Positions 1 through 64,000 are shown, counted from the first letter of the stretch. The stretch is 64,000 bases of DNA from Nemertoderma westbladi (GCA_032718475.1 JAUCBJ010006937.1:124001-188000); one strand, 5' to 3'. Notes: generated from the sequence alone by a model not told the origin. Numbers and translations: made by a program.

Positions 1-2202
1 TATACTAAATCCTGCTCGAGTAAAGGCATTACACTGAGCGTCGGAGTTGTAGAAGGGTTCAAGGAATCGTCTAAACACGTTGGTACGAATTCTCCCTTCC
101 ATGTAGAACGTATGATCTTCTCCGAGACAAAGTGGATGTCTTTTGAGAGTCCGAGACACAATGTCGGCGATTAGGCAAACATTCACTGACGACTCTATTG
201 CTAAATAATATTGTAAGACCGCTCTTGGAGGTGACGTAATAGCCCAATACACGCATCCTCTCCATTTAAGCTGTGATTCAAACTCACTCATATCTGGAGT
301 ATCACCTTCTCCATAAGTTTCAATATACTTGTTTCTTTTACCTTCCTTATAATCCCAATTGAATAACAGGTAGGAAATGTATCCAGTTCCAGTCTTCTGA
401 GTATTATACTCACGAAAATATCCCTGTTCTATAGACCACAGAATAAGAGGTCGAGTGTCGACGTATGGTGTCGGTAGTCGGTCATCGCTGTCCGTCATGC
501 CGGCGAAGTCGCTAATTAAATCCTCCCTTACTCCTGATCCAACCTTTACAACAGTTTTATCTAAAATCATGTTTCTTACCATCTTCGGTAGCATTCTAGC
601 GTCAATATTACAAGCTTGGTCCATCTTCTTTACTATATCGGTGATAAGATGGTGTCGCTTTGTATTCGCTGGAGGTATCGGCATTCGTTTGTCGCTCCTC
701 TGTCTACTGAAAACGTGCAGGACTCCGTCCGCCGCTCTAATCTGTATAGTCTTAGAAGTCAAACTCTGCTGATGACTGCCGCCCTCGTTATCGTAAAACA
801 TATAACCGTTTTCCTGAAACGATCTAAACGTCCTAGTCCATTCATCCAACAATTCTTCCGAAGGTTGCCAAATCTTCTCTATATCCTTATCCTCATCGAA
901 ACGAATAACCTTACCTCGCCAATCTGCGGCAATATCCGTATCCGACTCGAAGGTTCCGGTTCCAATCCATAAACGAATCGTCTTGGTTAGATATCCTTTC
1001 AGATTACTCGGAGCGATGTCGGCACCAGCTCTATCCAGTTCCTTGAAATCTTGAATATGAGGTGGAACGTTGTTCACGACCTTTTGAGTAATATGTCTAC
1101 GTAAATCATATATCTTACTCATATCGCTGAAAACAACTGCAGGAAGAAACTCCAAGTTTGAAATGATTTCTGGATGATCCACGATGGGTATTTCGTACAT
1201 CGTATCCTGTCGGACTGGTATACTAATAGGGAAATTGAGTGTCGTACTCAATGGTTTCGTAGTTAAAGTACTATACGGTTGCATTTCTCTTGGCCTCTCC
1301 GGGGATGCAATCTGTAATCTCTGAATAACGTTTTGAGCAAAGTTTATGCTCTCGAAAACTTCCGGTGTCATCTCCTTAGCTGAAGTTTGATCGTGTGACG
1401 TCCAATGGCAAGGTAGGCTCGCGAGTCTTCCACCCCATTCTTCCATCTCACCTTTCTCGAAAGCCTTGTAGGCTCTGTATAGGCTAAGAGCTTCTTTCTT
1501 TTCGCGGGTTGACTGATTCGCCTCGTCCAGCGTAAGTTCAAATACATCGGGTTCAACAACCTTAGGTGGGTAAATGACAGTTTCTCCCGCCTTTGGTCCG
1601 GTTATATCAAATGAATGATATGGATTCGATAAAGGATACCCTCCTTCCTGGTAGCGTAGTTGTTGATGATTCGAACACCTCGCCAACATCGGTTCGGGAT
1701 TTTCCTTATTCAAACGCATCGGAATCGCATTTCGTTGTTCGCGCATACAAGAACCGCATTGATAATAAAGTTTATAAACTGAAAATGCTTCCTTGGTTTC
1801 TCTATCGTCCCCTCGAGTTCGTCTGTAAAGATGCATTCCATCGAATTCATCGCGTACCGCAGGCATAGGTTCGTGCGCCTTTAGGTATTGCATGGTATGA
1901 TATAAACGACTAATTTCAGTATCGGGGTCTTCACTAATGTCTCCCGTGTCACACAAAGCATCGTACGGGTAAAGTTCGTTGAAGGTTTGGCGCAAACTTT
2001 CGATTCTTTCGTTTAATGCGTTTTGCCTTCTCTTTAATACATTCGAGTCATATTTAGTTCTCGCGAGTTTCGCTGTACTTTCCGATAATTCTTTTATACC
2101 AAATATAGTGTAATCCTTGGCTCCAAATCTTTCGAATGGCGCTGCTGCCTCCTCTTGGATATCATATCCCCATCTCGGCTCTCCTTGTATCCCTTTCTCC
2201 AT
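1..2202 (-). CDS. ORF3 of element A: zinc-binding module plus DEDDy-like 3'-5' exonuclease, >734 aa, partial at window edge
   Basis: Manual translation from ATG at 2202 (MEKGIQGEPRWG...) is open for 734 codons to base 1; motifs LYYQCGSC..RCSNH, MFYDNEG (781-795), LPKMVRNMILDKTVVKVGSGVREDL, YVDTR, KTGTGY, YYLAIE. Confidence 0.88.
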   Translation of the reverse strand, partial: MEKGIQGEPRWGYDIQEEAAAPFERFGAKDYTIFGIKELSESTAKLARTKYDSNVLKRRQNALNERIESLRQTFNELYPYDALCDTGDISEDPDTEISRLYHTMQYLKAHEPMPAVRDEFDGMHLYRRTRGDDRETKEAFSVYKLYYQCGSCMREQRNAIPMRLNKENPEPMLARCSNHQQLRYQEGGYPLSNPYHSFDITGPKAGETVIYPPKVVEPDVFELTLDEANQSTREKKEALSLYRAYKAFEKGEMEEWGGRLASLPCHWTSHDQTSAKEMTPEVFESINFAQNVIQRLQIASPERPREMQPYSTLTTKPLSTTLNFPISIPVRQDTMYEIPIVDHPEIISNLEFLPAVVFSDMSKIYDLRRHITQKVVNNVPPHIQDFKELDRAGADIAPSNLKGYLTKTIRLWIGTGTFESDTDIAADWRGKVIRFDEDKDIEKIWQPSEELLDEWTRTFRSFQENGYMFYDNEGGSHQQSLTSKTIQIRAADGVLHVFSRQRSDKRMPIPPANTKRHHLITDIVKKMDQACNIDARMLPKMVRNMILDKTVVKVGSGVREDLISDFAGMTDSDDRLPTPYVDTRPLILWSIEQGYFREYNTQKTGTGYISYLLFNWDYKEGKRNKYIETYGEGDTPDMSEFESQLKWRGCVYWAITSPPRAVLQYYLAIESSVNVCLIADIVSRTLKRHPLCLGEDHTFYMEGRIRTNVFRRFLEPFYNSDAQCNAFTRAGFSI

Positions 2203-2860
2203 AATTAGGGTGTAGTTACATAATCATTACTACTAGAGGGAATACAACAGAGTTTGTAGTTAGTTGTGAGGAGACGTGAGAGTTTCGTCTGCCTTTTGGG
2301 CTTCGACAACGCTCTAACCTCCTACCCATAGCCTAAGATCTAGGGTTTCTTTAATGACACGCTGCTTCTTATCTAAAATTTTTTGCCGAAGTAAAAACGA
2401 ATTTGGGCTAAACTGGCCGTGAGTCTAAAATACTCACCTTTTGATCCCAAACTATTATCAGAAAATAAGCAGTCAAGAATTAGTAATAAATATAGGGGAG
2501 TCTATTTTGACGTAACTTATTGAAACAAGACCGTGTAAAATTTAATTAAAATTTTAAGAAAGGCTCGCAAGTCTTCCTCTCTTGTTTCTCTAATTTTAAG
2601 TTCCACCCGACTGTACCCTGAAATCTATTCACTGGAGAAATTTTAAAAATTTTTCAAATCCAAATGGATTGTCTAAAATTTCGAAAATGTCTCAATATTG
2701 TGAGTTCCAAGTAGAATTCCATTTCTTATACCTACAAATCCCGCTCCTATGTGACACATAAGGGTACTACCCTCAATGTTCACATATAAAGACAATGGAA
2801 TTCTACCGCTGTCCTTACTACGGTGTACAGGTACGTGGAAATCTATTTGTAAACTCCTAA

Positions 2861-5800
2861 TTATTTACTAGTATTAGGTGGAGATTTGTAGTCTCCAGAC
2901 TCGTTACGAGTCTCTTCAAGAAGTACGAGACGTTGAGTCGGTCTGTCTACTGTACGACCGTCAATTGTTCGTACCGTCACAGTTCTTGTCACTCCATCCA
3001 TAGATGGATGTGTGGCTAAAATGACACCTGTTATCCAGAAGCGTCTTTTTAGATTCACTTCTGCCAACAGCACGTGATCTCCCGGCTTTAATGCGCGGGT
3101 GTTATTGTACCAGTTTGTTCTGGCAGAAATAGAGGGCAAATAATGGTTTTGCCATATTTCCCAGAATTTGTTAGCCAGTAGTTGCGTGATTTTCCACGCT
3201 TTTCTACCGTAACTATCGCTTTCCATTGGAATGGAAATCGGCGTCAATGTCGTCGGTGCCTGCATAAGCAGGTGTGCCGGTGTTAAAGCAAATTGAGATT
3301 GTTTGTCATCGGGTACTAATACTATTGGTCTAGTATTTAGTATTGCCTCGATTTCAACAAACAATGTTGTCAGTTGGTCGTCTGTTAATATGTGGTTTAC
3401 TGGAATGACCTTTGCCATTGCTGTCTTTATAGATCTAATCAGTCTCTCCCAGACTCCGCCTCTCCAAGGACTATCTGGAGGATTGAACTTCCAAACAATC
3501 TTGTGAGGTTGCAGTTCGTTTGAGATTTGATCATGATCCAATTTCTTAAAGGCTCTAGCAATCTCATTCCGAGCACCAACAAAGTTTGTCCCTTGGTCTG
3601 AGTACAAGCATTTTACTAGTCCGCGTCTAGCGATAAATCGCCGCAGTGCTAGTATAAACGCGTTGGTGGAAAGATCCATCACACGTTCAATGTGAACTGC
3701 CCTACTGGACATACATGTGAAAATCAGTCCCCAGCGTTTTACTAGTATACGTCCACGTTTCGTATGTATGGGACCAAAGCAATCAATTCCAGTTTCTGTA
3801 AAAGGTGGTCTGAATGCTTGAAGTCGTGCTTGTGGTAGTTCACTCATTTCTTGGGTACCTATTCTAGAATGTACCTTTTTACAAATAATACACGTACGTG
3901 TCACTGAACTTAATGCTTTACTGGGTCTAATTAATACAAATCTAGTGCGTAAGTAGGAAAGACAGTGGTGTCTTCCAGCGTGTTTCAGATGTAGATGTGC
4001 GTCCAGTATCATTGCACGTTGTAGTTCGTGATGTTGCGGTATTATTATTGGGTACCTAAAGTTCGTGTTAAAGTCAATGTTTTGAAGCCGAGATTTATGA
4101 CAAATCAAGCCATTATAAATAATCGGACTCCAACTCAGTATCGGTGACGACTTGATTGGTTGACCTTGATTTATAGATGTGAATTCGCGCGCGAAATATC
4201 GCAGTTGGTAATGGCGAATTAATTTAATCTCACACCTGTCAATCTCAGCCAATGTAAGTCGACGTGTAAAGTCACGTTTGCCTTTAACGTATTGTACAAA
4301 ACGTACAATCCACGCTAATTTTCGGCAAGCGTTTGACCAAGAGTCTGTTAAGTTTACGATACGGTCGACGTAAGTATTTGTGACGTCATCAGGTAAGTCA
4401 ATGGAGAACTTGGAAGGTTTTGAATTACTAGAAGGGCCCACGGGTCCGCCGGTAGGTATTCCCTTGTTGACTGTTGATCCGTCCGCGTCTACAAGTAATT
4501 TGTCCTCTTTTGTCCTCTTACCTTGATTGTCAGTACTTTGTAAGTCGATCGTTAATGGTGGTTTGAACTCTATGGGGTCAGCAGGTTTCGGTAAACTTAT
4601 TTTCCTGCCGACATTAATCCCAGGTCTCACTATAGGTTGTAAGTTCGGTATGTCTCTTGAGCGCAAAGTAACACCTGTATTTACATTAGCGTAGGTACTA
4701 CCCACATCTGTAATACATGAGGTTTCACCGTGCTTATGGTTGCGCTTATGGGTGCTTACTGCGGCTTTACTGTTAGTTGATACATTACTAATGTCCGGTA
4801 TAACATTTTGTGATGTTTCTGACAAAATGTCTAGTCGACTGTCTAGTAATGTGTCTGGCGATACGTCTGGTAACGTATCTAGTAGTTTGTCAATAGAAGG
4901 CCGCTCCAATAGAGAAACTGCGGCTTTACTGTTTGTCAGTGTGTTACTAGCGTCTGGTGGAACATTTTGTGATATGTCTGGCAAAATGTCTGGTTGACTG
5001 TCTAGTAACGTGTCTGGTTGACCGTCTGGTAACGTGTCTGGTTGACCGTCTGGCGATATGTCTGGTGTAGAAAGGCTCGCAAGTCTTCCTCTCTTGACCT
5101 TTGAAGTTATATCTTTCCATTTCGCCTTCGGTTTTTTCTTGAGTTTCGCCGCCGTCGTCTTTTTCTTTGTCTTCCCCTTTTTTGGTTTCTTGATTTCGGC
5201 GTCCTTGGGAATGGTGTTGGACTTGTTGTCGTATAACGGAGGCCAATCTTGTGTCGATTTCTGCAGGAACTGGGGTCCGTGTTGCCAAAACTCTTTGTTC
5301 TCCGGTTTACAGAATTCCTCAGGCATCATTCCTCGCGACGCAATATCAGCTGGGTTTTGTGGTCCGGGACAATGTCGCCAATCCCCTTTTATTGAACGGT
5401 CTAGAATTTCCGCGCGACAGTTAGCTACGAATGTCTTGAATTCGAGAGTGTCGTTGTTTATGTAAAATAAAACTAACGTCGCGTCAGTCCAATAAAATAT
5501 CTGTAAACTCGACTGTAGTTCTGTCTGTATGAGGTTCACGATGGTGGTTGACAGGGTCGCGGCTTGTAGCTCGGCTCGTGGTGTTGTCATATACTTAGTA
5601 GGCATGGTCTTAGCCTTGGAAGTAATGAGCGAAACATCGAACTCGTCCGATTCTACTTGTCTGCGCAAATACGCTGCCACACCAAACCCGTTGTCACTGG
5701 CGTCAGAAAAACAGTGTAGTTCTAAGTTGTCAGGAAATGTACTCTGTAATGGAAAGTAAACCCTGGGTATGAAATAATCCTCTAGCGAAGACAATTCCGC

Positions 5801-7558
5801 CTCCCAGGTCTTCCATAAGTCCACTTGGTCTGATGAGATCGGCTCGTCCCACGTTAGTCCATCCTTCCATATACTGCGCATATAAATGCGGGCTTGCAGT
5901 ATCACTGGACTGATGAATCCTAACGGGTCGAACAATCGGCTCAACTTTGACAAGCATGATCTCTTGGTCAGTGTGTTTCCTTGACTGTCCAGTCTCACCT
6001 TCACTCGAAAGTTGTCTGTGTTTGGGTCCCAAAAGAGCCCCAACACCTTAGTCGTCGGTAGTGGTTCGAACTCTAGGTCTATGTCACCACCTCCACGCTC
6101 AGTAGTTCCGAATGAGTCAACTAATTCGGCACTGTTTGAGGCGAATTTGGTGAGGTTAAAACCTCCGCCCGCCAAGCAGTCCCGTAATTGATGTGCTACT
6201 GTTGTAGCACGTTCTACTGTGTCGCAGCTCTGTAATCCGTCATCAACGTAAAAGTCACGTTCTACAATTCTAATTATCTCTGGGTCATACAGATGTTTCT
6301 GATCTCTAGCGGCTTGCTTCAAGGCGTACATCGTACAATTTGGGCTGTCTCTGGCACCGAAAACGCGAACTTGCATTTGGTAAGTCGCTGGTGGTAGACT
6401 TAAGTCCCCTTCCGGATACCAGAGAAACCGCAAACTGTCTCTGTCTCGCTCTAACGCTTTCACTTGGTGAAACATCGCTTCAACGTCGCAAGTAAAGGCT
6501 ACTTGACGCTGACGGAAGCGCATAATCACCCCCATAAGATAATTATTCATGTTCGGTCCATCCATCAACTCACTATTGAGGGACATTCCCTCAAACAGAG
6601 CCGCACAGTCATTGACTACACGTACTTTGTCTGGTTTATCGGGGTGTCTCACGTAGTGATGTGGCAAGTAATACGTTTGGTCGGTCACTCGCTCCGGGTT
6701 AGTCATTCGGATAGCGTATCCCTTCGTCAAATACGTCTCCATCTGAGTGTTGTACTGCAGATGGGCTTTCTCGTCCTTTAATAGACGTTGCCGTATTGAG
6801 TGTAGACGTCTTAAAGCCAGTGGGTAGTTGTTTATAAGTTTAGGACTTTGGCTACGCCATAACATACCCACCTCGTAATGTCCGTCCTCCGTCTGTCGGA
6901 TAGTCTCTTCCATGATCTTCAGAGATTGTTTCTCCTGTTCCGACATACAAGGTTCGTAGCTACCAGGTTCAGCTGTATCTTGTTCTAACCACCTGATAGT
7001 CTTCTCCGTTAATTCTTTGTCCAAGGCGGCTTGTTCCAACTGATGATTTCTCAACGCGTCATCATCGATATCGACTGGCACTGTTGAGGTTATTGGGGTA
7101 GGTAGACTCGCAAGCCTATCATCTGTCGTCGATGGAATCTCTAGCTGATTCGTCTTCTCCCCAAGTTCTAAACTCACCTGGTGGGTTAGCTGCTCCTTGT
7201 GACTTATCATACTAGTTACACGTCTGTCATGTTTTGTCGACTGTAGTGTAGTATGGTTCACGTCGTGTGAAAAGGAATGAATTGAATTTGTAGTCAATAA
7301 ACTACATGTACTCTGTACATCGTCTTCCTCGTCACTTACGTCTAGTGTGCGCACAGGCGCTCGAGTATACCACCCTATCGGCGTTCTGCAGGCGTATGCG
7401 TTTCCCGCTACAACTGCCGATGGTCTGGTTTCCCACACCTGATGTAGGTTGAATTGGTCCGTCCCGATCAGCATTGCTACCGATCTATAATTGACAGGAC
7501 ATTCGGGTACACCAAGGTGTCTGAAATACTTACGGTCCTCCAGAGATTGTTCCGGCAC
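2861..7558 (-). CDS. pol: Pol of element A (RT, RNase H, integrase)
   Basis: 1565-aa ORF with YYLPHH, DVEAMFHQV, FYVDDG, FSDAS, HHCC finger and DDE integrase core; repetitive linker between RNase H and IN. Confidence 0.95.
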   Translation of the reverse strand: MPEQSLEDRKYFRHLGVPECPVNYRSVAMLIGTDQFNLHQVWETRPSAVVAGNAYACRTPIGWYTRAPVRTLDVSDEEDDVQSTCSLLTTNSIHSFSHDVNHTTLQSTKHDRRVTSMISHKEQLTHQVSLELGEKTNQLEIPSTTDDRLASLPTPITSTVPVDIDDDALRNHQLEQAALDKELTEKTIRWLEQDTAEPGSYEPCMSEQEKQSLKIMEETIRQTEDGHYEVGMLWRSQSPKLINNYPLALRRLHSIRQRLLKDEKAHLQYNTQMETYLTKGYAIRMTNPERVTDQTYYLPHHYVRHPDKPDKVRVVNDCAALFEGMSLNSELMDGPNMNNYLMGVIMRFRQRQVAFTCDVEAMFHQVKALERDRDSLRFLWYPEGDLSLPPATYQMQVRVFGARDSPNCTMYALKQAARDQKHLYDPEIIRIVERDFYVDDGLQSCDTVERATTVAHQLRDCLAGGGFNLTKFASNSAELVDSFGTTERGGGDIDLEFEPLPTTKVLGLFWDPNTDNFRVKVRLDSQGNTLTKRSCLSKLSRLFDPLGFISPVILQARIYMRSIWKDGLTWDEPISSDQVDLWKTWEAELSSLEDYFIPRVYFPLQSTFPDNLELHCFSDASDNGFGVAAYLRRQVESDEFDVSLITSKAKTMPTKYMTTPRAELQAATLSTTIVNLIQTELQSSLQIFYWTDATLVLFYINNDTLEFKTFVANCRAEILDRSIKGDWRHCPGPQNPADIASRGMMPEEFCKPENKEFWQHGPQFLQKSTQDWPPLYDNKSNTIPKDAEIKKPKKGKTKKKTTAAKLKKKPKAKWKDITSKVKRGRLASLSTPDISPDGQPDTLPDGQPDTLLDSQPDILPDISQNVPPDASNTLTNSKAAVSLLERPSIDKLLDTLPDVSPDTLLDSRLDILSETSQNVIPDISNVSTNSKAAVSTHKRNHKHGETSCITDVGSTYANVNTGVTLRSRDIPNLQPIVRPGINVGRKISLPKPADPIEFKPPLTIDLQSTDNQGKRTKEDKLLVDADGSTVNKGIPTGGPVGPSSNSKPSKFSIDLPDDVTNTYVDRIVNLTDSWSNACRKLAWIVRFVQYVKGKRDFTRRLTLAEIDRCEIKLIRHYQLRYFAREFTSINQGQPIKSSPILSWSPIIYNGLICHKSRLQNIDFNTNFRYPIIIPQHHELQRAMILDAHLHLKHAGRHHCLSYLRTRFVLIRPSKALSSVTRTCIICKKVHSRIGTQEMSELPQARLQAFRPPFTETGIDCFGPIHTKRGRILVKRWGLIFTCMSSRAVHIERVMDLSTNAFILALRRFIARRGLVKCLYSDQGTNFVGARNEIARAFKKLDHDQISNELQPHKIVWKFNPPDSPWRGGVWERLIRSIKTAMAKVIPVNHILTDDQLTTLFVEIEAILNTRPIVLVPDDKQSQFALTPAHLLMQAPTTLTPISIPMESDSYGRKAWKITQLLANKFWEIWQNHYLPSISARTNWYNNTRALKPGDHVLLAEVNLKRRFWITGVILATHPSMDGVTRTVTVRTIDGRTVDRPTQRLVLLEETRNESGDYKSPPNTSK

Positions 7559-7563
7559 TGGAC

Positions 7564-10500
7564 CTAGTAGGTTACTAAAGTCCTTCGTGGCCGCAAAGGT
7601 TCTCTAAAGGGCAACAAAGACCTCTCCCTCTCGCTGTGTTGCGATTTTGGAAGAAGAGAGTCTAAGTCCAACTTAACTCGTGTCACTGGTATTGCACGCT
7701 GTCCGTGCATACTACTTACTGTATAACTGACGTGCTTACCTTGTTTTAGATCCGTCACGACGTCAGCTATCTTTTCGTCCACGTAGCTATGGGATGAGGC
7801 TGAATCTAGAATCGCATAGATCCTCTTGCTCCCCTTTGTGCCAGTAACCTTGATCGGGATTACACTGAATCCCTTCAGTTGATCAGTGGTCAGGAGCGCG
7901 ATCGACGGTTGTTCGTCTCCATTGGAATATACATCGTCGTCTTCTGATTCTTCGTCCGACGATCCGGATTGTTCTGAGAAGCAATCCTCAATATGGGTCA
8001 CGAAAGTTGGAGTCGTTTTCGATTCTCGTTTTCGGTAGGCCGCGTCACATCTCGCTGCTGCTTCCGGGTGTTCCCTGGCGAAGCGTTTCGTCGGCGTGTG
8101 GCTGTCTGTGTGGAGCAGACCGTCGTGGTTGCGTCCACAGGATGGACAAGTGTCGGTATTTGGGCAATCCTTACGGACGTGTCCGTGTCGCGTACACCGC
8201 CAACAAGAGTCCAGTGGCCGTATCTGCAGCCGTCGTTCTTCTGAGTTCAACTCGCGAAATTGTCGACAACCTCGTAACTTGTGACCAATATACCGCTTAC
8301 CTAAATGTTCGCAGTATTGGCAGCCGTTGAAGTCGGCGCTGAGTTGCTGTCTCGTCTGTTTCGTTCCAATGGGCGCAGATACTCTATTACCGTCTGAGAA
8401 TTGTCGTGATTCCGTCGGTGTGGCGTAAGTGGCCGTCTTTGTGGATGTTGTCTGGGGTTTTTGTCGGTTTGAAGAGGGCAATGTGATTCCTTCTGCCACG
8501 ATGTGCTGGTCGGTATAGTTAGATCGAGTTTCTACTACCGCCTCCCTGGATATTAAAAGGTACACATCTTCTAATTTTAGGAATCCTCCTCGCTCCTCTC
8601 GCTGGTATTCGACCTTCCTCCACTCCCGACGAAGTCGATGGTGGAGTCGTCCTATTATCTTTAATAGAACTGTAGGGGTATTTCCATAATCAAGTTGTCC
8701 AATTGATCTTAAGGTAGTGATAGCGTTCTTAATCTCGTCAGCCAGTTTTAGTAAGTCGACGGGTTTAGTGATAGCCCCTCCCTTACAGAGTTCCTCTATT
8801 ACTGACCTGGCCATACTCACTGTACCTCCGTATATCGAAGTCAAACGATCGTACGCTAGTTCGAAAGCGTCCGGTACACCAACGAAGGTCTCCGCCAAAC
8901 GTTTAGGTTCTCCTGACAACGTTTGGAGCAGGTAATTGAACTTCTCCCGTGATGTAAAGGCGCACACGGCGATCTGGGATTCGATATAGTCTACGAAGGT
9001 ATGCCAGTGTTTTGAGCTACCGGAAAACTTCGGTGGTTGTTGTACCGGCAATCCCTGTCTGGCTGCGAATTTCGCTATCTCCTCGGCAACGTTCAGAGTT
9101 TCGCGTCCTTGGTTGGTACACTGGTTGATGTTCTCCCTTCTTGGCGCTTTTCCCTGATACGATGTGGGGTTTGAAGGTACCGGTCTTTGTGGTGCCTTCG
9201 GGTGTCTATTGTGTTCGAATTCGGTGTTCCTCGAACTATCGGTTTGAACTTCCTCCAGACGCTCCTCGATCTGAGCCAACTTGTTGACAACTGGTCGCAG
9301 AATGTCGGCGAACTGTTGTGTACTAATTGCGTCCGTTGGTTGTAACGCCTTCTGTGTTGGTGTATTCTGTGGAGGATTGTCTGCAAAGGAGTTGTCTGAA
9401 CGCTCGCGTTTATATTCATCGGCCGCCCCTGTTCTAAATACCTCGCGTTTCGGGTAATCCGATTCGCTCGAAGTACTACTATCATCTGGATATGGTGGTC
9501 GACGTGCTCGCGTCCGTTGCGTCGTTCGAATTCTAACGGCTCGTTTCGGAACATCGTCCACTGATCTCCGTTGTTCGGTAGGCTCACAAGTCTTCCTCGA
9601 AGTCGTAGATTGCGATGTGAACTGGTTAAACGGTCGCGTATCCACTGTTCTCCGTTGTTCGGTAGGCTCACAAGTCTTCCTCGAAGTCGTAGATTGCGAT
9701 GTAAACTGAACCGGTGGGCGAATGACAGCATTTGAAACAACTGGCCTTGTAGGTCGAAACGTCATTGGGTAAGCGTAATGTGTAACGGGTTTAGGTGTCA
9801 AAGGTGGACTCACCTGTTTTGTCGTCAGTAGCGCAGGTCCGGTCAATAAACTACTACGATCTGTAATCGGTGGGTTACTTACCTTGACTCTCGGAATAGG
9901 CGACGATGTTGCTCTTGGCGGTATAAACTCGTCCGGAATAACAAACCTGTGTTCCGTCGCACCATGGATAGGAGAAATATCACTACTACCCGCAATCGAA
10001 ACAGGTTCCTTAGTCGTAACCGGTGCAAACATATGAGTTACCTGTGGGAATCGTTGACACACGTCTTTTACTAATTGTCGTTCCCGTCTGGGTGCTCCTA
10101 TGCTTCCTTCCTTCTTCCGTTCCTGAATTTGGCGATGTCTTACCTCTAACTGGTCCAAATCATGTCCGTCACGAGATCTCATCGATCGGTCGCGGGCTAG
10201 AAGATCCAGATTTTCCTTGGTTTCGGCTAATTCTCTCGCCCTTTTTTCAAGTTCGAAACGAAGTTTAACTTCCTTTTCTCGTTGTTCCGTTTGTTGTTGT
10301 TGCGCCTCGAACTCTGCTTGTCGTATCGCTTGTTGGGCTTTTATTTGCCGTGTCTTCATCTCGACTCTGGCTTCCGAAACTAATCTTTGTCGCTCTAACT
10401 CTGCCGCTGCCGTTTGTCGCTCTAACTCTGCCGCAGCCGTTCGTTGCGCTAACTCGGCTGTTGCCGTTTGTCGCTCTAACTCGGCCGCTGCCGCTGCCGC

Positions 10501-11568
10501 TGCCGTTTGTCGCTCTAACTCGGCTGCTGCCGTTCGTTGCGCTAACTCGGCCGCTGCCGCTTGTTGGGCAATGTCCAACTCTAACCTTTCCATTTCGGCC
10601 GCTTCGAGTTCGGCTTGTTCCTGCAGATGAGAGATTCTCGCTACATTCGCAACACGTATTTTCTCTTCCTCTACTGCTGTTTGTATCATTAGAAGTTGAG
10701 CTTGTTCTTCCATCTCGTGTTGCTGTCTGTAGAACTGCTGCTGTTGTCGAGCAACTTCTGACGTGACCATACTTCCCTCGCAGATTTCGCTGCGAATACT
10801 TACCAGCGATTGATTTAGTATTCCCGGTGCCGATTCGATTTGTGCGAATGAAGTTTCCCTCGTGTATTCCGGCACGGTTTCCAAATCGCCGACGTCTTCG
10901 CCGCACATGCGTAAGTGGTCCGTCAGGTGTTTCAATTGTCCATCCAGTCGGTACAGTTCCTGTTCTTCCTCGGGCTGTAATAATTCGTCCGAAACTGACT
11001 CACCTAACAACTGGTCCGCTTGTTCCTGTTGTATCTGTCTAATCGTCGACTTAAACTGAATCAGTTTCTCTCTAGCGATCATTAGTTTCTCGAGGATTCT
11101 AAGTTGAGTATCCATGTCCTGTCTCTGTCTAGCTAGATCTTGTAGACCAATTAGGTTATCTACGGACTTGTGTACTCTACTTTGTACTCTAACCTGGAGG
11201 GTGTAGAACTCGAATCGAGACATCGGAGCGGTCAACTCGTCTAATATGCGATGACCTTCTCCAATACTCCTGGTTATATGCGCCATATATCCTCCGACGC
11301 TTCTAACCACACTTTCTGTGCTTCCTGCTGAACTTACCATGTCCGATTCCCTATATCTAGGTTGCGGAACAGTTAGAAAGTCCTCGGTCCTGCCGTCGCC
11401 TCGTACTACGGCATCCGGTACTCCCGTTGGATGTACTGGTGACGCACACGGTGTAGGTTCGGTAGGCTCGCGAGTCTTCCCCTGTGGTTCTTCCGCTGCT
11501 GACTTATCCGCGTCACACGAGTCATAGTCGGTAGGTGTGTTCTTCGTATAGTCTTGTTTGTCACTCAT
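7564..11568 (-). CDS. gag: Gag-protease of element A
   Basis: 1334-aa ORF: AAAELERQT coiled-coil repeats, PKFSG capsid-like motif, three Cys/His knuckles, AILDSASSHSYV protease; pol continues in another frame from about 7603. Confidence 0.93.
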   Translation of the reverse strand: MSDKQDYTKNTPTDYDSCDADKSAAEEPQGKTREPTEPTPCASPVHPTGVPDAVVRGDGRTEDFLTVPQPRYRESDMVSSAGSTESVVRSVGGYMAHITRSIGEGHRILDELTAPMSRFEFYTLQVRVQSRVHKSVDNLIGLQDLARQRQDMDTQLRILEKLMIAREKLIQFKSTIRQIQQEQADQLLGESVSDELLQPEEEQELYRLDGQLKHLTDHLRMCGEDVGDLETVPEYTRETSFAQIESAPGILNQSLVSIRSEICEGSMVTSEVARQQQQFYRQQHEMEEQAQLLMIQTAVEEEKIRVANVARISHLQEQAELEAAEMERLELDIAQQAAAAELAQRTAAAELERQTAAAAAAAELERQTATAELAQRTAAAELERQTAAAELERQRLVSEARVEMKTRQIKAQQAIRQAEFEAQQQQTEQREKEVKLRFELEKRARELAETKENLDLLARDRSMRSRDGHDLDQLEVRHRQIQERKKEGSIGAPRRERQLVKDVCQRFPQVTHMFAPVTTKEPVSIAGSSDISPIHGATEHRFVIPDEFIPPRATSSPIPRVKVSNPPITDRSSLLTGPALLTTKQVSPPLTPKPVTHYAYPMTFRPTRPVVSNAVIRPPVQFTSQSTTSRKTCEPTEQRRTVDTRPFNQFTSQSTTSRKTCEPTEQRRSVDDVPKRAVRIRTTQRTRARRPPYPDDSSTSSESDYPKREVFRTGAADEYKRERSDNSFADNPPQNTPTQKALQPTDAISTQQFADILRPVVNKLAQIEERLEEVQTDSSRNTEFEHNRHPKAPQRPVPSNPTSYQGKAPRRENINQCTNQGRETLNVAEEIAKFAARQGLPVQQPPKFSGSSKHWHTFVDYIESQIAVCAFTSREKFNYLLQTLSGEPKRLAETFVGVPDAFELAYDRLTSIYGGTVSMARSVIEELCKGGAITKPVDLLKLADEIKNAITTLRSIGQLDYGNTPTVLLKIIGRLHHRLRREWRKVEYQREERGGFLKLEDVYLLISREAVVETRSNYTDQHIVAEGITLPSSNRQKPQTTSTKTATYATPTESRQFSDGNRVSAPIGTKQTRQQLSADFNGCQYCEHLGKRYIGHKLRGCRQFRELNSEERRLQIRPLDSCWRCTRHGHVRKDCPNTDTCPSCGRNHDGLLHTDSHTPTKRFAREHPEAAARCDAAYRKRESKTTPTFVTHIEDCFSEQSGSSDEESEDDDVYSNGDEQPSIALLTTDQLKGFSVIPIKVTGTKGSKRIYAILDSASSHSYVDEKIADVVTDLKQGKHVSYTVSSMHGQRAIPVTRVKLDLDSLLPKSQHSERERSLLPFREPLRPRRTLVTY

Positions 11569-11651
11569 TTCGGTAGTTGTAAGTCAAGTGAAGTGAGTGT
11601 CAAAGTATCGAGTTTACCGTATTTGTATAAAACGGTACTAATTACAGTCAT

Positions 11652-11776
11652 ATAAAATTAGCCTACCGGCCGATTTTATAGCAGATGGATAAAATTAGCC
11701 TAAACGGCCAATTTTACAGCAAATAAATGTCACGGAATAAGTATATAATAAAATTAGCCTAGCGGCCAATTTTATA
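11652..11776 (-). repeat. Three dispersed hairpin repeats in the leader of A just upstream of gag
   Basis: TAAAATTAGCCT-N2/3-CGGCC(A/G)ATTTTA three times with different loops. Confidence 0.75.
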
Positions 11777-13725
11777 ACAAATAAATCGGATAACGATATG
11801 CGTTATCAAAAGGTAAATTAAATACAATAATACGGACTAATTCAGCAATGAACAAAGAAATCATACGGAATGCATAAATACTTGAGACAGTGGAACCCAC
11901 AATAATTTTAACTAATACGGTAATGCCTAACTTATTTATGCAACTTTTCGAACTCACCCACTCCAATAATTCTCCAGAAAAACAGATTCCCAGATACAAA
12001 CCGGACGTGAACCTTTCCGTTTTTAACGTTGCGGACGAAACGCGATTTTCCCAACCAAAGTTGTTGAGTTATCTATCTCCCAAACTTGCTAAACACGGTC
12101 TTGCTCCCGTTACAGCCTAGAAATGAGTTCTGAATCCTGAAAAAACAAAAGAGTTAGGTTTTACTTTACGAAAATTTTGTACCGGTACAATATGGTATTT
12201 AAACCCTTTTTAAACACCGGTATTCAATTCCAAAATATTTTACACGCGGTTTTAATCAAATTTTATTTCAAAAAATTAGCACTTAGCTAATCAAATGCGA
12301 ATTTTTACCTCAAAATACAAAATTTTCAAATAACTTTAGTCCTACCGAACCGTAGTTCAGTAAAACATATTCCTACTAAATTGGAGAGATACGCCTATTC
12401 CTACTATCGGAAGAGACGGTAACAATACCTGCAATATCCTACTGTAAAGTTTGTAAATCAAATCATAAATCCGACCTTCTCACCAAAACAGTAAACCCTA
12501 AGTAAGCGAATATATTGCAGTATCGATCTCTTTTAACCGGTGAGGCAGAAAACAGTCTACGAGCAGACAAAACTTCGATAAAACAAAATCCCGCGCAGCG
12601 AATCCTAAAATCAGGCTGACTCACTGACGGACTAAGGGGCTCGTATACTTTGCCGCGGTGTGATTTATATGGTTGGGCGAAGAGACGCTAGCTAGGTACA
12701 GAGGCAGATATTTGGAGATGTCTAACTAGCGAGCAAAGTGCAGTAAGGACGAAAGTTAATTTTATATATTTTGAGGTGTAAATAATTTTTTAACGCGCGT
12801 GTGTTAATTCTGAACGGTCAAAGCAGTTTTGCTCCTTCACATATATAATTACTGGGTACGGTGTGCATTTTACGAATATTCTAATTTTATAACTTGTAGG
12901 TCCAATACTCACGAATGATAAGGTTCCTTCCCCTCTTGCGTATTTCCAGGACTCAAATTCAGGCATAAGGTTAATACTACGCCCAGAATTCGGCAATTTT
13001 TGGTACCAGGTCCCTGATACTAAGAAGAGATGTGTTAGTTTACTACTGTAGGCGTACGGGTACTAATAGCTATCCTGGCTCCTATCTAGAATTTTAGTCA
13101 CCCAGGTAGTCCAGGTAACTTCCTATTAGGGCGTTGGCGGGGACACGGTAGATGTTAGTATATCCCTGATAGCCTCAATTTATTTGCGCCTAGCGTAAAC
13201 TGCCCTACCGCCTGAACGGTACAATCCCAATTCAGGTGAAAACACAGCAACCCCCCTAGCCTACAAGTTCTAATGCACTGGACACCGTTGTACGGCAAAT
13301 AGTCGCACACGCACCTGTACTTAGCAGGAGTTAAGCGTACAGTTTGCTGCACCCTAACCAATGTGTATGCCTTGTACCGGTGTGCCTACGTCCTATCTGC
13401 GTACTAGTATCTCTGCTCTCTCTCCCTCCCCCCCCCGTAGGAATATGAAGGTCTACTGCGGTTTTTCCTGAATCAAGACAGTACAGTCCCTATGATGTAA
13501 TTTTGGGCTTACAGCGTGTCACTACGTCTACCTTTTGATCTTTTGGTCTTACACTTAGGTAGCAAGGATCGAACGCTGTCTAACCTTTCAGGCGATGGGC
13601 GAATAACTCTAGATGGTATTGCGGGTTGTCTCTCGTCTACATTCCCGTGATGTTCCCGTTCATTGCTGCGGCCCGATCTCTAGCTGGCCATCCTGTCCCC
13701 GAGTTTGTTCACCGTAGTGAAACCA

Positions 13726-14310
13726 TAGTAAAACAGATAGAAAAGCTGAGATGTGACTGGTATTTCTGACTTTTATTACAAAAGATACAATTATAATACA
13801 ATGTAATCTGAGAATAAACTAAGCACGACAGAATAAATGATTGTATATTAGGTAATGGTTGAGAGAGATAACTAATGAACGAATCGCACCTTTATATACT
13901 AAATTTGTGCTGCAATCAATCGAGAAAATTCTCGATTGTTCTATGGGTTCTAACGAGGTTTTAAAGATAGCTTATTGGTCCAGCTAATATATAACTTGCA
14001 CGACATTGGTTACAATCAAATAACTACAGCCTTATTGGTACAGACAAATGCAATTAATTTGTAGCGGTAAATTTAAATGAGTTGAAATTCTGCACAAAAA
14101 ATAATTCGCACTTACTAGGATTCGAACTCGATACCTACTACACATATAATTTCCAACGCTCTACCAACTGAGCTACTGAACCACTTGACCGATAGATGCA
14201 TAATAGATAGAACCAATACTAATGAGAACTCAAAGCAATCTTTACAAAGTTAATTCGAATAAAATAAAATTTTGAAAATCCACGGCATTTAGGGAATATA
14301 ATTCTATACA
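13726..14310 (-). repeat. 5' LTR of element A (3' end at 13726 or 13752)
   Basis: Starts TGTATAG; on the minus strand three CCAAT boxes (~14035, 14008, 13976), TATATAAA ~13891-13898, AATAAA ~13772-13777; second LTR not in window. Confidence 0.72.
14096..14182 (-). ncRNA. tRNA-derived Pol III unit inside the LTR of A
   Basis: GGTTCAGTAGCTCAGTTGGTAGAGCG (A box/D arm), GAGTTCGAATCC (B box), then T6; anticodon and acceptor arms non-canonical. Confidence 0.65.
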
Positions 14311-16264
14311 ATAAGATGATAGATGCCTATATAGCAATGTTATTTAATAAACTGAACTGAATTATTCTGCAATCACTATAGTTTCAGACTTTCTGGACTT
14401 ATAATTAACTGATCTAATTTGTAACGGATATAATCGTAAATATGGACCCAAATCGCCAAATTATCGGCGAATTACGTAACACGATAGATCTACTGGAATA
14501 TTCGCAACCCGGATCCCCTGACTTTGATACAAATTGGAGCACCCTGCTAAATGAGAACGTGCGAGTCGTTAAATTCACCGGGCGAGAGGGACCGGATTCC
14601 AAGAATCTACGAGCCCTCCGGTTAGCCGATGCTAGTACGAGACTGAAAAGAACTCAGAACGCAAAGGCAACCGGAGGGGAGGATTCGTCGTTTTGGGAAA
14701 TGTTCCGGCAAAGCGTCTACAGATCCCGATGTTTGATCTACGACAACGAGGGAAACGCGACGCCTACCTCGAAAGCGATTACGTTGGCGAGATGTCAAAG
14801 TTTCGTCGACGACAAGAGTACGTACCTCGCCCACTGGGGAAACCTGTCGGAGTGTACGGCGACGCTTCGAGAGGAACGTATATCGACCATCCAGAATCGC
14901 GACGACTACCAAGAAAAGTACGGGGCGAAAGAATACGGTCGATCCTTGGTCGTCGTCCTCGGAACACTGGACGGTTTGGTATTGGTGTGTCGAATATTTA
15001 CGACGCCCAGACAGGAAGTGCAGGCAGCCGGAGCGATCTGGTTGCTACCTCCGGAAATCCAAAAGATCCTCTTCGACTTCGATGTCATTAAAATCGGGTC
15101 GGATATAAAGGCGGACGTCCGGAACGACTACGCGAACGCTCCCTCAGGAAGAAACCGACGGGACGACCTCAACGCCCTAAGCCATTGCGTCGACACTCAA
15201 ACGCTACTAGCCTGGTTATGATTCTCCGAGTTCATGCGAGGATTCCGGGAGGTAAGACCGACGAAATCCGGGATCGGCTACCTCGCTGTGCTAAACGGCG
15301 GCATCGACTTCAAACCCCAGAAATTCCGGGACTATAATAAAATATATGGTGGATACCCGGGATTAGAAATAAAGAGCGAGCGAGGGGGTTGATGGAAGGA
15401 TGTTGACCGGAAGTGGACGATACACCAAAGGTGGGAGAATCCCGATCGACGGAACTACGTCTACGTCGTTATGGAGTGCTACACCGTCGCTAAGTTTATC
15501 TGTAAAACTCTCGATAACCTCATTACGGCGGTTCCTCTTTCCTTCGTCGACTACGACTGGAACGAGGTTATAAACCACGCATTCAAAGCGGTCGAGAACA
15601 TCACACCGGGAGAGACTAAACGAAAACGCTCGCCGTTATCGATTCCTGGGACGAGAGCGGACCTTACGACATCCCCACGATTACGGATCTTCTCGGTGCG
15701 GAGGAGCCTCTGATCTCTTCGGAAGGGGAAGAAATATGGCTAAACGAGGGCATTCTTCTCTCCACCCCGAAGCGACAACTCGAGCCAGAGGCCGCTTACC
15801 AACCGGCCGCCAAACGGGTTGCCTCCACCGAACCTACGACGGAAGCGGGCGTTTCCTCACCACTCGGCTTCGGTAGCCCTGCGAGGGAGTTGGTTACTAC
15901 CTTAATTAAATGACTTCGGCGATACGTGCCAAAGGTTATCCCCGTATCCTTTCCCGGGTGGCGAAGACTGGTCGTCGGAGATTCCGAGTACCAGCAATCA
16001 ACTGACCCGCTCAGCGATATTGGTCGAGAAGGGCCCCAGCGCTGCGCCGACTCCCGACGATCTCCTCGGAATCCCTCCGTCGAAAACCCCGGCACCTCTT
16101 CGCCGACCAGCGGTGGCTACTACACCCTCCGTTCCTCAGGATCCTATGCGACTAACCCGTTGGTACGCCGAGCAAACCGAATGGATCCACCGCCAGAAAC
16201 GGTCGTCCGAGTTGAGGCCGACGGGACACAAAGAAGGTTATCGGAGCGAAGAACTACTACACCA
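14311..16264 (+). repeat. Near-identical copy of 22863-24818 (ORF3 leader and 5' two-thirds)
   Basis: About 1.95 kb with roughly six substitutions and one 2-nt length difference by eye; identity ends after GAACTACTACACCA. Confidence 0.95.
14442..16264 (+). pseudogene. Truncated ORF3 exonuclease of copy B'
   Basis: Same protein as 22994 onward (IYDNEG 14739-14753); stops at 15219 and ~15390, truncated at the junction with gag. Confidence 0.85.
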
Positions 16265-19200
16265 TTTACATCCACACCACAAACCCGTAGTCACGTCATC
16301 ATTAAAACTCCACCTATCATTGATCCATCGAGTATGGGAGTGAGTGCCAATAACTATAACCCTCCGAGTCACTCCAGTTCAGACGACGTCAGTATTATCC
16401 GGGCGTTGGAAAACCGCCTTGCCATGCCTAAGATAGAGATCCGCACCTTTGAAGGAGATCCCGTCGATTACCTCAGATTCAAGAAACGGTTCTTTGCGCA
16501 GATTGGATCAACGGACATAGCCGACGCACAGAAATTGGTATATTTATTGCAATACCTGGGTGACAAACCACGCAGAATTATTGCATGTTTTGAGGGAGGT
16601 TCTCATGAGGCATACTATGACGCATGGAAAACTCTAGATAAAAGATACGGAAATACCGGAACTATAATTAATAAAACTCTAGAGAGACTGATACAGGACG
16701 CGGGATCACTAGGGGACCCACAGAACATCCAGGAATTCTCCGACTCTATGAAGGATGCCTACTATACTCTGAAACCCTTAAATAAGGAGGACCAGGTGAA
16801 CAACATTCTAAACCTCCGACAGATCGCCCGGAAGTTCCCCGTATGGCTACAAAGTAAGTGGGCTTATAAATGCGTAGATCTCCGGCGCAGACATCCAGAT
16901 CGAGATCCTAGCTTCCTTGAAATGTCGGCATTCCTGGACGATATTTCCGAAGCCATGAATGACTCGATGTTTTTAAAACAGAGTCTCGCCAAGTTGGACG
17001 GAATAGAGAGCAACTCCAGGAGTAAGATAACCCCTCCGAAACCGAGATTCCGCCCTCCACCGGTGAGTACGATGGCCATCACCATGGCCGAGGATTCCGA
17101 CGACGAAGACTACGAGGAACCGACATCCGCTGAGGAATGGGCATGTTATCTCGCGAATTGGGCACCCGAAAGGGAAGGCATCACAAATTCCCTGCTCTGT
17201 CTCTTCTGTGGAGAGAAACATAAAGTGGAATTCTGCAGGAAGTTTCAGTTCGCCGAACTCGTCCCACGCCTCAAGGCGATAATGAAACACCGAGGATGCT
17301 TCCGGTGTCTTGGAACAGGTCACTATGTTCGGGATTGCGACCAAAGATCATGCTGTGCCGTCTGTAACGACCAACGTTATCACACGCTCCTCCACATCCC
17401 CGCGAACTTCGATTTCACTACCCTCCCCTTTCAGATCGAAGCCAAGCGAAGAGGAGAAACAAACCACGTTTTCAAAGGAACCCGGACAACCCAACGGAGA
17501 GAAACCAACCCGTTTAAAATCTCCACCGATACACCACAAGTAACAAATATTTCGGCCACGATTAATCTTATAAATCGCCGCTACATGGTCTTCGCAAAGG
17601 TAATCCCAGTAAGGATTCAAGGAGTCGGCAAATCCTTGACGACGCTCGCGTTCCTTGATAACGGGTCCGACGGAACCATCATCGACCGGGATTTCCTCGA
17701 GCAACTCGGCCTAGAATATGAACCTTGTAAACGGCCCATACAAACCATCACCGATAACAGAGAGGTAGAGTCCGGGGAGGTGCAACTCCAGATGGAAGGA
17801 GTGATGAAGGGCTACGAAACGGTTAAGTTAACCATCAAGAACGCCTTGGTACACACAGACCTCCGAGTGCGGTTCCGACAATCAGCCGAGTATGCCCCCC
17901 TCATACAATTGGACCGAGACGATATAGATCTGAGGTGTCCGCAGTTGGACGTAAACCGCATCACCCTACTGATCGGACTTGATACACCGGCACTACACAT
18001 CCCCACCGGAGATATCGCCCGATCCATAAAACAGGACGACGGATTTTATGCTGAACGAACAATAATGGGATGGACACTCTGCGGCATTAAGGAAGAAACT
18101 ACTGACACCTATACCTACCTTCCCAAATGTCAGATTAAAGAGAATGCAACCTCCGTGGGTTATTGCTCAGCTACGGACATTGACGAGGATTTGTTTCTAG
18201 AGACCGAGAAAACCCAACAAGAGATGACGAAATATTTTAATCTAGAGACCCAGGAGTTCGCTGAAAAGGACGAAAACCCGTCCGAAGAGGATCAATATTG
18301 TATGGACGTTCTCGACCAGGCCACGTTCAAAGACGGACACTGGTGTTCACCTATGTTATGGAAGGACCCAAACAAACCAATGGCAAACAACGCCAGCATG
18401 GCACTTAGGCGACTTAAGGGGATTCTACGCCGGCTGAATGACCAACCCGAGATAAAGGAGAAATATAATACCGTAATCCAAGGATATCTCGACGATGGAT
18501 TAGCAGAAATGGTACCACGGAATGAACTGCAAGGTGGTAAAAGAACATATTATCTCCCAACCCACTATGTGGTAGAAGCCCGGAAGGGTGGGAAAATCCG
18601 AGTGGTAAATGATGCCGCCGCTACGTACCAGGGTGAATCCCTAAACAGTCAGCTTTACACGGGACCCAACATATATAGTACACTCATCGGCGTACTGATC
18701 AGGTTCAGGGAAAACCGGGTAGCATTCACCTGCGACATCAAGGCCATGTTTCATCAAGTTCATACGCTACCAAGAGACTCAGACTGTCTACGTATCCTAT
18801 GGACGGATAAAACACTAACTCAACAGGAGATTAGTCAACTTACGATAAAGGACGTAGACATAATGCGTATGGTTGTCAGGATCTTCGGCGCTAAGGACTC
18901 GCCGGTAGCATGCAGTGACATGCTGAAGAGGACGGCAACTATGTGCGAAAACGAGTTGCCTCCAACCATCATAGAAACCATCCGACGATGCTTTTACGTG
19001 GACGATGGATGCGCCGGCGCAGATAATGTGGACGAGGCATACCGGCTAGCAATGGGGATGGTAGAATATCTAAAGAAAGGAGGTTTTCCGCTCGTGAAGT
19101 TCAGATCCCACGACAAAACCCTTATGGAAAAGTTTCCGGAGGACATCCGACTGGAAAATAACAAAATGTATTCGGAGGATGTGGAACATCGTGTACTCGG

Positions 19201-21705
19201 GATTGAATGGGACATAGAATCAGACGAATTCATCTTCAAATATAAACCCCTACCCAAGCCTATGACAAAAAGGGGATGTTTGTCGATAAAAAGCACCATC
19301 TTCGACCCACTAAATTTCATATCTCCAGTAACCTTGGCCGGAATGAACCTGATTAAGGAAATGTGGATAGAAGGACTGGGATGGGACGAAGAGCTCCCCC
19401 CACACCTCAGCGTCAAATGGAGAAAATGGACGGAGCAGCTCGAACACCTACATCTTATGCGGATACCTAGACCGTTCTTCCTCGATAAACTACCCACCGA
19501 TATCTTCCAGCTCCATACCTTCTCGGATGCTTCGAATACCGGAATTGGCGTAGTCACCTTCTTACGAAGACTCAGCAACGATGGAAACGGCGATACGAGC
19601 TTCTTATTTTCTAAAGCCAAGACAGTATCCGGGGAATTCGTAGCAACGATTCCAAGACTCGAGCCACAGGCTGCAGTTTGGGCAGTAAGACAGAATCGCA
19701 TGGTCATGCAGAACCTACGGATCCCCATTGAGTCTCAACACTTCTGGGTTGATTCGAGTATAGTTCTCTATTATCTCCACTCTCCATCACGGCTTCACAC
19801 TACATTTGTAGCGAACCGAGCCACAGAGATAAAACAGTGTACCGGCCGAGAACAGTGGCACCATGTAAACGGGAAAGAAAACCCAGCGGACTTATCAAGC
19901 CGAGGCGCCACCCCAAAACAACTCGGTAAAAGTAAACTCTGGCTTACAGGCCCGGAATTCCTACTACAGCCACAATTAACATGGAGTACCCGATTCGACC
20001 CCGAACTCGATAGCGGAAAATACTCCGAGGACGATAAAGAGATCCGTAAAATCCATAGAAGCAACGCAGTGGAAATTTATAGCTGTCTGACTGAGCCTGC
20101 AAAGGACTCGGGCAGGCACTATAACGTTGCGACGATCATTCAACCAGCGGCGTCTTTACATCTGTTGATCGAGCGAACCTCATCAATGAGACGGCTCATC
20201 CACCACATTATAACCCTTCGCAACTTCCTACGGTGGAAAGACAACAAGCCGATAGTTCAACGGAGTATACAAGAACTCATTATCGCGGAGAAGTGTATCG
20301 TTGGATATGTTCAGAGAGAAAGTTTCCCCGATGAGTGGGAACAACTCAGTGCGGGCAAAACATTGAAACCGGACAGCCCAGTCTACCAACTGAGACCAAT
20401 GATGGGAGAGGACGGACTGATCCAACTGAATACCCGGATGGCAAACGCCCCGGTCGAATATGAGGTTAAATACCCAGCGCTTCTGCCCGGAACGTTGACA
20501 CTAGCTAAGCTATTAATTCTACAATGCCACGAGGACAATCACGCAGGACAGAACTGGATTATAGCTAATATAAGACAAAGATATTGGATCACCCACATCC
20601 AGCCACTGATCTGGAAAGTGTTGAAACGTTGCTTTACCTGCAGACGTTATCTAGCGCCACCAATCACCCAAAAGATGGCCGACTTACCAGCCACCCGTCT
20701 ACAAGCAGATTCCCCACCGTTCTACGTCACTGGAGTGGACTGTTTCGGCCCGTTTACGGTCATCGAACGACGATCCAACATCAAATGCTGGGGAGCCATC
20801 TTCACCTGCCTAAGCGCCTAAGGTCTAGGGCAATCTACCTAGACATTGTGGTGAACCTTACGCAACACGCATTCATCAACGCTCTGCGTCGGTTCGTGGC
20901 AAGCAATGGGACATGTCGTCACATGTATTCCGATAATGGCATGAACTTTGTGGGAGGAGAAAGAGAACTTAGAGAGGCGATCGAGGGATGGTTTACCGAT
21001 AACACCGCATCCCAAGTCTGGAAGGAACACCAGATACAGTGGCACTTCCAGACCCCCTTAGCACCCCATACGAGCGGGATATGGGAGAAACTGATCGACC
21101 TAGTGAAACGGTCAATGCGCGTCGCTCTAGGAGACACCCGGGTAACCCATGACACCCTCCGCACAACATTCTGCGAGATCACAGCTACCCTGAACAACCG
21201 GCCCATTGTCCCTATCCGCGACGACCCCACAGACCTGGAGCCCCTCACTCCTAACCACCTACTGGGGAGACCTAAAACTCAAGTTCTCCCGGAGACAATG
21301 TTTCCGGATCCCAACGATATTGCGAGACATACAAACTGGAAAAAGGCCCAAGCGTTGGCAGCACATTGGTGGAGAATCTGGGCCCAGGAGTACCTCATAA
21401 CCCTCCGGACCAGGAGGAAATGGAACAACACCTACCGGAACGTCGCAGTTGGCGACATGGTACTAGTAAAAGAAGATCTCAAAGACCACGTTCACTGGCC
21501 TGTGGCGCGGGTCGTGACCATACACCCAAGCAAAGACGGACTTGCGAGGACTGTGACGATACGAACGGCATCGGGCCACTACCAACGCCCTATCCAGAGG
21601 CTGTGCCTTCTTGAAGGCAATGATAGCGGTGACTCTACGAGAGGTGATAAGTTCCCTACTCAAGATCCTGCTGCAGACATCGGTGACAATGATAAATGCG
21701 TTTGA
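16265..21705 (+). pseudogene. gag-pol: Gag-Pol polyprotein of B, 5'-truncated, one frameshift in integrase
   Basis: ORFs 15926-20821 and 20584-21705: TFEGD, CCHC knuckles, FLDNGS protease, FYVDDG, FSDAS, GVDCFGP, SDNGMNF; 8-nt insertion at 20808-20815. Confidence 0.93.
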
Positions 21706-21982
21706 ACCCTTCTTATCCTGTTGACAAACTCTTTTAAACTATGATTTATCGACGTTGAAATGGACCCCCCTTAAACCAACTGTAAACACGCAATGGTATT
21801 TGTGTTTACTCGTGTGTTATGTGGAGTCCAGCGTCACCCTGCAGATGTTTCGACTGACGCAGGGTCGTTTATGTATAGTTTACCCTGATTTTGGTCATCG
21901 GGACCAACGATATTGGATTATTGGAGATGGTAAAGATTTGAAGTGGAATTCATTGTATTCATCGCAGTATGTTATGTTGTCC

Positions 21983-22393
21983 GTTGCGTGCGCAGTTCGG
22001 GGTGTAGGCGGTGTAACTAGTCCAGCTGTAGATCCCGGATTGCCGCGCAACACCCCCTCTATCCCGTTATTCTGGTGGGTCCATGGTGCATCCACATGAC
22101 TTCGACGATAGAGGGTTTTATGTTTCTCAGTCGCGTTATTCTGGTGGGACCGTTGCGTGGATTTTGGGGCGTAGGCGGTGTAACTAGTCCAGCTGTAGAT
22201 CCCAGAATGTTGCGTAACCCCATCCCACATGACTTCGTCGACTGAGCTTTATGTTGTTGGGAGTGTTATTCTGGTGGGTCCCTGGTGCATCCACGTGACT
22301 TCACTTCCAGCGTCTTCATTGTCCGTTACGTGCGCAGTTTGGGGCGTAGGCGGTGTAACTAGCCCAGCTGTAGATCCCAGATTGCCACGTAAC
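21983..22393 (+). ncRNA. Array of two interleaved structured RNA motifs (three copies each) between pol and ORF3 of B
   Basis: Cores GTAGGCGGTGTAACTAGYCCAGCTGTAGATCCC and GTTATTCTGGTGGG..CCACRTGACTTC, each closed by stems that differ between copies but stay complementary. Confidence 0.75.
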
Positions 22394-22574
22394 ACCCCTT
22401 CCACGACAAAGATTAACCAAAGAAGATGATTGAATGTAGTTGGAAATGATGAAAAGGATCAGACAACTCTACTATAAACCTGAATGGTGACGCGTATGAT
22501 GATGAAAATGAAATGATGCGCACCCTGGTGCTGCGCTTATAACAAATGATGATAGCCGGGGGGCTATAACCCCA

Positions 22575-22805
22575 ATGATGATGTGGAAATAAACAAAATG
22601 TGAAATAAATGGTGGAAATAAATGTGTTGAAATATGTGGAAATAAATGAAATGTGAAATAAATGGTGGAAATAAATGTGTTGAAATATGTGGAAATAAAT
22701 GAAATGTGATGAAATAATAATGAGAAATGGAAAAAGACAAAAAAAAGGTATAAAAAGTCTAAAGAAAAGAATTGGAAAAAAGAAAGGACAAAAAAAGTCA
22801 TAAAA
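22575..22805 (+). repeat. Purine-rich low-complexity tandem repeat
   Basis: Two ~53-nt units AAATGTGAAATAAATGGTGGAAATAAATGTGTTG followed by A-rich runs. Confidence 0.8.
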
Positions 22806-22993
22806 AACTGGTTGGATATTAATGTATAGTTATAGTAACTGTAAATGCTGAATGTATTAGCAATAAGATGATAGATGCCTATATAGCAATGTTATTTAAT
22901 AAACTGAACTGAATTATTCTGCAATCACTATAGTTTCAGACTTTCTGGACTTATAATTAACTGATCTAATTTGTAACGGATATAATCGTAAAT

Positions 22994-25599
22994 ATGGACC
23001 CAAATCGCCAAATTATCGGCGAATTACGTAACACGATAGATCTACTGGAATATTCGCAACCCGGATCCCCTGACTTTGATACAAATTGGAGCACCCTGCT
23101 AAATGAGAACGTGCGAGTCGTTAAATTCACCGGGCGAGAGGGACCGGATTCCAAGAATCTACGAGCCCTCCGGTTAGCCGATGCTAGTACGAGACTGAAA
23201 AGAACTCGGAACGCAAAGGCAACCGGAGGGGAGGATTCGTCGTTTTGGGAAATGTTCCGGCAAAGCGTCTACAGATCCCGATGTTTGATCTACGACAACG
23301 AGGGAAACGCGACGCCTACCTCGAAAGCGATTTCGTTGGCGAGATGTCAAAGTTTCGTCGACGACAAGAGTACGTACCTCGCCCACTGGGGAAACCTGTC
23401 GGAGTGTACGGCGACGCTTCGAGAGGAACGTATATCGACCATCCAGAATCGCGACGACTACCAAGAAAAGTACGGGGCGAAAGAATACGGTCGATCCTTG
23501 GTCGTCGTCCTCGGAACACTGGACGGTTTGGTATTGGTGTGTCGAATATTTACGACGCCCAGACAGGAAGTGCAGGCAGCCGGAGCGATCTGGTTGCTAC
23601 CTCCGGAAATCCAAAAGATCCTCTTCGACTTCGATGTCATTAAAATCGGGTCGGATATAAAGGCGGACGTCCGGAACGACTACGCGAACGCTCCCTCAGG
23701 AAGAAACCGACGGGACGACCTCAACGCCCTAAGCCATTGCGTCGACACTCAAACGCTACTAGCCTGGTTATGATTCTCCGAGTTCATGCGAGGATTCCGG
23801 GAGGTAAGACCGACGAAATCCGGGATCGGCTACCTCGCTGTGCTAAACGGCGGCATCGACTTCAAACCCCAGAAATTCTGGGACTATAATAAAATATATG
23901 GTGGATACCCGGGATTAGAAATAAAGAGCGAGCGAGGGGGTCGATGGAAGGATGTTGACCGGAAGTGGATGATACACCAAAGGTGGGAGAATCCCGATCG
24001 ACGGAACTACGTCTACGTCGTTATGGAGTGCTACACCGTCGCTAAGTTTATCTGTAAAACTCTCGATAACCTCATTACGGCGGTTCCTCTTTCCTTCGTC
24101 GACTACGACTGGAACGAGGTTATAAACCACGCATTCAAAGCGGTCGAGAACATCACACCGGGAGAGACTAAACGAAAACGCTCGCCGTTATCGATTCCTG
24201 GGACGAGAGCGGACCTTACGACATCCCCACGATTACGGATCTTCTCGGTGCGGAGGAGCCTCTGATCTCTTCGGAAGGGGAAGAAATATGGCTAAACGAG
24301 GGCGTTCTTCTCTCCACCCCGAAGCGACAACTCGAGCCAGAGGCCGCTTACCAACCGGCCGCCAAACGGGTTGCCTCCACCGAACCTACGACGGAAGCGG
24401 GCGTTTCCTCACCACTCGGCTTCGGTAGCCCTGCGAGGGAGTTGGTTACTACCTTCGCGTTAAATGACTTCGGCGATACGTGCCAAAGGTTATCCCCGTA
24501 TCCTTTCCCGGGTGGCGAAGACTGGTCGTCGGAGATTCCGAGTACCAGCAATCAACTGACCCGCTCAGCGATATTGGTCGAGAAGGGCCCCAGCGCTGCG
24601 CCGACTCCCGACGATCTCCTCGGAATCCCTCCGTCGAAAACCCCGGCACCTCTTCGCCGACCAGCGGTGGCTACTACACCCTCCGTTCCTCAGGATCCTA
24701 TGCGACTAACCCGTTGGTACGCCGAGCAAACCGAATGGATCCACCGCCAGAAACGGTCGTCCGAGTTGAGGCCGACGGGACACAAAGAAGGTTATCGGAG
24801 CGAAGAACTACTACACCAAAGCCCAGCCTTCCGCGGGCTACCGACCACCGCGAATATCCAGAAGAGCGACCGACGACTCGAGTATCACCTCGGCGTCCCG
24901 ATTCCGATATTTCCCGGTCGAGAGATGCAGTTGGAGGTGTGCGGCGACTGTGGTTCGGAACAGTGCCCACGCGGTAGAAGGAATCGGGTTACCGATTCAT
25001 GCCTCCAGCTCCTCGGGATACTCTATTGCCCATACTGCGTGACATCGGGCCACGACGTTTCCGTCTGTCCGATCCTATATAACCTCTGCACCACGTGCGG
25101 TTTCCGTGGACATTCCTCTAGCCCCCGCTGCTATATCAAATGTCCTACCAAAGACGTTACCGCTATGGGAAATATGGTCATGTTTGAAACATACGCAAAC
25201 AGCCACATAAAGACCAAGGTTCGGAGAAACGCTCGGAATATCGCGCAGGAGATGGCGTGCGGGTACTTCTCCTTCCCGGAACGCCTCCACACGTCGGCCA
25301 CGCTGCCTTTCCATTACGTGGATTTGTTGCTGAGCGCTGGATTATTCGGCCCATTCGAAGTCATTAGACTCTTATACTCGTATAAAGAGGAGTTCGGCGA
25401 CGGAGAGTGGTTCCTCGAGGCTCGCAACTCCGAGTTGGAACGACGAACCGATATGCTCCCGATGCCATCGAAAGGAAGAGCCGCCAGGAGACAAGCCGAA
25501 GCGTTGCTCACAATGGATGTTGACGCTCCTCTACCAGCTATTGCGATCGACGAGAGCCGACGGGCGAAGAGGCGAAAGGCGTATCAGAGAAAGAAATAG
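22994..25599 (+). pseudogene. ORF3 of B: N-terminal DEDDy-like exonuclease plus C-terminal CCHC knuckles (~870 codons reconstructed)
   Basis: ORFs 22994-23773, 23786-24265 and 24442-25599 join via in-frame TGA (23771) and a frameshift near 24170-24220; IYDNEG, LPPEIQKILFDFDVIKIGSDIKAD, VDTQ, KSGIGY, YVVME; CPYCVTSGHDVSVC, CTTCGFRGHSSSPRC. Confidence 0.85.
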
Positions 25600-25764
25600 T
25601 GGAACGGGATATTCCAGGAACATTTATCGAACATTTATTTTTATACATATATATATAAACTCTAGGCCAAATTAATTAAAACTATGCAATATTAAATTTG
25701 GGTTTTTTATATTGGGAATGACCTACGCAAACTCAATCTACCGACAGACTTCACGAAGTTCATT

Positions 25765-25773
25765 GGGGGGGAC
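25765..25773 (+). promoter_or_regulatory. Polypurine tract of B
   Basis: GGGGGGGAC immediately before TGTT of the LTR. Confidence 0.7.
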
Positions 25774-27264
25774 TGTTCGCGGTATTTCAACTTTCCATAA
25801 CGCGAGTTGAATATTTTTTGTACTAATTTAAAATGATTATTCCGATATTACTACTGGGTGCGGGACCATGGGTTTTGGGCACATTCTATAAACTGGGGGC
25901 GAGTTATGGGCGAACTTTGGGGCGACTTACAGGGTACGGGACTAATTTCATGTTTATAAGGGCCAGGGGGGGATGGAAAATTCAAGCAGAATTCAGGTTG
26001 GCCTGATTACTATTAGGCCCTGGCCAACTTCCTGCTGCCTGTAGAGGTGGATTTGGTAACGCGCCAGGCCTAAAGGACAAGGACTGCCCTTAGCGGTCCC
26101 TGGCCAACAGCAGTTATTACGAGACTGAAAAGAACTCGGAACGCTGACTGCTTGTGTCAGGGATTTGCGACGGGAAACGACACGACAGACCCCTAGCTAA
26201 GCCGTACTGGTTCTCGATGATCGTTCCCTTCGGGGTTCGTGAGGGGTGGGACGGACACGCGAAAGGGTCTACCGACTTATGGAGGAAGGGTTTGACGAGG
26301 ACTGCCCTTAGCGGTCTCTGGTCAACAGCAGTTATTACGAGACTGAAAAGAACTCGGAACGCTGACTGCTTGTACCAGGGATTTGCGACAGGACCGACGA
26401 CAGACCCCTTAGCCAAGCCGTACTGGTTCTCGATGATCGTTCCCTTCGGGGTTCGTGAGGGGTGGGACGGACACGCGACGGGGTCGAAAGACAAAGGACT
26501 AGACTCTACTGGCCTACCGACTGTTCGGAGCAGTTTCTCGGCTGCCGAAGCGACTACGAGCCTGAAAGGGACTCGGAAAGCCTAGGTGGTTGGGTTTCTG
26601 CGATGAACCGACGGACCCCTAGCCAAGCCGTACTGGTTCTCGATGATCGAACCCTTCGGGGTTCGTGAGGGGTGGGACGGACACGCGAACGGGTCCACCG
26701 ACACGACAGACTCCTAGCCAAGCCGTACTGGTTCTCGATGACCGATCCCTTCGGGGTTCGAGAGGGGTGGTACGGATACGCGACAGAGTCTACCGACTGG
26801 ACCGACCCTTAGCCAAGCCGTGCTGGTTCTCGATGATCGTTCCCTTCGGGGTTCGGGAGGGGTGGAACGGACACGCGACAGGGTCGACCGACACCGACAC
26901 TACGGCATCAAGACTAGGACCGAGGGAAATTCTGGGGAACATTAGTTAGGCTAAAATCTGAGCGAACAGTGGGTAATTAAATAATATACTGTAGGGATTT
27001 ATATTGTTGTGTATAATTATTGTGAATATTTGGTGTATATTGATTTGGGGAAGCCCAAAATTATTCTCAATCAGGTTCAACAGAGTTCAGTTACATTAAA
27101 GAGTATATCCAACTAATGCAGCTTTTTCTCAACCGCAACCTGCATCTCAGAAATCATTCCTTCTCCACAATCAATATCCGGTGACTGGCCGGGGCTCGGT
27201 GGTCTGTAAAGTCACGTCTCCAGCATCGGCGTTTTTCCCCCCTGGTGTTGGGATAACGGCAACA
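25774..27264 (+). repeat. 3' LTR of B (~1.49 kb)
   Basis: TGTTCGCGGTAT...ATAACGGCAACA imperfect terminal inverted repeat, PPT upstream, abrupt change to AT-rich flank downstream. Confidence 0.78.
26081..26886 (+). ncRNA. Structured RNA array within LTR B: five ~84-nt k-turn/UUCG units and three GAAA-hairpin units
   Basis: Units at 26187, 26403, 26613, 26708, 26803 with covarying closing stems; second motif at 26081, 26299 and a variant near 26505. Confidence 0.8.
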
Positions 27265-27301
27265 ATATTTATAGTTATATTTTGTTAGTGTCTCTCTAGT
27301 A

Positions 27302-28130
27302 AGATAGATAGATAGATAGATTTATTTATACATTATGTAAAAACAATAACAAATACACCAAACAATGTACCTGTATAAAGGTATTGTCCAACATAACATA
27401 TAGGATTACCCCTAAAGCTTTGCAGCTTATTTCCAAGGGGGTCCTTTATGTTACTTGGTTACAGATACAATATTACACTACGCTAACCTAAAACCAATAT
27501 AAAACGTAATTACACTATGTACATGTACAACTTTACCGAGAGCGTGACAATGTCCGACTCAACGATAAAGATGTAATGTACAGAACAATTTATTATAAAA
27601 CGTAATTACAGTATAAATAGTAAATAATTAATAAACTAATAACTTACTGTAGGACTATTGTACCTATTTTTACATTGCACACGGAGATGAGATTTAACTG
27701 CAGATTTAAAAGAATGTTGATTATTTAGGTTTTTAATTTCATTAGGCAGAGCGTTCCAATTTTTTATGCCGTTAAAAAAGAAAGTATCAGATTCAAAGGA
27801 TTTACAATTCGGGAGGTAGAAGTTTGAAGCACTAGCTCTGGTACTGTAAGAGTGTGTATCGCGTACTCTGTTGAATTTTTGTTTTAGGTAATTGGGACAT
27901 TTACCATTATACACTTTATGCACATGGTTAAGGCGTAGCTGCTTAACTCTACTATCTAAGTTAAGTAGTCCAGATTCAGAAAAGTCATCTGGAGTTAGGT
28001 GGTGCCTAGGTTTGTAGTCTTTAATAAATCGTACTACTTTATTCTGAGCTACTTGTAATTTACATTTAAGCTGTTTGGTTAAGCCTTCATACCAAGAAGA
28101 GCACGCATAGTCCATGTGACACTGTATTAA
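27302..28130 (-). mobile_element. 5'-truncated CR1-group (L2/Crack/Daphne-like) LINE
   Basis: ORF2 C-terminus DYACSSWY..LQVAQNKVVRFI..HSYSTR..WNALP (27636-28115), 3' UTR ending AATAAA(TCTA)n. Confidence 0.85.
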
Positions 28131-28937
28131 AGAAGAGAAGTAAAGAAGAGAAACTAAAGAAGGGTAAACTGTGCATAAAAGTATCAGACAATTTTATGTT
28201 CCATCAAATGTAAAATTAAATGACTTTCCGAAAAGAGATTAAGCATTTTTTACATAAAACTTTCCACAAAGCTGGTAATGAAATAAAATATAACAAAATG
28301 GTAAAAAAATAAAATCTTATTACGATTCATTCTATAGTTTGTGTCATTCTGGTTTTGCATTCATCTTTATAATTTCAAATCCCTTTGCCATGTTGAATGT
28401 ATGTTAATGCAATATACTATGGAACTAATTTAACATTGTATCTAAATAACGCTTTGATGGAATTATTATTGTGTTGCAATACGCAGTGATACTCTCGACG
28501 AATAGATCAATAATGATGATATTCTTGACGTAGTTGCATTGCCATCTATGCAAATTCCTCATTTGCATAGATCAATGATAAAATTCTTATGACATCTGTT
28601 ATGCGTTTTTTCTAACAGCATGACACCTTATCATAACTCATATTTTCCTCCTGTACTGGTATACTCAATTACCATATCCTCATCGATTTGTTAATTGCAT
28701 CAACATCATTGTTCTATGGCAAGGAATTGTAGTATGATGAAGCCTTACCACTATAGCTGGGCGTATTGTAACGTTGGAAGAAATGAATGGATGCAACTCT
28801 GTGATATATAACGATCATAAAAATAAATCATTAACTTCATTACAATCTAAATGCATTCAACGTTTATTTCTATTCGTAGAGAAACTATTATCCAAGTCAA
28901 TTAACTCGTAGAATATTTAGGTTTCAGTGAGTGTACA

Positions 28938-29170
28938 ATGCAATTAGGTTGCGCCCTTCTTGGTGTGACCTGGTCGATCACTCTGTGGTCGACTGTTTTG
29001 GTCAGCGGACAGGAGTTGCTAGGATGTACACCGGAGATCTGGTTGTTTGATGATAACAACCAGGGAAACGTCGGAGCTTATAAAACCTACACAACGACAA
29101 CGGACTCTTCTCAGTTAATTGCAGACGGGATGAATGACAAAACATCTTCAGTCAGAGTTATTTGTGGGAT
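28938..29170 (+). CDS. Host secreted beta/gamma-crystallin-domain protein, exon 1
   Basis: Signal peptide, then IWLFDDNNQG...MNDKTSSVRVICG Greek-key motif; donor AT|GTGAGT. Confidence 0.75.
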
Positions 29171-29644
29171 GTGAGTGAATTAAATCTTTTATCGTTTTCA
29201 TTTTATCTATCTTTTATTATATCTATTTTATCAGTTTTAACTATAATACAATATGATTTAACTTACAATTATGAACGTTAAAAGATAAAGACATTCCTGT
29301 TAAAGAGTAAATAATACACAGAAGATTTAGTTTGACCATTGATTGAATAAAAATATTTATTAAATAGGAAAAAAGTATATTTTTTTTCACTATTCTTTCA
29401 CTATTATTCTCTATTTATTTACGTTATATTCTATTATAATTATTATATTATTATATATATAATAATATATATTATATAAATAATATATATTATTACTATT
29501 ATTATTATAATCTATTATAGTTAATAAATGATCGAGAGAATATTGAAAAAATGTTCTATGGTTTTTTCCCATGTAACACGTAATTTTATTCTTAAATTGG
29601 TAATTTTTTGTTTCTTAATTCTTTAATAAAACGTACATAGATAT

Positions 29645-32600
29645 AGTGGTACTACTACTAGGTCGAGCGAACTCAGACAGTGGAAATGAGATCCTTCCAG
29701 GCTTCCCGATTCTCCATAGTTATCGCAATTTCGTTTCTCCCAAGTTCAGTATCCCTTTCAAGTTGATCTATATATGTTATGGCCAGTCGTCCACGACTAC
29801 GCTATCCATGAGTTGGTTGCCAGAAAAGTAGATCTGGTATGACCTCGTCTTTACTTCGCCAGCAGTGCCCACTGAATCTTAATCTGCGTTCATGGAGGGT
29901 GGTTGATACAGGTGGTATTGTACCATAAAGCTCGGCGTTTGTCATGTGTTGTCTCCAGCTGATGTTTAGGGCTGCCCTTAGTAGTCTTGTGTAGCAACCA
30001 ACAATTCGTTGTTCAAGTGATTTAGCCAGTGTCCATGTCTCACCCAAGTATAAAAATACACTTTCCACTGTGGCTAGAAAGAACTTAGTCTTCAGGTGCC
30101 TGGAGAGATCTGATTTCCAGATTGTATTCATGTTTGATAGAGCTACCCAAACCTTTGCTTTCCTAACTTCTATGTCCCTTTTGCTACTCTCTATCCGTGA
30201 TCCAAGGTACTGGAAGCAGTCGACCTTCCTTAGTTGATTATTATCAATGGTTATAAAGTTTCCATCAACATTAAAGGTCATAAATTCGGTCTTGGTAGCA
30301 TTTTTATGCAATCCAACCTCCTTAGCAGCCCTTTGCACTTTATTTAGTAGAAGCTGTGCATCTCCTATCGTATTAAAGAGCAGGGTGATGTCATCCACAA
30401 AGTCGGTGTCTGTGACTGTAGTTGCCAGATATCTACTACTTCTGCGTTCTTGAAGTGTGAATCCCAGATCTTCACCCTTTGTGGCCATCCTCATTGCGCA
30501 ATCCAGCACAATTACAAATAGTAATGGTGCTAATGTGTCATCTTGCAGTACGCCAGCCAGGATTGAGAAAAACTCAGTTTCACCATCTGGTGAGAGTACC
30601 TGCGCTGTGTCACAATATAACAATCCAATGCCAGCAACAATTACTTCTGGTATTCCATAAGCTCTTAGGATTTCAAGCATTTTACCTCTATGGATGGAGT
30701 CGAATGCCTTCTTGAAGTCCACAAAAGTCATGACTGCGGGGAGATTCTTTGACTTAATTCCTTCAATCAGTCTCCGTAGTGCAAATATCTGAGCTATTGT
30801 TGATCTATTTTGTCGAAATCCGTTTTGACTCTTACGCAGTAGTTTCTCTATATGAGGCCTAATCCTATATAGAATCATTTTATTGTATTTTTTGGCAGCT
30901 AACACAAGCAGGCAGATCCCACAATAGTTTGTTGGTATACCGAGGTCTCCTTTCTTGGGGTGAGGCTTTAGTTGAGCTTTAGTCCAAATTGGTGGTGGCT
31001 TTTCCCCTTTTAACATCCGGTTAAAAGACTGACCGTCAACTAAATAAGTCATTGAGGTCTATAGTGCCTAGGGCACCATTGAAGGCAAAGGCTTGATATG
31101 CACCTGTATTAGAGATGATACACGCCCTGCCCTGTCCTTACTGGATGCTCCTCTACCAGTGTTAGGTAACATAAGCCAGGAGGCACACTTGGTTCATGGT
31201 GTAACAAAAGGACCCCTACAGTCAGCAGCAGGGCTGTAGGCCATGGATAGGCAGAAGGTAATCAAAGTTGCGACCACAAGTGGTTTACTCCCACAACTGA
31301 AAGATATGAGTATGAGAACCCTCCAGGAGAAATACAGGCTCGGTCGTCGCCTGGGTCAACAAGGACCGCGTCCCTCAGTGGTACACTAGGATGGGTTCGA
31401 TAAATTGGCTACTGGAACAGAAGACAGAGAAGAAAGAAGAACCAACCTGTTGAAATTTAAAAAGACACTAAAGATTGCTACAATGAACGCACTCACGCTG
31501 AAAGCACATACCAGTCAGGGTGACATGGTCGCTCTGGCAATGGAATATAACATCGACATCATCTACATCCAAGAGCATCGGATTTGTCATGAAGAGACTG
31601 CCATGAAGTACAATGACATCGAATCTATAAATTCCAGGGTTATGATCGCAACATTTGATGGGAATCCCAAGGCAACAGTTATATGTTGCTACAGTCCAAC
31701 CAATGCCTTAGAGCCAGAACAAGCAGTCAAGTTTTATGAAGAACTGACTGGACTTATAAAGGACATTCCAAAACACAATGTTAAAGTCATTGCTGGTGAC
31801 CTGAATGCGCAAATTGGCCCAGAAGACATCAAGGGTTACACCTATAACACCAGTTCTAACAGAAATGGATTCTAAATACTTTTAGACCTGTTTTCCCTCC
31901 GCTGGGATTTCATCTAATCCACTCGCTTTAATATTTGACATGCTTTTAAAGCTTCTTTGGAGTTCGGCATGTATGAATTCCCCTGTTTCTATAGGTAGTG
32001 TCTTGTCATATATTTTCCTTGTAGGGCTGACCTCGATGTTTGGTGGCTGCCCAAGCAAGTTGCTGAAGTGATTTTTCCACTTCCCAACACGTTCTTCAGG
32101 AATATCGGCTTTGAGGCACCCCTTTGCACACTTTTTCCGACCAGATACCTCATTTACAGTTTGCCAGGTAAGACTTGATTGTTGCTGTATGTGAACAGTT
32201 TTATTTGCCTCAATTTTATCCTGTATGTACTTTTCATGGCTGATGTTGTAGGCAAATTTAAGATAGTCCTTAGATTTCTCAACCTTGTTGATGTTTTCGG
32301 TTGTTGGTGGTTTGTTTTTTACTTCGTAGGCTATCTTTAAGATCTTCTCTCTTACAAGTAACCTCAGAGTTTTGCCATGGCACATACTGTTTTCGTATGG
32401 GTTTCTGGGGGATATGCCTCTTAGCTGATTCATTGTGGGCTGTTATTATATTCTGGTATATTGAATCGGTGGACTGGTCTTCATCCTTTGACTGAAGTGC
32501 TTCAAAGTGGTTTTGAACTTCTACTGTGTAAGCATCCTTTACTGCATTGTCAGATCTGAGTTTCTCCCAGTCATAGTTGATTTGCTTGCTTGGGTTTCCT

Positions 32601-33390
32601 GGCTCTCAAACTGAGTCTGATTCCTGCAGTCACAATTGTGTGGTCCGAACCAATTAGGTTGAATGAGCTGTATGCCTCGCAGTTGATCATGCTGTTTCTT
32701 CACTTTTTTTTATAAGGATGTAATCCAGTTGTGCTTTGGTTCCATTAGGGTATTGAAAGGTACATAGCTTCCCCTTACTCTTTTCAAATGTGTTTTTTGT
32801 TGGTATCAATTCACATTCTTCCATTAGGTCTAGAAGTAAGTACCCATTTCTGTTAGAACTGGTGTTATAGGTGTAACCCATTCAGGTCACCAGCAATGAC
32901 TTTAACATTGTGTTTCAGAATGTCCTTTATAAGTCCAGTCAGATCATCTTCATAAAACTTGAGTGCTTGTTCTGTCTCTGAGGCATTGGTTGGACTGTAG
33001 CAATATATAACTGTTGTCTTGGGATCCCATCAAATGTTGTGATCATAACCCTGGAATTTATAGATTCAATGTTGTTTAGGGTCTTGAGTGCAATTGGGCT
33101 TAGCAGAACTCCACCAATTGATGCATTGGCCCAGTTTCTTACTGCTGAGCTTGTTACTAACGTCCATCCATTTCCAGTGTCATTGTACTTCATGGAAGTG
33201 TCTTCATGACAAATCCGATGTTCTTGGATGTACATGATGTCGATGTTATATTCCATTGCCAGAGCGACCATGTCACCCTGTTTGGTATGTGCTTTCAGCG
33301 TGCGTGCGTTCATTGTAGCAATATTTAGTGCCTTTTTACATTTCAACAGGTTGGTTCTTCTTTCTTCTCTGTGTTCTGTTCCAGTAGAAT
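29645..33390 (-). mobile_element. Decayed RTE-clade LINE with an inverted 5' fragment of a sister copy at ~31060-31880
   Basis: APE pieces (IATMNARTL, QEHR, GDLNA, LDYIL, SDH) 33346-32640, linker 32433-31882, RT 31052-29802 (VDFKKAFD, FVDD), 3' tail CGACCTAGTAGTAGTA. Confidence 0.88.
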
Positions 33391-33782
33391 CTGGGTCTGG
33401 GTACTAATGAGTCTGGGTACTACTAGTATCGGCATGCTGCATTTCAGCTGCATGTTTAAGAATGCTGTGCCGGCTTGTCGACAAAACTGCGCCGCCACAA
33501 CTCCCTATCACCCATGACATTTGCTAGATCATCCGCATCTTCAAGACCAGTGTCTTTTTTTTGGCAAAACAGCCTTTTTCAAATAAAATTTTAATAATGA
33601 ATTTATTAAATTACTTCGTGTTCTAGAATATGCTATCATTTTGTTTGGAACGTATTCTTCAAGGACATATTTAATTTTTGTTAAAATCGCGCAGTTTGCG
33701 ACCATACATAGTTAAAAATAATATAATATATATTTGTATTTTTTAACATATAATTTATAAGACAAATACATTTTTTCTCCAG

Positions 33783-33940
33783 ATGGATATTATATCGAGA
33801 CAACTTTCTTGGACCCAACTACGTTGTTGATTACGGCGATTACGACACAAATGATATAACCTCCATCAATAACATTCTGAGTTCTATACTCCTTCTACCC
33901 AAGAACGGTATTACGTTGTTTACTGATTGGGATTTCATGA
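33783..33940 (+). CDS. Host beta/gamma-crystallin-domain gene, exon 2
   Basis: TTTTTTTCTCCAG| acceptor, phase-compatible with exon 1, WILYRDNFLGPNYVVDYGDY..NNILSSI..ITLFTDWDF, donor GTAAGT. Confidence 0.75.
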
Positions 33941-34356
33941 GTAAGTCACTAATAAAATTCATAATTTTGAATACCAGTAATCATTAATATTATTGCCTGT
34001 ACGACTACAACACTTGTTTGGTTATTTTACACTTATATAATACTACAATCACTTTGCTGCATTGCAGCTACGATTTGAGATGCTATGCATGCATGCTTGG
34101 CAAAATAATTTTTTTCACAACCATCATCAATAAAATTGAGGTGCCAAATTATATCACACACTGTATTTCTACTTATCCGCGTCTTAAGAGTATGAGTAAG
34201 AGTAAGAGTATGCATTTAAATGATTGATGAATGTATAATGATTTTCAACCTAGTACCTAAATTTTACTGCCTTTTTTAAATTTTAAAATTTATCTATTTT
34301 AAAATTTATTTATATCTATAAAGTTTATAAAATTATCTGCCTTATTCATTTCACAG

Positions 34357-34495
34357 GACCAGATTACATGTCATGCAACTCGGGCGAAGTAGTACCAGAA
34401 TCACATAACACTTGCGACGACAAAGATATCTCTCCACATAGAAACAAAATGGATTCAGTAATCGTTACTGGAAAATATCCTTGGCAAATATTCAG
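34357..34495 (+). CDS. Host beta/gamma-crystallin-domain gene, exon 3
   Basis: TTTCACAG| acceptor, phase-compatible, ..RNKMDSVIVTGKYPWQIF, donor AG|GTAATA. Confidence 0.7.
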
Positions 34496-34779
34496 GTAAT
34501 AAAATATTTTTTAATAAAGATCCTGCGATCACATCCTACAAATATTGAATTGAAATACCGCAACAGTACAGATCACTATGATCTTTATTGAACCAACACA
34601 TTTCAATTTTCGAAACTATTTTCGGAATTGGAAAGAAATTCTGCAAGCAAGCCTAAAAGATATAATAAGATTAAAAAGAAAGTATATGAATATTATATTT
34701 AAAAATTGAATAAATGGTACAAATACTGTATTATAATGGCTTTCATCCTTTACTGGAACGAATGTAACAAATGTAGCTA

Positions 34780-34945
34780 AGGAAACAGAACTGTGGAGAA
34801 AAGTTTACTGTGGAAGATCACCCATGGTAGTGAAGAGGCATTCACTTCGGAAACAGAGTGGAAGGGTTTACTGTGGAAGATCACCCATGGTAGTGAACAG
34901 GCATTCCTTTAGGAAACAGACTGGGTTTATTTTGGAAGATCGCAT
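34780..34945 (+). repeat. ~65-bp tandem repeat, about 2.5 copies
   Basis: GGAAACAGA..GTTTACTGTGGAAGATCACCCATGGTAGTGAA..GGCATTC repeated. Confidence 0.8.
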
Positions 34946-35633
34946 GGCACTAGTGTAGCCTGTGTCACCATTATTCTGCCTTTTTTATAGCTGTTTTTGA
35001 CTATTGATTTATGTTTGGAATATACACCATGACCCGTAATATAGTGTCATTTTCTGATGACACGGACCCCCACCCCCCGTATTTTTCTACAAATCTTTAT
35101 CATATTGCTTGAAATTTGAAACACAACTAGTTCCACTCACCGTCGATGACCCAATGAACGCGGAATATTTGATTTTGCCTTTAAATTTTTTTTATAGGCG
35201 TTTTAAAAAAAAGTCTTTTGCAAAATTGTACCCTTCATACCGTGGTCATTCTTCACATGAGTCGTAATTTCATATCATTTGAAAGCTTAGGTTGCAAGGA
35301 TTCGAAATATGTAACAATATCTGAATTTCGTTGAGAAACAGCTGAGATATAGGCGTTCAAAGATTGCAAGAATTATCGTTTGCTAGATGCCATTTATTAT
35401 ATATAATAAAAACACAATTGTTCTGGAACATTTTTTAAAGAATGAATAGCTACACAATAGAGAGATTGTATAGGCATACCACTGTTGCCAACCAACTCAT
35501 AAAATAAATAACACGTTCTAGAATTTTGTGTATATGTTAGATAGAATAAATGGCCTTATATATATGGCCGTATATATAGTAGCTAGGCATGTACCAGTCG
35601 GTGCGACATCATTATTACACATTACATTACACA

Positions 35634-36720
35634 TGGCGCTTGTGTAGGATTTTTGCATAACCGCAATACATCAATACAGCAGTAGGCCTGGTTCAAACAG
35701 AACTGCAGAACTACTGATTGACATAAAACTACACTGCCGCACCCTGGTTAACTCAATGTCATTCTTAACTGGTCAGTCTGGCTGATGGAATGGATCCGTA
35801 CATTCCTATTAAAATTAAATGCCCCACCATTTGATATCGAATTATCGCTGACTGACTGGTGTATATGGAAACTCCGCTGGACAGCATTCTTGGGCAATTC
35901 GGAAATAGAAAACCTCCTCGAGTGCGATCCGGCCCAACGCAATGGTGAGGTGGACACAGACCTTATGACAACATACCGGGAGTAGTCTGCCCGAATCCGA
36001 TACAATGCCTTAATGTCAGCATTCTCTACTTCAACAATCCATATCGTTGGGAATCTAGCAATACCGGCTGGATGCGAGCAGGACATTGATACAATTATAG
36101 AACACCTCGACCACTACATCAAAGGTGGTATAAACAAGAGGGAATATCGCAAACAATTTTCCGAACGTAAGCAACTAGAGTGCTTATCAGTTGATGCATA
36201 TATGGTCGCACTCAGAGAAATCGGTATAAAGTACAAGTTTGAGGTTATGGAAGACCCATTAGGAGACCGCCTTCTCGATCAACTTATATTTTGGCATCCA
36301 GGATACGGATATCCAGCAGAAATAGCTACCTATGGAGGAAAACACGAGACTAGACCAAGCACTACGAGTTGCGCAAACCCGGGAAGCTGCATGACAAGAT
36401 TGAGACAAAGTGCTCAAACATCCTTCGATACCAGTATCTCTCGCACTTACACACAACCACTAAAATCATGCACACCATCATATGGTGTGCGCAGCTGCCC
36501 CAATAATGAAACAGTTTGCGGTGCAAGTGGTTTACTACACATCGCAACAGTCACTGCCTCGGTCAATCTGCAACCTGTAAGTATTGCAACAACAACAACG
36601 TTCGTGAGTGTTCCTGATATGCGGCAGGTGTCCCGAGGCTTAGATAACACTCATAAGAACTAAACAACGGTTCGCAGGGCTTTTTCAGGTTAAACTCACA
36701 TAAACGCCTCGACAGTAAAT
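35634..36720 (+). mobile_element. Decayed Ty3/Gypsy (Mag-like) gag remnant with PBS
   Basis: ..TTACACA|TGGCGCTTGTGTAGGA LTR-end/PBS pattern; broken gag PPFD..W..W..RW, F..RKQ...SVDAYMVALRE, DRLLDQLIF. Confidence 0.65.
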
Positions 36721-38308
36721 ATTGTTCCCAAACGCTGTCCTTAAGGCAGTGTTTCCCCCCCCCCCCCCCCCCCCCCCTCCCCTACAATTAGTTGCATTAA
36801 CATCGAATGTTTGAAATGTGCTGTGGTAGTGGACTATAGTGAATTGCGCAGTTTATTATACTCACTCCACACAGCAGCTTACGTATAAATAAACTACTTC
36901 AATTACGTGTAGAATCAGTTATTGTGTAATTTGTGTATGTTCTTATTTTATTTGATATTGAGAACTGAATGCTTTGTCGACGAATTGTTAAAGAATTTGA
37001 AACATTACATTGTCCACGACGTGTAAAATCTCTGAACGTGTTGAGCTGTAAATACCTAAGTCCCCCGCGGGAGGTATAAATCTTAGGTTGGCGACACGTG
37101 AAGCGAAAAGTTGCAAAACAAGGAGAGCGTTATTGACAAAAGATAATATTGATAATCCCACGATTATTTGGTGTGATACTGTAGTTTGGTTTGATGTGTT
37201 ACAATATTATACTAACATTTGTGAATTTGTTGTGCAGTATTGTACGAATGCAGTTATTGCAGGTGCACATTCGTGAAAATCACTAGTGAGTTAAAGAGTC
37301 TGCTTGTGTGACTGTGGTTTAATTTAACATTATTAATCGTCAGTTTGTTAAGTCAGTGTGAATCCGAAACACCTGAGGTAGTGTTAAAGACATACTGCGT
37401 GCGAAACAATTAATTGCAGATAAATTACTACACTCATTACCATAGCTTAATAATTTAATTGGTATTTAAACGGTGTGTAACGGACGCTATTATCAAAATT
37501 AGTTCTACCTTTCGGTTTTAATTCAGTACAGTAACCAAAGTAACCCAGTACATATATTTTATTTTATTGCCTTATCGTACATACGTACTACTGTTGTATC
37601 AAATAACTGTTTATTGTTATAAACTTACAACATAGTGTTGCAAACCCCCATATTGTAAGTACGTTTTATTACCTACATACCATCGTACTTAATTATTATA
37701 TTCTTCTCTAGTCCTTTTTGTGGCGACTTTATTTGCAGGAGTAACCTCAACAGCATTCGTGCTTGGGACTAGCAAACAAACTTCCGCACATTATTCGAGT
37801 ACCAGTGATGTATTGCGATTCGCAATTTAATCCACCTCATGGCAATTTACATCTCGCCCCACGACGACATTCCATATCAGACAGCTTGATGCCAAACGGC
37901 TTCAACTCAGACCAAAACCCCCTTGTTTAACCTACCTAGTCGCGACATACTAATTTCCATTCCCACCATTGATGCTGATAACTCTCCTTATACTAGACAT
38001 AATACATCCCTGTCACCAATAACACACAATGGTGATTGGGTATTACTTACATTCATTGGCTTATCCAATTCGTGGAATTCAGATCTCCCCACCTTTCACC
38101 AAACAAATCACTCATACCTGACATTCTTGAATACCATCATTAGGTAGACAGCAGTTATTGGAATCACTGTAGACAGCGACTACTAACGGAGAGCTTTTGC
38201 GATACTTGTTACTCCCGTTTTATTTAACAGGGCGTTTTAATTTGTTAAAATAAAGCCACCCAGCGGGAGCAAAAGTCATCACATCTCCCAACAATAGTCA
38301 AATTATTT

Positions 38309-38420
38309 ATATTAAACGATAAAACAAAGGAAGGACTGTCAGCCACAGGTATGAAAAAACCATTACCTATTTTTTCATACCTGTGGCTGACAGTCCTTCC
38401 TTTGTTTTATCGTTTAATAT
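38309..38420. repeat. Perfect inverted repeat, 51-bp arms and 10-nt spacer
   Basis: 38309-38359 is the exact reverse complement of 38370-38420. Confidence 0.95.
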
Positions 38421-38596
38421 TTTTACTCGCCACATTCCCCAACATGAATTTTAATACAAATTATTTATTCTCTAGGTGGCGCAAATAGAAAATACCGCTA
38501 ACAATTAATTCTTTGCTTTACAGGAATAATATTTAGTAAAATCTATTTGTCGCTACTATACCTATTTTGTATAAGAAATTATATCAATTTAACATA

Positions 38597-41500
38597 ATGT
38601 CAAGATCTGATACAGAGACCGAGCCATCAGCTCGATGTCCGTCTCCCATAACTATCCCTATCACCGAAATCCTTCCCACTGCTAATCCAGTTGCACCACC
38701 CGTCCCTAGCAAGAAATCTTGGGACAGGTCCCGTATAAGAACTAGGTAGTTTACTGGAGGGATTATGAACAATGAGAATGTACAACCGCTCGCAAATGAT
38801 CCTGTCCAACTTGGAGTGAGTTCACCACCACTATTAATTATGAACACATCTCCCATTATGTTTGCCCCCTCACCTAGTAACAATGAGGAATTGCATCTCC
38901 CGGTTGATAGCACACATTCTCAGAGCCTAGTAGATGAGACCGTCCCGGCTCACCCACAGGCAAGACTAGGCCGCCTGTTGGAGGAGATTGACAGCTACCG
39001 GGAAAGAATAGCAACTGGAGCTATGGCTACCAAACAGGGAGACTATGAGGAGGAGTTACACAATCTGATAAACTCACACTATAACCACCCCGAACTTCAT
39101 AGGTTTTTCCGGTTTAATGACATGACGTGGGCGGACTTATATAAGCTCAAGGTTCCCCAAGTCCCATGCAGCACGGGAGAACTATCTGCATTGGTTTATG
39201 GCCAAGTGACTGAATTTAACCAGCACATAGGAACTCTTATGTATGAGTTGCAGACTGTACAGCCTGACCCTAGAACTAACCCAGCTGTATACTTTAAGGT
39301 TAAGGAACTAGTCTGTAGAATCCATTTAGTCTTGTCCTCCTTCTGGGAAGTGTCTAGCAGACATCTGATGCCGAATTACCTGCCATAGTCGGCAGGCAGT
39401 TAGCAGAAGAAGCTGTAATAGCTGGGAAGGCACTTGCCCTTGAAAGGCTATATGGGCCGACCATGCCCCCGGGTGTCGATGTGGCTGGTTCTGGTACAGT
39501 AGCACCGCAAGACATGCGCACAGACTCGGAAGATTCCGATGAGGGTGAAGGCATGGACGCAATATCAAGACACCTACAGCATTACATAGCTATAGTAGGA
39601 GAGGCTGAACTACGTAGAAGGTTAAAGGGCCTAGCCCCCTCTAGCCACGAATCCATGGCAGTTCTAGACAGAATAGAAGCCGAGCGTGACATGCAAGCAC
39701 AGGCAGAAGAGCATGCAGCTGATAAGGAGATATTAGAAATGAAATAGCAGTTGGACACTAACCAGCAATGTAATAAACTACAGTTGGAACTAGCTAAGGA
39801 AACGTCAGAACTAGCTAAGGAAGCAGTTGAGTGAGAGCTAGAACTAGTTCAGGAAACAGCTGAGCAAAAACTAAAAGCAGTTAAAGAAACAGCTAGATTG
39901 CAGTTGGAAGCTGACCAGCAGGAATTATCTTTGAGGGATCGAATAGCACTGAAACGGTTAAGTGAAAATCAGCGCAAGGAAAAGTTGGGTTCAAATTGAG
40001 GATGAGATAGACCGAATAGAGGGACTTATGCTTCGTCGGATGAAGGAAACTCCACCAACGCTAGTGAAGGTGGTAGCTATTCTCGGGGCAGACGAAAGAG
40101 AGCTGTTAGAGTGGCACTACTGGACCTGCCTCCATATAATAGATACAGAATCCCCCCAGAGCCAACTGATTTAAACCACCCAAGATCGCAGGATTCGAGG
40201 CTCCCCCTGGGCAGGTTACAGGAGGAAGACGAGCCGAACGATTTAAGATCTAGGGTTCAAGATCTATATAGATCCACGGGAACGGCAGCCATTCCACATG
40301 GTAGCACCCCCATTGTGTAGTGTATCAGCTGGGCCGATTGACCCAGTAGTAGTTCCCCTCACAACTACAGCGGCAACCCCTTACCGCAATAGAAACATCA
40401 TACAGCCAATAGGCCTCATCTCGAACCATACACCTCATATGAGTCGTCTAGAACCCTCAAAGCCTAACTACTTGTCTAGCACTTTAGCAAAGACAAGGGA
40501 TGAAAGGTGTTATTCAACACAAAGGCAGAGATGAGTCCTTCTCAACCATCTATTATAGTCAGCGAAACCTACCGGATGGCAGGCACCTGGCTCCCGGATC
40601 GACCCACTTACCCGCGACCGCTCCGGTAGAAGTGGGGACCCGGCATCCGGGGCCAGGAATGCTGTTGTCATCCGGCAAGGGAGCACCGGTCATAAACGAC
40701 GGGCGTGGAGAGACCTACCCCGATGCTGTTGTCAGGTTTGCACCAGACGCTCCCATTGAGGTGTTCCCGCAAGGTGACTTTATTACACCTCCAGAGGCTT
40801 ATGCGTCCCCACTAGACACCAACCTACATTACACTTGCAATCGCGTGCGAGAAGTCAGACAATCCAGATCCCTGGACAGCGATAACTCACGAGAAATCAT
40901 TGACTCTCTATTACAAAGAAATGATTCCTTGTCTCATGAAAACGAGTCTCTAGCATTAAAGACTGGTAACTTAGAACAACAAATAGCTTTAATGCAGGAC
41001 CATATCACACTAACCAATAGAAAAGCAGACCCACAAGTAGCATTACAGGGCGTGGAAATTCTGAAACGTGCCTCAAATGTAAGTGGCATCCATTCCGAAA
41101 ATACGGCATATCAGAACGACCAAAGCTCGCATCTAACATAAATTCTATTAAATTCTTCGGCAGTACAAGCTGACTTAACCAGACAAATGGCCAGGAATGA
41201 AGCCAGACAGTGCATCCCCTCAGGTCAAATTTTAAAAAAGACAGTATTATTGAGTCCCCACTAAGCGAACGTGAAAAGCTTAGGTACCTGATAAGCTGTC
41301 TGGAAGGACCCCCAAAACAGATGGCTGCAAAATATGTTGGTCATATAGACGGCATTAACACTGTTTGGGATACCTTAAAGGAGCGGTATGGGAACGAAGA
41401 AAGTTTGGCACGTAATATGTATGACAGATTAATCACTAAAAAGCTAAAAAAAAACTAAAAATCACTCAAAATGGGATTGTAGAGTTTAGGGATGAAGTGG

Positions 41501-44500
41501 AGGAAATCTGTCGCCAACTCGATTGGCTTGGACAGAAACACGTATATGATACTGTTATGATGGTCCAGTTTGTTTCTAGTGCATTGCCCAAGGGTTCTAC
41601 GGGAACCAGATGGGATAGATATACGTATAACTATAAACTCAAACATGGATGCTTCCCAGATATGGACTCATTCAGAAGTTTCTTAAAGGCAGAAACCTCT
41701 ACTCACCTCATCACCATAAATCGGGAAAAGAGCACCCGTTCTGACACGAAGGGTACCGATAAAGCGACAACCAAAAGGTGGTATGCCTATATCACTAATT
41801 ATGAGGAGTGTCCCTCCGATCGCTCTGATACAGACGCCGAGGAACGCGAAAGTGTGTACTAAAGCGACGCAAATTCTCAAAATGATAGTAAGCTAAATAG
41901 TCAGGGCAAACTCCCCCCAAGTCTGTTAATTCTGCAAAGAAAACATCCAAGGACAGTCGAAAATCAGCTTCTTAAACTTACAATATGATAACAGCTGGTA
42001 GCACTGTACCTAAGTGTTCTCTTTGTAAAACAGACTCGCATTCGCTTGCGAAATGCAATGCTTTCTTAAAGAAAACCCTGAAAGAGAGACGGAAGACAGT
42101 CTTGGACTTGTCAACATGCTTTTTATGCCTTAAGCCAGGACATTTACGACGTAAATGTAGATTAGTGGGTATAAAGACTTGTCCAGTGTGCCAAGGATCC
42201 CATCACCCTTTATTGCACCAAGACCAACCCCCTAAGGAGGAGCCGGACCAATATGTGCACTTTACAGACTTTGAGACTGACTTATCTGATGAGGGACCAG
42301 ACGCCTTCCTTCCAGGTGAGATTTCAGATGACGACGAATGCTGCAACCATGTTAGCATATATGAAGCCTTCACCTATGAAGAGTCTGCGCTGGATGACTG
42401 CTGCAAGGTGGAGAGCAACTCCAATGCTCGATCTTTCCAGGATGTCGGAGTCCGAGAGTTCCCAATAATTCAAGTTAGACTCCATGCGGGAATTAATAGC
42501 GTCATAGTCAACGCCCTCATGGACACCGGAAGTACAGGTACTTTCATTGATGCAGAGCTGGCAAAATTCTTGTTTGCTGAGGAGTAAGGGCACGACATGA
42601 AACTAACATTATCTGGGATAATGAAGCGTTGGCAATCAATGATCGAGACTAGATATTATAAGGCATCTCTATCGACACCACAGTAATGTAATGAAATTAT
42701 AGCGAGAGAGGGCACGCCGCCGACCCTGGACCAATCGGACAGCGATGGTGACACGTCCCTATCCTCTGACCAATACCGTTCGCTTCCAAATTACTGCGAA
42801 CCTGATGACACATTACCGATCACAGACCAAGAACTCCTTAATACGCAATTAGAACTGTGCAATTTGTCAAGCACACCCTCAGAACTACAACAGGAAACAA
42901 ATGATCTTAACGAAGCATGGCATCTTTTGAAACTTGAAGAACATACTATCAAGAGGGTGCAGCAAGAAGCCCTTGAGCCCAATTCTAACGATAAGGCGTT
43001 ATCAGTAGAAGAGGAGCGAGCGAAACAGATCCAGAGAACCACCACTAAATTTCTGCCAGAGCAAGGCAAGTATGAGGTAGAGCTTCTCTGGCGGTCCCCG
43101 CAACCTAAGCTATTTAATAATGAAACACTAGCATACAAAAGTATTTCACAATTGGAAAGACGCCTCGCAGACAATCCCACCGCCCATGATCTTTATAAGG
43201 AACAAATGACAATATTCATAAGTAAAGGATATGCGGAACTTGTTCCACCCGGCGCTCACAGGACCGACCGAAATTATTACCTTACTCACCACTATGTTGA
43301 ACGGGAAGACAAACCAGGATGCGTTAGAGTAGTATTTGACAGTTCAGCTAAGTACCAAGGACAGTCCCTCAACTCTGAGCTATTACCCGGACCCAACTTG
43401 TTACAATCTTTGCCCATGCCCGGGATACTAATACACATGAGACAATACACCATCGCCTTTGCTTCGGACATAGAAGGTATGTTTCTGCAAGTGAAAGCCT
43501 TTGACATTGACAGGGACAGTATGCACTTTTTGTGGTGGACAGAAGGTGACTTGAATTCCAATCCAGTTGAGTATCGTATGACTATACAGGCGTTCAGTAT
43601 CATCTCAAGCCCTTCTAACTCGTGCTCAGTGTTACACCGGACAGCTGACGATCATCGGGATGAGTTCCCACCATCCGTCGTAGATAATTTCAAAAGAGAT
43701 ATTTACATGGAATAGGGACTGGATAACTTGAAATCAGCTCCGACGGTTAAGGAGGCCATAGATATTGCCCAAGGGATGGTCAACTGCCTGAAGCTTGGAG
43801 GATTCCACCTGACGAAATTTAACAGTAATTCTCGTGAATTCCTGAAGGTAATACCTCCCGCAGAGCGTGGCGATACAGAGCTCGACTTAAATAAGGATGA
43901 TCTGCCTGAAACTAAGACATTAGGGCTCCGTTGGTTGACTGAAAGTGACACTATGGTGTTTAAAGTTAAGCTAAGTAAGGACGACAGTCGAACTAAGCGC
44001 GTTTGCCTCAGCATCCTCAGCACTTATTTCGACCCCCTCAGCTTTATTAGCTCAGTTATACTGCTGGCCCGAGACCTAGTTCAGCGTATGTGGAGTGAAA
44101 ACGATAGTTAGGACGACCCCCTGACAGGGACACTACAAGAGGACTGGTGGAAATGGGAACAGTCCTTGCCTGACCTAGAAAGGTTTTCCTTACCCAGGGC
44201 ATACTTCACAAATGTAGACTACCTGCAGACTTTTGAACTCCATATGTTTGGTGACGCGAGCGACAAAGGTGTCGGGATTGTAGCTTACTTTAGATGTGAA
44301 ACCTTAGATGGTGTCTCAGTAGCATTAGTTGCCTCAAAGGCTTTGATAAGACCAATAGCTAAGATAAATGACACCCTAACTATTCCCTGAGCCGAACTTA
44401 AGGCAGCCGTATATGCCACTATCATCGCTAAGAATGTGTTAGCGCAGACAGACTAGAAAGTAATAAGGACAGTTTACTGGACAGATGCTGCTTTGGTTTT

Positions 44501-45415
44501 AGAATATCTGACCAACACGACATGCCAGTTCAGTGTATATGTGACGAACCATGTGGCACGAATATTGAAAGAAACAAGTGTCGATCAGTGGATCTGTCCA
44601 GGATTGTTAAATCCCGCTGACATTGCGTCTCACGGTGCCACCCCCCAGGAACTGATAGACGCTAAGTGTTGGTTACAGGGACCTGCCTTATTGCGAGGCC
44701 CTGAGAATAGTTGGCCCCGAAACTTAACAACTGCAGAAATAAGGCAACAAGCAAAGGGCCAAAAGAGTCAAAAAACAAAGCATCTTAATCAAAACTATTC
44801 AGAAATATAGACATATCTTCACAGCATATACGCGAGAATATAAGTCAACAAAGCCCCCCAGACAGTGAAGCCCTTATTACCCTTTCAGTCCCAGATTCGG
44901 CTGGTGGCCTTTCACCGCTCATTAGCAAAGCCATGGACCATTACAGTTCCTGGCACAAACTCTGCCATGCCCTCACAATTTTAAAACGATATGTTTATAT
45001 CGTTGTAATAGAGCGAAATTCATACAAGGCAAGTTGCTGGATCACGAGGTAGACTACACAAATAGACAATTACTCAGAGTTTCTCAAGTCCAGGAAGGGG
45101 CATCAACATATGACTACCACCTGAAACATCCCGCCATACAGTCGAACGATAAATTTTCTAGTGTGATGTTCGACGGCCTAATCAGAGTGGGAGGCCGACT
45201 TACCAACGCCCCCCTTTCCCGTGACACAATATTCCCTATTATTATTTACGATCCCGCCATTCAACGTAAAATAATACAGGATATGCACAATGAGCTGTTG
45301 CACGCGGGTAGGGAACACATCCTCAGTGAGATACGTACCCACTATTATCTTGTAAAGCTCAGGAAGGCCTTAAACAAAGTCTTGTGCAGCTGTTTACCTT
45401 GTAGGAAACCTTGTA
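38597..45415 (+). pseudogene. gag-pol: gag-pol of element C
   Basis: Many stops and frameshifts; CSLC..H..C, CFLCLKPGHLRRKC, LMDTGS, DIEGMFLQV, FGDAS, NPADIAS; ends after the IN HHCC finger. Confidence 0.9.
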
Positions 45416-46119
45416 AGATATGTCAATTAGTTGGCTTGAAACTTCAAGAATCAACATAGCTCGATATTGATTAATACAATATCACATCCATAAATCCGTT
45501 CAAGTCACTGTAATAATGAGCATTACGGGAACGGTCACGGTCCATTTTGTGGCTCTCTCCCAAGGGATGACTAAACTTAGTTTAAGTCACCAGATCGCGT
45601 AAATCTTTATTATGTTATTTATTAATAACTTAACATCATCAACCCTCAATTATGACGTTAATATCCCGATAGTACAAACACCGATACTATACAGACAAAC
45701 ACTACATTAAAATAAATAAATTAAATAATAACCAACAAAAACGTAATAATATCACAGTAAACCCAGATCTGTATGAATGAGCAATACCCTATCCTACCGC
45801 TTTATTTACCGAATGTTGATCTTCGATAAATTAATAATTAACAGCCCCTGTTGCCCCTGTTTTTTTATTAAAGTTCTAGAGTTTGTCGTATTTGCTAAAT
45901 TTAATATCTTTAAATTAGTGAGTATCTATGGAAACTAATATCAACATTCGGGAAGTAGTAGATTTGTGATAAACATTTCACACCGGTCAACCGGTACGTG
46001 TTGTGATATTGTGTACGTTAGTTTACATGACAGTATGAATAGCAACTGCTCTATGTGTGTTTACTGTAGCGAACCGAAGCCTTATTGCTGACTAACTATA
46101 ATTACATTGCGATATTAGT

Positions 46120-46315
46120 TACCCCGACGAATAGCCCTTGGATAAGACCAGCCTCAAGCTTTTCCTGTGGATGACAGCCGTTGTGTCATCCACCCGTTCA
46201 TCCAAGCCTGTTGGATAGGGAATTGGTGTAGCGGCGCTAACGTGGCCAGGGGCAGCTCGGGTCCGTGTCGGGCTGGGGGAAAGAGGGCGGCTTGCCATTG
46301 CCGACCCGTGCGAAA
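46120..46315 (+). promoter_or_regulatory. GC-rich structured leader upstream of ORF3 of C
   Basis: Stems CCCGAC/GTCGGG, GCCCTTGG/CCAGGGGC, GTGGATGACA/TGTCATCCAC, ATCCAA/TTGGAT; counterpart in D. Confidence 0.55.
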
Positions 46316-46319
46316 CTTG

Positions 46320-48468
46320 ATAACTAGAACAATAATTAATCAACTAACTCAACAACTCAACAAACTCATTATCCCAAAGGTATTCACCCCGACCCGATAG
46401 AGGAGCTTAAACATTTATATCATACAATGATGTATTTGACCGCAAGTAGACCTTTACCTGTGCTACCGGACCGTTTCGACTCTGTGGAAGAATATTGTAA
46501 AACCGGGGCTTGATCCCCGCACGTGAGACGCGAGGACTTTAAATTATGGTATTATTGCGACGATTGTCCGCATCCCAACCACGACGACCACGCGCGATGG
46601 GGTCGATTGGTCAACCACCCCCGTGAACGCTGTCCTAAACATAGCTACACGCGTTTCACATACAGAGGGTAGGAGCGCGATCTATTCGGCATCGATGAAC
46701 GAGCCTTAAAGAAACTGCGCAGAATGGAGCGTCTGCCTGCCGATGTCCCGCGTTTTTCAGTGCGACCTCCAGTTCCCAAGGTCCAACCGTCCCCAGGTCC
46801 TGTCTCAAGATTTTGGCCCCCTAGATGAGGACTATTCCGAATATTTAGATATGGTTCTACCAGAACAGCTGATTCCCCGAGAGGAACCGGTAATAACTCC
46901 GATGATCCCACCCGGACTCGGAAGAGGATTTAGGACGGACGACTAGAGCCGTAACACCATGCGAACAGTTGATACCAGGTGTAGTTTTACCTCCTCGCGA
47001 CGAAACCACCCAGTTAATGATATCATCCAGTCTGGCCGGCATTCATACGCGTTTATCCATGACTCCATCTGGTACCTTATTAACGGAGCTCGCTTTGTTG
47101 GAGGCTACGGACAACGTCGCGTTTCAACTGGAAATCAAAACGTTGAGAACCCGTATCTTACACTTATCACACATTTTATACTTATAATCCTTCTCGGATT
47201 TTCTCTCGAATTTCCAAGCCGAAACTAAGGAGAAAGAATGGCGTGAAGAGGAAGCGATAGCGTTAGAGGATGCCGAACTTACCGCTTATCATCAACCTTA
47301 TGTTCAGTCCTTAATGAAAGGCTTCTAGCCTAAACGCTATGTCCACCCTTCCATGCAGCATAAGGTTTTCGGCGCTAAACAGCCGTGTATCTTCGGTGAA
47401 CCCGCCGAAACCACCTGCGCCATCGCTGATGTCCCGGTATTAAAAACGCCTATACTGGAATCACTGCGTGTAGATGGCAAACTAGTTCCTCCTTCTCGCA
47501 CTCGAGCTGACATAATTCGAGAAAGGGACCATGGAATAAACGTATCGCGTTGCCCTCTACACTACCCCTTTTATGGGATCAAAGACCATCCTCGCTTCGT
47601 GATGCTCAAGCAACACTATGTAATACAACCCAAGCACCCCGGACAGAGTATGGGATTTCTACCACTAGTAAATCCTTTGGACATCGTGGAATTAGAAACT
47701 TTACATCAGCATTTGGACTCTTTAGTAAAATTGAACTCATTTAAAAAACCTTACAATATTGTGACCATAGAAGCTAGCCCGTGTCCACCTTCCAATTTAG
47801 AAACATTTATGGACTACCGCCGTTTAGTACATTGGAATTTGGACTTGACATTCCTGGAGGATGACCTGAAATATATTGAATCCAATATAAACTCCCATGA
47901 GATGCCTAGTTATGAATCTATATGGATAGCGTGTGGAGAGCCTGGTTCACTAGATGCTCTATGGAAGCCAGTGGAATTGACCACTGAAGTAGCTAACTCT
48001 GAATGGTCGCATACAGTCAACATTATACACAGTTGTTGTATACACAGTGTTATGATATATGACAATGAAGGCTCAGTGCCAGACCATGAACTCGGTTCAA
48101 TACACATACGTGGTCTCACTGGAGCTACGCATGTTTTCACGCATACTTGCTGCGGCACCGATAGTACTTTTCCCACCTTGACTGCTTATCAGCGCCGTAC
48201 GAGACACCAACACCAACAATTCGTCAAAGCGGAGGCTTATGTCAATGATTCATACCGACACCCAGCTATGGGAATCGACGCTGCCCTGTTACCGCAACCA
48301 GTGTTAGATATTCTGTTAGATGAATCCGTATACAAACTTGGTTCAGACATATATCGGGATTTAATGGATGACTTCCCTATTGTCCATGATATACCATATC
48401 CTTTCGTCGACACTCAAGTTGTAAATGCTTTTGCGGATATAACTAGTCATTTTCCCCGTAAAGTACTC
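46320..48468 (+). pseudogene. ORF3 of C: zinc module plus exonuclease, truncated by insertion
   Basis: FKLWYYCDDC..RCPKH (~46540-46640), VLPEQL..GLGRG, IYDNEG (48058-48072), LLPQPVLDILLDESVYKLGSDIYRDL, FVDTQ; homology stops at 48468. Confidence 0.85.
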
Positions 48469-49044
48469 TGTAGGTGTTTTAGCGGACATAAAATGCCGTT
48501 TTCTTACTGTGTAGGTGTTTTAGTGGACATAAAAAGCCATTTTTCTGTATGTGTACTTTAGCGGACATAACAAGCCATTTTTATGCCGCAATACGCCAAA
48601 ATACTCTTAATACAGTATAGTTCAGATGACGACATCTATCAGCTGATATGTCGATGTGGAGCTTTTCTTTGTTCTTTGTTCGGCTCGACCAATCAGAGCG
48701 ATTTTCATTTTATTTGCACAGAAGCCTCCGGGAAATCGCGCAATGCATTATGGTCTTTGTTTACCTTTTTTCCTGAGCCCAGAACATCGGCTTTGGAATT
48801 ATTCTGTGTTTCAGACTTTAGCCAAAACATTAGAACGGCTTTGATCATAGAAAGTATAACTGTTATCCTGTCATACCTGGCATACCAGACTCACCTTACC
48901 TTTCACCGCATTATTTTACTGCTATTTACTGATGGTTATTAATTGTATCAGTTGATGGAATGTTGTTATATTTGGAGAATATCGATGAATAATCATAAAA
49001 CTCCAATCTTCTTGATATACTGAAGGTTAGAGAGACCGGTTACA
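48469..49044 (+). repeat. Putative 5' LTR of D (end 49044 or 49064) with three ~41-bp repeats at its start
   Basis: TGT start at the point where C ORF3 breaks; TTTAGYGGACATAA x3; ..GGTTACA end; second LTR not in window. Confidence 0.5.
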
Positions 49045-50326
49045 TATAGCAATTGCGACTTACATTATAGTGGTTTTGGAGTGAATTGAATGCTATTTCA
49101 TAGACCCTACATGTGTCAGTTGCTGTTCTCCTTATATGTGATCAAATTTAGTGAAGGTCGGCAGATCAGTGTGCAGCAGTGTGAGGTAGTGTGCATGAGT
49201 GTGACAGGTAACAATGCATTTCCTAAAGAATGCGCTTTATACGAAAATCATTAGCCATCCCGTTGTGTTTAGTGTAAGTCATAACTCTGTTTACATACTT
49301 AGAGCGCCACGTCCTAAAGGAACTGTTAATATTTCCCGAAAGTGAATAATATTTGTCAGAGATTATATATTAACGATCAATCGAATAGTACAGTAGGCCT
49401 ACACCGCAATAAGGTCAGAGCATCCGAATCCAGTCTCCCTTAACCATGGGTGAATGATCGCGCATAGGCTGGCTTCGGCTAATGTAACTTTATATGTATC
49501 AAATACTTGTTATAGGCTAAAGTCGATTTATAACCTAGAAGACACCTAAATTTGGCAGGTTAAACTGCTAAAGGTCTAAAAGCGCGAACAATAAAAGTTA
49601 TAATTTCTTTATTGCAGTGTAGGCAATAAATATAGTTGTCTATTGTTCTGGTAAGAACAATAACAGTTATAGCTTTCTTTATTGCAACGTAGGCAATAAA
49701 GGCAAAAGTACCGGTCGACCGGTAACCAGTAGGCCTAACTACCTAACCACCCGAACCGTTGCTTACAGCAGTACAGGTACTAGTATTATTTCGATTGTGA
49801 TATTGTATATTGGTAGGCTGTTTAAGAGATTAGGGACTGTACACCCCTTGTTTCTTTTGGAGCTTATTTATTTCTGTCAGTTTTATTTACTTGTAAGTTA
49901 ATATTGAGCAGAAGGCGTGTAAGCCTGCTCAGATTGTACAGGTAATTTGTAAGCTGGATTGTTGTCTGGCTGTTGTCAGGTCCGAAGAGATTGCAGTATG
50001 TGTAGAGTGTATGTCCGATAAAGTACTAGTTAGGAACGTGGGGGCATCCAGTGCTGTAAGGTAAATCCCCCCCCCCCCCCCCGAAAGAATAAGTCGTACT
50101 ACTCGGTTAGAACGCATACTAACTAACCATTTCGGAGTCGGAGTCTGCATATACTGTAGTTTATTTAGGCTTGATAGTAGTCTGCCAGCGTTTGGTTTGT
50201 ATTTTGTTTGTGTAGTCTGTACGTACGGGTAGCATAATATTTATTATTCAGAGTTTATGCGATTATTCGCAACATACATACCCCCAAGTTTATTCCTACA
50301 GTAATTGTGCTTGTTATACATACCGT

Positions 50327-50569
50327 ATATCTAAAGGCGGGGTAGATCAGTTGGTTGAGCGCCGGGCCTGCAATCTAATGGTTGTAGGTTCAGCCCCGCC
50401 AGGGTCCACTCAGCCTTTCATCCACTGGGGTCGATAAAATGAGTACCAGTTAAATAACTGGGAGCAAATCTTGGGATAGGAGTAGCGCCCACCCCTACCC
50501 TCGGGTAGCAGCTATCGAAAGAGGAGCCTTCGGGTCGCCTCCGGCTTCGGCCGACTGTTTGCTTGCTTG
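50327..50569 (+). mobile_element. tRNA-derived SINE with Deu/Nin-like core
   Basis: tRNA head GGCGGGGTAGATCAGTTGGTTGAGCG..GGTTCAGCCCC, core CACTCAGCCTTTCATCC..GGTCGATAAAATGAGTACC, (GCTT)n tail, 11-bp TSD ATACATACCGT (50316-50326, 50570-50580). Confidence 0.88.
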
Positions 50570-51469
50570 ATACATACCGTTATAGTTAGATTAACCCCGG
50601 TACTACATCAGGGCTGTTTGGTGTAGGTAAAGACTGGTGATTTTATGCTCTGGTCACTCCGGCAGATACCGTAGTTCTTTTAGCTGTACAATTATTTTTA
50701 ACTGCTGGTTATTTGTTGTATAAGTACTTGTACCTAATTTAGGGTTTAGTGTACAGTGCTTTCCGAAGGTAATTAGTGTGTAGGCAGTATATTTGTGTTG
50801 TAAAGTGGATAATAGGCACGTTAGCTATAGTAGGCTGCGGTAATTAACTTCTAGGTAGGAACACTCCGGGTACATAATGTAGTACTTATAGCGCTACGGC
50901 TATAAGTCGTCAGGCGGTGGTATTTTCTTATCTAGACAATGCAATATATTTACTACTGCTTTATTATTTTCAAATACCGTAGTATCCTGTCCATTGTAAT
51001 AACCAGATATTCTAACCCCTTGTTAGGCTGGTTTGTAGATTTCTTGTAAAATTAACCCTAAAAATTCGTACGTGTAATTTTTTGTGTTTAGTTAGAGATT
51101 GTAATCTCACCCCGTAATTGTACGTAATTTGTAGAAATAAGTAACTTAGTAAATTAGAATTATTTGTTTTAGTGTCCAATAAGTAGCACTTCACTGAAAG
51201 CGTACAGCTTCTGTGTAGTGACTCCTTCCCAGAAATAATAACATTTATTTCAAATATTGTAACAAAAACCCATTAAACGGGTATATATATATATTATAAA
51301 TCAACTCAAACTGATTTATAAAATAGTAGGCCTGTCATACAACAATTAGGTCTATTATCAGTTGGACTACTGCTTAAATAACGGTAATAAAGTAAAGTAA
51401 AGTAACTAAGTAACCCTAAAATTCAGAAATTCAATCATTCTAAAATAATTGACGTACCAGTATTTACGA

Positions 51470-51710
51470 TAGGCTTATTATATTTATTTCTATTAATTTA
51501 AGCTGAAAATATATACCGGTATTCTGTAATTAATTCTAGTCTATAATTATACTTATATATACTATAAGTGTAAGCTGTATACCGGTATTCACAGTAGGCT
51601 TATTATATATTTATATATACTTGCGCTGAAATTATATACCGGTATTCTGTGACGAAACCTAGTCCGTAATAATACTTATATATACTATAAGTGTATACCG
51701 GTATTCTAAT
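51470..51710 (+). repeat. ~125-bp tandem duplication with four ATACCGGTAT palindromes in the leader of D
   Basis: TATACCGGTATTC near 51512, 51579, 51635, 51694. Confidence 0.8.
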
Positions 51711-51841
51711 ATATTGTATATATATCACGTTACATAGAGTAACGATATCGGTAATTAATTACTAGACTAACAGTGATACTGAATTACTAGACTTGCTTTA
51801 ACTGTAATTATAGCAGTAGGCATTCAACTGTACAAACAAAC

Positions 51842-54800
51842 ATGTCTGACACAAAGCAAAACCTGTCAGACAGTCTCCTAGATACAACCATCTGTGACCC
51901 AGAGAGGAGTGCGGAACGTTTGAGACCGAAGTTCAACTCACCTCCTACTGTAAGAAAGATCACCCCTCCAGTAGTAGTATCAGACCCTAGGCTAGTCAAA
52001 CACCGTAGGTCTATCATAGGCACTCGGGCTCAAGTCAAGCGGGATCAAGAAGCAGCTGTCAAACAGCAGCAACACCCTAGCCGAGAACTTATTTCTCAGC
52101 GGCCTGATAGCTCCAGTAGTTCGGATACTGTAGAGCTGACTCCCGAGCGCGGAGCAAAGATGGCAGATGCGGTTTATTCGGATCCCCTTCTCATTCTTCC
52201 TGCAGCCGTACTCACTAGGGTATTGATTGCGGTGGAGGAACACCAAATCGATTGGGGGAGAAGTAAGCGATCGACCAAGGACAGTTATGCGGGATACACA
52301 AGGGAGGAACTGAAGTCTATTGTCGAGTCGCAATGGAACTTCCCCGGACCCGGACTCCCGTTTAACTTATCGGAAGCTGCCTGGGAGGACTTATACAGGA
52401 TGGGAGTGACAAAGGACACTAGTGATCCAGCTGTGTGGAAGAGGTCAGCAGCAGGATATGTACAGGGATTCTTCAGCTCTTTGGAGTGATTAGAGGAACA
52501 ACTGTTTCAACAACACCAAGGACCTCAAGAGCAGGGAGAGCTGCTTTATCAAGTTCGAGTAAGAATCCTAAGAATCAGACGCCTCCTATCAGCCTTTGAG
52601 GAAGCTTCGAAGAGAACCTAAGACACGTCGTTGCAAGTTGCCGTCAAGACTTGGTTCCAATGGGTGAGTCTCAAGGTTCAAGGAACGACCCAGTGGAAAA
52701 TTCTGCTAACTGAGCGCTCGACCCACGGAGAATCAACAGACGCTGCCTTTTCTCAAGTGGAAAGCGAGGTTACATTAGAGAAACCTCAGAAGAAGGACAC
52801 TATTGACATCTATCTGTCGGACTATCAACGATTTATAGGTGACGAAGAGTTGAGGAGACGGCTGGCTGGACTTCGCCCTAATAGTGAAGGAGCCAAGCTT
52901 GTGTTGGATGCAATATATGCGGAAATGTTAGCTGCGAATCAAGCTAAATTTGATGAAAGCATCCGCATCGCTAGGGTCCAAGAAGAACAGGTAAAGAAAA
53001 AACGTATAGAAGACAGAAAGACAGCAGCAGCGGCAGCGGCAGAAGTTGAAAGAAAAGCGGCAGCGGCAGCGGCAGCGGCAGCGGCAGCGGCAGCGGCAGC
53101 GGCAGCGGCAACGGCAGCGGCAGAAGCGGAAAGAAAGGCGGTAGAAGTGGAAAGAAAAGCGGCAGTGGCAGCGGCAGAAGCGGAAAGAAAAGCGGCAGAG
53201 GCAGTGGCAGAAGCAGAACGGAGAGCATCTGAAGAGACCACCCAACTAGAGTTGGAAAATCTTCAAGAGAAGCAAGACTACATAAATAAACAGTTAACAG
53301 CTAGTCAGATGCAGATGATAAGTCGATCTACTCCCAAAAGGCAGGGATTTACATCATCTGATGAAGGCGATACCACCGATCCTGAAGGCGGAGGAAATAG
53401 ATCTCGTCTAAGCAGGCGTAGAAGAATGCCCCACCGTCAGAAATTGCCTGATTTGCCCCCAGCTGTGAGAAGGCAATTAGCTAGCACAGACTTAGGTAGT
53501 ACAGAACCCACAGACCAAATTATTAGAGTAAAAAGACTCCCTACTATAGTAGATGAGCCTGAAATAATTAGGCCTGTTCTCGAAGCCACCCCCTCTGTGA
53601 TAGAGACCCCTGTACTTCCAGAACTCAACTCTAAATTCCCTTTGCACAGCACTAAACTACCTGTGCCCAGCAGAACAGCCCCTGAGACAGTTCCTGTCCT
53701 GGACTCCGAGCGAGATATCAACGATTTGTCGCCCGTTGTCCCTCGTCTACCCGCTACTATGTTGGCGGCTCCCGCTTCGGCGGTCGAGTGGGTGGATGAG
53801 GGGCGGCGGGGGATGAATCTCCTGCTCGGGCAGATACAGGAGACTGTTCAACAGTTCAAGGGAACAGTAAGGGAAAATAGGTTAGAGTTGCAAGAAGTGC
53901 AGCAGAATATCGCGTTAGAACGCGATAAATTTGTAAATATACAAAAGGGTATACCACCATCCCCTCTAACAATGTGTCAACCTGTTAGGTCTGAAGTATT
54001 TCATGCGCAAGGTGTGGAGCCTACACACATCTATACTGCTAGTGAAGTAGAAACTCCTATAGTAAACCCTATTAAGGGTAATTATAAACCTTGTACCTGT
54101 TGACAATGATATTCCATATAGACCTGATCATAATCCGAGAAATTTATATACCGATAACTCGATATTAAATAACACGATGGCCCAAGAAAGTTTTACGCGT
54201 CAAATGGCTAGAACCGAAGCCCATCAAGCGGTAAAGGTGGGAGAGATCGTCAAGTTCAATGGAGATGAGATGAAATGGTTACCTTTTAATGAATATTATA
54301 AAGATAACATACAGAACTCTGTGCTATCTAACGGAGAGAAACTTAGATTCCTCATCGAGTGCTTGGAAGGATCTCCCAAGTTAATGGCGTTAAAGTTTAT
54401 TGGACATCCAGATGGATTAAGACAAGTTTGGAATACACTAAACATCAGGTATGGTAATAGGAATAACATAGCTAGTTATTTGTATGCAAAATTGGTAGCA
54501 CCCCGAAAGTTCATTAGCAGCGGGATTATAGAGTTTTCCGATGAGATTCAGGAGATCTGTAGACAATTAGATTGGCTAGGTAAGTCTCATGAATATCAGA
54601 GTTCTTTGGTTATTGGAGCCGTGGCCTCTACTTTACCAAAGGGTGGAGTAGGTACACGCTGGGACAAGAAAGTCTTATATATGATGGAACAACAACGAAG
54701 AGACCCTACCATGGCTGATCTCATGTCATTCTTAGATGGAAAGGTAAAACTACAGCTCCTAAAGCAGTCCAGGGAGAAGACACCGGAAAATAAGCTAAGT

Positions 54801-57800
54801 GAGAAACCCATTTCTAGGAGAAAGGTAACACCAGTGTGTTATACAGACGACGGTGAAAGCCAGGCCTCTCAAGAGGAGGACAACGGGAAAGACACCGCAA
54901 GATCTTACTATGTCAACAAATCAACTAAAGACGTAAGTAAATTTAAGTCTCGAACTAGTGACAGGAGAGAACAGGTAACAAAAACTCCTCCTACGTCTCC
55001 TAAGAGAGTTCATGGAAGAAAGCCCGAGAAAAGAACGAGTGTGTATAACATTAACCAAGGTAAAGTAAGTAACATCAAACCAAAGTGTGCATTGTGCGAC
55101 GGGCCCCACCGTTTAAGTGTGTGTGATGAATTCTTAAAGAAATCCTTAAAGGATAGACGCGAAGTCATGTGGGATAAGCGGTTGTTTTATAATTGCCTCA
55201 GACAAGGACACCAACGGCGAACCTGTTACTCTGATGCGAGGTGTGCTAAGTGCGGCGCGAAACATCATATCTTGTTGCACACTGAATTCGAAAGAGACAG
55301 CCCGAGTCAGGTAAGTGAGTCCGAACTACATGTCCAATTCAGTGATGTGAACGACACTGACCAAAGTTCTGAGATGGAAGGATTCTATACGGATGAATTC
55401 TCCGACGAAAACGAATCCTGTTACCTAATAAATACCGCAGTGTATCGAGCACTTACGTATGAGAAAGAAACCGATAGTGAGCTCCCCCTAACTACTCCTG
55501 ACCGACAACCATCTTGGAAAGCACCAACTTCCAACGTAGGAATCCGAGAATTTCCCGTAGTGCAGTTGAGAGTCCACGGGCCAGCAAAGAGCTATATAGT
55601 GAACGCCCTCCTTGACTCCGGCAGCACAGGAACATTCATCGACAAAGAACTAGCCGAAGACATCTTTGCTGGACAACCCAAGTTCCGAACTAAGTTGAAC
55701 ATGTCAGGAATTATGCAGGTTTGGAAATCTACAGTAACTACAGATTACTATGTAGGCGCGTTGTCCACCCCCCAGGATGAACTAGGAGAACACAGTATAA
55801 GGTCAGTAAAAATGGTGGCGATAAAGAACTTCGCTACCAGCCAAGTGGAACCTTATAACTGGGATGAGGACGATTTCACCCAGCAGCATAAGATACCTAG
55901 ATTCAACACAGACTACCCTGGAGTGCAAATACTCATCGGCCAAAATGCGCATGAGGCGCTTGAGACATTGGAAAAACGGCCTGCTCAACCGCAACCACTG
56001 CAAACCTATGCGGGAAGAACTAGAGTAGGTTGGTACTTTACTGGACCTTCCCGTAGAACTCTCATGGAAAGGCTACCCAAAGAACGGGTCTACCAGGTGA
56101 GTGAATGGGATGAGGAGATCAGTGAGGGAAACGACACACCTGAGGGAACACCATACTCCTCAGATAATGACGATATCCACCAACTATTCGACGAGGAGAA
56201 TACCATCGACCTCCTTACAGAAAATGAAACTTGGCAAAACCAAGTGAACCTATGTCACCTCATCCATCCAGCGGGACACGTCGATTACAACGACGAACTG
56301 AATGAAGTGATAGATCGTTACAACGCGAAGACTCGCGATGAACACGCCATACAATTCTTTACTCAAGAGGCTGTGGAGCCCAATTCCTACGATAAGGCCC
56401 TATCGGTAGAAGAATAAAGAGCCAAGCAGATCCAGGCAACGACGACACGTTTCCTTAAAGATCAAGGGAGGTATGAGATTGGTAGTGTTGAGAACTGTAA
56501 CTGTAATTATACTGTAACTGCAACTGTAACTGAATGATTTTGATGATTTTTTTGATACTGTAACTATAACTGTAACTGTAATTGCGAATTTTGAATACTG
56601 TAACTGTAACTGAAACTGTAATTACGAATTTTGAATACTGTAACTGAAACTGAAATTAACAAAATCCGATTCAGTTCTCAATCACACAATTAATATAAAT
56701 AAGCATTTAAAACAGTATTGTAATAGTATAGAGTATAGTTTATTAAATGAATAACAGTGGTTACCATAGGTATCATTTTTAAAACATTGTTATAAAAAAC
56801 AATCTCATTTTTTCCACTTCTGAACAAAACCATCATATTACACAATAAAAAAAGACCTATTAGTAAACTAGGTCTTTTTTTATTTATTTTTTTATTTATT
56901 TTTACTTTTTTTACTAAGCTCCATATGTTGGAATAAAGAAGTCAATGGTCAAAAAGACCTATTGTCCACGTAGCTCAAATGTGATTTATTTGGCGAATCA
57001 AGTTAGTGAACGAAGATCTACAGTAGCATAAAGTCTATGTTTATCTGTCTCAACTATTAGACTATTATCAGCCTTATCACCACTTTTGCTTCATATTAAA
57101 TGTAAATGTTTTAGATAAACAAAGAAAAGTTAGGCCTAATGATAGAGGGATATTAACGGATATATATTTTACATTATGAATTATTAATGTTTTTACCGGT
57201 ACTATTAATATCACAATCACACTAGAGGCACACTGGAAAATAAATTTTGATCAAGTTTACCATTATAAATTACAAAATTAAACTTAAAAGTGAAAGGAGC
57301 AGCTTATCGAGGTGGGTCTAACCAAAACAATAAATATATGAATACTAAAACAAATTACGAATTAAGGAAAATGAGCAGGATTCAGAAGCATGGCTTTTAT
57401 AACCAAAACAATAAATGATAACAGTACTGTACAAGCACTGAAACAAGATGTACAGTAAAATGTGGGTGCCTTTAGTGTGATCTTGTGACGTGCCACTTTC
57501 ATTACATACTATCAGTATATTAGTTACAAAATATTACCATAGCGTGAGTCCAACTTTCCTACAACAACTACCTCTCTAGAAAGAGGACGTTTCGTAATGA
57601 ACATTAATATTAGCGTATATAACAGTAATATATTAAAGTGCCTCATTTTTAGTTTCAGATGACTGCTTACTACGTGAGATCATATATATTGAATCTATAA
57701 CTGAAACTGTAACTGAAACTGAAATGCTCAATATTGTAATACTGAAACTGTAACTGTAACTGAAATGTTACACTTTGTAATACTGAAACTGTAACTGTAA

Positions 57801-60800
57801 CTGAAATGCAAAACTTTGAATACTGAAACTGTAACTGTAACTGAAATTAGTCAAAATTGATTCAGTTCTCAACACTAGAGATTGGTCTGCCATTTCGAAA
57901 ACGAGAACCTAATTTTATAAACAACCGACCCTTGGCAGAGAAAAGAATCGCGCAATTACATCAACGCCTTACGGCAAATGCTTCAGCTAAAGAGATGTAC
58001 AAGACACAGTTGAAGAAATTCATAAATAAGGGATATGCGGAACGAGTACCGGAAGAAACACCCATAACTGAGAGAACGTACTATTTAACCCATCATTACG
58101 TTCCCAAACCCGGTAAACCCAACGAAGTTTGGGTAGTATTTGACGGCTCCGCCCTATATATGGCCAATCACTTAATTCGGAGTTGTTGCCGGGACCCAAC
58201 TTACTCCAATCCTTGTTGGGAATACTCTTAAGATTATGACAATATTCGATCGCCTTTGCCTCGGATATAGAAGGCATGTTCATACAAGTTAAGGCGCTGG
58301 ATAGGGATCGAGACAGCCTACGATTTCTGTGGTGGCCTGAAGGAGACCTCAACCAGAAACCGGTGGAGTACTGGATGACCATCCAGGCTTTTGGGATCAT
58401 CTCGAGCCCCTCAAACGCCTGCTCAGTAGTGCGTACCACTGCTGATGACAACCGGGACGCCTTCTCTAAAGAGGTTATTGACAACATCAAATGGGATATA
58501 TATATGGACGACAATTTAAAGTCCTTCCCATCGGTGGAAGAAGCCATTGAAGTCGCCAAAGGAACGGTAGAGTGCTTAAAAAGAGGTGGATTTCGATTAA
58601 CTAAATTCACCAGCAACTCCCGTGAGTTTCTGGAATCGATCCCGGTAGAAGACCAAGGAGTTAAAGATCTAGACCTAATCAAGGACGATCTTCCAGAAAC
58701 AAAGACGCTTGGTTTGAAATGGGACACAGAGAGAGATATCCTGTTTTTCCAGCTAAAGCAGCGAGATAATCCAGTTCGGACTAAACGGATTTGTCTAAGT
58801 ATCCTGAGCACTTATTTCGATCCATTGGGATTTATTAGCCCAGTTATATTGATTGCTCGGAGTTTAGTACAACAAATGTGGCTTGAAAACCACTCGTGGG
58901 ACAATCCACTTAAGGGAGAACTACTAAAGAAATGGATGAAATGGGAAGATTCTCTACCATCCATCGAGAATTTTACGATTTCCCGTTCTTATTTTGGTCA
59001 TGTTCTCCCCACGTATTCCTATCAACTCCATGTATTTGGAGACGCCAGCGATATGGGAATAGGTATAGGAGCCTATCTGAGGGTTGAAACTCCGGATGGA
59101 ATTAAGGTCGCCTTGGTTACCTCTAAGGCCTTGATAAACAACAAGTTGAAAGTTCCTCGAGCGGAGTTAAAAGCGGCTCTATACGCTACAGCCATCAGCC
59201 GGAATGTAACAGAACAGATCGACTATCCACTGGAGAAAACTGTCTATTGGACCGATGCTTTACTCGTGTTGGAATATATAACCAATGAAGTTTGTCAGTT
59301 CAGCGTCTTCGTTACCAACAGAGTAGCCATTATACTTAGTCGTACGAAGATAGATCAATGGAGACATTGCCCCGGGACGATTAATCCAGCCGACATCACC
59401 TCCAGAGGAGCCACTCCACAGGAACTGATAGATACTCCAGACTGGTTAGGTGGACCCGACTTCCTAAGCAAGGAAGAGGATGAATGGCTCCTCATCTTAC
59501 CACGGCTGAGATTAGACAAGCCAAGGGAGCGGAGAAAGTCAAACCTAAAACCCGGGCGAGTAAATCGAAGTTATTTAAACCCGCGATAGATCTGTCTGTA
59601 CTACACGTTTCGGGAGACGATGCTTTGGATCCACAATCCCCCGCCACAAATAAGTCTGTTGTGGAAATCAGAGAGAGAGATTGGAAATCTGGAACACCAG
59701 ACGTCTCGCAGGGACTCTCACCACTCCTGCAGAGAGCGATACATCACTATAGCTCCTGGAATCGGCTTTGTAAAGCCGTTGCTTATTTAAAGCGATGTTT
59801 TCATCATCACTACTCCAGGACGAAGATCGCTAGTGATACCGCTCCACCGACATCTGCGCACGTCCATGTTGTTAAAGATCTTCCCAAATACAAGATATCA
59901 GAAAGATTTCTGAAAGAGAAAATCAGTTACCAGGAGCATGAAGAAACCAATAAGCAGATACTGAGACTCCTGCAATGCTATGAGGATTCCGATAAGTATT
60001 TCCTGTTGTTGAGGAATCCACAGATGCGCTTAAGGGATCGCTTCTCTAGCACAATGATAGATGGGTTGATACACGTTGGAGGAAGACTAACTAATGCTCC
60101 ATTATCCTTTGACACTAAGTTTCCCATACTCATTAGAAATCTTGAAATACAAATCAAGATGATTGTAGATGTTCACAGTAAGCTTTATCATGCTGGTAGA
60201 GAATGAGTTCTTAGCGAAATTCGAACTCGCTATTATTTTCATAAACCCCGTAGAGCTCTGAACCAAGTTCTTAGGAACTGTATACCCTGTAGGAAAGCAT
60301 TCAGTAGGCCTTTAACACAGTGAGAGGCAGAATTACCTAGGGAACGAGTAAGCTTCTATGAACCACCCTTTACTAATACCGGTGTGGATTTATTTGGCCC
60401 TATTGAAGTATATCGTGCTAGGACTATAGTCAAGAGATGGTGTGTCATCTTTGTCTGTATGACTTGTAGAGCTATCCATCTCGATATGGTGAACGATTTA
60501 TCTACCAATAGCTTCATATTGAGCTTACGCCGACAGATCGCTCGCTTTGGAACTAGTAACACGATGAGATCTGATAAGGGAACGAACTTCATTGGTGCCA
60601 ACAATGAAATCAGGGCTTACGTCAAAGATTGGAACCAAAGACAGGTGGACGATCAGCTAAGGGTAACAGCGTCTAGCTGGACCTTCAACGCCGCCGACGC
60701 CCCTTGGTGGGGAGGAAGTTGGGAGAGATAAATCAGGAGCGTGAAGACCGCATTTCACTTTATAGTGCCGTGCCGCGCGTATCTCACCGACGAAATTTTG

Positions 60801-61385
60801 CGGACGTTAATGTAGGAAATCGCTGCCTATCTCAACGAGAGACCGCTTATGCCAGTCTCACCGAGTCCCGATTCCCTGGAAGCGCTAACACCCGCGCACT
60901 TCCTACTGAAGAAACCCGTAGCCATGCTCCCACGATCGGAAATCATGGACGGAGACGAATACTGCCGGCAAACTTGGCAACTTATGCAGTTGTTATCCCG
61001 TCATTTCGCTGACCATTTCGAAAAACATTATCTGCCTACGCTACAACTTCGAACTAAGTGGTTTGCGCAGCAAGAAAACGTCAGCGCCAGAGACATGGTC
61101 CTTATTGTGGATTCAGATCTTCCAAGTAAGCGGTGGCAGACAGGTCGTATCATCGAGACTCATATCTCGGATGATGGTTTGGTGCGATCGGTAGAACTCG
61201 TCGTCATGCGACGTAACTTTAAGAAACCGGGAATTGTCTTCGAGACGCAGCAGCTCAATCGCCCAATTGGTCGTTTATGTTTACTGGAAAGAGACAGAGA
61301 ACTCTCCGGAAACTATGGAAGGCAAGATACTCTTCCCACGACCACCTCCCTAATCCAACAAACATCTAGGGACTCCCCAACGTAA
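51842..61385 (+). pseudogene. gag-pol: gag-pol of element D
   Basis: ORF pieces with poly-Ala coiled coil, KFNGD, CCHC, LLDSGS, IYMDD, FGDAS, DLFGP/SDKGTNF/WER; several stops; MITE insertion. Confidence 0.93.
56483..57877. mobile_element. Non-autonomous hAT-type DNA transposon (MITE)
   Basis: 15-bp TIR TAGTGTTGAGAACTG/CAGTTCTCAACACTA, 8-bp TSD GAGATTGG (56475-56482, 57878-57885), subterminal ACTG(T/A)A repeats; removal restores GRYEIGLPF. Confidence 0.95.
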
Positions 61386-61909
61386 CAGCGTCTGGAGTGG
61401 GTGTGTGACTATATTATTTTGTATTTGTTTTTATTATTTTATATTTATGTATGTATTATTATGTAATTTTATTATAATCGTTTTCTTTAATTTTATTTAG
61501 TAGAATGTTATTTTAGCGATTATCTAGTAGATTAGTGCAATATATATTAGTCTTATTACTTAATTACTTATATATTATATATTTAGTACAACGGCGAGAA
61601 ATAATTATTTTTCTCTTTCCTTACTGTCCGTATTACATTATAAATACGTGACTACAGTAAGATGAAATATCCATACTTATTAAAGTACAATAAAGCTCCT
61701 ACTATATTTAAGTATTATTGGTAAGTAGAGTATTAGGAATGCAAAATTCAGATCCTCGTGTCACGGCTAAACCAAGCTCTGGGTAGACCTTGGAAACGAC
61801 TTGCCTCTTCTCACTGACATTGTTTCTTGCAATATTGCTCTCATACCGTATATTAAATAATACATATAGTAGCGTGATGTCCATTTAACAGTAGCGTAAA
61901 ACGCAAAAT

Positions 61910-62292
61910 AAATCTGTTAAACCCTTTGACCATCTGTAATTCTAGTTGATTAAGATATCGCGGCACCCACCGATATACTTGAAAGACAAAATTCTAGAAT
62001 CAGTGGTTAACGTCCCCAGACAAGTTCTGGAATAAACCGGTGCCCATCTTAAATATTAACTATTAATATTTATAAAATCTGTCAAGCAAATACAATAGAG
62101 TAAATACTTACACAAGTTAACTCTAGAAAATCTAAACTAGAAAATCTGTTAAAGTTTAGATCCTTTAAAATTCTAGTCGATTAAGATATCGTAGCACTTA
62201 CCGATACTCTTAAAAGGACAAATTTCCTAGAATTAAGGATCCTAGTCCCCAGATATTCTCTGGAATAAAATTGTGTCTATTTAATATTAAAT
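61910..62292 (+). repeat. Two diverged ~150-nt structured repeats between pol and ORF3 of D
   Basis: AAATCTGTTAAA..TTCTAGTYGATTAAGATATCG..CCGATA..CTAGAAT..CCCCAGA..CTGGAATAAA twice. Confidence 0.75.
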
Positions 62293-62889
62293 AATTAAAT
62301 TTATGGGAATAAATTTAAATTCATCTCTTTTAATGAATTTGATAAATTGTTATTTTATACAATTTATAATATTCCCAAAATTCCATTAATTAATAGATCA
62401 TGGGAGCGGAGATTCACCCTATTAAGTGTATTAGTGTGCGAGAATCTCCAATATATAGTCAATAGCCGATAAAATTCATAAAATCATGTATAAAGAGGAA
62501 TATTGACAATTAAAGAATTACTATTAAATAGCATCCCAGATCTGTATGCATGAGAATTACCCTAATTCTACTGCTAGCTTTCCATAATGTCACCATGGCA
62601 ACAACCACGCTAGAATTAGAAGTGAGTTAAAAGAACAATAAAGGCTTGCCCCATTGAATAGCATAAGGAATAAATAGCACACTGCTAGTATCCAAGGATA
62701 CCCAATAATAACGTGGCATTCTGGAAGGCACTTGACTAGCGGACAAATGGCCCGAATGTGTGCGGTTTGTGACAGTTGTGTGGAATTTGTGCGTTTATAG
62801 GTGAATGTTACTACTAAAGTGTGTTTACAGTAGCGAGTCGCAATTGTGAAAGTAGCCCTAACTCTGCAGTAAGAACCTGAAGTAAATCT

Positions 62890-63048
62890 TAGCCCTTGGG
62901 ACGGACAGTGGAGTGACTCGCGCTGGTTGTTGTTGTCGTTGTGCAGCTACTATGTTGGCGATAGGCACATCGACGACAGTACATCAGCGCTGAGGATCTT
63001 GCGCTGTCCGGGGGCCGTGAGGGGTAGGCAGCGACGCCCGCTAGCCTA
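62890..63048 (+). promoter_or_regulatory. GC-rich structured leader upstream of ORF3 of D
   Basis: Basal GCCCTTGG/CCGGGGGC stem, long hairpin ~62921-62990, possible pseudoknot, ATG about 45 nt downstream. Confidence 0.55.
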
Positions 63049-63090
63049 ATTATAAACTCATTATAATATTGATAAACTCATATAGCAGCT

Positions 63091-64000
63091 ATGACTGAGT
63101 TGATAGAAGATGATCTTGGTATCAGGGGGCGATATACTCTACCATTGCAAGCATTTGTTGATATCTTAATACGCGGCGACGCTGGTCCAACTACTACGGA
63201 GGAAGATGGTCATTATATCGAACCGCCAATGTCCCAGGAGCAGCTCACTCGTGAATTGGACTATCGAAAATTCACTGCTCGCTATACGCATCGTAATGGT
63301 ACGCATATGGACTTCTTAACTACTGGTCATCCTATCGATTTACACGATACGGACGATGTCGACACCGAAAGGGAAATGGCCCTATTTAAATATCCTACCC
63401 AGCGGAGTCGGAACGATAAACTGAAAATCGAATGCGAAAATTCTATTCGAAATCGACTCGAAAGAGAAGACGTTAAAGAACCTGATAAACGCGGTAACTC
63501 CAACGTATATTTGGAATTCTTGAGAGAAACATTGTAAAACCAAATAAATATCACCCGCGTTTCCCCTACAAGACGTGCGTCTTTGGTATTATTGCGATGA
63601 ATGCCCAAGACCCAACCAGCAGGCGGGGGGGCATGGGCATCCGCAGAGACGTTGCTCTAGGCGCAGTTTTACTCGTTATATTTACGGGAGTTTCGAGCGA
63701 AACTTGTTCGATGTATCATCTACGCTCGCTCGACTCAAACGATCCTTAAATAAATCCATGATCAGAGTTCCGGAATACTCGGTCAGACCTCCTCATTCCC
63801 TGGTGAGACCTCAGACTAATAGTATAACGGATCCCCCTGAACTGTACTCACTATTTAAAGATCTAGTGTTACCCGAACAATTAGTCAGTGGCACTCCGGT
63901 AGTGGGCTCCCTAGATATTCGCCCATCTTACCTAGCCGGATTGGGACGCGGACACCTAATATCGCCATTCAACCGTATTATCGTCCCTGTTTAACCCGAT
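63091..64000 (+). pseudogene. 5' part of ORF3 of D
   Basis: RLWYYCDEC..RC..FTRYIYG and VLPEQL..GLGRG match C ORF3; stop at 63537 plus frameshift. Confidence 0.8.

Follow-up and report, generated by a model that had tools for sequence, protein, structure and literature searches.

The window, i.e., the whole 64-kb stretch of DNA that was analyzed, is a cluster of transposon pieces, belongs to a genome of the animal type, and harbors four BEL/Pao elements, which we named A, B, C, and D. Peptidase_A17, DUF1759, and DUF5641 scored above the Pfam cutoff in the pol of A and B, as did Peptidase_A17 and DUF1759 in D, and C was assigned by a tblastn match to the pol of A. With regard to BEL/Pao membership, Pao-type domains in the order PR-RT-RH-IN were present. 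No LTR pair was found inside the 64-kb window, A having only a probable 5′ LTR and B only a probable 3′ LTR.

Element A lies on the minus strand. Its third open reading frame (ORF3, positions 1 to 2202) is open for at least 734 codons, up to the left edge of the window, as had been claimed in an earlier reading of this DNA (the sequence-only reading). It harbors an N-terminal Cys module (residues ∼85 to 220) and a DEDDy domain (residues ∼445 to 690) with ExoI at D471-x-E473 (784 to 792), ExoII at D561 (520 to 522), and ExoIII at Y666-x3-E670 (193 to 207), the last acidic residue being a glutamate where the majority of the family has an aspartate. Upstream of it, the pol ORF (2861 to 7603) encodes the end of the protease, RT, RNase H, an insert of ∼290 amino acids, and the integrase, and the gag ORF (7567 to 11568) has a long extension at its N terminus and also takes in the first half of the protease. 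The probable 5′ LTR spans positions 13707 to 14310. For the outer edge (TG) at 14310, support comes from the boundary of a duplicate of B and from loose ends that runs X2, X4, and X5 show at 14309, while the inner edge is a guess, and no primer-binding site (PBS) was recognized after this uncertain edge. The polypurine tract of A lies beyond the window.

The protease of A is interrupted by a frame change, with the active-site motif at nucleotide ∼7810 and a later motif at ∼7470 in the next ORF. The same region is in a single frame in B and in two of the metagenome elements described below (L006 and L010), and the contigs of other A copies have gaps in this stretch. Because of this frame change, the A copy is probably not intact as judged from its sequence; alternatively, the frame change may represent a programmed frameshift. 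The earlier description of A as an intact copy thus holds for the part of ORF3 inside the window but probably not for gag-pol.

The other three elements are on the plus strand. A 1958-bp duplicate (B1, 14309 to 16264) that is 99.5% identical to positions 22861 to 24818 carries the 5′ part of the B ORF3; its left end adjoins A, and it is joined to the gag of B, whose gag-pol extends from ∼16265 to 21705. The B ORF3 (22994 to 25599; ExoI at 23294 to 23302, ExoII at 23666, ExoIII at 24014 to 24028) is broken, having a stop at position 23771 and a change of frame at about 24170 to 24260, and includes a C-terminal zinc module (24871 to 25242). It is followed by a polypurine tract (PPT; 25958 to 25973) and by the probable 3′ LTR (TG...CA, 25974 to 27264), which is marked by an increase in depth and by a joint at 27264. 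In C, both pol (42756 to 45456, integrase core missing) and ORF3 (46320 to 48468; ExoI at 48061, ExoII at 48358) are broken, the latter by several breaks, and ORF3 ends at ∼48468, ahead of ExoIII. Element D consists of a broken gag-pol (51842 to 61380) and the broken N terminus of an ORF3 (63091 to 64000) that leaves the right edge of the window ahead of the nuclease. The start of this ORF3 matches that of C (E value of 4e-23), in line with the sequence-only reading. The claim of four divergent nuclease-bearing families had to be narrowed: it stands for A, B, and C, but since the nuclease of D would lie outside the window and only its N terminus can be matched, the nuclease is shown for three families. 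Moreover, the four families do not count as independent, since the RT-RH of C is 66% identical to that of D and both group with A in one clade.

ORF3 encodes a predicted DEDDy exonuclease

An LP...KxGS..D DNA pattern matched the window four times, compared to no match in 100 shuffles. Of the motifs reported earlier, YDNEG, LP..V/I...L.D..V.K.GS, and VDT(Q/R) were recovered in A, in both B copies, and in C, and K.G.GY in A and B. The ORF3 of A aligned to that of C with an E value of 3e-14 and to that of B with 5e-8. Searches with the window proteins alone missed the exonuclease domain in Pfam and gave no match among PDB sequences. A word-based search of 5.8 billion proteins was likewise blank, and with a 19-row alignment it found only the alignment's own first row.

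A profile built from the three window domains, in contrast, retrieved 14 proteins at an E value of ≤0.001 among 1.84 billion representatives; the 10 that were looked up were ENA or Logan proteins. One of the 14 matched Pfam DNA_pol_A_exo1 at 2e-4 and two did so more weakly, all below the cutoff. When 3 window and 16 outside sequences were combined, the profile matched EXD2 (3e-10), Egalitarian (1e-6), and WRN (0.002). The profile of the 14 outside proteins alone matched EXD2 at 6e-13 and the window alignment at 99.6%, and it recovered A, both B copies, and C from the six-frame translated window. This reciprocity is partly circular, because the outside proteins had been picked with the window profile. 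The outside-only profile also found the zinc module of B (4e-10), which was absent from the original query, and this recovery is free of that circularity.

An AlphaFold model based on the 19-row alignment had a pLDDT of 68.8, compared to 31.7 from the single sequence. Foldseek returned three matches at an E value of ≤0.001, all of them EXD2. The top 17 VIA-align matches (Z of 10.0 to 12.3, rmsd of 3.5 to 6.9 over 156 to 183 residues) were all DnaQ-type nucleases or polymerase proofreading domains, with Nibbler, WRN, RNase D, Exd1, RRP6, and Egalitarian tied in this list. In the model, D32 and E34 of ExoI lie on the first core strand. Profile and fold searches thus agree on a predicted DnaQ fold of the RNase D/WRN/EXD/Nibbler group, as the sequence-only reading had proposed from the order of the motifs.

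We then tabulated the catalytic residues across the family. The ExoI aspartate and glutamate and the ExoII aspartate were kept in 21 of 21 rows, and a tyrosine plus an acidic residue in all 19 rows that cover ExoIII (Asp in 15; Glu in 4, including A and B); C does not have ExoIII owing to its truncation. The table leaves out P0014, which is without ExoI, and the near-duplicates P0010, P0018, P0020 to P0024, L006, and L013; its five metagenome loci were fetched by a pattern that fixes the ExoII aspartate while leaving ExoI and ExoIII free. The family has a signature of its own, consisting of GS before the ExoII aspartate, DT, GxG, and D(F/Y)KP. The glutamate at ExoIII in A and B could lower or alter activity.

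We considered that ORF3 might act mainly as an RNA-binding adaptor like Egalitarian or EXD1, directing the RNA or the particles of the element into the germ line and thereby functionally replacing env. Egalitarian was the second-best profile match, both it and Exd1 appear in the fold list, and the env position as well as the env-like splicing described below would suit a role in spread. However, the members are only about 20 to 30% identical, and yet all four acidic positions are kept, as expected under selection for catalysis, and we consider an adaptor improbable. ORF3 almost certainly represents a DEDDy accessory gene of the element, and the nuclease is likely to be catalytically active. 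Its substrate is probably RNA, a statement we make with somewhat less confidence.

As had been stated before, no signal peptide or transmembrane segment was apparent in the hydropathy profiles of seven ORF3 sequences or pieces. The one high window (2.08, in B) corresponds to the core beta hairpin of the nuclease, and the maxima were near 1.0 in the complete proteins of L010, L011, and L025. Hydropathy was the sole measure used in this assessment, and the C terminus of A lies beyond the window.

ORF3 proteins harbor zinc or Cys modules

In B and in most outside members, the nuclease comes first and is followed by the C-terminal zinc module. With the outside-only profile, this module matched the CCHC knuckles of Trypanosoma brucei RNase D, of Lin28, and of nucleocapsids. 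A, C, and D have an N-terminal Cys module in common, and the C-terminal knuckle is absent from them within the window. The N-terminal module corresponded to no Pfam family and did not match the C-terminal zinc module (0.3% with hhalign). We propose that the zinc module would bind single-stranded RNA and pass 3′ ends to the active site.

Related elements carry ORF3 between integrase and LTR

To find relatives at the DNA level, we used a pattern search with fixed spacing, which yielded 30 metagenome loci. Seven of these scored above 100 bits with the family profile. In six of the seven, ORF3 is immediately preceded by a BEL/Pao pol in the same orientation; the sequence of the seventh sets in within ORF3 and extends through the LTR to gag. 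A pol match was found in none of the remaining 23 loci, and those inspected among them were ordinary WRN/EXD-like proteins or chance matches. The seven loci represent five families (L006 and L024; L013 and L025; L007; L010; L011); their record identifiers are similar, so the number of hosts may be small.

L006 and L025 are circular assemblies, and L010 has LTR sequence at both ends. All three share the order integrase, spacer, ORF3, polypurine tract, LTR (starting with TGTT), PBS (starting with TGG), and gag. Their gag and pol have Pao-type domains as in the window elements, and their RT-RH is 33 to 35% identical to that of A. ORF3 thus lies between the integrase and the LTR in L006, L010, and L025 and between the integrase and the probable 3′ LTR in B, rather than outside the LTRs, which supports the env position proposed for it earlier. 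In run X2, from the organism of the window, ORF3 was covered like gag and pol, with a depth of 290 for the ORF3 contig and 258 for a gag contig.

Other searches gave no further relatives. A search of metagenome contigs with a 3-row alignment gave 344 pattern matches and a search of viral contigs with an integrase alignment gave 24, none of which was confirmed. The DNA pattern also matched four viral loci and seven loci in prokaryote genomes, none belonging to the family and none with a pol. Neither the 120 pol homologues nor the loci that were fetched showed a fusion of ORF3 to Pol.

This bears on the possibility that the nuclease is a proofreading partner of RT, which would remove mispaired 3′ bases from the cDNA and permit a larger genome. 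The same fold is found in the proofreading domain of DNA polymerases, and the elements are of considerable size, with more than 14.3 kb in A and about 10.7 to 10.8 kb in L006 and L025, compared to 4.2 to 10 kb in the ICTV profile. Larger LTR elements without such a gene nevertheless exist. In addition to the missing Pol fusion, the sequence affinity of the family is with EXD2, Egalitarian, and WRN and not with the polymerase domains, and we assign proofreading a low probability.

The nuclease is under purifying selection

We compared six pairs from four related families outside the window. The dN/dS ratio was 0.09 to 0.18 for the nuclease, 0.13 to 0.22 for the zinc module, and 0.29 to 0.43 for the tail. 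Nonsynonymous divergence of the nuclease (dN of 0.06 to 0.14) was comparable to that of RT (0.09 to 0.15); in this comparison, the pol dS is saturated, and the ORF3 dS is compressed by a high GC3 (0.85 versus 0.64 to 0.67 in L010). The nuclease is thus under purifying selection in four related families, and neutral evolution, which the sequence-only reading had named as a counterargument, was not seen. Among copies in the best-supported rows, 6 of 10 variant places in A and 8 of 13 in B were synonymous, a count that is not a test of selection.

In RT trees, A, C, and D formed one clade (support of 91 and 99 in two trees, one with 60 of the 120 homologues and the other with 22). In the nuclease tree, A and C were sisters (100/99), and a branch with a support of 100/98 split the family from ten unlabeled cellular-type WRN/EXD-like sequences. 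A single origin of all ORF3-bearing RTs was neither rejected nor demonstrated (p-AU of 0.65 in a quick tree of 30 rows, the other rows of which may also carry an ORF3), and a BEL/Pao lineage defined by the nuclease is accordingly a possibility.

ORF3 could also be a recently captured host gene without benefit, i.e., neutral cargo, or a host gene neighboring the elements. Indeed, three of the four window copies are broken, and the 14 outside proteins are known from protein sequences alone. But the gag-pol of C and D is broken as much as their ORF3s, and ORF3 sits between the integrase and the PPT-LTR in B as well as in three outside elements. This position, the purifying selection on the nuclease, and the branch that separates the family from the ten cellular-type sequences largely refute such an origin, which we regard as very improbable.

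Putative splice joints link the 5′ leader of A to ORF3

Two GT-AG joints connect the 5′ leader of A to ORF3 (13585 to 12136 and 11958 to 2232, minus strand). The first would remove intron 1 (12137 to 13584) from the leader, and the second would remove intron 2 (2233 to 11957) and with it gag-pol; between them lies a noncoding exon 2 of 179 nucleotides (11958 to 12136) without an ATG. The site sequences are typical of splice sites. The donors are AAG|GTTAGA and TGG|GTGAGT, the acceptors are preceded by a branch point and a pyrimidine tract, and the last acceptor is located 30 nucleotides upstream of the ORF3 ATG. Both joints occurred only in run X2, among 15 listed of 45 joints for A, with one contig per joint and short sides of 27 and 30 letters. 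The kind of run X2 is a guess, and it may therefore hold RNA or DNA copies of spliced RNA. From these joints we infer the layout of an env-type spliced message. ORF3 would then be translated, like env, from its own spliced message driven by the 5′ LTR promoter, and such a message would imply a free protein that works in trans rather than as a segment of Gag-Pol.

Possible functions of the ORF3 nuclease

Our first-ranked reading, reached by analogy and held somewhat short of an even chance, is that ORF3 encodes an active RNA-trimming accessory protein directed against host small-RNA silencing. Its targets would be guide RNAs or unmethylated precursors of the piRNA or siRNA pathway, and over-trimming of guide RNAs would weaken silencing. 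We rank this reading first because the nuclease is not fused to Pol, because Nibbler and Exd1, which trim small RNAs, are among its closest folds, and because its combination of nuclease and knuckle resembles that of T. brucei RNase D. Against this reading, DNA is also a substrate, or the substrate instead of RNA, for WRN and for EXD2, the closest match. The lack of a C-terminal knuckle in A, C, and D within the window also counts against it, as do the ExoIII glutamate of A and B, the limits of the splice evidence given above, and the rotifer observations on copy number and piRNA targeting cited below.

Alternatively, the nuclease could serve the element's own replication: the knuckles would bring it to the genomic RNA in the particle, where it would trim RNA 3′ ends, RNase H leftovers, or cDNA ends. 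The similarity of the zinc module to retroviral nucleocapsid knuckles and a nuclease dN about as low as that of RT are in agreement with such a role, and processing of the 3′ end of element RNA was also the first idea put forward for the rotifer elements (PMC5408684). On the other hand, gag and pol suffice for most BEL/Pao elements (PMC8742986). The related elements have an ordinary PBS starting with TGG, suggesting that a trimmed primer is unneeded, and in A the self-priming complement is at most 7 nucleotides long, as in shuffles. Furthermore, ORF3 is apparently expressed from a separate message and unfused to Pol. A replication role is therefore rather unlikely in our view.

Returning to host small-RNA silencing as the target, we are a shade less confident that its suppression would be the main job of ORF3 than that ORF3 acts against it at all. 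Taken as a whole, the picture of an old and widespread BEL/Pao lineage in which env was replaced by a zinc-knuckle DEDDy clade of its own, expressed from a spliced env-type message and destroying or over-trimming host piRNAs or siRNAs, is possible but doubtful.

If small-RNA silencing is the target, ORF3 would represent a retrotransposon-encoded enzymatic suppressor of that silencing, and an element-encoded enzyme countering piRNA or siRNA silencing would be a clear case of counter-defense. The non-env accessory genes of animal LTR retrotransposons are poorly known. The gene described here is invisible to Pfam, while its active site is kept by selection, and it offers a soluble domain and four residues that are open to testing.

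Comparison with known systems

For nematode Cer elements, the presence of an exonuclease has reportedly been mentioned. DEDDy ORF3s have been published for the rotifer Juno and Vesta elements and for Terminons (Athena) (Rodriguez, Kenefick and Arkhipova 2017, PMC5408684); excerpts of PMC5718144, PMC6431247, and PMC6338049 also deal with rotifer or Terminon DEDDy ORF3s. Spliced messages are the typical mode of expression for ORF3s, and in rotifers the DEDDy ORF3s show no clear link to copy number and are themselves piRNA targets (PMC5408684). As in Juno and Vesta, ORF3 here follows pol, has no transmembrane segment, and keeps the catalytic residues, and its function is putative in both cases. 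Unlike the elements described here, Juno and Vesta are not BEL/Pao elements, carry a dUTPase, and have a DEED motif, whereas we found a Pao-type pol, DEDD or DEDE, and no dUTPase match in the pol of the window elements or of L006, L010, and L025. A large zinc module, a measured purifying selection, and the presence in more than one host further distinguish the present family. With the present elements, the capture of DEDDy nucleases known from rotifers extends to BEL/Pao, suggesting that owning a 3′-5′ nuclease has repeatedly been of benefit to LTR elements.

For Belpaoviridae, the ICTV profile names no genes other than gag, pol, and env and gives the size range cited above (PMC8742986). Our elements conform to this family in the order gag-PR-RT-RH-IN, the Pao-type domains, the LTRs (probable in A and B), the PPT, and a third gene in the same slot. 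In contrast to env-bearing BEL/Pao elements, this third gene encodes a predicted soluble nuclease and not a glycoprotein, and the elements are longer than 4.2 to 10 kb. BEL/Pao elements with an env-like ORF3 are described in the excerpted texts of PMC3118150, PMC554778, and PMC9094657. In PMC3118150 and PMC554778, the main text does not contain the word "exonuclease" at all, and the available portions of these three papers, PMC10309623, and PMC13269885 mention no BEL/Pao exonuclease. No BEL/Pao exonuclease ORF was found in the literature within reach, which excluded key older papers and Repbase/GyDB.

With the cellular EXD2, WRN exonuclease, Nibbler (Mut-7), and Egalitarian, ORF3 shares the fold and the ExoI to ExoIII layout; it differs from them in its own signature and in an identity of only 10 to 17% in structure alignments. 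T. brucei RNase D likewise has a DEDDy domain followed by CCHC knuckles, according to the excerpted text of PMC7797062, which states that the enzyme binds and cleaves RNA better with its knuckle domain and that its overexpression depletes guide RNAs. That enzyme is, in the same excerpt, a host mitochondrial enzyme for guide RNAs, while A, C, and D have another, N-terminal Cys module, and the common build is probably convergent.

The sequence-only reading did not include the ExoIII motif, the zinc module, the B duplicate, or the splice sites. All Atlas matches were leads under 0.9, and the top look-alike of P0004 was a euglenozoan nuclease-knuckle cluster (score of 0.86), which we take as a lead only.

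Duplicate of part of B's ORF3 in the window and features of outside loci

Part of the ORF3 region of element B, a BEL/Pao element whose third gene encodes a predicted DEDDy exonuclease, is present twice in the window. The segments at 14309-16264 and 22861-24818 form a 99.5% duplicate that covers the first 1958 bp around ORF3; both copies carry the same stop, and the duplicate is joined to the gag of B. Possible origins of this arrangement are a tandem copy that lost sequence spanning the middle LTR, a template switch, or an assembly effect. Tandem repeats of 95-218 bp lie inside the probable 3' LTR of B (26076-26900) and in its pol-ORF3 spacer (21977-22404).

Two BEL/Pao elements with ORF3 among the metagenome loci show further features. 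At L010 (7928-10231), GC3 of the ORF3 nuclease was 0.85 versus 0.64-0.67 for pol, and its synonymous divergence was lower than that of pol, which could reflect expression level, origin, or an exchange of ORF3 between families. At L025, a TATA-like box lies approximately 290 bp upstream of the ORF3 start (oriented position ~7735), suggesting that an internal promoter may be an alternative to splicing in this lineage. Five other loci (L008, L014, L019, L027, and L029) harbor WRN-like exonuclease domains within long ORFs of up to 1368 residues and lack a BEL/Pao pol; these ORFs possibly come from another kind of mobile element.

Additional features of A and D and other repeats

In both A (9080-11568) and D (51842-54200), Gag is extended at its N-terminus by approximately 800 residues that include Ala/Glu-rich repeats. 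The A pol contains about 290 extra low-complexity residues (residues ~810-1100; window 4300-5200) located between its RNase H and integrase, with an internal direct repeat and a length that varies among copies; D carries extra sequence at the same place (59484-60050).

At 13585, at A's first inferred splice donor, contigs from the public sequencing run X2 depart into other sequence, which may represent an additional exon or belong to a related family. tRNA-like segments occur inside the probable 5' LTR of A (14110-14185, minus strand) and at the head of a SINE-like stretch (50340-50560), and ARAGORN made zero tRNA calls for either.

The window also contains non-LTR retrotransposon pieces (27639-33403), including an RVT_1 domain (29805-31058) and an endonuclease-like inverted pair (31409-33387), as well as a near-perfect palindrome (38309-38420; 112 bp, 93%) and a weaker one (29345-29591).
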